From contig NIVC01002313.1 of assembly GCA_002269645.1 (NCBI GenBank), positions 62,001 through 126,000 of the forward strand: 64,000 nucleotides of DNA. The letters are read 5' to 3'. Source of the DNA: Macrostomum lignano. Lineage: Eukaryota. Numbering within the stretch: the first letter of the stretch is position 1; each line of letters opens with the position of its first letter. The translations under genes and the position numbers were made by a program. The notes beneath the pieces were generated by a model. That model worked only from the letters and a program-made list of their open reading frames with translations. It had not been told where the DNA came from and did no database searches. This document shows positions 1 through 64,000 of this stretch, in pieces.

Positions 1-544
1 GGAGACCCTAACAAAGAAGTGAAATGGTTTTTAGCTTCATTGTTAAAACAACTTCAAGCTCAAGCGCGCACCAGGTCTCACAACATACATTAGTCATTGA
101 AACAACTCCCTCCAGTTTTGACTTCTGTTTCAAATTCGGTGTTGCATAGAAATTGACTAATTCTCTAGCATGCTGGTATCATTAAAGTTGACGCATCTGT
201 TACAGACTGCAGGTGCAGGGTCTGACATTTCACAGAGCACACAATATATTAACATGACAGTAATTGGCTGCATGGTAAGAACAATACAATTTGATTCTGA
301 CAAAAGCCCGGGGGGGGGGTTGCGGGTTCGAAATCCTGGCTGAACCCATGTCGTGACGCAACGCTGAGACTTCTGAATAAGCTATTAGACAGAAACACAA
401 CTAGATGGTTATCGCTTGCAACTGGTAGCGAATAATGGATTGACGGGCGGTGGGGTACAGGACAGGTCTTCTGCTTAAAGAATTATCGTGTAGAATTGAG
501 AGAATTTCTGGATTAAACTGAAATGAAGAGAAATGAAAATAAAC

Positions 545-1020
545 AAGATAGAGAGATGAGAGGGGAGATGGGGAAGAGACAAGATGAGACAGGAAGAATA
601 TAAATTGGGAGAGGGGGAGGATGAAATGAGAGATTGGGGAGGGGAAAGATGAGAGGGGAGAGCGGAGAGGTGAGATGAGAGAAAGGAGAGATGAGAGGGG
701 AGAGGGGGGAGATGAGATAAGAAAGGGGAGAAAAGAGATGGGAGAGGGGAGAAATCAGATGAGAGAGGGGATGAGAAGGAGAGGGGGATATGAGATGAGA
801 GGGGAGATGAGATGAGAGAGGGGAGAGATGAGGTGGGAGAGGGGAGAGATGAGATGGGAGAGGGGAGAGATGAGATAAGAGAGGGGAGATGAGATAAGAG
901 AGGGGGAGATGAGATGAGAGAGGGGGAGATGAGATGAGAGATGGGGAGATGAGATGAGAGAGGGAGAGATGAGATGGGAGAGGGGGAGATGAGATGAGAG
1001 ACGGGAGAGATGACAGGAAG
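545..1020. repeat. GA-rich low-complexity tract (GAGAT/GGGGA-type degenerate repeat)
   Basis: Almost purely purine on the + strand. ORF 513..1028 is its translation (S/P/L/H only). Confidence 0.9.
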
Positions 1021-1939
1021 AGAAACAAGAAAGAGCGATCAGTCAGCAGCAGGAGAGTCAGCAGGCAGAACCATTCACTCTAAAAGAGCAATAGGCAGCA
1101 TCCTTGCAAAGCCGGTACCTATCCAATTCCAATTCCAATGAAAGCGCAGTGCAAAGCCAGCCAGCATCAATCTGTTGTCACAGCCGCCGGGCCAGCAGCA
1201 ATCCATTACTATTTGCTAATCGAGATGCTTTTAGAAGGTAGAATGGCAAAATTTTGTTAACCCCAGACGCATCTGCTTCTGCTCTTCATCCCGAGAGGTC
1301 TATTATTCTCCCAAGGACCCGTGTTGTGTGTGTTTGGCCTCCCCCCGAGCGTCGTTTGCCACTTTGCTCTGTGCGTAAATTGTTTTGCTTTAGTAAAAGC
1401 TTTTAGAAGAATTGCCTTCCCGGTGCCTTCGGGGGTCGCTGTTGCCGTCTGAACCAGGGTTTAATTGCGACATTTAAATAAGCCAAAACTGACTGGACAC
1501 GGGGGGGGGGGCTCGGGCGGGTCAAGGAGATCCTAGAAGCTAGAATCTGGATTGCGGAACTCTGGAGTCAGCGCAACGAGCAGAATTGCTATCAGCGCTG
1601 GTTGTGTGGGACAATGTCGCCGAAGACTAATCCAGACTCTAGCTTCAGCGCTCCTTGGCAATGGCCAACTGACTTTTGGCGCCGCCTCCTCCCTCTCTCT
1701 CTCCCAGGCCTCCTCGCCTCTCAGATCAAGGTCTAATTCGTTTTGACAACTACTATGAGGCCTGATGTGGGCGCGGCATTTTTTGACTCGATCTGCCCTC
1801 CCCTTCACTTGGGGCATTGAGAATTGCCTTCTTATTGTAGCCAAGACGCTTTTAAATAGAACATCTGGATTGAGGAGTTTTCGTTTTCTTCACAAAACTA
1901 TTAGATATCGATTAGTGAATCACGAGATGCACATATATG

Positions 1940-3880
1940 AAATGTCAAACTATGAGTTATTGACTGTCAAACCATGAGATACCAACTGTCAAATCATGAG
2001 ATATTGACTGTCAAATCATGAGATATTGACTGTCAAATCATGAGATATTGACTGTCAAATCATGAGTTACCAACTGTCAAACCATGAGATATTGACTGTC
2101 AAATCATGAGATATTGGCTGTCAAACCATGAGATATTGACTGTCAAACCATGAGATACCAACTGTCAAACCATGAGTTATTGACTGTCAAATCATGAGAT
2201 ATTGGCTGTCAAACCATGAGATATTGACTGTCAAACCATGAGATATTGACTGTCAAATCATGAGATATTGACTGTCAAATCATGAGATATTGACTGTCAA
2301 ACCATGAGATACCAACTGTCAAACCATGAGTTATTGACTGTCAAATCATGAGATATTGGCTGTCAAACCATGAGATATTGACTGTCAAACCATGAGATAT
2401 TGACTGTCAAACCATGAGTTATTGACTGTCAAATCATGAGATATTGACTGTCAAATCATGAGATATTGACTGTCAAATCATGAGATATTGACTGTCAAAT
2501 CATGAGATATTGACTGTCAAACCATGAGATATTGACTGTCAAACCATGAGTTATTGACTGTCAAACCATGAGATATTGGCTGTCAAACCATGAGATATTG
2601 GCTGTCAAACCATGAGATACCAACTGTCAAACCATGAGATATTGACTGTCAAATCATGAGATATTGACTGTCAAATCATGAGATATTGACTGTCAAATCA
2701 TGAGATATTGGCTGTCAAACCATGAGATATTGACTGTCAAACCATGAGATACCAACTGTCAAACCATGAGATATTGACTGTCAAACCATGAGATATTGAC
2801 TGTCAAACCATGAGATATTGACTGTCAAACCATGAGTTATTGACTGTCAAATCATGAGATATTGACTGTCAAACCATGAGATACCAACTGTCAAACCATG
2901 AGATATTGACTGTCAAATCATGAGATATTGACTGTCAAATCATGAGATATTGGCTGTCAAACCATGAGATATTGACTGTCAAACCATGAGATACCAACTG
3001 TCAAACCATGAGATATTGACTGTCAAATCATGAGATATTGACTGTCAAACCATGAGATACCAACTGTCAAACCATGAGATACCAACTGTCAAACCATGAG
3101 ATATTGACTGTCAAATCATGAGATATTGACTGTCAAATCATGAGATATTGGCTGTCAAACCATGAGATATTGACTGTCAAACCATGAGATACCAACTGTC
3201 AAACCATGAGATATTGACTGTCAAATCATGAGATATTGACTGTCAAACCATGAGTTATTGACTGTCAAACCATGAGATATTGACTGTCAAATCATGAGAT
3301 ATTGACTGTCAAATCATGAGATATTGGCTGTCAAATCATGAGATATTGGCTGTCAAACCATGAGTTATTGACTGTCAAATCATGAGATATTGACTGTCAA
3401 ATCATGAGATATTGACCGTCAAACCATGAGTTATTGACTGTCAAATCATGAGATATTGACTGTCAAATCATGAGATATTGACTGTCAAATCATGAGATAT
3501 TGACTGTCAAATCATGAGATATTGACTGTCAAATCATGAGATATTGGCTGTCAAACCATGAGATATTGACTGTCAAACCATGAGTTATTGACTGTCAAAT
3601 CATGAGATATTGACTGTCAAATCATGAGATATTGACTGTCAAATCATGAGATATTGACTGTCAAATCATGAGATATTGACTGTCAAACCATGAGATATTG
3701 ACTGTCAAATCATGAGATATTGACTGTCAAACCATGAGATATTGCTGTCAAACCATGAGATATTGACTGTCAAATCATGAGATATTGGCTGTCAAACCAT
3801 GAGATATTGACTGTCAAATCATGAGATATTGGCTGTCAAACCATGAGATATTGACTGTCAAATCATGAGATATTGATTCC
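1940..3880. repeat. 22-bp minisatellite (CATGAGATATTGACTGTCAAA[T/C]), roughly 88 copies
   Basis: Unit spacing of 22 read directly (CATGAG at 1995 and 2017). Recurrent variants ACCAAC, TTGGCT and GAGTTAT. Confidence 0.97.
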
Positions 3881-4477
3881 AAATCATGAACTGCAATCCG
3901 CAGGGTATATACCACCAAGCCGTGTGTTTCCATTCCAGATGTCTAGTTCCGAAGGACTCCACGGCTCAGAGACGCGCAGCAAGCACCCGCCCGGGCTCCG
4001 GAACAACCCCGCCTCCAAAATGACCCTCACATTCCGCCTCCACAGAGTGGACAGTCGCACCGCATACCCCAGGTCTGTCTAGATGTCAACTGTTGCTGCG
4101 CCCTACCCATCCTCCCCCCGCCTGAATCCCCTGGCTTAGATATCCCAGTGCAGAAGCCATGGCAAATAGACTTTGTTGCCATGCGGGGATAAAACTCCCA
4201 TTTTATACCTTAAACCGCGCCCGATACAGACTCGAGACGGGTATCCGGGGGATTAGGATTAAGCTTCCTTTAATCCCCGTTGCTACTTGGTAATCGGTCT
4301 CTCAGCCCGTCATCGGAAATTCAATTTCTTTTACTGGAACGGGGTGCACTGGGACAGAATCTTCCCCGGATTTTTGGAGGATTTCTTTCGCTAATTGGGG
4401 AGGGGAAATGCAATTTGAACAATTGGGCCGCTCACTCTCAGTGCGATGCCGGCTTCTTGAGATGTTTTGTTCACTAG

Positions 4478-4745
4478 CCTTCCTCTGCCTCTCCTTCCCT
4501 CTTCCCCCACCTCTTCCTCTCCTCTTTCAGCTCGAATCTTTCCCCTCTAATCTCTCCCCTCTCACCTCTCCCCTTTCGTCTCTCCCCTTCAATCTCTAAT
4601 CTCTCTACTCTAACCTCTCCGCCCTCCCTCTCCCGTCTTCCTCTTTTCTCTCCCACGCCTCTCTTCCCTCATCTCTCTTTCTCTATTCGCTCTCCCCTCT
4701 AATCTCTCCCCTCTAATCTCTCCACTTTTTTCTCTCCCACTGTCC
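4478..4745. repeat. CT-rich low-complexity tract
   Basis: Pyrimidine-only degenerate CTCT/CCCT repeat. Confidence 0.85.
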
Positions 4746-5169
4746 CCAGCACCACCTCTAAGCTAGGAAAAGAGGACCTGACACGCAATTCAACCCAGAA
4801 CCCGCCCCACCCTCGAAAAACAGCTCATATGCTCATGGATAGGTGATGAATAGAGAAGAGACGAATGTAATGCCATCTTATCCTGTCATCTGTGCACGCC
4901 CCTCGCATCAAGATCTGTCACCACTTCCTTGCATTTATACAACTTAATGCCGTGAAGTTGTCAGTAAAGGGCTTCTGATTCGCACACTGAGGCGTCCCAA
5001 CGATGATGACAGATTTTAAATCCGAACTGATCAAAGAAACCCGAACCTTCGCGCAGATGATTTATCGATATCAAGTTTCATTATTCACAAAGAGGATTGA
5101 AAGATTGACGAAATTATGCCATTGAAGTCTGCAAAGTGAAGGTTGGTCAGGGTGAAAATGCTCCTTTAG

Positions 5170-5610
5170 TTCCCCTCGGAGAATCGGCCTTTAGAATTCC
5201 CTGGGAGAATCGGCCTTTAGAATCACCCTCGGAGAATCGGCCTTAGAATTCCCTGGGAGAATCGGCCTTTAGAATCACCCTCGGAGAATCGGCCTTAGAA
5301 TTCCCCTCGGAGAGAATCGGCCTTTAGAATTCCCCTCGGAGAATCGGCCTTTAGAATCACCCTCGGAGAATCGGCCTTAGAATTCCCCTCGGAGAATCGG
5401 CCTTTAGAATTCCCCTCGGAGAATCGGCCTTTAGAATTCCCCTCGGAGAATCGGCCTTTAGAATTCCCTGCGAGAATCGGCCTTTAGAATTCCCTGCGAG
5501 AATCGGCCTTTAGAATTCCCCTCGGAGAATCGGCCTTTAGAATCACCCTCGGAGAATCGGCCTTAGAATTCCCCTCGGAGAATCGGCCTTTAGAATTCCC
5601 CTCGGAGAAT
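5170..5610. repeat. About 27-bp minisatellite (TTAGAATTCCCCTCGGAGAATCGGCCT)
   Basis: About 16 tandem copies, unit 26-28 bp. Confidence 0.95.
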
Positions 5611-6176
5611 TGCCCCTTTTTAATCCCTCACGCAAATAATGAGTCTGGTCTAACACAGGGTTCAAACCAAAGCGACATCATAAAACTACCAGGTGTTCAG
5701 CCTGAGCCGCTGACAGAGACTCAAGACACGAGACAAAGACCCTGGCTGCCGGGGGCTATTGTAGCCCCATAAAGTTGTCTCCAAAATGTGCCTGTCGGAC
5801 ACTGAGAAATTACAGCAGCGCGGGATTTTTACGACTTCCTTCAATTCGTCCCAGGAGGCGGAGGCGGACTGCCAGTGTCGGTGCAGCGCGCGGTGCTGAA
5901 GTGAAGCATTCGCTCCCCTTGAAATCGGCACTTTTTAGTGTCCCGTCCCGTCTTGGAGCGGCAAGTCGAATAAAAAATTCCCGACTGCCGGCCTGCGTTC
6001 ACTTCGCTGCCTTCAAAACTGGAGTCTTTGTCCTCTGCTGAGTCTTGTTCCCCAAGCCCCATTCTATTCAGGCTTGATTTTTAATTTGCGAGACTTCCTT
6101 GAAATTCATGGAAGCGGAATTCATTGGAGGTGGTTAGTGCTAACATTGTTAGCTAGTTAGATTGTTGTGAAAGACC

Positions 6177-6330
<154 letters not shown>

Positions 6331-7544
6331 ATGCACTTAGCAATTTCTGCAATATGCCCCAACCGCAGGGCAACTCCGCCCAGAAACAAACTGCATCAGC
6401 AATGCAGGAGCGTTTCGGACACCTGTGCTGACAGGAAAGCGGCGTCCTGCCCCCCCCCCCAGATAAACTGCAAACTGCAGCGCAAGTTTGTTGGCTTTGG
6501 ATGGGCAGGCCTTAGAAGCTGCGGTCTTTGTTTGAACAAAGAACCCCCTCCGGTCCAATTAGGAAATTTTTTTCCTCTGTTGATTTGGCATCGCAGTTCC
6601 AGGTCCGCCTTGCAGGGGTCTTGCGCAGATAAGAACACAGGAATTCAATAACAAAAATTATTCTAAAAAAATTAAAGCACCCCAAATTTAATGCCGGACA
6701 ATTATCTGTTAATTTAACGAAAATTTTCACCTGTTTTCAAACGCAGACGGTCAGAGAAGCGCGGCATTAAAAGTTTTCGCACGTTCAATTAAATTTTTCC
6801 GATTATCAGGCTGCTTAGCGGGTCGATTTGAAAGCAATAAAAATTAGCGACAACATTTTATCTCTGCCAGCCGGATTTGCACCTGTCCTGGCGTGGCCAA
6901 TTAGCTGCAATTTTCAACGATTTTAGCACCCAATTATCGAGGTTATTAAAGTTACGATTGAATGGCGGTCTTAGCCTTTCGGCGCTGGACTTCGAAGCTG
7001 TAAAAATCGCCCTGTAGAGCCCGTAGCAGTTAATAGTAGGTGCATACAGGAATATTGATTTTTTCCGGAGCTCTCCCAGGACGGCATTAGGAGATGGAAG
7101 GCGAAAATAGATTCAATTTTAATTTTCAAAGAGATGCCGACTGAATTGCCAACGCTGCATACGCTCGTATTGCTACAACAAAAAGTACGCATGTCCTGTT
7201 TATGCTACTGTTTAGTTAGATATAAGTAGAAATACGAGTATAAGGATTTTATCAATCACATACATTTTAAAAACCGAAAATTATTACAGAAGTCGAAAAA
7301 GTCAGGAATTAATAGAGACAGTAATTTCGCGAATAGATAAAAAAGCAGAATTTTGCTGGTCATCAAAAGATAATTTTAGCCTTAAAAAAGATTTCAGAAT
7401 AACGGATCAGTAACGTGCCCAGTGACAGAAATTCCACGACAAATGGCTTTCTTGAAGAGAAACAGAACGGGATAGCAATTTCTACTTACATGTTAACAAG
7501 GTTTTTATGCCTAGACCAAGGCGCCAAAAATTTTATATTTGACG

Positions 7545-7915
7545 CCCAAATCTGTCTAAAAATGGCGCCCAACCGTGTTTAAAAATGGCACCAAACAGTG
7601 TCTGAAAATAACCATCTAGTAGTGTCTAAAAATGGGGCCTAACGGTGTCTAAAAATGGCATCTAACGGTGTCTGAAAATGGCGCCTAGCATAGTCTATAA
7701 ATGGTCACCTAATAGTGCCTAAAAATGGCACCAAATGGTCTATAAACGGCGCCAGACAGTGTCTAAAAATGGCGCCAAACGGTGTCTAAAAATGGCGCCA
7801 AACGGTGTCTAAAAATGGCGCCAAACGGTGTCTAAAAATGGCGCCAAACGGTGTCTAAAAATGGCGCCAAACGGTGTCTAAAAATGGCGCCAAACGGTGT
7901 CTAAAAATTGCGCCC
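7545..7915. repeat. 23-bp minisatellite (AAACGGTGTCTAAAAATGGCGCC)
   Basis: Degenerate copies grading into perfect copies at about 7760-7905. Confidence 0.93.
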
Positions 7916-8033
7916 TATAGTTTGTAAAAGTTGCGCCGAAAGTCGCGCACTCAAGGGCGCTAAAACCTGGGTTGATGTCAGATATTAAAAGTCTGTCCGA
8001 ATGACCTCATTGGTTTATCAAAGCATGGGCTGC

Positions 8034-11000
8034 TCAAAATCGATCTACTCCTTCTCCCGGAGGAGAAGCCTCACTCGTGGCCGCTGGCGGGCCGCTGCCG
8101 CCGCCGACGCCTTCGCTGCCTCCTTCGCCGATGGTTCGAATCGCTGCGCCAACCTCCGGCAAGTTCATGTCGTTAAAGAGTCGGTCTCGGTTTCTGGTGC
8201 TGGGCAGCACCTGCGCTGAGCTGCCCTGCCGCCTGGAGATCTCTGAGTGTGTTGGCCAGGGTTTGGGTGAGTGTGGGGTGGGTGTGGGATGGGTGTGGGA
8301 TGAGTGTGGGATGAGTGTAGGATGGGTGTGGGATGGGTGTGGGATGGGTGTGGGATGAGTGTGGGATGAGTGTAGGATGGGTGTGGGATGGGTGTGGGAT
8401 GGGTGTGGGATGAGTGTGGGATGAGTATGGGATGGGTGTGGGATGGGTGTGGGATGGGTGTGGGATGAGTGTGGGATGAGTGTAGGATGGGTGTGGGATG
8501 GGTGTGGGATGGGTGTGGGATGAGTCTGGGATGAGTGTAGGATGGGTGTGGGATGGGTGTGGGATGGGTGTGGGATGAGTGTGGGATGAGTATGGGATGG
8601 GTGTAGGATGGGTGTGAGATGGGTGTGGGATGAGTGTGGGATGAGTGTGGGATGAGTATGGGATGGGTGTGGGATGGGTGTGGGATGGGTGTGGGATGAG
8701 TGTGGGATGGGTGTGGGATGGGTGTGGGATGGGTGTGGGATGGGTGTGGGATGAGTCTGGGATGAGTGTAGGATGGGTGTGGGATGGGTGTGGGATGGGT
8801 GTGGGATGAGTGTGGGATGAGTATGGGATGGGTGTAGGATGGGTGTGAGATGGGTGTGGGATGAGTGTGGGATGAGTGTGGGATGAGTATGGGATGGGTG
8901 TGGGATGGGTGTGGGATGGGTGTGGGTTGGGTGTGGGAGCAGAATTCACAGCAATTATTAATCAGACTCACTCTGGCGTCGCCTTTGGCTGAACACTTCA
9001 ATGCCAATAAAAGACAGCTCTGGTATCTCTGTCGGTGGGTGGGCGATGGACATTAGTTTCTAATACTCTAGTTTCTAATTAGTTTCTAATCTAATAATAG
9101 ATTAGAGTCTGACTCTCCCAATCTCCCACATCCTAAATCCTAATAGTCCCACTCTCCCAGATCTCTAATCCCAATAGTCCCACTCTCCCAGATCTCTAAT
9201 CCCAATAGTCCCACTCTCCCAGATCTCTAATCCCAATAGTTCCACTCCCCAGATCTCTAATCCCAATAGTCCCACTCCCCAGATCTCTAATCCCAATAGT
9301 CCCACTCCCCAGATCTCTAATCCCAATAGTCCCACTCTCCCAGATCCCTAATCCCATTATCTTAATATTGCCACTCTTCTAGAATCTTCCTCTCAATATT
9401 TCAAAATTTCAAATTCCAATATTCCAACTGTCCTCTAATGTCAAATCCCAGATCCCAGATCCCAGATCCCGGATCCCAGATCCCAGATCCCAAATCCCAT
9501 TCTCCCAGATCCCAGATCTCAAACTCACTCTCCCCCCAGCCGTGCCCGTAGGCCATGAGCGGGTAGGCAGGCTCCCCGTGCTTGGGAATGTCCAGGCCCT
9601 TCTCCTCGACCTCTGCCGGCACCCGGAACATCCCCAGCAGGTGTAGGACGCCGAATATGATGAAGGAGGCAGCTGCAGACCAGCCGGAGATGGCGCAGGC
9701 GCCGATGAGCTGCCACAGCAGGTCCATGCCGCCCCTGGGGTGCGCCCCGAACACCAGGCCGTCACCGTCCTTCAGGAACGGCACCGCCAGCAGGCCCAGC
9801 AGGCCGCCGCCGAAATGGACACCGACAGCTTCGAGCGGATCGTCGACTCGAAACTTGAGAACGAGGCGGGCCACGGCCAGGTAGAAGTAGGGGGCGAGGA
9901 AACCAACGATCACCGCGGCCCATGGCTGGTAGCTGTTGCAGCCCGCGCAGATGCTCACCATGCCTGTTTTTGGTTCGGGTTTTTGGGTTCGGGTTTTTGG
10001 GTTCGGGTTTTTGGGTTCGGGTTTTTGGGTTTTCGGTTTTGGGTTTTCGGTTTCGGGTTTTTGGTTTCGGGTTTTGGGGTTCGGGTTTTTGGTTTCGGGT
10101 TTTCGGTTTCGGGTTTTTGGTTTCGGGTTTTTGGGTTTGGATTTTTGGTTTTGGCTTTTCGTTTTCGGGTTTTTGGGTTCGGGTTTTTGGGTTCAGGTTT
10201 TTGGGTTCGGGTTTTTGGGTTTGGGTTTTTGGTTTTGGCTTTTGGGTTTCGGGTTTTTGGTTTCGGGTTTTTGGGTTCGGGTTTTTGGGTTTGGGTTTTT
10301 GGGTTTTCGGTTTTGGGTTTTCGGTTTCGGGTTTTTGGTTTCGGGTTTTGGGTTCGGGTTTTTGGTTTTGGGTTTTCGGTTTCGGGTTTTTGGTTTCGGG
10401 TTTTTGGGTTCGGGTTTTTGGTTTCGGGTTTTTGGGTTCGGGTTTTTGGTTTCGGGTTTTTGGGTTTGGGTTTTTGGTTTTGGCTTTTCGGTTTCGGGTT
10501 TTTGGGTTCAGGTTTTTGGGTTCGGGTTTTTGGGTTTGGGTTTTTGGTTTTGGCTTTTGGGTTTCGGGTTTTTGGTTTCGGGTTTTTGGATTCGGGTTTT
10601 TGGTTTCGAGTTTTTGGGTTCGAGTTTTTGGTTTTGGGTTTTCGGTTTCGGGTTTTTGGGTTCGGGTTTTTGGGTTCGGGTTTTTGGTTTCAGGTTTTTG
10701 GGTTCGGGTTTTCAGTTTCGGGTTTTGATTTCGCGTTTTTGTTTTCGAGTTTGAAGTTTTTTTTCGTTTTTAGGTTTTTGGTTTCGGGTTTGTGCTTTCG
10801 CGTTTTGGGTTTTCAGTTTCGGGTTTGTGCTTTCGGGTTTTCGGTTTTTTTGATTTTCGGTTTCGACTTTTTATATTTTAGGTTTTTGGTTTCGCGTCTT
10901 TTGATGTCAAGTTTCTGGGCTGGAGCCAAGGTTCAAGCTTTTTGGGTTCAAGCCAAATGACACCAGCTTATACACCTAAGCTGCTTACCGGCCAACGCCC

Positions 11001-13474
11001 CGTTCACCGCGCTGAGCAGTGACCAGGTCTTGGAGTGCAGGCGCACCAGAATCAGGGTGATGAAGGCGGCCACGCAGCCGCTGATGCAGGTGTTCAGCAT
11101 GGCGGTGGCCACCACCACCCATCGCCTTTTCCCGTGATGTGATTCAGCGAGCCGCCATTGAATGCGAAGAAGCCGAAGAACAGAATGAACGCGCCCAGCG
11201 AGACTACGGGCACGGAATGGCCGCGGATGTCCCGCGGTTTTCCCGTCGCGGGGTCGAACCGGTGCAGTCGCGGCTTTAAAATGCAGGCTGCCACGAAGGC
11301 CGACGTGCCGCCAAGGAGGTGGACGACTCCGGAGCCCGCGTGGTCCTGAGGTGGGGCGGCTTCTGGCATCAGCTTTGGTCTCCGCTTCCCACTCGCTCTA
11401 ACCGTCTCTCCGGTTTTCACCCTACCAAGAGACAGGGGCGCCTACCAAGAGACAGGGGCGCCCAACAAGAGACAGGGCGCCTACCAAGAGACAGGGGCGC
11501 CTACCAAGAGACAGGGGAAGTCACCAAGAGACAGGGCCACCCACCAAGAGACAGGGGCACCCACCAAGAGACAGGGGCACCCACCAAGAGACAGGGGCGC
11601 CCACCAAGAGACAGGGGCACCCACCAAGAGACAGGGGCACCCACCAAGAGACAGGGGCGCCCACCAAGAGACAGGGGCGCCCACCAAGAGACAGCATATC
11701 TCAGTCAATATCAGGGACTTTCCTTCCTCTGGCTGCAACCTCTCTAGCTGCCAACAACACCCCCCGTACATGCACCAGGCCAGGCGCCTACCAACCTGAA
11801 ATCCGGAGACGCCGCTTTCCCCATTCCAGTAGGTGACGTTCGCGCCTTGGCGCAGCCAGCCCGAGTCCGACCAGGCCCAGTGCGTGGCAATTGGATATGC
11901 AAATCCTGCGGAGTGCACAGAATTCGCGCATTTCTACTATGAGTAGAGTGTTAAAGAACATGTATTAACTAGTAAAACAGGGGTTGTAGACTAGTGGTTA
12001 GAGCGTTGGACTAACGACTTGAAGGTCTGGGGTTCGATTCCCGATCCCAATGGAACAATTTGTGTCCTTGAGCAAGACACTTAACACTGCATTGCTTCAG
12101 TTCACCCAGCTGTAAAATGGGTGCCAGCATTAGCTGGGGTAATTGAGGCTGTGTGTGGCGACCCCCCCTTCAGTCCTTGTACTGAACAGCCGTACGCAGC
12201 CTTCAGATGCGCCGCACAATATCTGCGGCTGAGCTGTCGGTTGCACATCTGGCCCAATTGGGACAGGTTAAATCAACTAATATTATTATTATATTATAAT
12301 AACTCGTAAATAATTAGTAAGTTTCAGCTTCTCTGTGCCCTTGTTTGACTCTCGCGGCTTGTCCACTTTTTAGTTTCGCCGAGGGTAAAAAAGCAATTAA
12401 CAACGCACCGGCAATGAGCACAGTGTAGAACATGTAGGCCGCGAACTCGCACCGTTCGGCCACCGCACCGCTAACGATGGTTGCAGAGGTCGAGGCGAAC
12501 ACGTAGTTGAGAAAGACGTGGGAGTACTCGCTGCTCGACAGGTTATGCAACGCCCAGTAGCGGGTGCCGCAGAAGAAGCTGCCCGGCTCGCCGAACGCCA
12601 GCGCGTAGCCAAATAGATAATAGGCTATGCCGCCCACGACTGCGGGGCGGGGGTGGGGGAAGAGCGGCCCAGCGGTTAACGCGTCCGACTCTCTTGCGTC
12701 ACAGGTACCGGGTTCGATTCCTCTCGGCACATTTTAAATAGGAATAACATTGGTGATAAGTGTCAGGGGAATGACAATGTGGTTGTCAAGGTGTGACAAT
12801 TTAGTGTCAAGGGAGTGACCAATTAAATGTCAGGAGAGTGACCAATTTGGTGTTTAGAGAGTGACAGAGTAAGTGTCAGAGGAGTGCTCAATTAAGTGTC
12901 AGGAGAGTGACAAAGTAAGTGTCAGAGGATTGTCCAATTTAAGTGTCAAGAGAGTGACAAAGTAAGTGTCAGAGGAGTGTCTAGCTAACTAGGCGTCAGG
13001 AGAGTGACCAAGTAAGTGTCAGAGGAGTGTCTAGCTAACTAGGCGTCAGGAGAGTGACCAAGTAAGTGTCAGAGGAGTGACCAATTAGGTGTCAGGAGAG
13101 TGACAAAGTAAGTGTCAGAGGAGTGACCAATTAGGTGTCAGGGAGTTACAAAAATACGCGTTGAGGAAGTGACGAAATAATAGCTATCAAAGAGTGATAA
13201 AACGGGCGTCAGGGTCAGGGTATGCGTCAGCATTCCTAGAAACACAGAGGACCCCCCGAAACTCACACGAGTTCATCATATTCTTGATGAGGATGTTGGT
13301 GACATTCTTTGACCGGACAGCGCCAGCCTCCAAGAAAGCGAAGCCGCACTGCATGAACCAGATCAATATGGAGGCGATGCACCGAAAATAATCGTTCAAA
13401 GAGTCGTTAGTGGCATTCACCTGCGCCTCCAGTTGATGGATTTGCCTGGCAAGTTCCGTGATGTTCCAGCCCAT
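8034..13474 (-). CDS. amt: Ammonium transporter (Amt family), 7 coding exons, about 535 aa; 1-nt frameshift in exon 4
   Basis: Exons (minus): 13474-13267, 12639-12409, 11905-11796, 11345-10989, 9963-9529, 9028-8972, 8242-8034. All introns are GT-AG with matching phases. Motifs: WFMQCGFAFLEAGAVRSKNVTNILIKN, FASTSATIVSGAVAER, YPIATHWAW, DHAGSGVVH, FAFNGGS, NGALAGMVSICAG, DDPLEAVGVH, EEKGLDIPKHGEPAY. Both pore His are present. The last two exons are inferred from splice sites and phase only. Confidence 0.93.
8270..8935. repeat. 11-bp G-rich minisatellite (GGGTGTGGGAT) filling Amt intron 6
   Basis: Tandem GGGTGTGGGAT/GAGTGTGGGAT units. The HPSHTHPT ORFs are its translation. Confidence 0.95.
9125..9355. 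repeat. 30-31-bp minisatellite (CCCACTCTCCCAGATCTCTAATCCCAATAGT) in Amt intron 5
   Basis: About 7 copies, plus (CCCAGAT)n at 9445-9520 next to the donor site. Confidence 0.9.
9967..10900. repeat. G/T-only degenerate array (GGTTTTTGGGTTC-type, 6-7 nt subunits) filling Amt intron 4
   Basis: Seen directly. The long FGFGF ORFs are artefacts of this array. Confidence 0.95.
11420..11695. repeat. 20-bp minisatellite (CCACCAAGAGACAGGGGC[G/A]C) in Amt intron 3
   Basis: About 13 tandem copies. Confidence 0.93.
11980..12300 (+). mobile_element. tRNA-derived SINE with CORE-like central domain and (TAT)n tail, antisense in Amt intron 2
   Basis: A-box-like TAGACTAGTGG and B-box GGTTCGATTCC in a tRNA-like head. 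This is followed by TGTGTCCTTGAGCAAGACACTTAAC...CAGCTGTAAAATGGG, resembling the MIR/CORE consensus TGTGACCTTGGGCAAGTTACTTAAC...CATCTGTAAAATGGG. Ends in a TATTATTATTAT tail. Confidence 0.8.
12663..12730 (+). pseudogene. tRNA-like relic or SINE head in Amt intron 1
   Basis: A-box-like GGCCCAGCGGTT and B-box GGTTCGATTCC about 50 nt apart. The acceptor, D and T stems do not pair cleanly, so it is not an intact tRNA. Confidence 0.55.
12770..13150. repeat. Degenerate about 23-bp repeat (AAGTGTCAGAGGAGTGACCAATT-like) in Amt intron 1
   Basis: Recurrent GTGTCAG(A/G)GAGTG motif, with an exact duplication of about 50 bp at 12961-13070. Confidence 0.8.
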
Positions 13475-14826
13475 AATTTGATGTTGCTATTATCGGGTAC
13501 CTAAGAATCGGTTATTTCTCTCGAAGGTGCCGGATCGGACTAATTTATTCCAGTTTAAAACTAGCCCAACGTTATCTCGTCCCAGTGCCCAGTTGCATCT
13601 GGGTCCGTTATCGGCTGGTTTCAAGTACCTTGCGCCCCACAGGGTGCAAACAATTCGCCACAGAGCTAATCTGAGATGCTGAGCAAATACTCACCGAAAA
13701 TTTTGTTATCACGGGCCCCGGTAACAACTGCAGCAGGAAAGCATTGTAAATCTTTTGACACTCAAGTGGATCACCATGGCAACTAGGCGGTGCTGATTTT
13801 AAACTAATTTGCCACTAAACTAATTATGGAATTAAGCACCAGCTGATGACACAGAAAATGTTTTGAAACGGCCGCGAAAAAAATTACCTTTTGCTTGTGT
13901 TTTAATTTTTGAAAATGGATGATTAATGGTCAGCCTGAAGATTTAGTATATGTGGAAATATATGGACAGACAACTCATTATTTTTAGTATATAGGACTAG
14001 CACACGTCTCCCCCCTAAGGGGGACTGATGTCTGAACGCAATAATTTTCTAAAATATAATCACTGTTAAAACTATTCAGGAAATGTGCCGAGAAAATGAC
14101 AGAGAGAGAAGTTGCAACCACTGTTTTCGGAGTGGAAACTTCTACATTTTGCTGAGTGAATGTGCCCACAGTGAATAATTAAGATACATGTTGGCACTAT
14201 AACACTTATTAACACAGAAATTTACATGCAAGTTTAAATTTTTACAAAGAAAGGTTTGAACTAATTTTAGTTTTGTTTTAGCAAAGCTTTGTCCAGCAGA
14301 TCGACTAGCGAATTAACTAAAACACTAAGATGCTCTTAGGCTAACACTTAAACACACTAAGATTAAAAAAAACCAATTTCGTTGTTTTCGTTAGCACAAA
14401 ATAAAAATTCTGCACTGAAAGCCCCACTGAATACCACGGTAAGAAAGCTCATTACTTGACCTAGCAAAAATACGCGATCCACTAAAATTGTGCGTTATAT
14501 CCTACTCTTGAAGTGAGTAGGATGTAGTCAAGTAGGGATTTTTTAAAAATCGCTATCTGTAATTAACAATATTTGCGTTAGATACTTTCATACAGGGTGA
14601 ATCCATAGTCGGCTGGTGCCACCTGTTGAAAGTCCAGAAGCTCCCTCTGGGTGAAGGCGGCCGTGACCAACAAAGTCAGAGCTGATGCAGAAACACCTGG
14701 TCGACGAGACAATTAAAGCAACATAACTTCGACAAACATATCTTGGAAAAATTTGGTAAAATTGTATCAATCTAAATATTTATACATTTAGACACTTTAA
14801 ATCCAATTATAAGCAACCGAAATAGA

Positions 14827-14840
14827 GTTTTCATAGCAAC
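14827..14840. promoter_or_regulatory. X-box (RFX-type) motif GTTTTCATAGCAAC
   Basis: Matches the GTHNYY-AT-RRNAAC consensus. Function is not shown. Confidence 0.25.
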
Positions 14841-15109
14841 ATATATGATTAAGAAATGATGATTTTGTCATTTTATCCACTCAACTAGAATCGACAGAGG
14901 CTCTAGCTTATTTGAACAAGGATTATTGATTGCACAAAAATGCATGTCTCGCAAAACAATGCGAGAGTGCTTGCAGCTGCATTTAGCTCCAATACTCTGC
15001 ATGATGATGCATTCCTCTCACTCTGCATCCGTTCACGCTTCACCTCTATCTGTCTCTCTCCACATGCGGACTCTCTCTCATTGCATTGCATTCAGCACTT
15101 CCTTCTAAC

Positions 15110-15625
15110 CCCTCCAGTCTATCATCTCTCCCCCAGTATATCTTCCCTCCCTCAGTCTATCATCTCTCCCTCCGTCTATCATATATTCTATCATCGCTCC
15201 TTCAGTCTATAATCTCTCACTTAGTCTATCATCTCTCCCTTAGTCTATCATCACTCCCCCAATCTATCATCTCCCCCTCAGTCTATCATCTCCCCCTCAG
15301 TCTATCATCTCCCCTTCAGTCTATCATCTCCCCAGCCTATCTCCCCATCAGTCTATCATCTCCCCTTCAGTCTATCATCTCCCCCTCAGTCTATCCTCTC
15401 TCCCAGTCTATCATCTCTCTCCCAGTCTATCATCTCTCTCCCAGTCTATCCTCTCTCTCCCAGTCTATCATCTCTCTCCCAGTCTATCATCTCTCTCCCA
15501 GTCTATCATCTCTCTCCCAGTCTATCATCTCTCTCCCAGTCTATCATCTCTCTCCCAGTCTATCATCTCTCTCCCAGTCTATCATCTCTCTTCCAGTCTA
15601 TCATCTCTCTCCCAGTCTATCATCA
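15110..15625. repeat. About 19-bp minisatellite (CAGTCTATCATCTCTCTCC)
   Basis: Tandem copies, homogenised toward the 3' end. Confidence 0.93.
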
Positions 15626-15774
15626 AGGACTACTTAACAACACAGGACGCTACACTTGCAAATATTGGCAGAATTCTAAAAGTCCGCTTTGAATGAACAC
15701 TTCGTCGGCATCTTGTATAATTCAATTGAATTTGAAGCAGGAAATAAAATATTCCGAGAACGCAGAGAAGTTAG

Positions 15775-16600
15775 CTCAGTCTATCATCTCAACAAAAGGC
15801 TATCTCCCCCCTCAGTCTATCATCTTCCCCCAGCCTATCTTCCTCTCAGTCTATTTTCCCCATCAGTCTATCATCTTCCCCCAGCCTATCTCCCCTCAGT
15901 CTATTTCCCCCCTCAGTCTATTTTCCCCTCAGTCTATTTTCCCCTCAGTCTATTTTCCCCTCAGTCTATTTTCCCCCTCAGTCTATTTTCCCCTCAGTCT
16001 ATTTTCCCCTCAGTCTATTTTCCCCCCTCAGTCTATTTTCCCCCTCAGTCTATTTTCCCCTCAGTCTATTTTCCCCTCAGTCTATTTTCCCCCCTCAGTC
16101 TATTTTCCCCCTCAGTCTATTTTCCCCCCTCAGTCTATTTTCCCCCATCAGTCTATTTTCCCCCTCAGTCTATTTTCCCCCTCAGTCTATTTCCCCCCAT
16201 CAGTCTATCATCTTCCCTCAGCCTATCATCTCCCCTCAGTCTATTTTCCCCCTCAGTCTATTTCCCCCCTCAGTCTATTTTCCCCCTCAGTCTATTTTCC
16301 CCCTCAGTCTATTTTCCCCTCAGTCTATTTTCCCCCTCAGTCTATTTTCCCCCTCAGTCTATTTTCCCCTCAGTCTATTTTCCCCCATCAGTCTATCATC
16401 TTCCCTCAGCCTATCATCTCCCCTCAGTCTATTTTCCCCCTCAGTCTATTTTCCCCCTCAGTCTATTTTCCCCCTCAGTCTATTTTCCCCCTCAGTCTAT
16501 TTTCCCCCTCAGTCTATTTTCCCCCTCAGTCTATTTCCCCCCTCAGTCTATTTTCCCCCATCAGTCTATCATCTTCCCTCAGCCTATCATCTCCCCCAGT
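15775..16600. repeat. 16-19-bp minisatellite (CAGTCTATTTTCCCC[C]T), related to the preceding array
   Basis: Shares the CAGTCTAT core with 15110-15625. Confidence 0.93.
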
Positions 16601-16771
16601 CTATTTAGTCTGGTCTGGACACAAATCACATTAATTCTCAACCGAAGTTCTCCCCCAATCTCCATTATTCCCATTGTCAGAGCTTTCCAATCTTTTATTT
16701 GCTCTTTGCCTCTGGCATTGTAGCGGTCCCCCACCGGTTCTCTGATGTGGCCAGCTTCTACATAGTCTTTA

Positions 16772-16785
16772 GTTGCCATAGCAAC
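16772..16785. promoter_or_regulatory. X-box (RFX-type) near-palindrome GTTGCCATAGCAAC
   Basis: Near-perfect match to the canonical GTTGCCATGGCAAC. Function is not shown. Confidence 0.35.
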
Positions 16786-17334
16786 CGCAGCAAATGCGTT
16801 GTGAAATTTCACCCCTGCAGATATTTTTGTCTGATATCCGACTCAAGCCATCTGTGAGATTGTCAGATATTGGCGACAATTTCAAGACAAAAAAGATGAT
16901 TCTTTTTTCTGCAAATAAAGTCAACACTGTACGAGCTAGTTTGACAAGCTTTGAAGAAGATTTATTTCGGTTTTAAAAGATTTTCCATTAAAAATGGGGG
17001 TTTACAGAGGTCAGAGTATTTGGTTTAGAAGGCCGATTTTTATTTGTGAAAACGCAAAATTCTACGGAAATTTGTATTTCAGGAATTTATTTTGCAGCTG
17101 AAAATTATTGAATAAACAGGAACCTAATATCTTGCTAATGCATTTTCATTAAAATTAAAATCTGGCCTTTATTAACTTTCCATCAACTCTGAGAATTAAT
17201 TTCCGTGAACAGGTTTGCGCTCTCAATAGAGTGCGGCCATGCAAAATATACAATTACTGTCTTCAATTCCTAAACACAAAAATATTTCTCCAATTTTGAT
17301 TTTTTAATGGCCACCACCTCATACAAATCAATAA

Positions 17335-19668
17335 AACTGTCTAAGCCTCCCCTAAAAACTGTCTAAATCTCTCCTAAAAACTGTCTAAGCCTCCCCTAAA
17401 AACTGTCTAAATCTCCCCTAAAAACTGTCTAAGTCTCCCCTAAAGACTATCCAAATATCCCCTTAAAAACTGTCTAAGCCTCCCCTAAAAACTGTCTAAG
17501 CCTCCCCTAAAAACTGTCTAAGTCTCCCCTAAAAACTGTCTAAGCCTCCCCTAAAAACTGTCTAAATCTCCCCTAAAAACTGTCTAAGCCTCCCCTAAAA
17601 ACTGTCTAAGCCTCCCCTAAAAACTGTCTAAGTCTCCCCTAAAAACTGTCTAAATCTCCCCTAAAAACTGTCTAAGTCTCCCCTAAAAACTGTCTAAGTC
17701 TCCCCTAAAGACTATCCAAATATCCCCTTAAAAACTGTCTAAGCCTCCCCTAAAAACTGTCTAAATCTCCCCTAAAAACTGTCTAAGTCTCCCCTAAAAA
17801 CTGTCTAAGCCTCCCCTAAAAACTGTCTAAATCTCCCCTAAAAACTGTCTAAGCCTCCCCTAAAAACTGTCTAAGCCTCCCCTAAAAACTGTCTAAGCCT
17901 CCCCTAAAAACTGTCTAAGCCTCCCCTAAAAACTGTCTAAGCCTCCCCTAAAAACTGTCTAAGTCTCCCCTAAAAACTGTCTAAGCCTCCCCTAAAAACT
18001 GTCTAAATCTCCCCTAAAAACTGTCTAAGTCTCCCCTAAAAACTGTCTAAGCCTCCCCTAAAAACTGTCTAAGCCTCCCCTAAAAACTGTCTAAGTCTCC
18101 CCTAAAAACTGTCTAAATCTCCCCTAAAAACTGTCTAAGTCTCCCCTAAAAACTGTCTAAGCCTCCCCTAAAAACTGTCTAAGCCTCCCCTAAAAACTGT
18201 CTAAGTCTCCCCTAAAAACTGTCTAAGTCTCCCCTAAAGACTATCCAAATATCCCCTTAAAAACTGTCTAAGCCTCCCCTAAAAACTGTCTAAATCTCCC
18301 CTAAAAACTGTCTAAGTCTCCCCTAAAAACTGTCTAAGCCTCCCCTAAAAACTGTCTAAATCTCCCCTAAAAACTGTCTAAGCCTCCCCTAAAAACTGTC
18401 TAAGCCTCCCCTAAAAACTGTCTAAGCCTCCCCTAAAAACTGTCTAAGCCTCCCCTAAAAACTGTCTAAGCCTCCCCTAAAAACTGTCTAAGTCTCCCCT
18501 AAAAACTGTCTAAGCCTCCCCTAAAAACTGTCTAAATCTCCCCTAAAAACTGTCTAAGTCTCCCCTAAAAACTGTCTAAGCCTCCCCTAAAAACTGTCTA
18601 AGCCTCCCCTAAAAACTGTCTAAGTCTCCCCTAAAAACTGTCTAAATCTCCCCTAAAAACTGTCTAAGTCTCCCCTAAAAACTGTCTAAGCCTCCCCTAA
18701 AAACTGTCTAAGCCTCCCCTAAAAACTGTCTAAGTCTCCCCTAAAAACTGTCTAAGTCTCCCATAAAAACTGTCTAAATCTCCCCTAAAAACTGTCTAAG
18801 TCTCCCCTAAAAACTGTCTAAATCTCCCCTAAAAACTGTCTAAGCCTCCCCTAAAAACTGTCTAAGCCTCCCCTAAAAACTGTCTAAGCCTCCCCTAAAA
18901 ACTGTCTAAGTCTCCCATAAAAACTGTCTAAGTCTCCCCTAAAAACTGTCTAAGTCTCCCCTAAAAACTGTCTAAGTCTCCCCTAAAAACTGTCTAAGCC
19001 TCCCCTAAAAACTGTCTAAGTCTCCCCTAAAAACTGTCTAAGTCTCCCCTAAAAACTGTCTAAGCCTCCCCTAAAAACTGTCTAAGTCTCCCCTAAAAAC
19101 TGTCTAAGTCTCCCCTAAAAACTGTCTAAGCCTCCCCTAAAAACTGTCTAAGTCTCCCCTAAAGACTATCCAAATATCCCCTTAAAAACTGTCTAAGCCT
19201 CCCCTAAAAACTGTCTAAATCTCCCCTAAAAACTGTCTAAGTCTCCCCTAAAAACTGTCTAAGCCTCCCCTAAAAACTGTCTAAGCCTCCCCTAAAAACT
19301 GTCTAAGCCTCCCCTAAAAACTGTCTAAGCCTCCCCTAAAAACTGTCTAAGTCTCCCCTAAAAACTGTCTAAGCCTCCCCTAAAAACTGTCTAAATCTCC
19401 CCTAAAAACTGTCTAAGTCTCCCCTAAAAACTGTCTAAGCCTCCCCTAAAAACTGTCTAAGCCTCCCCTAAAAACTGTCTAAGTCTCCCCTAAAAACTGT
19501 CTAAGCCTCCCCTAAAAACTGTCTAAGCCTCCCCTAAAAACTGTCTAAGTCTCCCCTAAAAACTGTCTAAGCCTCCCCTAAAAACTGTCTAAGCCTCCCC
19601 TAAAAACTGTCTAAGCCTCCCCTAAAAACTGTCTAAGCCTCCCCTAAAAACTGTCTAAGCCTCCCCTA
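17335..19668. repeat. 22-bp minisatellite (TAAAAACTGTCTAAG[C/T]CTCCCC), roughly 105 copies
   Basis: Unit spacing of 22 read directly. A rare 23-bp variant (AAAGACTATCCAAATATCCCCTT) recurs 4 times. Confidence 0.97.
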
Positions 19669-19717
19669 ATCAAAGGCTGTGCCTGAATCGCCTTGTAATC
19701 TGAAACATTTCTCAATC

Positions 19718-22217
19718 TCAATCAGCAAATGGATCCACGCACTCGCACAGAGCCTGGCCAATGGAAGAATATTTGTAGGTTACGTCATCTATGCCGGACG
19801 AGTGGGTTGACCACACGTTGCTCCGGTCGGCGCTGACGCCTTCGTTGGGCTGCCCGTAGCCCCAGACCTCCGGCAGGAAGGACGAGTTGCAGCCGCGCCA
19901 GAACCAGGGGTCCGAGGTGGACCCGCCCGGTCGGAATCCGCCGACAAAGAACGACCGACCGGAGTTGACGTTCGCCTTGATCCAGTGCAGGTGGGTCACC
20001 TCAGCAGCGTTGTTACCGTCGGCAAATTTGGTCAGGCCGTGGTTGGTCATGGACTCGCACCTGGAGTAGTCATTTAGAGTTGTCTTGAATGGCCATATAG
20101 CGTCATGCTTGTAAAAATGAGTCTATAAATCAACTAAATGACTATTAACATGAGACTAATGCTCCTACCCCCGAGCATCTGCTTCTCATATTTTTTGATG
20201 GTGTCTAAATCTGGCAGTAATTTGTTTCAAAGCCTTCTTAATCCGTGTCTTCTGTCTACATGTGTCCTAAATGTGTTCTGATCTTATCAGAATGTGTCCT
20301 CAAATGTGCCTTAAATATTTAGAGACATTTATATTTCAAGAAATGGTTGAAGAAGTTTGTGTACATCTAAATGTGTCTCGATGTGTCCTAAATGTGTCTC
20401 AATGTGTCCTAAATGTGTCTCTATGTGTCCTAAATGTGTCTCGATGTGTCCTAAATGTGTCTCAATGTGTCCTAAATGTGTCTCTATGTGTCCTAAATGT
20501 GTCTCTATGTGTCCTATGTATCTAAATATGTCCTAAATGTATTTAAATATGTGCTAAATATGCTCGATGTTTCCTAAATGTATCCTAAATGTGTCCTAAA
20601 TGTATCTAAATGTGTCCTAGATGTATCCTAAATGTGTTTGTGTGTTAAATGTATATAAATGTATCTAAATTTGCCCTAAATGTTTCCAAATGTGTCTTAA
20701 ATGTGGCTAAATGTGTCCTAAATGTATCTACATGTGATAAATGTATCCTAAATGTGTTCAAATGTGTCCTAAGCGTATCTAAATGTGTATCGAAACGTGT
20801 CCTAAATGTGTCCTAAATGCATCTAAATGTGTCCTAAATCTATGTAAATGTGTCTGAAACTCTTAGGCAAAGCCAGGATTTTTATCAGTAATTGTGAGAG
20901 AGCCGCGTCGGGGGCCGTCGTTTCAGCCGTTAGCCTCCTCTGCAAGATCTACAATAGCTACAGAGCTATTTGCGATAACGCTCGAGGGGCCTTAGCTGCT
21001 CAAATAGGTTTCTCAAATATCGAGAGTCTCGAGATGCAGCTCCGAAGCAAAATACACAAAAATACGCACTTGCACCTGCAAACTCAAAAAATCTGTAAGC
21101 TGCAATTAGTAATGGAGGCAGTCTGAACAGGAATCTATGAGATTTCCACGCAGAAGTTTGCTTGCCAATGCTTTGGCAGTTTGCACACCACGGTTTTAAA
21201 AGTACCAGCTAAGTCTTAACATTTATTCATCAGAATCTACTGTATGACTTAGCGCATTGTTAGCACTTATGGCATGGACATGTAAATCAAATTCTCGTGT
21301 AATGATTCTCTCGCAGGAGGCGGAAAAATCGAAGGACTCCATATTTATAAATGAGCACAGACTTCAGGTGAGTTAAATGAGTTAAACTTACAACTTGAGC
21401 TGATTTAACAGAATTTCATCTCCGATTCCCGACTTTTGACTGATTAGCAATGACTGAGTTAGGGTGACGGTTGGGTCAGGGTTAGATCAGGGTAAGGGTT
21501 AGGTTTAGGTTAGGGTAGGGATAGGTTTAGGTCAGGGTAGGGTTTGGTTTAGGTCAGGGTAGGTTTAGGTCAGGGTAGGGAAAGGGTTAGATCAGGGTAG
21601 GGTTTGGTTTAGGTCAGGGTAGGGTTTAGATTTTTGTTAGGGACTGCAGCCAATTTATGGTCTTGGAGCAGTTGGCAGACAGTCCAAAACCAGAGACCAG
21701 TTAAACTTGTCGCCTAAAAATCCCTCCTAAAACCCTCGGACACCCGGTCGCACCTGGCCAGACCCTCGTTCCAGTCGGCAACGTCCAGCAGCTTGTACAC
21801 CGAGCCCAGCCAGCCGTGGCCAAAGCCATCCGGACACAGCCGTCCCCTGGGCAGGCCGGCCCGGTGCCGGACAAAGACCCAATCGAGCTTCCGCAGACTG
21901 CACTCGCTCTCAGGCACGTTCACCGCCACGCTGCACCTGTCAAACTCGAACAGCTGACAGCCAACGCTGGTTGCCAACCGGTAACCCTGGCACCGCGGGC
22001 CTCGCTCGATGCAGGCCAGACCGCAGGTGGCGTCGTTAGCAACGCGAACCGACGAAGCGTTGATAAGGAACTCGTCTCGAAGGCAGAGTCGAGCTAGCCG
22101 GCGGGTGAAACTCGGACAGTCGCTGCAGTGTCCGAATTCCCAAGTCGCGCAGAGGAAAACAGCAAAAAGAATCGCCAAGCGCATGGCAACGAGAGTCGAA
22201 TCGCGGGACAAGTTCAC
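19718..22217 (-). CDS. Secreted PAN/Apple-domain + C-type lectin-domain protein, 2 exons, about 257-268 aa
   Basis: Exons 22217-21754 and 20060-19718, phase 2, GT-AG. Signal peptide MRLAILFAVFLCATWEFGHC. PAN-like TCGLACIERGPRCQGY...GCQLF. CTLD-like CPDGF...VYKLL...WNEGLARCES...FFVGG...WFW...WGYGQPN...DDV...ALCE. Confidence 0.82.
20360..20850. repeat. 11-bp degenerate minisatellite (AAATGTGTCCT) in the lectin intron
   Basis: Tandem AAATGT(G/A)TC(C/T)T units. Confidence 0.9.
21460..21640 (+). repeat. Degenerate telomere-like G-rich tract (TTAGGG/TAGGG/TCAGGG variants)
   Basis: GGGTTAG, GGGTAGGG and GGTCAGGG units inside the lectin intron. Confidence 0.6.
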
Positions 22218-22829
22218 AAGCTGGGACGCTCGAACCAGAGGGCATCAGGAAGTGGGTTGAGCTGAGTCGAAAATACAGTACTTATAAGGGCGAGAGTGTT
22301 CCTCATTGGTTGGGACGGACAGAAAACCAGCTGATGCCACTACGGGCATCCCTTAGGAAAAAAGCTTGACAATGTGAAAATGCAATGCAACAAAGCTTCT
22401 TGGCTTCTTCAGAGCATGAAGACAATGGCCCGGAGCAGAATTCAACATCCACTGTTGGTAACAGACTAGCCTCTTGTACTGGCGTATTTTCTCTGGGGTG
22501 AAACTGCTTCAATTGTAGCTTTGACCCGGTTGAAAAAGTTTTCATAAAAAGCAAGGATTATCGGAGCTTTTCCCGCTGAAATAGTCGCTTGTTGCATCTC
22601 TACAGCTATACGACAGTTGTAACGATCGAAAAGTCGCTACCAAAATCGCAACTAAAACTGTTAATCCCTTGCAGATAAACCTAATGCAGCACCTTAGGCT
22701 AACAGAAATTAACAACGGGTGTGGCGAAAAGATAATCAGTTTGATACTTAATCAGCCAGCCGGTTACTGCCGCTCACTGGTTTATTGAAATCAAATTTCC
22801 ACCGATAGTACATTCAGATGGCCTAAATT

Positions 22830-22860
22830 GACAGACAGACACTCAGACAGACACTAAGAA

Positions 22861-22897
<37 letters not shown>

Positions 22898-22900
22898 GTC

Positions 22901-22951
<51 letters not shown>

Positions 22952-22960
22952 TAGACAGAC

Positions 22961-23015
<55 letters not shown>

Positions 23016-23249
23016 TGGACACGCAGACAGACAGACAGACAGACAGACAGATGGACAGACAGACAGACAGACAGATGGACAGACAGACAGACAGACAGAC
23101 AGTCAGACAGACAGACAGACAGACAGACAGTCAGACAGACAGACAGATGGACACGCAGACAGACAGACAGACAGACAGACAGATGGACAGACAGACAGAC
23201 AGACAGATGGACAGACAGACAGACAGACAGACAGTCAGACAGACAGTTA

Positions 23250-23298
<49 letters not shown>

Positions 23299-23315
23299 TG
23301 GACACGCAGACAGAC
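22830..23315. repeat. (GACA)n microsatellite with variant units
   Basis: Seen directly. Confidence 0.97.
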
Positions 23316-23510
23316 AGATTTACAGAGTAAAGCAGTGAAATTATACACTTTACAAAGTAAAAAACTAGTGACACTACAGACTATACAGATAGGCAACCAT
23401 TACCGGTAGGGACTTTAGAAATAGTTTTATCAACTCTCAAAATACAGTAACAATCCAGCATTAAAAATTAGTAATTTCAAATTCTACACGCTTGCATCGG
23501 CACAAGGTCA

Positions 23511-26500
23511 CTAAAGGTCAACAGCGCACTCGTCTAGCGGAGAGACGCCAGCGTCGGCACCCGCGGGAGCCTCGGCCAGCCACTTGGACTCGCAGTGGCG
23601 CAGAAGGCTGTCGCTTATGCGCCACAGCCTGTCGGCCAGCTGAGGGTCGCGGCCAAGATCGCTGGTCTCGCAGGGCGTGCAGTTGTTGAAGTAGCCGCCG
23701 CCGTATTGCTCGATGGTGGGGTCGAAGGCGGCAAGCACTGAGGTGGCCGCGCCCTGCTCCTGTGGGATTGAGCCCGATTCTCAGGGTAGATTGGGGCCGA
23801 TTCTCAGGGTAGATTGGGGCCGATTCTCAGGGTAGATTGGGGCCGATTCTCAGGGTAGATTGGGGCCGATTCTCAGGGTAGATTGGGGCCGATTCTCAGG
23901 GTAGATTGGGGCCGATTCTCAGGGTAGAAAAGATTGGACCCGATTGTCAGGGTAGATTAGGGCCTATTCTCAGGTTAGATTGGACCTGATTCTCAGGGTA
24001 GAATGGGTCCCGATTCTCTGGGTAGATTGGGGCCGATTCTCAGGGTAGATTGGGGCCGATTCTCAGGGTAGATTGGGGCCGATTCTCAGGGTAGATTGGG
24101 GCCGATTCTCAGGGTAGAAAAGATTGGACCCGATTGTCAGGGTAGATTAGGGCCTATTCTCAGGTTAGATTGGACCTGATTCTCAGGGTAGATTGGACCC
24201 GATTCTCTGGGTAGATTGGGGCCGATTCTCTGGGTAGATTGGGGCCGATTCTCAGGGTAGATTGGGGCCTATTCTCAGGTTAGATTGGACCTGATTCTCA
24301 GGGTAGATTGGACCCGATTCGCTGGGTAGATTGGGGCCGATTCTCTGGGTAGATTGGGGCCGATTCTCAGGGTGGATTGGGGCCGATTCTCAGGGTGGAT
24401 TGGGGCCGATTCTCAGGGTGGATTGGGGCCGATTCTCAGGGTAGATTGGGGCCGATTCTCAGGGTGGATTGGGGCCGATTCTCAGGGTAGATTGGGGCCG
24501 ATTCTCAGGGTAGATTGGGGCCGTTGGACTCGATTCTCAGGGTAGATTGGGGCCGATTCTCAGGGTAGATTGAGCCCGATTCTCAGGGTGGATTGGGGCC
24601 GATTCTCAGGGTAGATAAATGATCGATTCTTGAGGTAGATTAGATTAGCATTATTATTACAACATACCACAGTCTTTGTAAACGGCCTAGCCAAAACAAA
24701 GACCAGCCGACTGAGCCACCACTGTCGCTGAATGCCGGTGAACACCATGTTGCCAGGGTGCACAGAGAAAGCCCGAATACCGCGAGATGCAAAATGTTTA
24801 TCAACAAATCTAGCGGTGAGCACATTGCAGAGTTTGGAGTCGCCGTACTGGGGAAGGCCGGCGGCGCCCCGGTACAGCCTCGGATTGGTCTGGTTCAGGT
24901 GGGCCTCGTCAAACGTCTCCCTCGTAATTGAAGTGGATCGGTGACTCTCCGAGCTGACTAGCACTACTCGAGCAGGAGCAGAGGCGAGCAGAGTGGGTAG
25001 CAACAGGCGCATGAGGTACAGCTGGGACAGGTGGTTCACCTGGATTGCGATTGGCGGTTTGGCGATTCTTAGCCATTTATATTTGGTTTATGGGGCTATC
25101 CTTAGTGTGTTTATGGGGCTATCCGTGGTGTGTCTATGGGGCTATCCATAGTGTGTTTATGAGGCTATCCATGGTGTGTTTATGGGGCTATCCATAGTGT
25201 GTTTATGAGGCTATCCATAGTGTGTTTATGGGGCTATCCATAGTGTGTTTATGAGGCTATCCATGGTGTGTTTATGGGGCTATCCATAGTGTGTTCATGA
25301 GGCTATCCATAGTGTGTTTATGGGGCTATCCATTGTGTGTTTATGAGGCTATCCATAGTGTGTTTATGAAACTATACATAGTGTGTTTATGGGGCTATCC
25401 ATGGTGTGTTTATGGGGCTATCCATAGTGTGTTTATGAGGCTATTCATTGTGTGTTTATGAGGCTATCCATAGTGTGTTTATAGGGCTATCCATTGTGTG
25501 TTTATGGGGCTATCCATTGTGTGTTTATGGGGCTATCCATTGTGTGTTTATCGGGTTATCCATTGTGTGTTTATGGGGCTAAACTTAGTGTGTTTATGAG
25601 GCTATCTTTAGTGTTTTATGGGGCTACCCTTAGTGTGTTTATGAGGCCATCTTAAGTGTGCTTATGTGTGATTGCACCACAAGTGTGGTCATGGGGCTGT
25701 ATTTCACTTATTTTCCGTCCGGAACGATATTAGCTTTTATTGTTTCAATTGTCAATAGATATTTTGAGAACTAAAAGAGATTTCAATTACATTTGAAGCA
25801 AAGTTAGGCCTTGAAAATTCACCACAATAGATCAATTTAAATTCCTCAGAATACTTAACTTGAGAAGTATTTGTACGAGTACTTTGTACGAGTGCAAGTT
25901 CAGGTGCTCAGTTAAATGGTAACTTTAAATGGTAACCATCTTTTTACTCGTAATTGCCTGCGAACATTTACATCTGTCGTACATCTGCTACGGCTAATAA
26001 ACCATTAAAATAAAAAAAACCGACAAAAAGGAAATGCTGGAATTTCAGGCGCAGAATTTTGTCATTGTCAGGCATATATATATACCCTCAGTTGGCTTTG
26101 AGGGTCGGTTTGTGGCATGTGTTCTTTAGCACCAAGGGGCTTTAGCACCAAGGGGCTTTAGCACCAAGGGGCTTTAGCACCAAGGGGCTTTAGCACCAAG
26201 GGGCTTTAGCACCAAGGGGCTTTAGCACCAAGGGGCTTTAGCACCAAGGGGCTTTAGCACCAAGGGGCTTTAGCACCAAGGGGCTTTAGCACCAAGGGGC
26301 TTTAGCACCAAGGGGCTTTAGCACCAAGGGGCTTTAGCACCAAGGGGCTTTAGCACCAAGGGGCTTTAGCACCAAGGGGCTTTAGCACCAAGGGGCTTTA
26401 GCACCAAGGGGCTTTAGCACCAAGGGGCTTTAGCACCAAGGGGCGCCAGCACTTCCGCCCACAATCGCAGACGCCGATATTTTTCTCTCTACAAGTCATC

Positions 26501-29500
26501 TGCAATTATTTTCTACTTCAAATGTCAGGAATTCGCACTACGACTCAAGTTTTTAGCGCTAGGCAGTTTTTTTTACTCAAAACACAATGGCCAAAACAGG
26601 AAGTGTTTTTAGCTTCTCTTTCTCAGCACTAAAAACTGATGCCTTGTTGCACCCACTGAACTTCCGAATTATCCGATTCAGGTTTTTATTCAGATAATTT
26701 TTATAATAAACACACTGAACATGCGATAAGCTCTCAGCTCAACGTCAAAGTCTTCAATTTTCATGACAAATAATTAATTCCAAATGACCGTGTCACTGTT
26801 GCCAAAGTCGAATGCAAGCACACACTAAATAATTGTCATTGAATTTACGGTGCAACCATGCAGACTGGATTAATTATGAATTATCTTAAAGTACATGCCT
26901 GCTTCTAGTTGAGTACTACCCAAAAAGCTTCCAATACTACTCAATTGTACCGCTGGACGAGGAGACGTTTCAAAAAAATTCAGGTTGAAATTTTAACGTC
27001 GCTATCATACCGAGTATGTATTGGTTCTGAAACAAGCACTTAGGCCTTCTAGCCCTTTTTTCATACCATGCAGATTAAGTCGTTTAGGCTTCAACTAGGA
27101 GCCATGAACTTTTACTGAGCCACCAGCAATGTCTGCATGAAACTGCGTGACCATTGTTCAAAATGTCTATGGTAATTTACGTTAAGGCAATGATATTCCA
27201 GCAATGACCAGTCATTGTTTGAAATTGACAATAAAGCAATTTACCGGGATATCATTTTAGAAAAAGAACGAGTCTATGAGCGTAAAATAAAATAGTCTAT
27301 GGTTGTAAGTGGGACTTCGCCCCCACACCCCCATTCCCCCTTCCCAACTCGGATCCTGATGGACAAATTGACCAATGAAGTTAGCTGGAAGTGAATTCAT
27401 GGTAATGGCCATAGACACTATCGCCGCTCGTGTCTATGGCCATGACCATGAATTCTCACTTCCAGAAAACCCCCATTTATTTTAGCAACCGAGTGGTAGA
27501 TGTCTATGGCCAAAACTCTTCTAGCTCAGACTTAAATCTGACTCACCTGAAACTGCAGTTCAATTCCATCCTCAGTGATGGTGTGAGCCGGGCCGCACAC
27601 GCCTGCATTGAGTATGAGGGCATGCAGAGGATAGCCAGAAGCCATGTACCGCCGGCAGAAGCTCAGCACGGAGCGAAGCGAGGCCAGCTCAACCTGCCAG
27701 ACTTCTACGCTGGCTGAGGGCAGCTCGGTGCGAATTTTGTTTGCCTAAAAAGTTTTAAAAACATTTTTTGAAGCTTGTAGAAAATAGACACTATTCCGAT
27801 TCCCATAGACATTATCCCAATTCTCATAGACACGATCCTAATTCCCATAGACATTATCCCAATTTCCATAGACATTACCCCAATTCCCATAGACACGATC
27901 CTAATTACGATAGACATTATCCCAATTCCTTTACTTGTAGACATTATCCCAATTCCCATAGACATTACCCTAATTCCCATAGACATTATCCCAATTCTCA
28001 TAGACACGATCCTAATTACCATAGACATTATCCCAATTCCCATAGACATTACCTTAATTCCCATAGACACGATCCTAATTACGATAGACATTATCTCAAT
28101 TCCTTTAGACATTATCCCAATTCCCATAGACATTACCCTAATTCCCATAGACATTACCCCAATTCCCATAGACACGATCCTAATTCCCATAGACACAATC
28201 CCAATTCCTTTAGACATTACTCCAACTCCAATTCCCATAGACATTATCCCAATTCCCATAGACACGATCCTAATTACTATAGACATTATCCCAATTCCCA
28301 TTCACTGAAAAGTCCTATATGCTAATCCCTATTCAAATATTGAATAGCAACAAGTAAAACCAATGTTACATAATATATTCTAGTCACCCAGTTGAAATCC
28401 CATGACAAGAGGAGAATGCCAGCATTGTGTGCAATTTTTATTTCAGACTCACAAAATTGCAATGATGATGAAGCGTGGAAGATAGAAAAGGAGAGAAAAA
28501 GCAAATGGAATGCTAAAGACAAAACAGAAAATAACCGGGAAATTGACAGGAATCGAGAGGAGAGGGAGAAGGGAAGGGAGCCTGCGGTCTCAGCAGCAAC
28601 TCACAGCCGCGGTTCCCAACTGCGGGCAGCGGCAGGCCAAGATAACTTTAGCGCCGCGCATTGCAATGGCTCTGGCGGTCTCAAAACCAATACCGGAGCT
28701 GGCTCCAGTAACCATAGCAACCCGACCAGTCAGGTCGTGATTAGCCAGCACCTGCAGAGCGGTGGAGTGACTGTCAAACTGCTGGCGCCAGGTGGTGCGG
28801 GAGTGCTCGGCCTTGCTGAATGCCAGCCTGGGATCAGTGTGCGACTGCAGGCCGCGAACTCGACTGCAGAAATTGGGGCGAATACACTATTGTATTAAAT
28901 TAGATCCTAAAGGAATAGAGCCGACGCTAATTAAACAGATTATTAAGAAATCCTAAAGAGCAATGAGAATTAAGAGCTACAGAGATTTGAAAGTACGAGA
29001 GTTAAGAGAAACAGAAAGTAAGTAAAGTAAATAAAGTAAAACAGGGAATTAAGATCAACAATGCATCATAAAGGACTGGGGAATTAAGGTTAAAATTCCA
29101 TTCTAAAATACCAGAGAATTGAGATTAAAATTCCCTCCTAAAAGACTGGGGAATTAAGATCAACATTCCCTCCTAAATGACCGGGGAATTGAGATTAAAA
29201 TTCCCTCCTAAAAGACTGGGGAATTAAGATCAACATTCCCTCCTAAATGACCGGGGAATTGAGATTAAAATTCCCTCCTAAAAGACTGGGGAATTAAGAT
29301 CAACAATTCATCCTAAATGACCGGGGAATTAAGATCAACATTTCCTCCTAAATGACCGGGGAATCAAGATCAACATTCCCTCCTAAATGACCGGGGAATT
29401 AAGATCAACATTCCCTCCTAAATGACCGGGGCATTAAGATCAACATTCCCTCCCAAATGACCGGGGCATTAAGATCAACATTCCCTCCCAAATGACCGGG

Positions 29501-32500
29501 GCATTAAGATCAACATTCCCTCCCAAATGACCGGGGCATTAAGATCAACATTCCCTCCCAAATGACCGGGGCATTAAGATCAACATTCCCTCCCAAATGA
29601 CCGGGGCATTAAGATCAACATTCCCTCCCAAATGACCGGGGAATTAAGATCAACAATTCATCCTAAATGACCGGGGAATTAAGATCAACATTTCCTCCTA
29701 AATGACCGGGGAATCAAGATCAACATTCCCTCCCAAATGACCGGGGCATTAAGATCAACATTCCCTCCCAAATGACCGGGGCATTAAGATCAACATTCCC
29801 TCCCAAATGACCGGGGCATTAAGATCAACATTCCCTCCCAAATGACCGGGGCATTAAGATCAACATTTCCTCCCAAATGACCGGGGAATTAAGATCAACA
29901 TTTCCTCCTAAATGACCGGGGAATTAAGATCAACAATTCATCCTAAAGGACTGGGGAATTAAGGTTAAAATTCCATTCTAAAATACCGGAGAATTGAGAC
30001 TAAAATTCCCTCCTAAAAGACTGGAGAACTAAGATCAGTATTCCCTCATAAATGATCAAGGAATTAAGATCAACATTCCCTCCTAAATGACCGGGGAATT
30101 AGGATCATCACTCCACCGGGGAATTAAGATCAACATTTCCTCCTAAATGACCGGGGAATTAGGATCATCACTCCACCGGGGAATTAAGATCAACATCCCT
30201 CTTAAAAGACCGGGGAATCAGGATCAAAAACTCTGATCCTAAAAAACCTCAGAACAACATTTTTGTGAAGAGGCTCTACCATTAAAATAAGCAGCCAGAG
30301 CAGCTACTATTAGTAATAGCTAACTAATCACACATGGAACCGCTTACTTAACAATCAGGCGAATTGGCCGCACAATCAGCATTCTGTAGGCGAACAGGAC
30401 AAGTCCAATAGTCGAATCAATGATTGCAGAGGCTGACATTTTGTTTTAAGATTAGAATTGGCCCAGATTTAGTCTAAAATCTTCAATTTGTAATAATTGA
30501 TAATTAGATATTTATATAATATTTCAAACAGTAGATTCATCTGATTTATAAGCTACTGAATTGCTGCTTTTTTCTGTCCGAGAGAGGTCCTGGACTCGAT
30601 TTCTTATTAAGTTATCAATGTTCTAATGTTGAAGGCAATTCCGAGACAAGATACAATAGGTTTTCAGAGAGTGATTTTTAGAAAACGGGTAGATCTCTAA
30701 GGGCGATTTTCCGAAAACGGGTAGATCTCTAAGGGCTATTTTTAGAAAACGGGTAGATCTCTAAGGGCGATTTTCCGAAAACGGGTAGATCTCTAAGGGC
30801 TATTTTTAGAAAACGGGTAGATCTCTAAGGGCGATTTTCCGAAAACGGGTAGATCTCTAAGGGCGATTTTCCGAAAACGGGTAGATCTCTAAGGGCGATT
30901 TTCCGAAAACGGGTAGATCTCTAAGGGCTATTTTCCGAAAACGGGTAGATCTCTAAGGGCTATTTTCCGAAAACGGGTAGATCTCTAAGGGCTATTTTCC
31001 GAAAACGGGTAGATCTCTAAGGGCTATTTTCCGAAAACGGGTAGATCTCTAAGGGCTATTTTCCGAAAACGGGTAGATCTCTAAGGGCTATTTTCCGAAA
31101 ACGGGTAGATCTCTAAGGGCGATTTTCCGAAAACGGGTAGATCTCTAAGGGCTATTTTTAGAAAACGGGTAGATCTCTAAGGGCGATTTTCCAAAAACGG
31201 GTAGATCTCTAAGGGCTATTTTTAGAAAACGGGGAGATCTCTAAAGACGATTATCCGAAAACGGGTAGATCTCTAAGGGCGATTTTCCGAAAACGGGTAG
31301 ATCTCTAAGGGCTATTTTCCGAAAACGGGTAGATCTCTAAGGGCTATTTTCCGAAAACGGGTAGATCTCTAAGGGCGATTTTCCGAAAACGGGTAGATCT
31401 CTAAGGGCGATTTTCCAAAAACGGGTAGATCTCTAAGGGCTATTTTCCGAAAACGGGTAGATCTCTAAGGGCTATTTTCCGAAAACGGGTAGATCTCTAA
31501 GGGCTATTTTCCGAAAACGGGTAGATCTCTAAGGGCTATTTTCCGAAAACGGGTAGATCTCTAAGGGCTATTTTCCGAAAATGGGCAGATCTCTAAGGGC
31601 TATTTTCCGAAAACGGGTAGATCTCTAAGGGCTATTTTCCGAAAACGGGTAGATCTCTAAGGGCGATTTTCCGAAAACGGGTAGATCTCTAAGGGCTATT
31701 TTTAGAAAACGGGTAGATCTCTAAGGGTGATTTTCCGAAAACGGGTAGATCTCTAAGGGCTATTTTTAGAAAACGGGGAGATCTCTAAAGACGATTATCC
31801 GAAAACGGGTAATTCTCTAAGGGCTATTTTCTGAAAACGGGTAGATCTCTAAGGGTGATTTTCCGAAAACGGGTAGATCTCTTAGGGCGATTTTCCGAAA
31901 ACGGGTAGATCTCTAAGGGCGATTTTCCGACAACGGGTAGATCTCTTAGGGCGATTTTCCGAAAACGGGTAGATCTCTAAGGGCGATTTTCCGACAACGG
32001 GTAGATCTCTTAGGGCGATTTTCCGAAAACGGGTAGATCTCTAAGGGCGATTTTCCGAAAACGGGTAGATCTCTTAGGGCGATTTTCCGAAAACGGGTAG
32101 ATCTCTAAGGGCGATTTTCCGAAAACGGGTAGATCTCTTAGGGCGATTTTCCGAAAACGGGTAGATCTCTAAGGGCGATTTTCCGACAACGGGTAGATCT
32201 CTTAGGGCGATTTTCCGAAAACGGGTAGATCTCTAAGGGCGATTTTCCGACAACGGGTAGATCTCTTAGGGCGATTTTCCGAAAACGGGTAGATCTCTAA
32301 GGGCGATTTTCCGAAAACGGGTAGATCTCTTAGGGCGATTTTCCGAAAACGGGTAGATCTCTAAGGGCGATTTTCCGAAAACGGGTAGATCTCTAAAGAC
32401 GATTTTCCGAAAACGGGTAGATCTCTATGGGCGATTTTCCGAAAACGGGTAGATCTCTTAGGGCGATTTTCTGAAAACGGGTAGATCTCTAAGGGCGATT

Positions 32501-34305
32501 TTCTGAAAACGGGTAGATCTCTTAGGGCGATTTTCCGAAAACGGGTAGATCTCTAAGGGCGATTTTCCGAAAACGGGTAGATCTCTAAAGACGATTTTCC
32601 GAAAACAGGTAGATCTCTAAGGGCGATTTTCCGAAATTGGGTAGATCTCTAAGGGCGATTTTCTGAAAACGGGTAGATCTCTAAGGGTGATTTTCCGAAA
32701 ACGGGTAGATCTCTAAGGGCGATTTTCTGAAAACGGGTAGATCTCTTAGGGCGATTTTCCGAAAACGGGTAGATCTCTTAGGGCGATTTTCCGAAAACGG
32801 GTAGATCTGTAAGGGCGATTTTCCGACAACGGGTAGATCTCTTAGGGCGATTTTCCGAAAACGGGTAGATCTCTAAGGGCGATTTTCCGAAAACGGGTAG
32901 ATCTCTTAGGGCGATTTTCCGAAAACGGGTAGATCTCTAAGGGTGATTTTCCGAAAACGGGTAGATCTCTTAGGGCGATTTTCCGAAAACGGGTAGATCT
33001 CTAAGGGCGATTTTCCGACAACGGGTAGATCTCTTAGGGCGATTTTCCGAAAACGGGTAGATCTCTAAGGGCGATTTTCCGAAAACGGGTAGATCTCTTA
33101 GGGCGATTTTCCGAAAACGGGTAGATCTCTAAGGGCGATTTTCCGAAAACGGGTAGATCTCTAAGGGCGATTTTCTGAAAACGGGTAGATCTCTAAGGGC
33201 GATTTTCTGAAAACGGGTAGATCTCTCAGGGCGATTTTCCGAAAACGGGCAGATCTGCAGGACAAATTTACGAAAAAGGGTAGATGATACGATCTTTAAG
33301 AACGATTTTCCTAAAACAGGTAAGTGTCTAGGGGAGGGGGATTCTCCTAAAACCAATCAGTCAGATCTCCAAAAGCAATATATGCTGTTTTAATTAAAAT
33401 TTACTTTGCTGTAAATGCAACAAAAAACAAACAGATATATGGAAAGACTCACTCAAAGAAAAGTAGGTTGCCGTTGTCAGTGGCTGTCATCTCCCAGCCA
33501 GGTGGCAGGTCGGGCTTAATAAAGCTTCGCTTGCCAGTAATTGGGTGCTCCCAGTGCGAGCTCTTGGCCTGGTGGCTGCATTAAATTCAATTAGATAAGA
33601 TTTATTACTGTGCCAGCTGCTAGTTAATTTAATTGATAAGAAATTTATTATTAGTTGTTGGCACTAAAACTAATGCTGAATAAAATGCATGTGCCACTAC
33701 TATTTAACAGATTTTTAAGTTAAACGAGCGAAATTTTCAGAAATTAAAATATCTGCTGATATGTCAAGGCATTCGGAGGGAATGCTGAGATGTCAAGGCT
33801 TACAGGGGGAATGCTGAGATGTCAAGGCTTACAGGGGGGGGGGAATGCTGAGATGCCAAGGCTTACAGGGGGAATTGCTGAGATGCCGAGGCTTATGGGG
33901 GAACTGCTGAGACATCAAGGCTTATGGGGGAATTGCTGAGATGCCAAGGCTTACTGGGGGAATTGCTGAGATGCCAAGGCTTATGGGGGAATTGCTGAGA
34001 TGTCAAGGCGGGGGAATTGCTGATATGCCAAGGCTTATGGGGAAATTGCTGATATGCCAAGGCTTAGTGGGGGAATTGCTGAGATGTCAAGTCTTACTGG
34101 AGGGAATCGCTGATATATCAAGGCAGACTTTTATTATAAAAATGCTACACTGCAATACATAATTATAACGTGCTAAAACTTACTTCAAATAATAAACTTG
34201 TCCATCAAGCGAGGCTCGAACCTCCCAACCAGCAGGCAGTTCCTCCTCAGAGTCAGTATCATCAGCAGTAGCTCCTAGTCCAATGCCCAGTTTTTGGTGG
34301 CTCAT
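23511..34305 (-). CDS. WWOX: WW domain-containing oxidoreductase (two WW domains + SDR), 6 exons
   Basis: Exons (minus): 34305-34184 (MSHQ...[26 protein letters not shown]), 33575-33453 ([10 protein letters not shown]...DLPPGWEM), 28863-28605 (DPRLAF...[14 protein letters not shown]...[12 protein letters not shown]...VILACR), 27744-27547 (LHALILNAG...EDGIELQFQ), 25039-24668 (VNHL...[10 protein letters not shown]...YGDSK...VHPGNM), 23759-23511 (EQGAATS...GGYFNNC). All introns are GT-AG and phase-consistent, and the protein is collinear with known WWOX motifs. Confidence 0.95.
23765..24612. repeat. 23-bp minisatellite (GATTGGGGCCGATTCTCAGGGTA) filling WWOX intron 5
   Basis: Unit spacing of 23. 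Contains an internal higher-order duplication (23927-24110 vs 24118 onward). Confidence 0.96.
25088..25660. repeat. 23-bp minisatellite (TATGGGGCTATCCATAGTGTGTT) in WWOX intron 4
   Basis: Unit spacing of 23. Confidence 0.95.
26125..26443. repeat. Perfect 16-bp minisatellite (GCACCAAGGGGCTTTA) in WWOX intron 4
   Basis: About 20 identical copies. Confidence 0.97.
27785..28302. repeat. 21-bp minisatellite (CCCATAGACATTATCCCAATT) in WWOX intron 3
   Basis: Seen directly. The RHYPNSH and MGIGIMS ORFs are its translations. Confidence 0.95.
29075..30235. repeat. 35-bp minisatellite (GGGG[A/C]ATTAAGATCAACATTCCCTCC[T/C]AAATGACC) in WWOX intron 2
   Basis: Unit spacing of 35 read directly. Confidence 0.95.
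30675..33255. repeat. 32-bp minisatellite (CTCTAAGGGCGATTTTCCGAAAACGGGTAGAT), about 80 copies, in WWOX intron 2
   Basis: Seen directly. Most units contain an AGATCT site. Confidence 0.97.
33760..34115. repeat. About 29-bp degenerate minisatellite (GCTGAGATGCCAAGGCTTATGGGGGAATT) in WWOX intron 1
   Basis: About 12 copies. Confidence 0.88.
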
Positions 34306-34823
34306 ATAGATTTGCAATTATCTTGAATGTATTTATTAGATTATTAGAGATAAAAATCTGAAATAAAGCAAAAAAGCATAATATATTGAACTTTATACCA
34401 ATGTTATTATTTTTAATACTTTCTATTTCAATTTTCTATAATTTTATTGTGTTTTATGTTTTTAAACATTTGGCTAGTGGGTACATAAAATAGTTCTAGT
34501 TTTAATGCCATAATATAATAAAATTTGTCTATGATATAAAGGTTTTTAGGGTGCTGATGAAATGCAAATTAAGGTTTATTTAAATTCTATGTACGTATAG
34601 CTTAAACCCCAGTTAGAGAATAAGCCATATTTAATAACTGGCCAATTGCTACAATTTCAAATAGACCCATTATGCCTAGTGCAGCAAAAAAGAAGGAAAT
34701 GAAATGTGGTATAGCAATTGTTTTCTAAAGAGAAAAGGATATCTACACCTAGTTTAATAGCTTCTTGACAAGTTTAGATAGTTCCCAGTAGATATTTTCA
34801 TTGTAAGAATATGTTAGGTATAG

Positions 34824-35409
34824 CCTAGGACCAGGTTGCGGATAGTATGCATATATGCCGGAACTTTTCTGGCATACAAAATAGCCACCCTAAGTCCTTG
34901 GTATACACAATTGGTGTACACAACCCCTGGTGAACTTTGTTGGTGTACACTATTGGTGTACACAAGTAACACAGCCACGCACACTTTTTTGGCATACAAA
35001 TTTTGGTGAATAAATTCATGCCATGCATGAAAATTGTAATGTAAATTAATGTTTTTACGTAAAGTAATGGAAAATTTGTATTGTCAGTGATAAAATTTTT
35101 GCTTCTTTGAAATTAACAATGAATAAAACTAGTGCAAATTTTTGCTAAGAGTACGAATTTTGCACCATATTTTTGTAGGTATAGTTTAATTTCGTTTAAA
35201 TTGCAAATATTCATAATATTTTAAAAACATTTTTCATACAAAAGCCTTTCTTAGAAAACTCTACTCGTGAAAACCATATTACCTTTTTTAGGAATTTTTG
35301 GCATACATTTTAGCGCAACATTTTTTTAGCATACATTGGCGTACAAAGTCCTTGACACCCAAATTTGGTCCAGCATACACAGATAAATGATCTGCACACT
35401 GGGCCTAGG
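34824..35409. mobile_element. MITE-like element with degenerate terminal inverted repeats
   Basis: The left end CCTAGGACCAGGTTGCGGAT matches the reverse complement of the right end, CCTAGGCCCAGTGTGCAGAT, at 16/20. Subterminal GGCATAC and GGTGTACAC motifs are repeated. No ORF. Confidence 0.45.
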
Positions 35410-38400
35410 ATAATATATTCTAGTACAAAATCTTGGACTTGAATATGTTCTATGCATATTAACAAAAAACACTACAAAAATGCTTACATGATCTCTTGAT
35501 ATATATAAAACAAAGTTATTACATTTTAAAGAATGGTAAAACCAAGGGGGTAGGGAGGTGGCTGCCCCTTTTTAAGTGGAAGCCTGAAAAAAATCAAGGG
35601 GGACCAAGCAAATTTTTGCCAAAAACAAAGCCATATACTATACCTTTGCCCTTCACTCCTTTGGGTCTTTACCCTCTAGAATCTGCCCCCTCCCTTTGAC
35701 AAATTTCTGGTTGCACTACTGATTTTAAAGCAAAGCTACTAAGTAGGCATAGGCATACTATATTAACATAAAGAAAAATTATAAAATTTCTTTTTAGGTA
35801 TTTTTTCAAAGTATATATTATTAAAAAAACTTATATTACAAAAGCATGCTTATAAAATTCAAGTGCCAAAAACCTTGCATAGCAATCAGCATATAAGCTA
35901 ACTTTCTATTTAAAAATCACCATGCAAAGATTCTAGGCAATCTTTCAGTTACTTGTGTAGAGATCTCCAAATAAGATACAAAGTAAACTACTATAAGTAG
36001 TAACATAAAAATGCAAAAATGCAAATCTAAAAATTCCACATTGTCATACACTATTTTTAGAAGACCACAAAAACAACGAGTGATCATCTTATGTAACATC
36101 TAAAAATAGAATTCTATATATGGTATTGATGCGCAAAACCTATTGTATTCTATTCAATTTTTGAAAGGTCAAAATTCCAAAATGCAAATGAGTCACCTAC
36201 CCAAAATAACCTGTTTACCCCAAAATTTTACTATAAATACAAGTCAAAATCCGAGCTAAAAATCTTAGACTCGGAGCAGCTTCCAAAGATCTTGGGCTTT
36301 GCAAGAGCAGCCAACGAGGCTATATCTCTGAGGAAGAGATAAACACCAATTGGTAAGCTTTGTTTGAGACTTTGTTATTCTGATTATTGAGAGCAATTGC
36401 TATTGCTGGCCATTACTATTCAGTTGATTTCACTGAGACTATTGAGTTTGAGGCCTCCCATTTTCCTAAGGGATTGGATAGGATCTATGGACCGATTCCG
36501 ATACCCTTAGAGGATTATTGATTGATTGATTTTGGTTATCCTAGATTAACCGATAGGAGTACACTACTCTGATTCCGTTAGTTCTAGAAGAAGACGCCCT
36601 TTTGGAGGACCTCACATTATTGTAGAAGTTGATTCTGTTATTAGGGCACATCATTGATATTGATTTCTGCACTCAAGGAATACATTGATTTTGGCACTCA
36701 AGGAAATACTGCGACATCGATTTTATTGTTACACTCTTACTTTCGGCCGATTCTAGACTTCAAGAAGATTCTTCCAGAGAAGAAGATTAGAAGAAGCAAG
36801 TTCTAAACACGTGCGCAACAAAGAAGAAGAAACAAGGAACGAGCTCGGAGAACCTGCCCGATGAAGAAGAGGAGCCTGCAACAGTAAGTGCACTACATTT
36901 TTGTTTCCAGGCTTAAGTGTCTAGAAGTGGGAGTTTTCGGGGGACTGATCACCTCCCAAATCAAGTCTTCACCTGCTCTAAATTATTTAAACCCTTTTTT
37001 GAACTTTTCAGAGTCCAATAAGCTCACAGAGTTCTACATAGGGTAGTAGTATGTTATCCAGTAGAGGATATTGCCAAAGTGCTGATAGGGGAAAGGAGTA
37101 ACATAGCAATGCCACACATCTCGCAAGTCTTGCTATTAGCAAGCAGATGGTGCCTCATTATCACATTGCTTTGTTAACATTGTCATTGGGCACCAGCACA
37201 ACTAATCCTCAATGATTCACGTCAAGGTCACATAGCACAATGCTGTTGACAACTTCAGTAGCAGGGACAATAGATTGTGGCGCTGGAGTTTGGCCAGCCA
37301 GCCATACTGGCAGTCATACATGCGCAACTGCTGGCCGACCTGGCCGATCTGGCCACCGTAAATTGTGGTGGACCAGGGGTAAGTTGCAAAAATGCCCACC
37401 CCAAAGAATAGACGTAGTACTAATTAGATGATGAGGCATTTAGCCCTTATAAGACAGTCATAGTTACTCCTGCCGTTTACCCTAAATTGCGTTAATGTTG
37501 CTTTAGGGTTTCTTTCACAGGTAAGTCGCATTTTTGGTCAAAAAGTAAGTCGCATGGCCAGTGTAAATCAGGGGGGTTGCGCATGTATGCGCATGTAAAA
37601 TAATTTAGAGCAGGAAACCAAAGGATCGCGAGATTCTATCCTAGGATATAGCTTTGTAGCCTGGGATAAAGACTCAATAAAGTATGGTCCACTAGGCCTA
37701 TAGCAAAGCATGTAAATGGCAAATGCCATTGAGTAGGCCTATAAAAGCCAAATAATAAAACTCCTAACCTAAATTAGAGATGGCACATATTAGGCCTAGT
37801 ATTTTGAAAAATTCAAGTACAATTATATAAGTAGGCTTAAAAATTAAATGCTAGGCCTACCTTTGGGCTTTGGCCTCACCTTGATTTGAAAAGTTTATAA
37901 AAATAAGTCAAAGTACTTAGTTCTAACTTCTATAATTTATAAAGTGATGGGCCTTAACTTCCCAAATTATTGCGCTGATTGGTGCGTTTTTCCCATAATG
38001 AGGCATGCTTTTTAGATTAATTTAATAGGTCTTTAACCGGGTTTTATTTTTCGCCAAAGACAAGGTGCAAAATTTCACCCATTGCCCAATTTCAGGGTGC
38101 AATACTGCAATTTTGTAGAAGCGCTACTTAATGTTTCTAGGAAAGCCTACTTTTAAATTTGCGCAAGATATAATATTTTTGTTATAATGTACGAAATATT
38201 CTCAGTTTCTAAAATTTGTTATAAATATACCCGAAAAATTAGTTTAAATTAGGAGCGAAGTTTTAGAAAAAAGAAAAACTTGTTTGCTCTCAAGCAAAAA
38301 GCTGAGAAACTTGTTCACTGAAAGCCATTCTCAGAGTAGTCATTTTACAGTGAGAGATTCTAAGACGTTCATAAGAGACACTCGAGGAGTATATGCACAA

Positions 38401-38747
38401 GGTAAGTCGCATATTGTAGGTCCTTGTATATGCAATAGAAGTTACATGCTAAAAGCAAGCGCCGTGACCCTCTAAATCTCGGTAACGCCCGGACTGGCGA
38501 ATAGCTCAGGCCAAGGTTATTAGCTAAGAACGCTATACCAGAACGTACGGTTGGTAAAGTGGCATCATTATAAATCTTGAGTGTCAGTCAGGTGTAATGC
38601 AGTGTCGCTGCACAATATTTTTTATTTGAAAGAAGATATAACTTACAATACAATACAATGCAGCATCTTAACGACTTAATATTAATAAATTCGAATATTA
38701 AAAACAATTTTTAGACGGTTTCTTTACTGCAAAGACTCAATTTATTG

Positions 38748-40420
38748 TAGGCGCCGCCGCCTCGGCGAAACGAGCTGCGGACCTTCTTCTGTTAACGTTG
38801 AGCTGCCAGAGGAGAGCTCCCTTAACATCAGCCCCATCACCATCGACGAGGTGCTCCAACTTGCAAAGAAGACGCCAGGCAACAAGGCTACTGGACCCGA
38901 CGACGTGCCTGTCGAGGTGCTGCTCCTCCCGCAGGTGGCGCTGGAAGTCAGGCGAGTGATGAACTGCGTGCTAGCTGGGGGCCCCGCCCCTGCTGAGTGG
39001 CGGACTGCGCATATCGTCGGGATCCCAAAGAAACCAGGTTCCGTCAAGGTCGAAGAACATCGCGGGATTTCACTAATGTCCTGCACGGCTAAGCTGTTTA
39101 ACAGAGTTCTGCTGTCGCGGCTGCAGCCAGTGCTGGACCCGTAATTCCTCCGGCGCGAGCAGAACGGATTCCGGCCAGGCAGAGGCACCGTAACCCAAAT
39201 TCTCGATCTGCGTCGAATTCTAGAAGAGGCCCGCATCCACCAGTCGATCATCATCTGCATCTTCGTAGACTTCCTGAGGGTCTTTGACTCGGTGTCGAGG
39301 CGGATCATCGCGAAAATCCTGCGCACGTATCATGTACCTGAGCAGCTGGTGACGGCTGTGTTAGCTCTGTACCAGAAGATTAGGGCGGCAGTTGTGATAC
39401 CGGATGGCCTTTCCGACTTTTTCGACAAGTCCTCCGGCGTTCTCCAAGGGGACACCTTGGCTCCTTTTCTGTTCGTCCTGTTCCTGGACTGGGTACGTAC
39501 TGCGCATGCATGGCCTCCCTGACGACTCCAAAGGATTCTTGCTCTGCCGCAGAACAAACAGGCGACACCCCGCCCGAGAAGCGACTCTCCGTTCTAACCT
39601 ACGCGGACGACCTAGCGCTGCTGCCTAGCACAGCTGAAGGAGCTGAACGCCTGCTAGACCAGCTGACGGCGGCGGCCGCTGCGATCGGACTACTGTCCGT
39701 GAATACCAAAAAGACAATGGTGCTTACCGTGCCGACGGACCTCCCAGCTGAGGTCTACTGCCGCTGCACGAACGGGCAGGTTGCGTTGCTGCCCCGCTGC
39801 AAAGAGTTCGTCTACCTCGGCGGTCTGGTGCCAAGCATCACGGACGACCTGGCACGGCGCAGGGCGCTTGCCTGGGGCGCATTCCGCACCGAGCGGACTG
39901 TCCTGCAAAGACCCGCGCTGCCGCATCGGCTGAGAGGGCGACTGTTCCAGGCCGTCATAGCAACGGTCCTCCTTTACTATGCTTAAACGTGAACACTGAC
40001 CGGCCCGCAGGAGCGGCAACTCGACGCCGTTCACGCTGGACTCCTGAGAGCCGCCTTCGGTGTCCACTACTCGCCGACCGCCACCACCAACACCAGCGAT
40101 GACGAGCTATACCGACGAGCCCAGCTCTCCCGACCCAGCCAGCTGCTGCGCATCCGGCGCCTACAGCTGGTTGGCCACGTCATCCGGGCAAGAGCAGTAC
40201 TGCAATGAGCCGCTTCAGGACGTGCCTCTGCTATCCCTTCAAGGACCGCAGCGGCTTGGTCAGGCGAGAAGTCTGCGTTTCGTCGACCTGCTTCTAAAGA
40301 GACGCTGAAATTTCTGGCCCTCGCTGACTTCCTGTTCTGTGCAAATCTGCACTTGCGCGCGCCTTTTAACAGCAACCCAACTTGCCTTGCCCAGAGGGTT
40401 GCTGTAGTTTGTTGTTGTTG
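38748..40420 (+). mobile_element. 5'-truncated, decayed RTE-type non-LTR retrotransposon (reverse transcriptase region)
   Basis: Motifs KATGPDD, W..A.IVGIPKK, HRGISL, EQNGFRPGRGT, FVDF..VFDSV, GVLQGDTLAPFLF, YADDLALL, FVYLGG, and LLYY.*T*TLT. In-frame stops at about 39142, 39984 and 39990, and a frameshift at about 39500. Ends in a (GTT)n tail. Confidence 0.9.
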
Positions 40421-41518
40421 GTATTTTACATGAACGTAACATATTATATTATCAGTAGGCCTAAATCAAATTGTTCTGTTGCGGCGATTCAAAATTGAAT
40501 ACTTTTTCAATCAATATATAAAAATAGAAAGTCTTACTATAGCCATATTCAATATGAAAAAGATGCCACTGCTAGTTCAGTCTAGCCAGTTGATGCCGTC
40601 ACTCAGAATGCCAAATGCAGATTTAGCTGCTACGGAGAACTTAATAAAATAACTAAATTCTTGATGTATCGTAGTAGCTCGTACTAAAACTAGTAGTTTG
40701 CTGCCACCACCGCGGTAATTCGCGGAGAAAAGCTTTAAGACTTAATTTGCTTGAATTAGCCTAAGAAATCCTCTTGTTGATTAGATCTATTAATGCTTTC
40801 AAAGGTCTCGAAGTCTCAATTACGGATTAAAATAATGTACCGCGCTTAATGGAAATGCGCGTCCGAAAATTCTAAATCGGTCTTTTTAAGCACACTAGAA
40901 TTAATGCAAAATTAAACAGCTAAATTATTAGAATGATGAGCTGGTTGGGTCAGGGATAACTGGGCTTACACTTAGGGTCCTCGAATATTGGAATTTGGGA
41001 GTTACTGGCGAGTCATTATTCCTCCCGAGTCACTGACGGGGTATATTCTAATTCGAGGCACGGACGGTTGGTATATTTTAACTCGAGTCTGGCCGCGGGA
41101 AAGGGGGCGCTCAGCAGACTCCACCCCGCCGGGTGGAAAGAGAGTTTCACGCAATGGAAACATTGTGTACACCGGGTGGTAACGGCTAAACACCGGGGTG
41201 TAACCCCATTCAATTCAACAGTAAAAAGAAAATGACAGCGGGTGAGCACCCGAAATATACTAAGGGGTAAAATAGTGATTTCCACGCAGGGAAATGACGT
41301 CAATGCAGGTATAGTGTAACTAGTAAAAGCAATTTTCGTCCGGTGGGAACAGCGGGAGGCCTCGCCTACCACATAGAAATGAAAGTTCACTACGAAAAGG
41401 ATAAATCAAATGTACATGTACTAAATTGTACATTGTACAATTTTATTGTAAAATGTACATGTACTAAACAAATCATAATTTGTTTTAATGTCTTGCGCGC
41501 AGTCAGTACGGAAAGACT

Positions 41519-43018
41519 TCATCGCTGTACAAAGTCTAGCTTGTGCCAGCCTGGTTGCCTTGGTGTCGTAGTCATTCCGCGCTCAATGTCAGCAGCTTTA
41601 TCTTTGCAAGAGGCTGCAAGTGTCACACTGTACTTCTGCATGATGGCTGCGAATGCCATGTAGATCTCCAGTCTGGCCAAAGATTCACCTGGACAAATCC
41701 TTCGGCCGATCGAAAATGGGATCAAGTATTTTGATGGTGAGTACTCGCCTTCGCAGTCAAGGAAATGCTCAGGATAAAACTGGTCCGGTTTCTCCCAGAT
41801 TGAGGCGTCGCGATGAGCGCCGTATACAAATGGAACTATTATAGCATCCGCAGGTATCCTGTAGCCGCGGAACGTTGTGTGTTTCATGGCTCGATGCGTC
41901 AGACTATTGAATGCAAGCGAGGCGTATCTCAAACTCTCATCAATAACTGCCTGCATGTAGTGCAGCTGCGGCCTGTCGTTGATCTGAGGTCGACGTTCGC
42001 GTCCCACGACTTCGTCCAACTCCTGCTGCACCTTCGCCTGCACTTGCGGGTACAGGCACATGTGAGCCAACAGCCACTCCATCGACTTCGAGGTGGTGTC
42101 AGTGCCGGCGATGAACATCTCCATGCAGATGCGCACCAGATGGAACGGCCTGTGGGTGTAGAAGTCTCCTTTGGCTTCATACCGACGTCTCTCTTGTATG
42201 TAGGCGTCACATATGCAGAGCGGCTCAGCGTTCGGGTCAGTAAGCTCGGCCTCCTTTTTCTTGATCTCTTCTTCGAAGAATTGATGCATTGCCAGCGTAG
42301 CTGTTGAAGCCTGCTGTGTGATGGACAGCCTTTTTAGCAGCGGAGCAAAGGTCGGAAATAGCAGAGTAAGACTGCTAGCCAGACTGTCGTTCAGCAATTT
42401 TTTAGCATTGATCAGGAAGCTCTCATAATTGGGGTTTTCGTTCGCATAGCGCTTACCGAACACCAGCATAGCAATCACGCAATTAGCCAGATCGCTTAAC
42501 AGGCGGGATGAATCCACCTCGCTGTTGCAGCTCTCAATGGAAGCCAGGATGGCTGCGACCTCCTCGTTAATCAACGCAAGCGACTCATTCTTTCCAAAAC
42601 CAAACTCGCGCAGCATGCGCAGTCCAACTCGACGCTGCTCGCTCCAGGTTTTACCTTCGCTAAAGATGATGCCGCAACCATTTGACAGCTCGGCGGCTTG
42701 TGGCGGCCACAACCTACCCGAGAACATGTCGTCCTTCAGCATTTCCTTCAGCATCTCGTAGGAGGACACCACAATCATCAGCCTCTGTCCGGCCCGGAAC
42801 GAGTAAATCGGTCCATACTTCTGGCGCATTGCCTCCTCGCTCTCGTTGAAGTGGTCGGTGTCCAGCCAGGGCAGTCGGCCGAGGAGCGGAAGGCCCAGCG
42901 GCCCGGGCGGCAGCTGCGAGGAGCGGTACAGAGACCGCAACGTGTAGGCCGCAGCCAGAGCACCCGCTCCAATCAAAGCATTGCGCGATGTGAGCTGATT
43001 TTGCAGGAATTCGTTCAT
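41519..43018 (-). CDS. Cytochrome P450, clan 2 (CYP2-like), intronless, 499 aa
   Basis: N-terminal anchor, LPPGPLGLPLLG, WSEQR (WxxxR), AGTDTT I-helix, ESLR K-helix, PEHF, and heme motif FSIGRRICPG. Confidence 0.96.
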   Translation of the reverse strand: MNEFLQNQLTSRNALIGAGALAAAYTLRSLYRSSQLPPGPLGLPLLGRLPWLDTDHFNESEEAMRQKYGPIYSFRAGQRLMIVVSSYEMLKEMLKDDMFSGRLWPPQAAELSNGCGIIFSEGKTWSEQRRVGLRMLREFGFGKNESLALINEEVAAILASIESCNSEVDSSRLLSDLANCVIAMLVFGKRYANENPNYESFLINAKKLLNDSLASSLTLLFPTFAPLLKRLSITQQASTATLAMHQFFEEEIKKKEAELTDPNAEPLCICDAYIQERRRYEAKGDFYTHRPFHLVRICMEMFIAGTDTTSKSMEWLLAHMCLYPQVQAKVQQELDEVVGRERRPQINDRPQLHYMQAVIDESLRYASLAFNSLTHRAMKHTTFRGYRIPADAIIVPFVYGAHRDASIWEKPDQFYPEHFLDCEGEYSPSKYLIPFSIGRRICPGESLARLEIYMAFAAIMQKYSVTLAASCKDKAADIERGMTTTPRQPGWHKLDFVQR

Positions 43019-43447
43019 GCTTATTGTATTAGATTTATTTTAGATTCAACTGGGTGGGCTATAGGTTTTTGGAGCTGGCTATATAGAATTTGCCAATTGC
43101 ATTCTCCAAGGGCCGGGTTGGGCTGACTACCTAAACAGCGTGCAACTCAAACAATGAAGATAAGTAAGAGAACGTGCTAAGAAAAAGACACGCGACTTTT
43201 GATTTAAAACGCGTGACAGCTAGAGCTTGAGAATTATAGAGTTGTTGTACTCGTACACTGTACTTAGTTAAATTAAGTATAAACCGCACATTAGTGCCCA
43301 GCGCGTTGATTTGTACATCGCCGCAAACCCCCGCCCCCTTTGGGTGGCAGGGGGTGTTTTTAAACCCCCGTCACGCTCTACTGGCGGCTCAACTTTGTCT
43401 TTTCGCAGTGAAATTTCTTTGACTTAGAATAAAAATTTTGCTGAGTC

Positions 43448-43626
43448 ATGAACCGCACCCGTAGCCAGTCTGCCGATTCCGTCCCCACAACAGTGCCAGC
43501 ACTGCGAGGAAACTAAAGGAGCTTGGTTTGCCGAGCTCTGGCAACAAAGCAAAACTGGTCCAAAGGCTTCGCGTCCATAAGGGGCGCACGAGCGCCAAAG
43601 TCTGCTTTAAGCCAAATATAGATTGA
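43448..43626 (+). pseudogene. Frameshifted SAP-domain coding fragment
   Basis: ATG at 43448 reads MNRTRSQSADSVPTTVPALR then shifts frame into KLKELGLPSSGNKAKLVQRL, which fits the SAP consensus (TV.ELK..LK..GL..SG.KA.LV.RL). Confidence 0.55.
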
Positions 43627-44124
43627 AGTTCGAAACATTTTTTTTATTGACGGAGGCCTGCTTCGCTTCTGTGCCAAGTTCGCGTTTTAATGCCTAGTTG
43701 TTGCTGGACTATCCTTAGTTAAATAGGCGTTATGTTGCGCGGAAAGTCACTTTATACTCGTGTACCTTAGCTACTGTGTTGAAAGTTTTAAGCGATTTTG
43801 TTCAACTTGAACAAGAATTGGCAGGCATAAACAGCCATGAATCCCATGATCGAATTAAAAAACTTACAGACATACATTAGAGAATTGGATTTTTTAGCGC
43901 TGAATTTTCTCGACTCGAATTTGTCTATGGCTAAGCCCAATTCTGCAGCGCTGTACATTCTCTACAGCATACTAAATGCACTAGCGTTGTGACAATTTTA
44001 ATATGCGTTCCTTAACGCAGCCTCCAGCTCATTTATACGAAAATCGAATGCATAGCGTCCTTCCACTTCAGTCGTCCATGGTTCTCTTTTTTCCATCCCA
44101 TTACGATTCTTCTCAGGAGAGTCG

Positions 44125-44375
44125 TGTGACATAGTGACACGATGAACTTTGCTATAGGTTGCATGCACTGTAGTGTTGACTCACTAGCAGTGAAGTTGTT
44201 ATTGATCGGCTTAGAGATTGTATTTTATTCCACCCACCCCATGCGCGCGTTTGAATCTGTCTGCACCCACCACCTCAGTGCTAATAATAAAAGTGAACAG
44301 CCTAGCTCTCAAGCGAGCACCTTTTACTCACTCCTGCAATTCCACACTTCTGTCTCGCTTAACAAAGTTATCACA
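44125..44375 (+). repeat. 5' LTR
   Basis: TGTGACA...TATCACA. Appears identical to the 3' LTR by eye and in two translated frames. Confidence 0.95.
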
Positions 44376-46631
44376 ATGGCGACGAGTCTGCCCACGCTGG
44401 GCCAACTGCTACCATCTACAAACATCGAGATCTTCCTAGAGCGTCTCGAGCAGTACTTCATCTGCAAGGAGGTGAAGGAAGAGGCAAAAGTGGCAACTCT
44501 GATCACGTCGATTGGAGAGGAGGCTTACATCACACTGCGGAGTCTGTGCCAGCCGGTCCAAGTGGCGCAGAAGTCTTACGCTGACCTGAAGAAGCTGCTG
44601 ACAACGCACTTCGCACCCAAGCCTTCGGAGCTAGCTGCGAGGTTCCGTTTCCAACAACGAACTCAGCAAGCAGGCGAGAGCTTCACGGCATTCATCGCGG
44701 GGCTCCAGGCTCTGTCAGCTGACTGCAACTTCGGTGAGTCGCTAAATGAGCGGCTCCGAGACCAACTCGTGTTCGGCCTTCGAAGCGACGCCTATCGAGC
44801 CAAGCTGCTGGAAGTCGTTGAGCCGACTTTCGAATCCCTGCAAACAAAGGCTATGTCGCTGGAGTCTGCAGAGCGTTCGTCCCTGGAGATGTCACAAAGG
44901 GCATCGGAGTCTGTTGCCAATCTGCAATTTGTCAGCAAGAGAGGTAGCCGCAAGCAGGTGACACCTTCAGCGCACCACAGAGGGCATCGGGTCAGCGGCA
45001 GCGACAACGGCGGCAGCGGCAGCGGCAACGGCGGCAGCGGCAACGGCAGCGGCAACGGCAGCGGCAACGGTGGCGGTGGCAGCTCATGCAAAAGCTGTGG
45101 CGGTTCCCACGAGCGTCATTCATGCAAGTTCAGGGACGCCAAGTGCCATGCATGCGGCAAGGTCGGCCATATCCGCAAGGTCTGCCAGTCTACCAAGCAG
45201 GCCAAGCTGCACATGCTACAAGAGGAGCGGATGGCACCTACTGTCGAAGGCGCGTGTGACACCCAGGTGCCCATCTTCGCAGTCCGACCAACAGGCAGAA
45301 ACTCTGGACCGACAGTCATGCTGCTCGTCAACGGCCAGGAATGCCAGTTTGTCATCGACACCGGCTCTGCAGTCACGCTGATGCCGCAGCAGCTGCAGCA
45401 AAAGTTACTCCCTCAGCTACAACTGGCTCCATCGGCTGCAGTGCTGCGAACCTTCACCAATGAACGCTTTCATCCGCGAGGCCAAGCCACAGTCTGCGTC
45501 CAGCACAACGCCCAGCAGCTACAGCTACCGCTGCTTGTTGTCGACAAAGGAGACACGGCACTGCTGGGACGAGACTGGCTGGCTCACCTTCGGCTGGACT
45601 GGCCGACAATAATGGCCCAGGTGCACGCAGTGTCCACCGATTACGACATCAGCGACCTGCATGAGAGATTCGCTGCGGTGTTCGAGAACCGACTTGGCAA
45701 ATTTCGACACAATCAAGGCTCCGCCCCGGTACAGACATGGCCATTTCCGACTGAGCCATGGGAGCGGTTGCACGTCGACTTTGTGGGACCCGTGGACGGC
45801 CGCACTTACCTGGTCCTGGTCGACGCGCACAGCAAGTGGCCAGAGGTGCACAGGATGAGCAGCACCACTGCAACTGCGACGATCAGCTGTCTGCGAGAAA
45901 TCTTCGCTCGTCTCGGCCTACCGAGAACCTTGGTGTCGGACAACGGGCCACAATTCGCATCGGCCGAGTTCGCTGAGTTCGTCAGTTCCAACGGCATCCG
46001 GCACATCTTCTCGGCGCCATTCCACCCGGCGACCAACGGCCAGGCCGAGCGCTTCGTCCAGGTGCTGAAGCGGCATCTGAGTAAGTGCGGTCACTCCGAC
46101 GCGCAACTTCAACGACTGCTGATGGCCTATCGCAACACTCCGCACAGCGTCAGTGGCACCGCGCCGAGTCAGCTGCTCATTGGCCGCCGGCTGCGCAGCC
46201 GGCTGGACCTCCTGACACCATCGTTGACTTCGGCCATGCAACAGCGACAGCAGCATCAGCTTCAGCAACAGCGGCCAGCGCGCCAGTTCCAGCCTGGAGA
46301 TCGTGTGCTCTACCGCGATTTCAGCACTGCTGCTCGTTCAGGAGAAAGCAGTCGCTGGGCCGAAGGTGTCATTGTCAATGCCGGCACTCGCAACTGCACA
46401 GTCGATTCTGGGCTCGGCGTACAAGCGCGACACGCTGACCAGCTGCTGGCGGCTCCCGCTGGGCTGGCCGAGTCGAACAGCAGCACAACCCCGGCCGAGG
46501 ACTGCGCGGCACCTGACGTTGGCGGCACGTCTACCTCGCCGCAGGCAGACACGGCTGACTCTGCTAACGAGGCACCCCGGCGCTACCCGAATCGAGTTCG
46601 AGCACCACCTGACAGATTGATGCTGCAGTGA
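44376..46631 (+). CDS. Gag-protease-integrase fusion ORF (751 aa) of the LTR element
   Basis: Gag (FLERLEQYF, RFRFQQRTQQAGES, LRDQLVFG), two CCHC knuckles (CKSCGGSHERHSC, CHACGKVGHIRKVC), protease IDTGSAVT, then directly the integrase DDE core (HVDFVGP, SDNGPQF, GQAERFVQ). No YxDD RT motif and no HHCC motif. Confidence 0.92.
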   Translation: MATSLPTLGQLLPSTNIEIFLERLEQYFICKEVKEEAKVATLITSIGEEAYITLRSLCQPVQVAQKSYADLKKLLTTHFAPKPSELAARFRFQQRTQQAGESFTAFIAGLQALSADCNFGESLNERLRDQLVFGLRSDAYRAKLLEVVEPTFESLQTKAMSLESAERSSLEMSQRASESVANLQFVSKRGSRKQVTPSAHHRGHRVSGSDNGGSGSGNGGSGNGSGNGSGNGGGGSSCKSCGGSHERHSCKFRDAKCHACGKVGHIRKVCQSTKQAKLHMLQEERMAPTVEGACDTQVPIFAVRPTGRNSGPTVMLLVNGQECQFVIDTGSAVTLMPQQLQQKLLPQLQLAPSAAVLRTFTNERFHPRGQATVCVQHNAQQLQLPLLVVDKGDTALLGRDWLAHLRLDWPTIMAQVHAVSTDYDISDLHERFAAVFENRLGKFRHNQGSAPVQTWPFPTEPWERLHVDFVGPVDGRTYLVLVDAHSKWPEVHRMSSTTATATISCLREIFARLGLPRTLVSDNGPQFASAEFAEFVSSNGIRHIFSAPFHPATNGQAERFVQVLKRHLSKCGHSDAQLQRLLMAYRNTPHSVSGTAPSQLLIGRRLRSRLDLLTPSLTSAMQQRQQHQLQQQRPARQFQPGDRVLYRDFSTAARSGESSRWAEGVIVNAGTRNCTVDSGLGVQARHADQLLAAPAGLAESNSSTTPAEDCAAPDVGGTSTSPQADTADSANEAPRRYPNRVRAPPDRLMLQ

Positions 46632-46653
46632 GGGTGTTAACTTAGGGGGGAGA

Positions 46654-46904
46654 TGTGACATAGTGACACGATGAACTTTGCTATAGGTTGCATGCACTGT
46701 AGTGTTGACTCACTAGCAGTGAAGTTGTTATTGATCGGCTTAGAGATTGTATTTTATTCCACCCACCCCATGCGCGCGTTTGAATCTGTCTGCACCCACC
46801 ACCTCAGTGCTAATAATAAAAGTGAACAGCCTAGCTCTCAAGCGAGCACCTTTTACTCACTCCTGCAATTCCACACTTCTGTCTCGCTTAACAAAGTTAT
46901 CACA
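46654..46904 (+). repeat. 3' LTR
   Basis: Direct repeat of 44125-44375. Confidence 0.95.
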
Positions 46905-47890
46905 AGTCGCTTTCACAAGCTCTAGCTCCTCAAAAATTCTTGCTGTCACATGCGACCTAATTCTTGCGTCTTACTTTCCATAAATCAAAGCTTCAAATTC
47001 AATTTTCAATTTCAATTCAATGATTCAAAAAATTCAAATTCAATTTTTTTTGTCTGACAGACAGACAGACAGACAGACAGATAGGCAAACAGACATTACA
47101 GTTAGGAAAATGTGGTGCCTTTCATTGCAAATACTTCATAGGTGCTACCACATCGGAAGGCAGTGCTGTGACGTCATCATTCTAAGCCATATTTATCCAG
47201 TTGTGACGTCACGTTTTTCAAAGAGGCAGTCTTTTTTCCCAACCCGAACTTCTCTCGGGCCCTGCTTCGAGAGCCTTCAATGATGGTTGGAAACGGAGAA
47301 AAATGATAAATTATGAATAGCACCGCGAAGCAGGGGCATCTGAGTCTAAAAAATAGACGAGAAATACTCGAAAGCTGGTAGCGCTTTAATGCAATTCAAT
47401 TAACTAAAATTTTGTCATAAATATTTTAATTATAGCGGAAAAACAAATGGCCCCCAAGCTTCTCTGTTTTTGCACTTTTCTGTCGGTTTTCGAATATAGA
47501 AAGGATCTTCCTTTGAAACTGGGCTGGTTTTGAAAAAGAAAATTTTTTCAATAATTAATTGGCATAACCACCAACTGCAAGTTTCGGAGGGTAGCAGCCC
47601 CCACTGAAGGTTCAGGAAAGGAAGTAGCAACTGTCACTGAAGGTTCAGGAAGAACATCAGCCCTCATTGACGATTCAGGGGTTGCAATTCCACTTTTCTC
47701 ATGGCATTGGCTGGTACACAAAAAAGAAATATCCCTCTTCATGCAGCATCCAATAAGAACCGAAGGAGGAAACCTCAACTGAGATACTTCTACCCCAGAA
47801 TGGCGGCAGACATGCAAGAGAATTTTGCATCCAGTCTTCGAACCTTAAAAACAAAAAAGTATTCGTTGAGCAAGTCAAATTTCCATCAGC

Positions 47891-48819
<929 letters not shown>

Positions 48820-49579
48820 AGAAATCGTTGTTACGAGTAAAAACACAGTCGAATATTAAAAATTTACAGCTCTGGTGGTAGCTTTTGAATTGGAAACTAT
48901 CAAAATCGCTACAATAAATTGAGAATGTTACGAAAGACGTTAGAAATGATACGCATTCAAGCTACTGTTCTAGTAAGTAGCTAGCTTGAATAGGCGAGCA
49001 AATTCAATTAAGAAGCGCTCGAAGATGTTTCTTTAAACGAGACGTAGAGTCTTTATTTTAATAGAAATTTTAATAAAAGGCCGCTTTTCCCTGCAAAATG
49101 CACCAACGAGGTACAAGCTTAAGATTTTTCGCGCAGTTTTTTTGCCTGTAAAATGACAATGTCACGTTTATCAAACAAAGAAATCCCTTAATTTATCTTT
49201 GTACCCTCTTGTACCCTTTAAATTGAAAAGGGTAAGCAACGACAGTAAGCCTTGATTAACACCTGCCTCCAATCTCTCATCAATCAAGGGAATCTCGACA
49301 TCCAGAGGTTGGGTGTTAATCAAGTGTGTTAATCAAGGATTATTTTCGCTGCTGTTAGTTTAGTCTAGGAAGACTTCCTATAGTTTGCACTCGTATAAAC
49401 ATGTTTGATAAAAACGGCGCAATCATTTGGAGCCGGGGCAATTGGCACTGAGTACCAACCCAAGCTCGGCAACAGAGCAGCTCATCGGCCTGGAAGATGC
49501 AACGCTGTCGACATCGTCCCGCAACCAGCTGATTTGACTGCAATTCTGCCCAGACCTCCGACTCCTGATCACATCATAC

Positions 49580-49667
49580 ATGTACACACGCTCACAACAG
49601 GGTGTATGATATACAGCGGCCCTGATTTTCTGATCGTCAGGAATGTACACTTTCTGTGCCTTTAGGG
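49580..49667 (+). repeat. Dispersed repeat, copy 1 (inverted homologue at about 58787-58862)
   Basis: GTACACACGCTCA...GGGTGTA...GCGGCCCTGA(T/C)TTTCT(G/A)ATCGTC...ACAC..TCTGTGCCTTTAGGG is shared between the two loci. Confidence 0.7.
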
Positions 49668-50580
49668 TTGGCCCTCGTGGGACGTCTCGGAGAGTCGCTC
49701 TCTGCAGTTGGACTGTTGCTTTGACTTGCAGCAGAAACCTAAGCCCAGCCGCGCACGCTAACTAACCAACCCAAAGCTCCGATGAAGGCTCTATGCAGCA
49801 TCGCAGGGTGCAGCAAAGTGTAAGTGCAGCAAGTCCCTGTGAATGCCTACTTGGAAGCTATAGCTAACAAAACTCTCTTTGAGTTCAATGACTTTTCGAT
49901 TTAGCAATCGCTAACTGCTCTAGAGGTCCTCAGAAGAAGAACAAACCGAGAATTGACATGCGTGAATTCAATGGGTTGAATTCGATTGGAATCTCAGCTG
50001 AAATCGAATGTCAATTAGATTTCAGCTTCGGCTGCAGAATTGACATGAACTCGCTCCACTGAGCAAGTCATCCAAGTTTCGATCGAATTATTCTCCAATT
50101 CTGAACGAAGTTAAGAAGTTAATATCATTACGAGCTACAGATACATTTATCTATTCATCACTATTAGTTCTTACGTATCCTGTATAGCATCATAAAAATG
50201 AGTTCATTGCGCAACCTTCTGATGGCACGCAGCCTAACATTTTCTCTTAATAACTGGTGCCTTGAACAAGTCTGATCGAAACTCGAATAAAATTTTACGA
50301 ATTTGTATTTCGAATCACATTCCACCAAGGAGGAGTCATACTGGTAATTTAGAGTTGGATAGAAGTTGCATGCATTATTGAAAATTATTAATCATATAAA
50401 TATACGCTCGTAAAATGTCGAAAATAAAGTCCTTCATTTGTTAGTTATAAAGCGTTTTACCTTTATATCTTTGAATCAGTAGAGATACGAAAATTAACTC
50501 GGAAAGTGTTGGGCGCAGAGTTTTCCGCTAGCAGTTTTTGAAATATGCGCATGTAAGGATAGCGATGGCTTCCTCGACAT

Positions 50581-53327
50581 TCAACGACAGCAAACGTGCA
50601 GATGCAGCTCGCCCTTGAACGGCTCCCAGCCTCTGAACGAGCAGTCGTCCGAGTCTCCGGGACTGTGGCACTTGATGGCCGAGTCGCCCAGCTTGGCCTT
50701 GCTGATCATGCCACTGCTGCTGGTGTCCAGCCTGATGGACTTCATGAAGCCGGAGCTGCGGGTGAAGCCCGGAGGACAGCTGCCGCCGTTCGACAGTAGG
50801 CAGTAGCTGTACTTGCTGGGGAATTCTCCTGAAGCGTATGCGAGAGATTTGTTATGGTGGAACATTGTTGTATTTATTTCGCAGATTCAGATAGAATAGT
50901 TTTATGAAAGGAATGGCTTGAGATTGAATTTAGTACCTGTATACATTCCATCTTACAATTTTGCGTTCAAGAACCGCCTGGTAGAACTTACTTCGGGGGC
51001 AGCTATAGATTAACAATCAATTGGGCTTCGTCTTCAATAGTATTTGGTTACGATCAGGAAACCTAATCGAAGCACTTTTGGGGCTGAAAGCTAACTTTAT
51101 CGTTTTAGTTCTTTGTTTGCCTTTTCCCATGACATTTAAAACCTTGGAGCTGTTGTAGTGGGCTGCGTTTGCTAGCTGAGATGGATTCTGACTACTAAAG
51201 GCTCGTTGACATTTACAACTTTAAAAAGCGTAATTTTACATTTACTGAGGTGCTATGTCTCAATGGGAGTACTGAGCTGTACTAAGGCTAAATGGGATTT
51301 AAGTTCTCCGATGCCATGTCTCGTGATGCTGCTGCTTGACTAGAAATAATTTGTTATAAGTGCATGCTTTCATATGGTAAACCAGGTAAACCTTCAGAAA
51401 GATTATCGAATGTAAATCAATTATTTCCATCGTGTTTTAGTTTAACTAAATAAAATACTGACGTGTAGCAATCGGGGAGTACTAATTGCTTACCAGCGCT
51501 AGCGAGATCCCTAAGCAACAAGCTGCTGTTTCGCTCCGGTACAGTGATCACTTTGAACGTGGTAGTCTGCTGGTAGATTGTAAGCTGCATGTTGTTGCTG
51601 ACCAGCTCTCGACGGGAGCGGAACGACTGCTCGTTGATTCGAACCAGCCGCAGTGGGCGCACTTCGAATCGCTCGCCATTCCACTGGACATTCAGGTTGC
51701 GTTCGGATAGCTTATTGTTGAGCTCCTCGCTTGTGAAAGAGTCTCGCTGATAAGACCGTCTGGAGCTCTCCGAGCCCCTATCCGTCACTGTCCTGCTCGA
51801 GCCAACTTTGGCAGAGAAAAGGAAAGCGGAACCGCCAGCTGACCAGCTGGTGCTCGAAGTGCTACCGAATAGTTTCTTAGCCTCGTCGCTGCTTCTCAGG
51901 TAATCCCTGTCGATCTTCATTAAACCCGTGGACTCGTCCTTTTTAAAGGTTCTTGAGGCTTCGTGCACAACGCGATCCGGACGTGCGTACACCGGGTCCC
52001 AGAAGACGCTGCGCCACTTGGTCTCGCTTAGTCTGTTGGCGTAGATTTCATCCTGCTTCAGGGCGCCCTCGATGAGACGCATGATGTCGAATTCGTCTTT
52101 CTTTTCAACGTATTCAGTCGACCGGATTGTGGTGGCCCGAACCGACGAGTAGGTCTCTTGCACCAGGTTGTTGAAGTCGTCGGCTCGCATATACCTGCGT
52201 TAGGAAGTTTTGTACTCAAATTAGCTTCGATGGCGTTGATACATTTAGTTCTACTAATCAATAGAGGCCTACACGACTCCAGTTTTGAGTGCCACTGTTT
52301 GATCAATGAGAAATAACAGTCATTGTTAATTCAGGACCTGGCATCTTTAATTACATACATGTACAATATGACTACGCGTGACATAATAACCTGTAATTTC
52401 CATCAGGAGGCAGCAGCATCAGCTTCGAAAAGGCAGTTGTCTCCATGAGATTGTCAGTAGTGACTGTCACAGTTTTGCTAACAGATTTCTGTGCGGTCAA
52501 GAAGCAGTCCAGAACGAGGCTGTCGAGAGACCTCGGGTTGTTTCTGACTTTCGTCAGCAGTCTGGCGCAGTAAGTCTCGTTTTTGCAAGCAAAAATTAGT
52601 TTCAACGGATCCCATAGGTGATTGGTGGCCAAGAACTCGTTCTCCAAGATGATGTTCTTCTTCAAGGGTCGGTTGCGAGATTGCCATTGGAAGCGGACCT
52701 TCTCCAGAGGCAGCAGCCGCACATCCGGTCTGGCGACCTTTTTCACCCGGGTTAGAAAGTCGACGACGCTGGCTGCAATGTTCGCGAGGGGTGGCAATTG
52801 GTACAGGATGTTCGATGAGGTTAGTTCTTGGTTTTTTAAGCCCTCAGTCAGTGCAGTTTGCAGGATCCCGGCAGACTCAATCACACAGCTACTTATACAC
52901 CACTGAATTCACAAGGCCGCGAATTCACATACGTGTACTATTTTGCTGCAAACGTGTCCAAAAATTCCTTTAAACCTTTAAAATATTTTAAAGGGTCTTA
53001 TTTTATATTATGGAAAGCATTTTTCTTACTCTGCATCTCGCTATCCCACATGATGACGTCGAAGCGGAGTTCCCAGAACTCTGTGAAGTCATTGTAAGTC
53101 AGCGAGCCGGATGTGTGATCCAGCAGCACCAGAGGCGTGATATAGAATGTCCTGTTCTTGGTAAGGTGCTGGAAGATGGACACGGTAAACTGGTTCTTGT
53201 AGCGGAACTGAGCGAACTCACTAGTCGAGTACTGACTGTCCCAGAAGCTGACGCAGTGCGCCGGCTGCCACAGGCAGATGGCAGCTGACAAAATCAAAGC
53301 GACTGAACTTGCCAAGTGCTTTGCCAT
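50581..53327 (-). CDS. Secreted protein, copy A (542 aa): uncharacterised N-terminal domain + ApeC-like Cys-rich C-terminus, 4 exons
   Basis: Exons 53327-53030, 52772-52391, 52194-51494 and 50828-50581; GT-AG, phases 1/2/1 consistent. Signal peptide MAKHLASSVALILSAAICLWQPAHC. C-terminal YCLLSNGGSCPPGF...HVCCR. The exon structure is mirrored in copy B. Confidence 0.85.
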
Positions 53328-53775
53328 GATTTTCGTATCCGTGTAATTTTGGCCCAACTTGGCTGCAGAGCTGCTTAACCAAGACGGTTATCAAGGTGAA
53401 ACGGAAATACCTGCCAATTTAGAAGTTGCTGGCTTGACTTGCACTGTATTTGGGTGCGCACACAGTCGAAATTCAGTTTCTGTTTAGACAAAAAGCACTT
53501 GGATCTGGAAGCCTGGCGTGCATTGACAATTTCACAAAAACAACTGATAAAGCCGCATGAGCGGAGAGGCGCAGGTGATCAAATGATTTGGGCAGACTGA
53601 TAAGATCGCGAATCACATGCTTTGCCGCGTTCGTTAACAGCAGTAGTGCGATTGGAGTTTCTTTGTAAAAAACTAACTATTTTGCAAATCCTGCATATTT
53701 TATAAATGGTGTCATTAGTGGCAAAAGACTTTCACTAAGGCCAACGCTAACGCAGGATTACTTCAGTGCGAGTGC

Positions 53776-54320
53776 ATTCAGGGGTGTCGCCACCGGGGGG
53801 GGACAGGGAGGACATATGTCCCCCCAGTAAAAGCTATGGGAGGACATGGCAATGCTTTGTCTCCCACCCCACCTCATGACCTGTTCTGGAAATCAGTAGT
53901 TTTGTTTCAGGGCGCCAAAATGAGTGCCTGCGGCGCTAAAATGAGTGCCTGCGGTGCTAAAATGAGTGCCTGCGGCGCTAAAATGAGTGCCTGCGGTGCT
54001 AAAATGAGTGCCTGCGGTGCTAAAATGAGTGCCTGCGGCGCTAAAATGAGTGCCTGCGGTGCTAAAATGAGTGCCTGCGGCGCTAAAATGAGTGCCTGCG
54101 GTGCTAAAATGAGTGCCTGCGGTGCTAAAATGAGTGCCTGCGGCGCTAAAATGAGTGCCTGCGGTGCTAAAATGAGTGCCTGCGGCGCTAAAATGAGTGC
54201 CTGCGGCGCAAAAACAAGCGCTAACAACATAGAATTTAAAAACTGTAAGAATTGACTCTGTACGGCTCGTAGAATTCTTGGCATTGTCCCCCCACCATAA
54301 AATCCATAAAATCCTGGATG
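53776..54320. mobile_element. MITE-like element (CAGGGGTGTCGCCACCGGGGGGGG... end) carrying an internal 21-bp array
   Basis: G7/C7 subterminal tracts (GGGGGGGACA...TGTCCCCCC) typical of invertebrate non-autonomous DNA elements flank the array. Confidence 0.4.
53905..54210. repeat. 21-bp minisatellite (AAAATGAGTGCCTGCGG[C/T]GCT)
   Basis: About 14 near-identical copies. The KMSACGA ORFs are its translation. Confidence 0.96.
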
Positions 54321-54781
54321 CATTTTCAGAACATTTATCTGAATACCAGCGGTTTGGCAGTGTGCACAACTAGCACGTGTGATGTACCGAAAAGTAAAAA
54401 AAAATGCGCGAACGTTAGGTAAATCATTCGCTATTCGAAGATTTAAGACGATTTACATTTTCAATAGCCAGAATTGCTCGCCAAGTTTAGACGATGGTTT
54501 GCTTGTCTGAGTTTTTATTTTTTTAAATTAAATTCATTTATTGCCATTTACAGCCAAATAAATGTGTTGGATGCAATGAGACTTATTTGACAATAAATTA
54601 CAAATTATTCGCATAGCTACTAATTACGAGTAACAAAAAGAATTGTTTGACAGAGCCTGAATAAAATTCAAATCAGGCACATTGTTTATATTCTACTACT
54701 GAATATTATTGAAAAACTTTCCGCGACCAGTTTTGAAATGGTCACAATCGGCAGTAAGGTTAGCGATGGCTTCCTCGACAT

Positions 54782-57700
54782 TCAACGGCAGCAAACGTGC
54801 AGATGCAGCTCGCCCTTGAACGGCTCCCAGCCTCTGAACGAGCAGTCGTCCGAGTCTCCGGGACTGTGGCACTTGATGGCCGAGTCGCCCAGCTTGGCCT
54901 TGCTGATCATGCCGCTGCTGCTGGTGTCCAGCCTGATGGACTTCATGAAGCCGGAGCTGCGGGTGAATCCTGGAGGACAGCTGCCGCCGTTCGACAGCAG
55001 GCAGTAGCTGTACTCGGTGGGGAAAGCGCCTGCGTTGAGGGAATGCGTTTAGTGCAGATTTTATGCAATTATGATAATTCATGATAATTAACTAAGCTCA
55101 GAGTCCAACTTTATTGTTTAACGAGATTAACGAGAACTGCTAATAACTCATAGGATATCAAATAAATTTGATGCTGACTTAAACTAAACGATTGAAATAA
55201 ATAAATTGTCCGACCAGTGATGCAGTGAAAGCCATCTCCTGAGAGTTCAAGGAAGCTAAACTTGGTCTAGCTGGAGCTTAACTTCGGGTCAAGGACTTCT
55301 AGACCTGACAGGACTTGTTGGCGGAGGCAACAAAGAAAGGAATAAAAAAATAGATTAAACTTAATGTAGCTTTTGACCTTGTACAGTCCCTCTTTTAAAA
55401 AAATATTCGATGCTTAAATCAAAACAGACATGAAGCAAACTGTCTATAGCCTAAGATATCAGCACTCCTCTGTGAGCTTTGGCATCATGGCCTCCCTTTA
55501 AGACGTGGCTGAACCATGACTCTCCTTTTGACGTTAGGCCTATCAACAAATCCAAATTGCCCTTTGGTATCTCAGCAAACAACCCCCCCCCCCCGATGAG
55601 CCACATAATTTCAGCGACTCCCCGATGACAGCTTAGCAATAAATCTTTTAAAAAATTTCCTATATCTCGGTAGCCACTCGGTACTTTTTCCCCGAACCGT
55701 GAAATCATAAGCCTTACGTTTTATGAGTGTCTATAAAACATTACTGTGCTCCTTGATTTAAGCTCCATTCTGGTGCCTAATGAGCTGGTATCGTTTGTGG
55801 AAGTTTATAACCACACCATGTTAGCTTGATTGCCACAGAAATTTTATAACAGCTGCGACATAAGGAGCAATTAAGGGTTTATGACAAAGTCTAATATTCG
55901 AATTTTAAAGGTACATATGATGTACCGCAGTTACGGGTTCTAAAACAGGTTGAAAATTAGTGCTGACTAATTGGAATATGGCAGTATTAATTAATTGGTT
56001 TGAAAATGAGCTTAGCAATTCTATGTAAAGGTCAGGAAATTTAAGCTTCAATTGAAACTTCGGGTCAACAATGCTAAATGTTGATATGATAATCATTTAT
56101 ACAGGTAGCTACAGGTACTTCCTAATTATAGCTATTAAAATTGTAGTTAAATATCCAACCCATCGTCCAACTCACCCACTGTCGCGGCGGTCTCCCTCAT
56201 CATGGCGGTCTCGTTGTGCTCCTGCCTAACAATTACGCTCAACGAAGCGCTCTGCTGGTAGATGGTCAGCTGCATGTTGTTGCTGATCAGCTCCCTTCGG
56301 GACCGGTAGGCCTGCTCGTTGATTCGAACCAGACGCATCGGGCTCACAATAAACCGTTCACCGTTCCATTCGACGTTCAGATTTGCGTCAGACAGCTTCC
56401 GGTTGAGCTCGTCCATTGTGTAGCGGTCGTTCAAGTGCGACAGGCTGCCGCTGATGGAGTCACCGGCCCTACGGGAGCTCTCTCCGCTGATTGAACCGCT
56501 GCCCAAACCTCTCCAGGAGCCCCCAACCGAGCCACTGAGGGACCTGCTTGAGCCGAACAGTTTCCTGGCCTCCTCGTTGCTTCTCAGGTACGCCCTATCG
56601 ACCCGAAGTTGTCCTGTAGAGTCCTCCTTTTTGAAGGTTTTGGCTGCCTCTCTTACGACTTTGTCTGGTCGAGCGAATGTCGGATCCCAGAAGACGCTCT
56701 GCCACTGCGTTTGGCTGAGAGTGCTGGTGATGACCTCGTCCTGCTTCAGCGCGCTCTCGATCAAGCGTACAATGTTTAGCTCATCGTACTTTTCAACGTA
56801 TTCGGTGGATCGAATAGTTGTGGCCCGAACCGACGAGTAGGTCTCTTGAACCAGGTTGTTGAAGTCGTCGGCTCGCATGTACCTTGCAGGACCAAAGACA
56901 AGGAACTGACAATGATACAGTGCTGACATTCCACTTCTGCACTTGAATTTTCTAATAGTGAGGCACTTACATTTACATAGTATAGTAAATGTTATAATGT
57001 TCTAATAAATCATCCCTAACTAATTTGGTCACACCTCGAATAGGACACAGGTCGCGCCACAAGAGTCTTTTGGACCTTATGCGATCGGCGACTCATTTGC
57101 TAGCAGAGAGCCCCTTTTTGAGATGTAAATCAAGCGCTATCCTCACCTGTAATTTCCATCCTTAGGCAGCATTAGCAGCTTCGAGAACGTTGTAGACTGC
57201 ATCAGGTTGTCAGTGGTGACTCGCACAGTCTTACTAGCCGTCTTCTGCGCAGTCAGGAAGCAGTCCAGCTTTAAACTGTCGAGCGACTCCGGATCCTCTC
57301 TGACCTTGTCTTTGAGCATGGCGCACTGCGACTGGTTCTTGCAGGCGAACGTCAGAGTGAGAAGCCGAGGCAGATGGTGCGTGGCGATGAACTCGGTTTC
57401 CATCACGAGCTTTTTCACGATGGGCCGGCTGCGCGACTGCCACTGGAAGCGGACGCGTTCCATAGGGAGCAGCTTCACGTCCGGGTTGCGGACGCCTTTG
57501 ACGGTGGTCAGGAAGTTGTAGACGCTGGCTGAAAAATGGAAGAGTAACGTTTGAACTCCTGGTTTGTAGGCATGAGCTGATACCTGAAAAATCGACTAAT
57601 TCAGAGTCATTAGTATTTTTGCCTTTGATGCTGGCGTCCTTGTTACTGATAACTGAAAGTCAAACAACGACAAAGCCGCTCAAACTCACCTTGCAACTCC

Positions 57701-57984
57701 ATGTCCCACATGATGACGCTGAAACGAAGCTCCCAGTACTCGGTAAACGGATTGTGCATCAGACTGCCGGACCGGTGGTCGAGCAGTACCAGAGGCGTGA
57801 TGTAGAACGTGTTGTTCTTAGTCAGATGCTGGAAGATCGACAACATAAACTGGTTCTTGTAGCGGAACTGAGCGAACTCGGCAGTTGAGTACTGGCTGTT
57901 CCAGAAGCTGGTGGTGGCAGACACAGGCTGCCACAGGCAGACGACAGCAATGACGACAGTCAGGGACGCAGCGTGTATCTTCAT
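54782..57984 (-). CDS. Secreted protein, copy B (543 aa), tandem paralogue of copy A, 4 exons
   Basis: Exons 57984-57690, 57528-57147, 56882-56176 and 55029-54782. Same intron positions and phases as copy A; exons 2 and 4 have the same lengths as in A (382 and 248 nt). Signal peptide MKIHAASLTVVIAVVCLWQPVSA. Confidence 0.85.
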
Positions 57985-58786
57985 GTCTGCTGCTTGACAG
58001 TTTCAGAGCTTGTACTAAACTGAAGGCCTTTCGCAATGTATTTTCTTTAACTTTCAAATTTCTAAAAACCGGAAATTTTGATTTCGAACTAAATTTTAAG
58101 CGCGCAGTCTGAAGAAAGCGATTTGAATTTTAGAAAGTTAGATAAGAGAGTTGCCAGAGCTGTACGCGTGGACTTCATTTGCAGATCTGTGTAGATAAAA
58201 TACTAATAGAAAGCAAGCAGTCACGGCAGTCAGTCAAAGACAGTTAATTAGCTATCTTAGCTATGTGAAACTCTGCAGAGCTTTGGCTGAACTGCGCATA
58301 TTGCTTGTTTATAAATAGCAACTGCAGTACACGCCTTGTCAACAAGTTCGCCAGATTTCGTGTTAACTTTTCAGCTAAGCATTAAGTAGAAATTTATCCA
58401 TCCGTATTTGTTATGAGTAATTAAGAGAGAAACCATCTTGTTACATGCTATTGTAAGCAACTGTGACACCATGGCTTTTCTTCACTTCAGCAGCAGCTAG
58501 CTATAAAAAATGTTGCTGACATCTATCTGATAAAACAGAATACATGGGAAAGCGCACTAACAAGAGAAGCTTGAACGATGCCAGATATCAGTGCCCGAAA
58601 ATTGGTTAAAAATCTATTGATTTATATTTTGTACTACTACTGTAATTATAGTAAGTGCGATAGTTTTTGAGCTCGTATAAGGGAGCAGAGTAACGATCGA
58701 CTCGACCCCACTCGACCGCATTAACTTGGGGCTTGTGCACGGACATTAGCCAGGGGGTTGTCGGTCGATTCACACCCATCGGATCC

Positions 58787-58862
58787 CCTAAAGGCACAGA
58801 GTGTGCATACCGGACGATTAGAAAGTCAGGGCCGCGGTACACCCAGTATGAGCGTGTGTACG
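58787..58862 (-). repeat. Dispersed repeat, copy 2 (inverted relative to 49580-49667)
   Basis: Reverse-complement similarity seen by eye. Confidence 0.7.
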
Positions 58863-59081
58863 AGTGCGTGACTGCGTACAGCAACGCGCCCGACTCTCTG
58901 GCCTTTTTCAAGCCCTTGAAGGCCGACCCCTCTCGAAAGTTCATTCGTCATTGGCCGAATTCAGCCGTTGGTCGAGGGCTCGAGTTTTCAAATCGGGGGT
59001 AGCGGAGGTGGGGAACGGGACAAAATCCCCACATCATCCCGGAATCGCCACAGCGTCTAGTGAGAGCTGCATGCCCAAGCC

Positions 59082-59897
59082 ATGAATCTACTGCTGCTTC
59101 TGGTTCACCTGCTGCTGTGCCAGCCTCAAATTGCACGCGTCGTCAACGCCCAGCTGCAAAATGCGGACCGCACAGGCGGGGTGTCGGTCCGGCTGACTCT
59201 GCAGCAGCCGCCGGAGCGGCATCTGCCGAAGCCACAGCCACCGAAGCCGAGTCAAAAAGAGCTGCGCCGCGGCAAGCTGACCAAGCTGCTGGGCAGCGGC
59301 GGCCAAGAGGACCTCCGGCTCGGCTGGCTGTCCGTCCGGCCGCGAGTTGCCAACCCTGGCGAGTTCGTCGAGCTTCAGCCGGAGCAGCAGACTCTGCTAA
59401 ACAGGCAGCTGGCCGCCGTCAACGCCTCGCCGCCGTCCGTCCGCGGCTGGCTGACGCGCCTGGCCGCCTGTCCGGGCCGGGCTAATTGGACGGATCTGGG
59501 TGATGCCGTCTGGCCGCGCTGGGCTCGCAGCGTCGAATGCGGCGGCGGTGCCTCTTGCGGTTGGCCGCCCGGTCTGCTGCGCTGCGGCGCCCAGCGTCGA
59601 CGGCGGCCGCGCCGGCTGCAGCTGCTGCGCTGGCGCTGCTCGAACAGCTTCAAGCGCCAGCTACGGCGCCGACTGCGTCGACTGCGCAGGCGACGACGCC
59701 AACGACGGGACAAGAAGGCGCAGCAGAAGCGGAGGAATTCGGCAGAGCAAAGGAGGAAGAAGAAGAGCAGGCGGTGGAACAAGCGAATGCGGAGCATCGC
59801 CGAGCGGCTGTCCGTGGTGGCTGGCGAGTTCGAGTGCCGCTGGGCGCCGCACGAAATTAGCGTGGTCAGCGAGGTCTGCGTGTGCGGCGGCCGCTAA
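59082..59897 (+). CDS. nlg: Noggin-like secreted cystine-knot protein with a long basic insertion, single exon, 271 aa
   Basis: Signal peptide; PKPSQKEL...KLLG; WL...ACP....WTDLG..VWPRW...VEC....SCGWPPGLLRC...L.LLRWRC; C...PHEISVVSEVCVC, all matching noggin motifs. There are 65 aa between Cys5 and Cys6, as in noggin-like (nlg) genes. Confidence 0.9.
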   Translation: MNLLLLLVHLLLCQPQIARVVNAQLQNADRTGGVSVRLTLQQPPERHLPKPQPPKPSQKELRRGKLTKLLGSGGQEDLRLGWLSVRPRVANPGEFVELQPEQQTLLNRQLAAVNASPPSVRGWLTRLAACPGRANWTDLGDAVWPRWARSVECGGGASCGWPPGLLRCGAQRRRRPRRLQLLRWRCSNSFKRQLRRRLRRLRRRRRQRRDKKAQQKRRNSAEQRRKKKSRRWNKRMRSIAERLSVVAGEFECRWAPHEISVVSEVCVCGGR

Positions 59898-59999
59898 AAG
59901 GAAAACCGGCTGCTATTGGAAAACAGGTCTGCCGCCAGACTCAGAGAGCTCACAAAGGGGTCTACAAATTGAAATAAAAATATGCATCACCACTCTACA

Positions 60000-60460
60000 G
60001 GATTACGGGGCGCCGCTATAGGATTCGGGGCGCCACCATAGATGTAGGATACGGGGCGCCACCAAAGGATACGGGGCGCCAATCTATAGGATAAAGAGCG
60101 CCATTCTATAGGATAAAGAGCGCCATTCTATATGATACAGGGCGCCACTCTGTAGATACGGTACGCCACTCTAAGATCCGGGGCGCAAATCTATAGGATA
60201 CGGGGCGCCACTCTAGTGACTCTTATAGGATATGCGGCCGCCACTTTAAAGGATGCGGGGCGCCACTCTAGAGGATACGGAGCGTTACTCTATAGGATGC
60301 GGGGTGCCACTCTATCGGATACGGGGCGCCGCTCTGTAGATATGGAGCGCCACCCTGTAGATACGGGGCGCCACTCTGTAGATACGGGGCGCCACTCTGT
60401 AGATACGGAGCGCCACTCTATCAGATGCCAGGCGCTACTTTATGGTATAGGAGGGCGCCA
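60000..60460. repeat. 21-22-bp degenerate minisatellite (GGGGCGCCACTCTGTAGATAC)
   Basis: About 20 copies downstream of the noggin-like gene. Confidence 0.9.
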
Positions 60461-60971
60461 CAATGTGACAAACTACACTATTCTGTACTATTTATACATT
60501 AAAATGAGCAAAACAAACATTCAGGCTGGTCATCACGATTTTACAGTGCAGACAACAAACTGACGAGTTTATATCTGATTAGAAGAGATCCTGTCTCCTA
60601 CTCTCCTATGCCAGCGGCGAAACCAAGACTCTGAGACATGAAATAATTTTTTTTGAAATACTGCGCTTACCAGCTACACTTTTTCTAAACACGCTTTTTC
60701 TCTGCCAGCTTTCATTAAGTATAGCTACCATGAACGCCGTTTTTAGTTCGCATTCTTATGGATAGAAAGCCCGAGGCTGCATTTATTGGTCTCGAGGCAA
60801 GCGAAGCGTGTACTCTTAAAGACTTTTTACCATAGACTATGGAGTCCTAGTTCAGAATGATAGAATTAAACAACAACTAAAGAAGCAATCGTATTCTATA
60901 TAATTCTACCAGAGACAAAGTTCCGCGGCTGAACCTCAGTTCATTCTTTTGTCTTACGGCCTTACACTACG

Positions 60972-61604
60972 GCCATTGCAATGGAGCTTTTGTCTATGGT
61001 AGCAAGGCTGGCACAGCGGCAATTAATTTGGTCCAAACGCTCGTGAGCCATTCGGCAAACTCCTATATCTCACAACCGTCTGCGGTCGTTGCGTACAATG
61101 TGGAATGTCAGCGTCTCTACCAACAACTTTCGGTCGCTTTTCCAGAGCTTTGCTGACAGCCGAAGTCTAATAACCAACTGGAACTGTTCCTTCAACTTCT
61201 GCTGCATTTTCTGCAACATCAACAAGAGTCGTCTCAATTGAAAATATAGCAGTTGGATCTGAGGCTCTCGAGCAACTTGCCTCGGCGATAGCCACCCTTT
61301 CATAGGCGACCACTGCTGCCAGTGGTTTCAACGCGCTGATGGTTGCTGTAAACCTTCTTTCCTTTTACATTCAGCAACCTAGCAATGTCCTTTAGGTGTT
61401 CACCTCTGTCAAGTGCTTCGATCGCAAGCCGATGACATTCATTCGAGTTTGACAGTCTAGCACATGGTCCACAACAGTGGGGCTGATCTCGCTCCACCAC
61501 AGCAGTTGCAAATGAAGCTATGGACCAAATTGATGCTTGTTGGACCAAATTAAATGCCGCTGTGCCAGCCTTGCTACCATAGACAGAAGCTCCGTTGCAT
61601 TGGC
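60972..61604 (-). mobile_element. Internally deleted IS630/Tc1-mariner-like DNA transposon relic with about 65-bp inverted repeats
   Basis: Inverted repeats at 60972-61036 and 61540-61604 (TGTCTATGGTAGCAAGGCTGGCACAGCGGCA[A/T]TTAATTTGGTCCAA core). The interior encodes a broken HTH-like AIEALDRGEHLKDIARLLNV..KVY...QRVETTG. No DDE domain. Confidence 0.6.
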
Positions 61605-62309
61605 AAACCTATATATTTTGGATTAAACTATATGCGCGTAAGCCCTATGGGCTGCAAAAAGCTATAATTGGTTTACTTGTACAACTCTCGAGCAACGATT
61701 AGAAAGTCGCTAGGGTGTCTAGAGTCAGCGGAATGGACAGAATTGCCTCAGCGCTGCATGGTTGCGGGTCAAGGTCGCTGAAGGCGTTGCCCCTCCTCCG
61801 AATGTCTGTTATTAAATGAATTCAACCTGTGAAGCAATCTGGCACAAAACACCAGACATGAACCCCACCTGCTTCCACTTTAGTGTCCATTAACTCACTA
61901 GCTTGGTAAAATATCCTTTACAAAATATTTCAATCAGTCAGTATTTTTTTTCTCAGATTTTAATGTATTTTTTTCATTTACCTAATCTTTAGGCAATTTC
62001 GTTGTTAGAGTCATTTTTGTTTTTAATTAGCCAGCTTTCCTCATAAAACCTCTGTCGACTGCTTTCAACACAGCTATTTTCTCAACCAAAAATATCAATA
62101 ATTCACAAAAACTGTCACATGCAGAATTTGGAAAATTATAGTTTCGCTTCTAAGTATTGTGCAAACCAGCTTTGCTTGAAAAACTGTTTTTTAACATCTG
62201 CAATCTTTATTAGCGAATATAATTATACTTATTTCGTTTCTGTACACTTCATCTTCGAATGAAAGGACTGCATCGTTATCGAAATTTATTAACTTTCATG
62301 ACACGTACG

Positions 62310-63165
62310 TCCTACCTGTTAGACACGGATGTTCTACCTGTTAGATACGGATGTCCTACCTGTTAGACACAGATGTCCTACCTGTTAGACACGGATGTCC
62401 TACCTGTTAGATACGGATGTCCTACCTGTTAGACACAGATGTCCTACCTGTTAGACACGGATGTCCTACCTGTTAGATACGGATCCCCTGTTAGACACGG
62501 ATGTTCTACCTGTTAGATACGGATGTCCTACCTCTTCCACACTGATATCCTACATGTGTACCTGTTAGACACGGATGTCCTACCTGTTAGACACGGATGT
62601 CCTACCTGTTAGATACGGATCCCCTGTTAGACACGGATGTTCTACCTGTTAGATACGGATGTCCTACCTGTTCCACACTGATGTCCTACATGTGTACCTG
62701 TTAGACACGGATGTCCTACCTGTTAGATACGGATGTCCTACCTACTGTTAGACACGAATGTCCTACCTGTTAGATACGGATCCCCTGTTAGACACGGATG
62801 TTCTACCTGTTAGATACGGATGTCCTACCTGTTAGATACGGATGTCCTACCTGTTCCACACTGATGTCCTACATGTGTACCTGTTAGACACGGATGTCCT
62901 ACCTGTTAGACACGGATGTCCTACCTGTTAGACACGGATTTCCTACCTGTTAGACACGGATGTCCTACCTGTTAGATACGGATCCCCTGTTAGACACGGA
63001 TGTTCTACCTGTTAGATACGGATGTCGTACCTGTTCCACACTGATGTCCTACATGTGTACCTGTTAGACACGGATGTCCTACCTGTTAGATACGGATCCC
63101 CTGTTAGACACAGATTTCCCACCCGCTAAATGTTCGACCGACCTGTTAAACACGGATGTCCCACA
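62310..63165. repeat. 22-bp minisatellite (ACGGATGTCCTACCTGTTAGA[C/T])
   Basis: Unit spacing of 22, with recurrent shortened variants (GGATCCCCTG). Confidence 0.95.
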
Positions 63166-64000
63166 GCCAGTTTTTGTTTATCGTCTAGCAGGCCATTTTT
63201 ATTTGAATTCGTTTATCAATCAAGGAATCAAAATCTTTAAAATGGATTAAAAATACGAGCTAGTTGCTTTGAATTTTTAGCTCATTTTCAAGTCACCAAC
63301 AGCATTTGACGCAAGTCAGCATCGATTCCAATCCGCAACGCGAAGTTTGCTTTTTTGTTGCTGTTAAGACCCGCGCGAAGGCGTCATTGTTCGCCATAAA
63401 TTTTCTTCTTTTACGCGCGGACACACGAGACTTGAAAACAATACGTGCCTCTCTCTGGGACCCGGCCGTTCCCCTGATAATTCATGTATTTCCTGTAGCT
63501 ACTTTTGATAGTTTCGCAACAAAATGAACTGCCAAGCTAACAACTTCCAGACGGCAGTTGGCAAAGTCTGCGTCACACCAGGGACGCATAGATTTCTCTG
63601 CTTGGAATTCTTCGTGTTACCCAGTCTTCGGGAAGCTAGCACCGCAAAGGAATGATCCCTTTCGCGTAAGATGAACTGCCAGTGTGTGCAGTCTGTAGCT
63701 GCAACCGGGACTTGTGGCTTCAACAAGATACGGACAATTCAGCTTTGCCAACAGCCGCAGCGAAGTGCGAGGCGGTTACAGGCGCAGGCGAGGCCTCAGA
63801 AATGCCTGCAACAGTCCTTTCAGGTAAATCAGATCCCGGTAGAAGCTTTACAATTCTTTAGCGACAAGCGTCTTGCATTAGAGACTGCGGGTCTGTATGC
63901 TATGCAATCGCGCGATGCTGGGCGATCCGAGAAAAAGTAAGTTAACAAAAATCTGTCGCCCACACACAGAGTTGGAAAACAGCTGCAAGTCCTAGGGCGA

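Follow-up and report, generated by a model that had tools for sequence, protein, structure and literature searches.

Tandem paralogues of Macrostomum lignano point to a broad, uncharacterised animal protein family with an apparently new predicted fold and variable C-terminal modules

Two neighbouring genes, A and B, look functional as judged from their sequences, and are tandem paralogues belonging to an animal protein family that has no name. They lie in a 64,000-nucleotide stretch of Macrostomum lignano DNA analysed here as a whole (the window; contig NIVC01002313.1, positions 62,001 to 126,000). Their N-terminal domain of ~420 aa (N-domain) defines, on the evidence of profile searches, a real, broad and uncharacterised family, and its modelled fold is apparently new. 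The sequences of relatives suggest that this conserved core is combined with a swappable binding module. For both family and fold, "new" means that they are uncharacterised and that the tools applied found no match; it is not a claim that a new mechanism has been demonstrated. An earlier note on this DNA had proposed a candidate pore-forming or immune effector, made of an amphipathic hairpin within an unrecognised domain and an ApeC-like tail.

Splice sites and reading frames of both genes were rebuilt from the sequence (Table 1). Both are intact, with four exons each, and the rebuilt models of 542 and 543 aa bear out the tandem pair of secreted four-exon proteins described in that note. The translations match two M. 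lignano hypothetical proteins (P0001 and P0002) at 100%. All introns are of the GT-AG type and the exon phases are common to both genes, with an exon 2 of 382 nt and a last exon of 248 nt (~82 aa) in each. The motifs quoted earlier (FYITPLVLLDH, ELRF.V.MWD, LLP.E.VRFQW, W.SVFWDP..ARPD and NV.WNGERF...P.RLVRIN) are found in both proteins, as are the two Ser/Gly strings and the Cys motif YCLLSNGGSCPPGF...CCR. No additional family copy or pseudogene fragment was detected by tblastn within the window.

Table 1. Features of the gene pair, numbered from the first letter of the window
Feature	Position	Strand	Details
Gene A, Mlig026829g2 (BOX15_Mlig026829g2, P0001), 542 aa	50581..53327	minus	exons 53327-53030, 52772-52391, 52194-51494, 50828-50581
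Gene A conserved N-domain coding region, exons 1-3, residues ~26-460, loop excluded	51494..53252	minus	HMMER profile, AF2, dN/dS
Gene A Ser/Gly-rich loop, residues ~338-378, includes STSWSAGGSAFLFSAKVGSS and dibasic ESSRR	51741..51863	minus	AF2, dN/dS, beta-moment
Gene A exon 4, Cys-rich tail YC..(7)..CPPGF...C...C...CCR-stop, 6 cysteines	50581..50828	minus	no Pfam match
Gene-conversion tract, copy A (exon 4 and ~60 nt of 3' UTR)	50522..50831	minus	partner in copy B 54718-55032
21-bp tandem repeat between genes A and B, 14.5 copies	53911..54214	.	Tandem Repeats Finder, 95% matches
Gene B, Mlig026829g5 (P0002), 543 aa	54782..57984	minus	exons 57984-57690, 57528-57147, 56882-56176, 55029-54782
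Gene B Ser/Gly-rich loop, residues ~338-380, includes SLSGSVGGSWRGLGSGSISGES and ESSRR	56420..56548	minus	shuffle p 0.61
Gene B exon 4, same tail	54782..55029	minus	protein-identical to A from Cys470 (A)/Cys471 (B) on

The two proteins are 69% identical. Between A and B, the N-domain displays a dN/dS of 0.20-0.29 for a dS of ~1.1, and by the value of 0.20 it is under purifying selection. The tail exon has a dS of 0.13 versus ~1.1 elsewhere. It belongs to a conversion tract that begins at the exon 4 acceptor and is 92.4% identical over 317 blastn columns; in the remaining exons identity is down to 70-78%, and the introns cannot be aligned (blastn). Tandem duplication and concerted evolution of the tail exon, in a secreted, Cys-terminated protein with a low-complexity Ser/Gly segment, would also suit a structural or secretory product outside defence (adhesive, rhabdite, eggshell or seminal-fluid), cross-linked through its Ser/Gly loop and terminal cysteines. 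Flatworms indeed have many lineage-expanded gland secretions. The flatworm adhesion proteins are one example of such gland products (PMC6410801). This explanation is nevertheless considered improbable, since the family is conserved in seven distantly related invertebrate genera whose secretions differ widely, and the gene is not mentioned in the literature searched.

As for secretion itself, a putative signal peptide can be read by eye at the N-terminus of both proteins, with a basic residue and a hydrophobic core followed by AHC|VS (A) or VSA|TT (B). Three N-x-S/T sequons are common to A and B at matching positions. A signal-peptide-like N-terminus is absent in 25 of the 72 family members considered, and two tardigrade members of this kind give a weak GIMAP/septin-like GTPase match. 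Because about one third of the family is devoid of such an N-terminus, the N-domain is not strictly extracellular.

The extent of the family was delineated by an exhaustive HMMER search with a profile of A and B. At E<=1e-3 the profile matches 373 representative clusters, of which 160 also pass E<=1e-10; every match spans query positions ~25-450. Members are found in flatworms, acoels, nematodes, tardigrades, rotifers and Daphnia, the genera being Macrostomum, Convolutriloba, Plectus, Paramacrobiotus, Hypsibius, Didymodactylos and Daphnia; the relatives in a crustacean (Daphnia) and other invertebrates that the earlier note had mentioned do therefore exist. Among 73 aligned members, the motifs MW.SVFW...RPDK and VEW.GEKF.PKP..L.R.NL are characteristic of the family, P299-D300 is invariant, and W287, W292, R298, C168, D233, P65 and P121 are near-invariant.

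The initial impression that the N-terminal region contains no nameable domain proved right with all the collections searched. Pfam gave no match, either with the whole proteins or with three sub-regions, apart from Serglycin noise, and no match for A or B was found in NCBIfam or PADLOC. The search of PDB sequences, with a single sequence as well as with a 73-sequence profile, returned only UNC-45 noise at E 1.5, and tblastn against a phage collection gave no match. Literature searches on the gene identifier, on Macrostomum immunity and pore formers, and on new pore-former families yielded nothing on the family of A and B.

Five named homologues, all annotated just as hypothetical or uncharacterised, match the N-domain at E 2e-71 to 1e-27 and share its motifs, and they differ in what follows at the C-terminus. 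They are M. lignano Mlig008808 (P0004), a WSC fusion, Daphnia pulicaria LOC124352561 (P0027), a C1q fusion, Paramacrobiotus LOC129597251 (P0014), Plectus sambesii A0A914WSX5 (P0009) and Convolutriloba LOC142349195 (P0008), the last of which also has the same tail as A and B. More generally, relatives have C1q, Collar (phage-tail), Link (Xlink), SRCR or WSC domains at their C-terminus instead of the tail, so that the family fits the broad design of the earlier note, in which a core is joined to a binding module. The N-domain is found with no C-terminal module in P0006, P0009 and P0023, and since it can thus stand alone it appears to be the core of the protein.

A structural model of the N-domain was obtained with AlphaFold2 (AF2) using the 73 homologues; an alignment of two sequences only gave a pLDDT of 34. 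The pLDDT of the final model is 79 overall, with 280 residues at >=90, and mostly exceeds 90 at residues 30-340 and 378-445. Two long beta-strands (185-204 and 423-441) comprise 19-20 residues each, a length found in elongated beta-sheet proteins. No solved relative could be identified by Foldseek in the PDB, the best match having an E of 0.22 and a TM <0.12. The sole significant fold match is the BFVD model of an uncharacterised protein from Medusavirus stheno T3, a giant virus of amoebae (A0A7S7YF07; Foldseek E 6e-14, probability 1.00, 477 aligned columns). Its identity to the N-domain is 13% and its global TM just 0.27-0.34, which probably reflects a different arrangement of sub-domains or a poor model. 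At the level of predicted structures, the N-domain fold is thereby recovered independently. Even without any function assigned, the N-domain deserves to be curated as a family and to have its structure determined, as it is a large animal domain whose fold can be modelled with confidence although neither a Pfam model nor a solved relative exists for it.

Long beta-strands in the AF2 model would also be expected for a lipid-binding or lipid-transfer module distantly akin to the large lipid transfer proteins (LLTP; vitellogenin, apolipophorin), with an open beta-sheet that would hold lipids from microbes or from the host. This possibility was raised by automatic UniProt names, namely "VWFD domain-containing" for P0003 and "Vitellogenin domain-containing" for P0066 from Hypsibius. 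However, the LLTP/VWD identity taken from these names was not confirmed by Pfam: Vitellogenin_N, DUF1943 and VWD are unmatched at E<=10 in P0066, P0003 and six other members, and at E<=0.001 in all 73 aligned members. P0003 itself corresponds to a faulty prediction of gene B in which one segment is frameshifted, and lipovitellin, MTP and apoB are absent among the top 50 Foldseek PDB matches listed. A lipid-transfer function looks thus very unlikely. The same low rank is given to a secreted enzyme, acting for example on glycans or cell walls, with a catalytic N-domain and variable C-terminal carbohydrate-binding modules. A core with interchangeable modules of carbohydrate-binding type is indeed also the logic of carbohydrate-active enzymes, and D233, R298 and D300 are nearly invariant polar residues. 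But no enzyme family was matched by Pfam, NCBIfam, PDB sequences or Foldseek, and Trp and Pro dominate the invariant positions, as would be expected of a motif for structure or binding and less so of a catalytic constellation.

The Cys-rich tail of A and B has homologues in 14 other family members, often behind a coiled coil. The tail pattern is W/Y..YC...CP.GF...CC[KR]-COOH, over 50-82 aa, with 4-6 cysteines, mostly four in the related tails. With respect to ApeC (PF16977), the tail of A and B gives no Pfam match even at E<=10. The homologous tails of P0033, P0008 and P0084 reach 24.4, 20.9 and 13.7 bits, all under the cut-off of 26.5, and ApeC is the only Pfam family that their motif matches. 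All three matches fall on one 25-residue motif, in which (L)PGWP.GSYC....CP.GF aligns to profile positions 72-96 of 208. Word-indexed homologue searches found nothing, whether the query was the 82-aa tail or an alignment of seven tails, and the link between tail and ApeC hence comes from Pfam only.

ApeC domains, which agglutinate bacteria, contain a ...CCR that resembles the terminal CC[KR] of the family tail. They are ~200 aa long, with eight conserved cysteines and three DXED motifs, which are not strictly required, as all three are mutated in BgACP1; they bind peptidoglycan, and their multimers depend on disulfides (PMC9585378). The tail of A and B has no DXED motif, the nearest string being GDSDDC. 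With its 82 aa instead of ~200, six cysteines instead of eight and no match to PF16977, it is ruled out as a true ApeC domain. The term "ApeC-like tail" is accordingly only partly justified, by the 25-residue motif of three homologous tails and not by any match of the A/B tail itself. From this sub-threshold motif only, binding of glycans or peptidoglycan by the tail may be inferred. Such a short tail with the ApeC motif may help to establish how small a functional ApeC unit can be. The comparison with apextrin and other ApeC-containing proteins (ACPs, short forms included) holds at the level of general layout: in both groups, secreted proteins of invertebrates combine a large N-terminal part with a C-terminal module rich in Cys. 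Apextrin consists of a signal peptide, MACPF and ApeC, whereas A and B lack MACPF and the family tail has 50-82 aa, 4-6 cysteines and no DXED; this arrangement of MACPF N-terminal to ApeC was not encountered in A, B or the 73 homologues.

The proposal of a pore former started from the Ser/Gly-rich stretch, which corresponds to a loop at a conserved position within the N-domain, flanked by helices in the AF2 model. In gene A, the loop has a pLDDT <50 and no secondary structure, and looks disordered or exposed. Across the family it measures between 10 and 542 aa, some members nearly lacking it; its dN/dS between A and B is 0.61, which is nearly neutral, and it is enriched in Ser (16%) and Gly (8.5%) relative to the rest of the domain (9% and 2%). 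The beta-type alternation of the A and B loops does not exceed that of shuffled sequences (p 0.82 and 0.61). Family-wide, the beta-periodicity of the loops has a mean z of +0.67 (t ~5.4), compared to -0.33 for the helical one, and 18% of the loops have p<0.05, hence a weak amphipathic beta signal in sequence terms. The "amphipathic hairpin" of the earlier note is only partly supported, as an existing stretch that is exposed or disordered in the model. Its conserved position, exposure, Ser/Gly enrichment and family-wide periodicity speak for membrane insertion; its variable length, near-neutral evolution, helical flanks and chance-level alternation in A and B speak against it. A fusion-peptide-like loop, defined by an uncharged Gly-rich hydrophobic patch, was also considered as a family feature and discarded, such a patch being present in only ~32% of the loops.

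Comparisons with established pore formers gave no link. No Pfam match to MACPF, aerolysin/ETX-MTX2, gasdermin or actinoporin was found in A, B or the 73 homologues, nor any match to the bacterial gasdermin in PADLOC. The hallmark of MACPF/CDC domains is a central sheet of four strands that is bent, accompanied by two clusters of helices. The 50 Foldseek PDB matches listed do not assign this fold to the AF2 model and include no MACPF/CDC, aerolysin or gasdermin structure; with no E <0.2 in the PDB either, a structural link to pore formers is not supported. The insertion segment of aerolysin-type toxins lies between long strands, that of A and B would lie between helices instead. Close parallels are lectin-pore-former chimeras of invertebrates and fish (natterin/Dln1-type aerolysin fusions, biomphalysin, CEL-III, Pomacea PV2), which resemble the family in associating an effector domain, putative in the family, with carbohydrate-binding modules, in having a stretch rich in Ser/Gly(Thr) that shows a degree of beta-amphipathic periodicity, and in lineage-specific gene expansions. 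The family differs from them by its highly variable loop length and by the lack of sequence or fold likeness to aerolysin, MACPF or haemolytic-lectin domains. Overall, these comparisons neither exclude nor support A and B as pore formers, which is kept as a doubtful hypothesis. Of the findings that the earlier note had named as refuting its proposal, none has clearly come about.

A modular logic of targeting plus effector appears rather probable. The family architectures suggest that the N-domain would be the conserved working part and the C-terminus an interchangeable targeting or multimerising module. A and B would accordingly be secreted surface-defence factors that bind and then act: the tail would dock the protein on a glycan or cell-wall target, its terminal Cys-Cys would link subunits by disulfides, and the N-domain would act on the bound surface. 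This action would most likely consist of oligomerisation and entry of the exposed Gly/Ser-hydrophobic loop region into the membrane, in the manner of beta-pore-formers, on a fold unrelated to those known. Such a bind-and-act factor with a membrane-acting N-domain is the best explanation as a whole, although a tentative one, and membrane insertion or pore formation specifically is likewise viewed as possible rather than probable. The most far-reaching version looks unlikely: the N-domain would represent a new structural class of pore-forming immune effectors, unlike MACPF/CDC, aerolysin, gasdermin and actinoporin, occurring in small aquatic and limno-terrestrial invertebrates and also in a giant virus, with interchangeable heads (ApeC-motif tail, C1q, Collar, Link, SRCR, WSC) and cytosolic GIMAP-like GTPase fusions too. 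If the N-domain is an effector, several hundred "hypothetical proteins" of flatworms, acoels, nematodes, tardigrades, rotifers and crustaceans would be explained, and a new protein class would be added to invertebrate innate immunity, above all if it is membrane-active. Its function is directly testable in M. lignano, where RNAi, in situ hybridisation and transgenesis work.

The main alternative to this membrane-acting factor, itself rather unlikely, is that A and B are soluble proteins serving in pattern recognition, as agglutinins or in a mucus matrix. Binding would then be the task of the C-terminal module, the N-domain would be a non-lytic oligomerisation, scaffold or second binding domain, and the loop a flexible linker, possibly glycosylated or protease-sensitive. 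C1q, SRCR, Link, WSC and Collar domains with frequent coiled coils are indeed typical of oligomeric recognition or matrix proteins, the disordered loop (10-542 aa) evolves fast, and Foldseek detected no pore-former fold. However, the N-domain is conserved far more than the heads, over a length of 420 aa with invariant W/R-P-D motifs, and it is headless in several members, which is unusual for a mere scaffold.

Genes A and B, in a window of eukaryotic DNA, are two functional tandem paralogues. The pair of secreted four-exon genes described in the earlier note could be rebuilt from the sequence, all the motifs quoted for it being present in both. The exon layout is the same in A and B, with GT-AG introns, and the translations are, letter for letter, BOX15_Mlig026829g2 and g5 of the flatworm Macrostomum lignano. 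The proteins are 69% identical, begin with what reads as a typical signal peptide and have three N-glycosylation sequons in common, at matching positions. P0003, listed in UniRef under the name 'VWFD domain-containing protein', mis-predicts gene B, with an internal segment frameshifted and a deletion.

Features of the two genes and of the rest of the window
Feature	Position	Strand	Details
Tandem pair	50581-57984	-	
Gene A exons	53327-53030, 52772-52391, 52194-51494, 50828-50581	-	542 aa
Gene B exons	57984-57690, 57528-57147, 56882-56176, 55029-54782	-	543 aa
P0003 (UniRef)	54782-57984		
Homogenised tract, A	50522-50831		exon 4 and ~60 nt of 3' UTR
Homogenised tract, B	54718-55032		exon 4 and ~60 nt of 3' UTR
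Loop with ESSRR, A	51741-51863		
Loop with ESSRR, B	56420-56548		
21-bp tandem repeat (GGCGCTAAAATGAGTGCCTGC)	53911-54214		intergenic, between A and B; 14.5 copies, 95% match
Noggin-like ORF	59064-59894	+	E 7e-8
Cytochrome P450 ORF	41522-43039	-	Pfam p450, E 1e-100
Retroelement region	44130-46628, 38689-39983	+	
Ammonium transporter exons	9404-12733	-	Pfam Ammonium_transp
Low-complexity repeats	9400-11800		PKTRNQK-type and others
(ACAG)n-type microsatellites	~6150-6500, 22830-23380, 48050-48440		TDRQ/CLSV repeats when translated

Divergence between A and B was compared region by region by the Nei-Gojobori method. It gave a dS of 1.1 (dN/dS 0.20) for residues 26-340 of the conserved N-terminal region of about 420 residues (N-domain), 1.0 (0.29) for residues 378-460, 1.7 (0.61) for the Ser/Gly-rich loop inserted in this domain, and 0.13 (0.14) for the Cys-rich tail exon. 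The exons other than exon 4 are 70-78% identical at the DNA level, and no intron could be aligned. The duplication is thus old, with both copies under purifying selection. In contrast, exon 4 and the adjoining 3' UTR are 92% identical, in a tract beginning exactly at the exon 4 acceptor site. Together with the low dS of the tail exon, this indicates that gene conversion homogenised it recently. No further copies of the family were found within the window.

The N-terminal region had been described as matching no nameable domain, and Pfam was indeed empty for the whole proteins and three sub-regions, as were NCBIfam and PADLOC, and the PDB sequences by single sequence or by profile. When the A+B profile was run exhaustively with HMMER against 1.84 billion representatives, it retrieved 373 clusters at E<=1e-3 (of which 160 at E<=1e-10 and 15 at E<=1e-30), all aligning to query positions ~25-450. 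The earlier note is thus right in placing relatives in crustaceans and other invertebrates, since named members come from Daphnia pulicaria, the tardigrades Paramacrobiotus and Hypsibius, the bdelloid rotifer Didymodactylos, the nematode Plectus, the acoel Convolutriloba and M. lignano Mlig008808 (P0004), which carries WSC domains. All these named members are annotated as hypothetical or uncharacterised. Of three metagenome contigs that were examined, two look eukaryotic, the first having sparse gene calls and the second split housekeeping exons as well as an SRCR exon adjoining the family gene; the third is too short to judge. The best-conserved motifs are MW.SVFW...N.RPDK.T..LN, in which P299 and D300 are invariant and W287, W292 and R298 conserved at 90% or more, and VEW.GEKF.PKP..L.R.NL; C168 is a near-invariant cysteine. 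The proteins are in databases only as hypothetical, no profile or fold comparison placed them in a known family, and no paper describing the family was found; it is thus unnamed and undescribed, and new in so far as nothing matches it and it is uncharacterised. It represents a large, foldable and widespread animal domain of uncharacterised function, in an organism allowing tests.

A structural model built from the two-sequence alignment was useless (pLDDT 34). With 73 aligned homologues, the mean pLDDT reached 79 (pTM 0.60; 280 residues at 90 or more), with values mostly >90 over residues 30-340 and 378-445. The predicted N-domain is mixed alpha/beta, with a beta-rich N-terminal part, several helices and two strands of unusual length (185-204 and 423-441). 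A Foldseek search of 350,542 PDB chains gave a best E of 0.22 (TM <0.12), with no pore formers or lipid carriers among the PDB matches listed. A and B belong to a broad family with a confidently predicted fold and no solved relative, and no pore-former-like fold emerged from this comparison. For an LLTP-like lipid binder, the only pointers are two automatic UniProt names, confirmed by neither Pfam nor Foldseek, and this reading looks very unlikely; Pfam supports neither the 'VWFD' name of P0003 nor the 'Vitellogenin domain-containing' name automatically given to the Hypsibius homologue P0066. The only significant fold match came from BFVD, with the uncharacterised Medusavirus stheno T3 protein A0A7S7YF07 (E 6e-14, probability 1.00, 13% identity). 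This match independently supports the predicted fold as real and conserved, and is silent on function. It also raises the possibility that the family reaches into amoebae, or of horizontal transfer.

The loop is real and typical of the family. Residues 341-375 are modelled as disordered (pLDDT <50), without secondary structure, between helices 323-336 and 382-391, so that in the model the loop is exposed rather than buried. Among the 73 homologues, the insert ranges from 10 to 542 residues and is enriched in Ser (16% versus 9% in the remainder of the domain) and Gly (8.5% versus 2%). Alternation was assessed from the hydrophobic moment at 180 degrees against shuffled loops, helical periodicity serving as control. 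A weak beta-type excess exists family-wide (mean z 0.67, t ~5.4, p<0.05 in 18% of loops), with a negative helical control, and about one-third of loops contain an uncharged Gly-rich hydrophobic patch (e.g., SFLGFGGSA, GLFGGIVS, GFWFIGG). The amphipathic hairpin proposed for A and B holds as far as an exposed Ser/Gly stretch is concerned, but alternation in their loops does not exceed that of shuffles (p 0.82 and 0.61); the loop is weak evidence for a membrane hairpin. A dibasic ESSRR is retained in all three Macrostomum paralogues (A, B and P0004) although the surrounding loop evolves fast, and may be a proprotein-convertase cleavage site.

The tail exon encodes 82 residues with six cysteines. 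A related module, W(P).G.[YF]C...C(P.GF)...CC[KR], forms the very C-terminus of 14 other members, mostly behind a coiled coil, which makes the N-domain and Cys tail a recurring combination. ApeC is defined by ~200 residues, eight conserved cysteines and three DXED motifs (PMC9585378), whereas the A/B tail departs from it in length, cysteine number and DXED motifs alike and has no Pfam ApeC match at E<=10. Three of the 12 tails tested matched ApeC, and no other Pfam family: P0033 (24.4 bits, E 3e-5), P0008 (20.9 bits) and P0084 (13.7 bits), all at profile positions 72-96 of 208 and under the 26.5-bit cut-off. The ApeC-like character assigned to the tail is therefore reduced to one common motif, not membership by ApeC's own definition; the tail may be a reduced relative.

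The N-domain comes first in nearly all members, followed by C1q (Daphnia), phage-tail Collar, Link, SRCR, WSC, the Cys tail or nothing. A simple criterion based on hydropathy detects signal-peptide-like starts in 47 of 72 members; some of the other 25 are probably truncated predictions. Two Paramacrobiotus proteins without signal peptide, P0024 and P0043, show weak matches to AIG1/septin-type, GIMAP-like GTPases after the N-domain, which suggests cytosolic versions. Heads of recognition type are swapped on a highly conserved core, an arrangement that points to the core acting and the head directing where, and A and B, with their modular C-terminus and exposed variable loop, would be secreted bind-and-act proteins. 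An enzyme joined to a binding module seems very unlikely, and a gland or structural secretion hardly less so; a non-lytic recognition, agglutinin or matrix protein is conceivable. The single likeliest specific mechanism, itself tentative, is that of the earlier note: the proteins would oligomerise on a target surface and the loop region would then insert into the membrane, using a fold unrelated to known pore formers. The findings do not fully contradict this proposal; neither do they bring the pore-former-like fold or true ApeC domain that would speak for it.

Elsewhere in the window, the GC-rich ORF lying directly upstream of gene B has a match to the Noggin family, and one long ORF codes for what looks like a complete cytochrome P450. 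An 833-codon ORF with retroviral-type aspartyl protease and integrase domains is therefore read as an LTR retroelement pol; by eye, and without Pfam confirmation, neighbouring ORFs resemble reverse-transcriptase fragments. The ammonium transporter exons are broken up or flanked by long low-complexity repeats, and long microsatellite arrays occur at three places.
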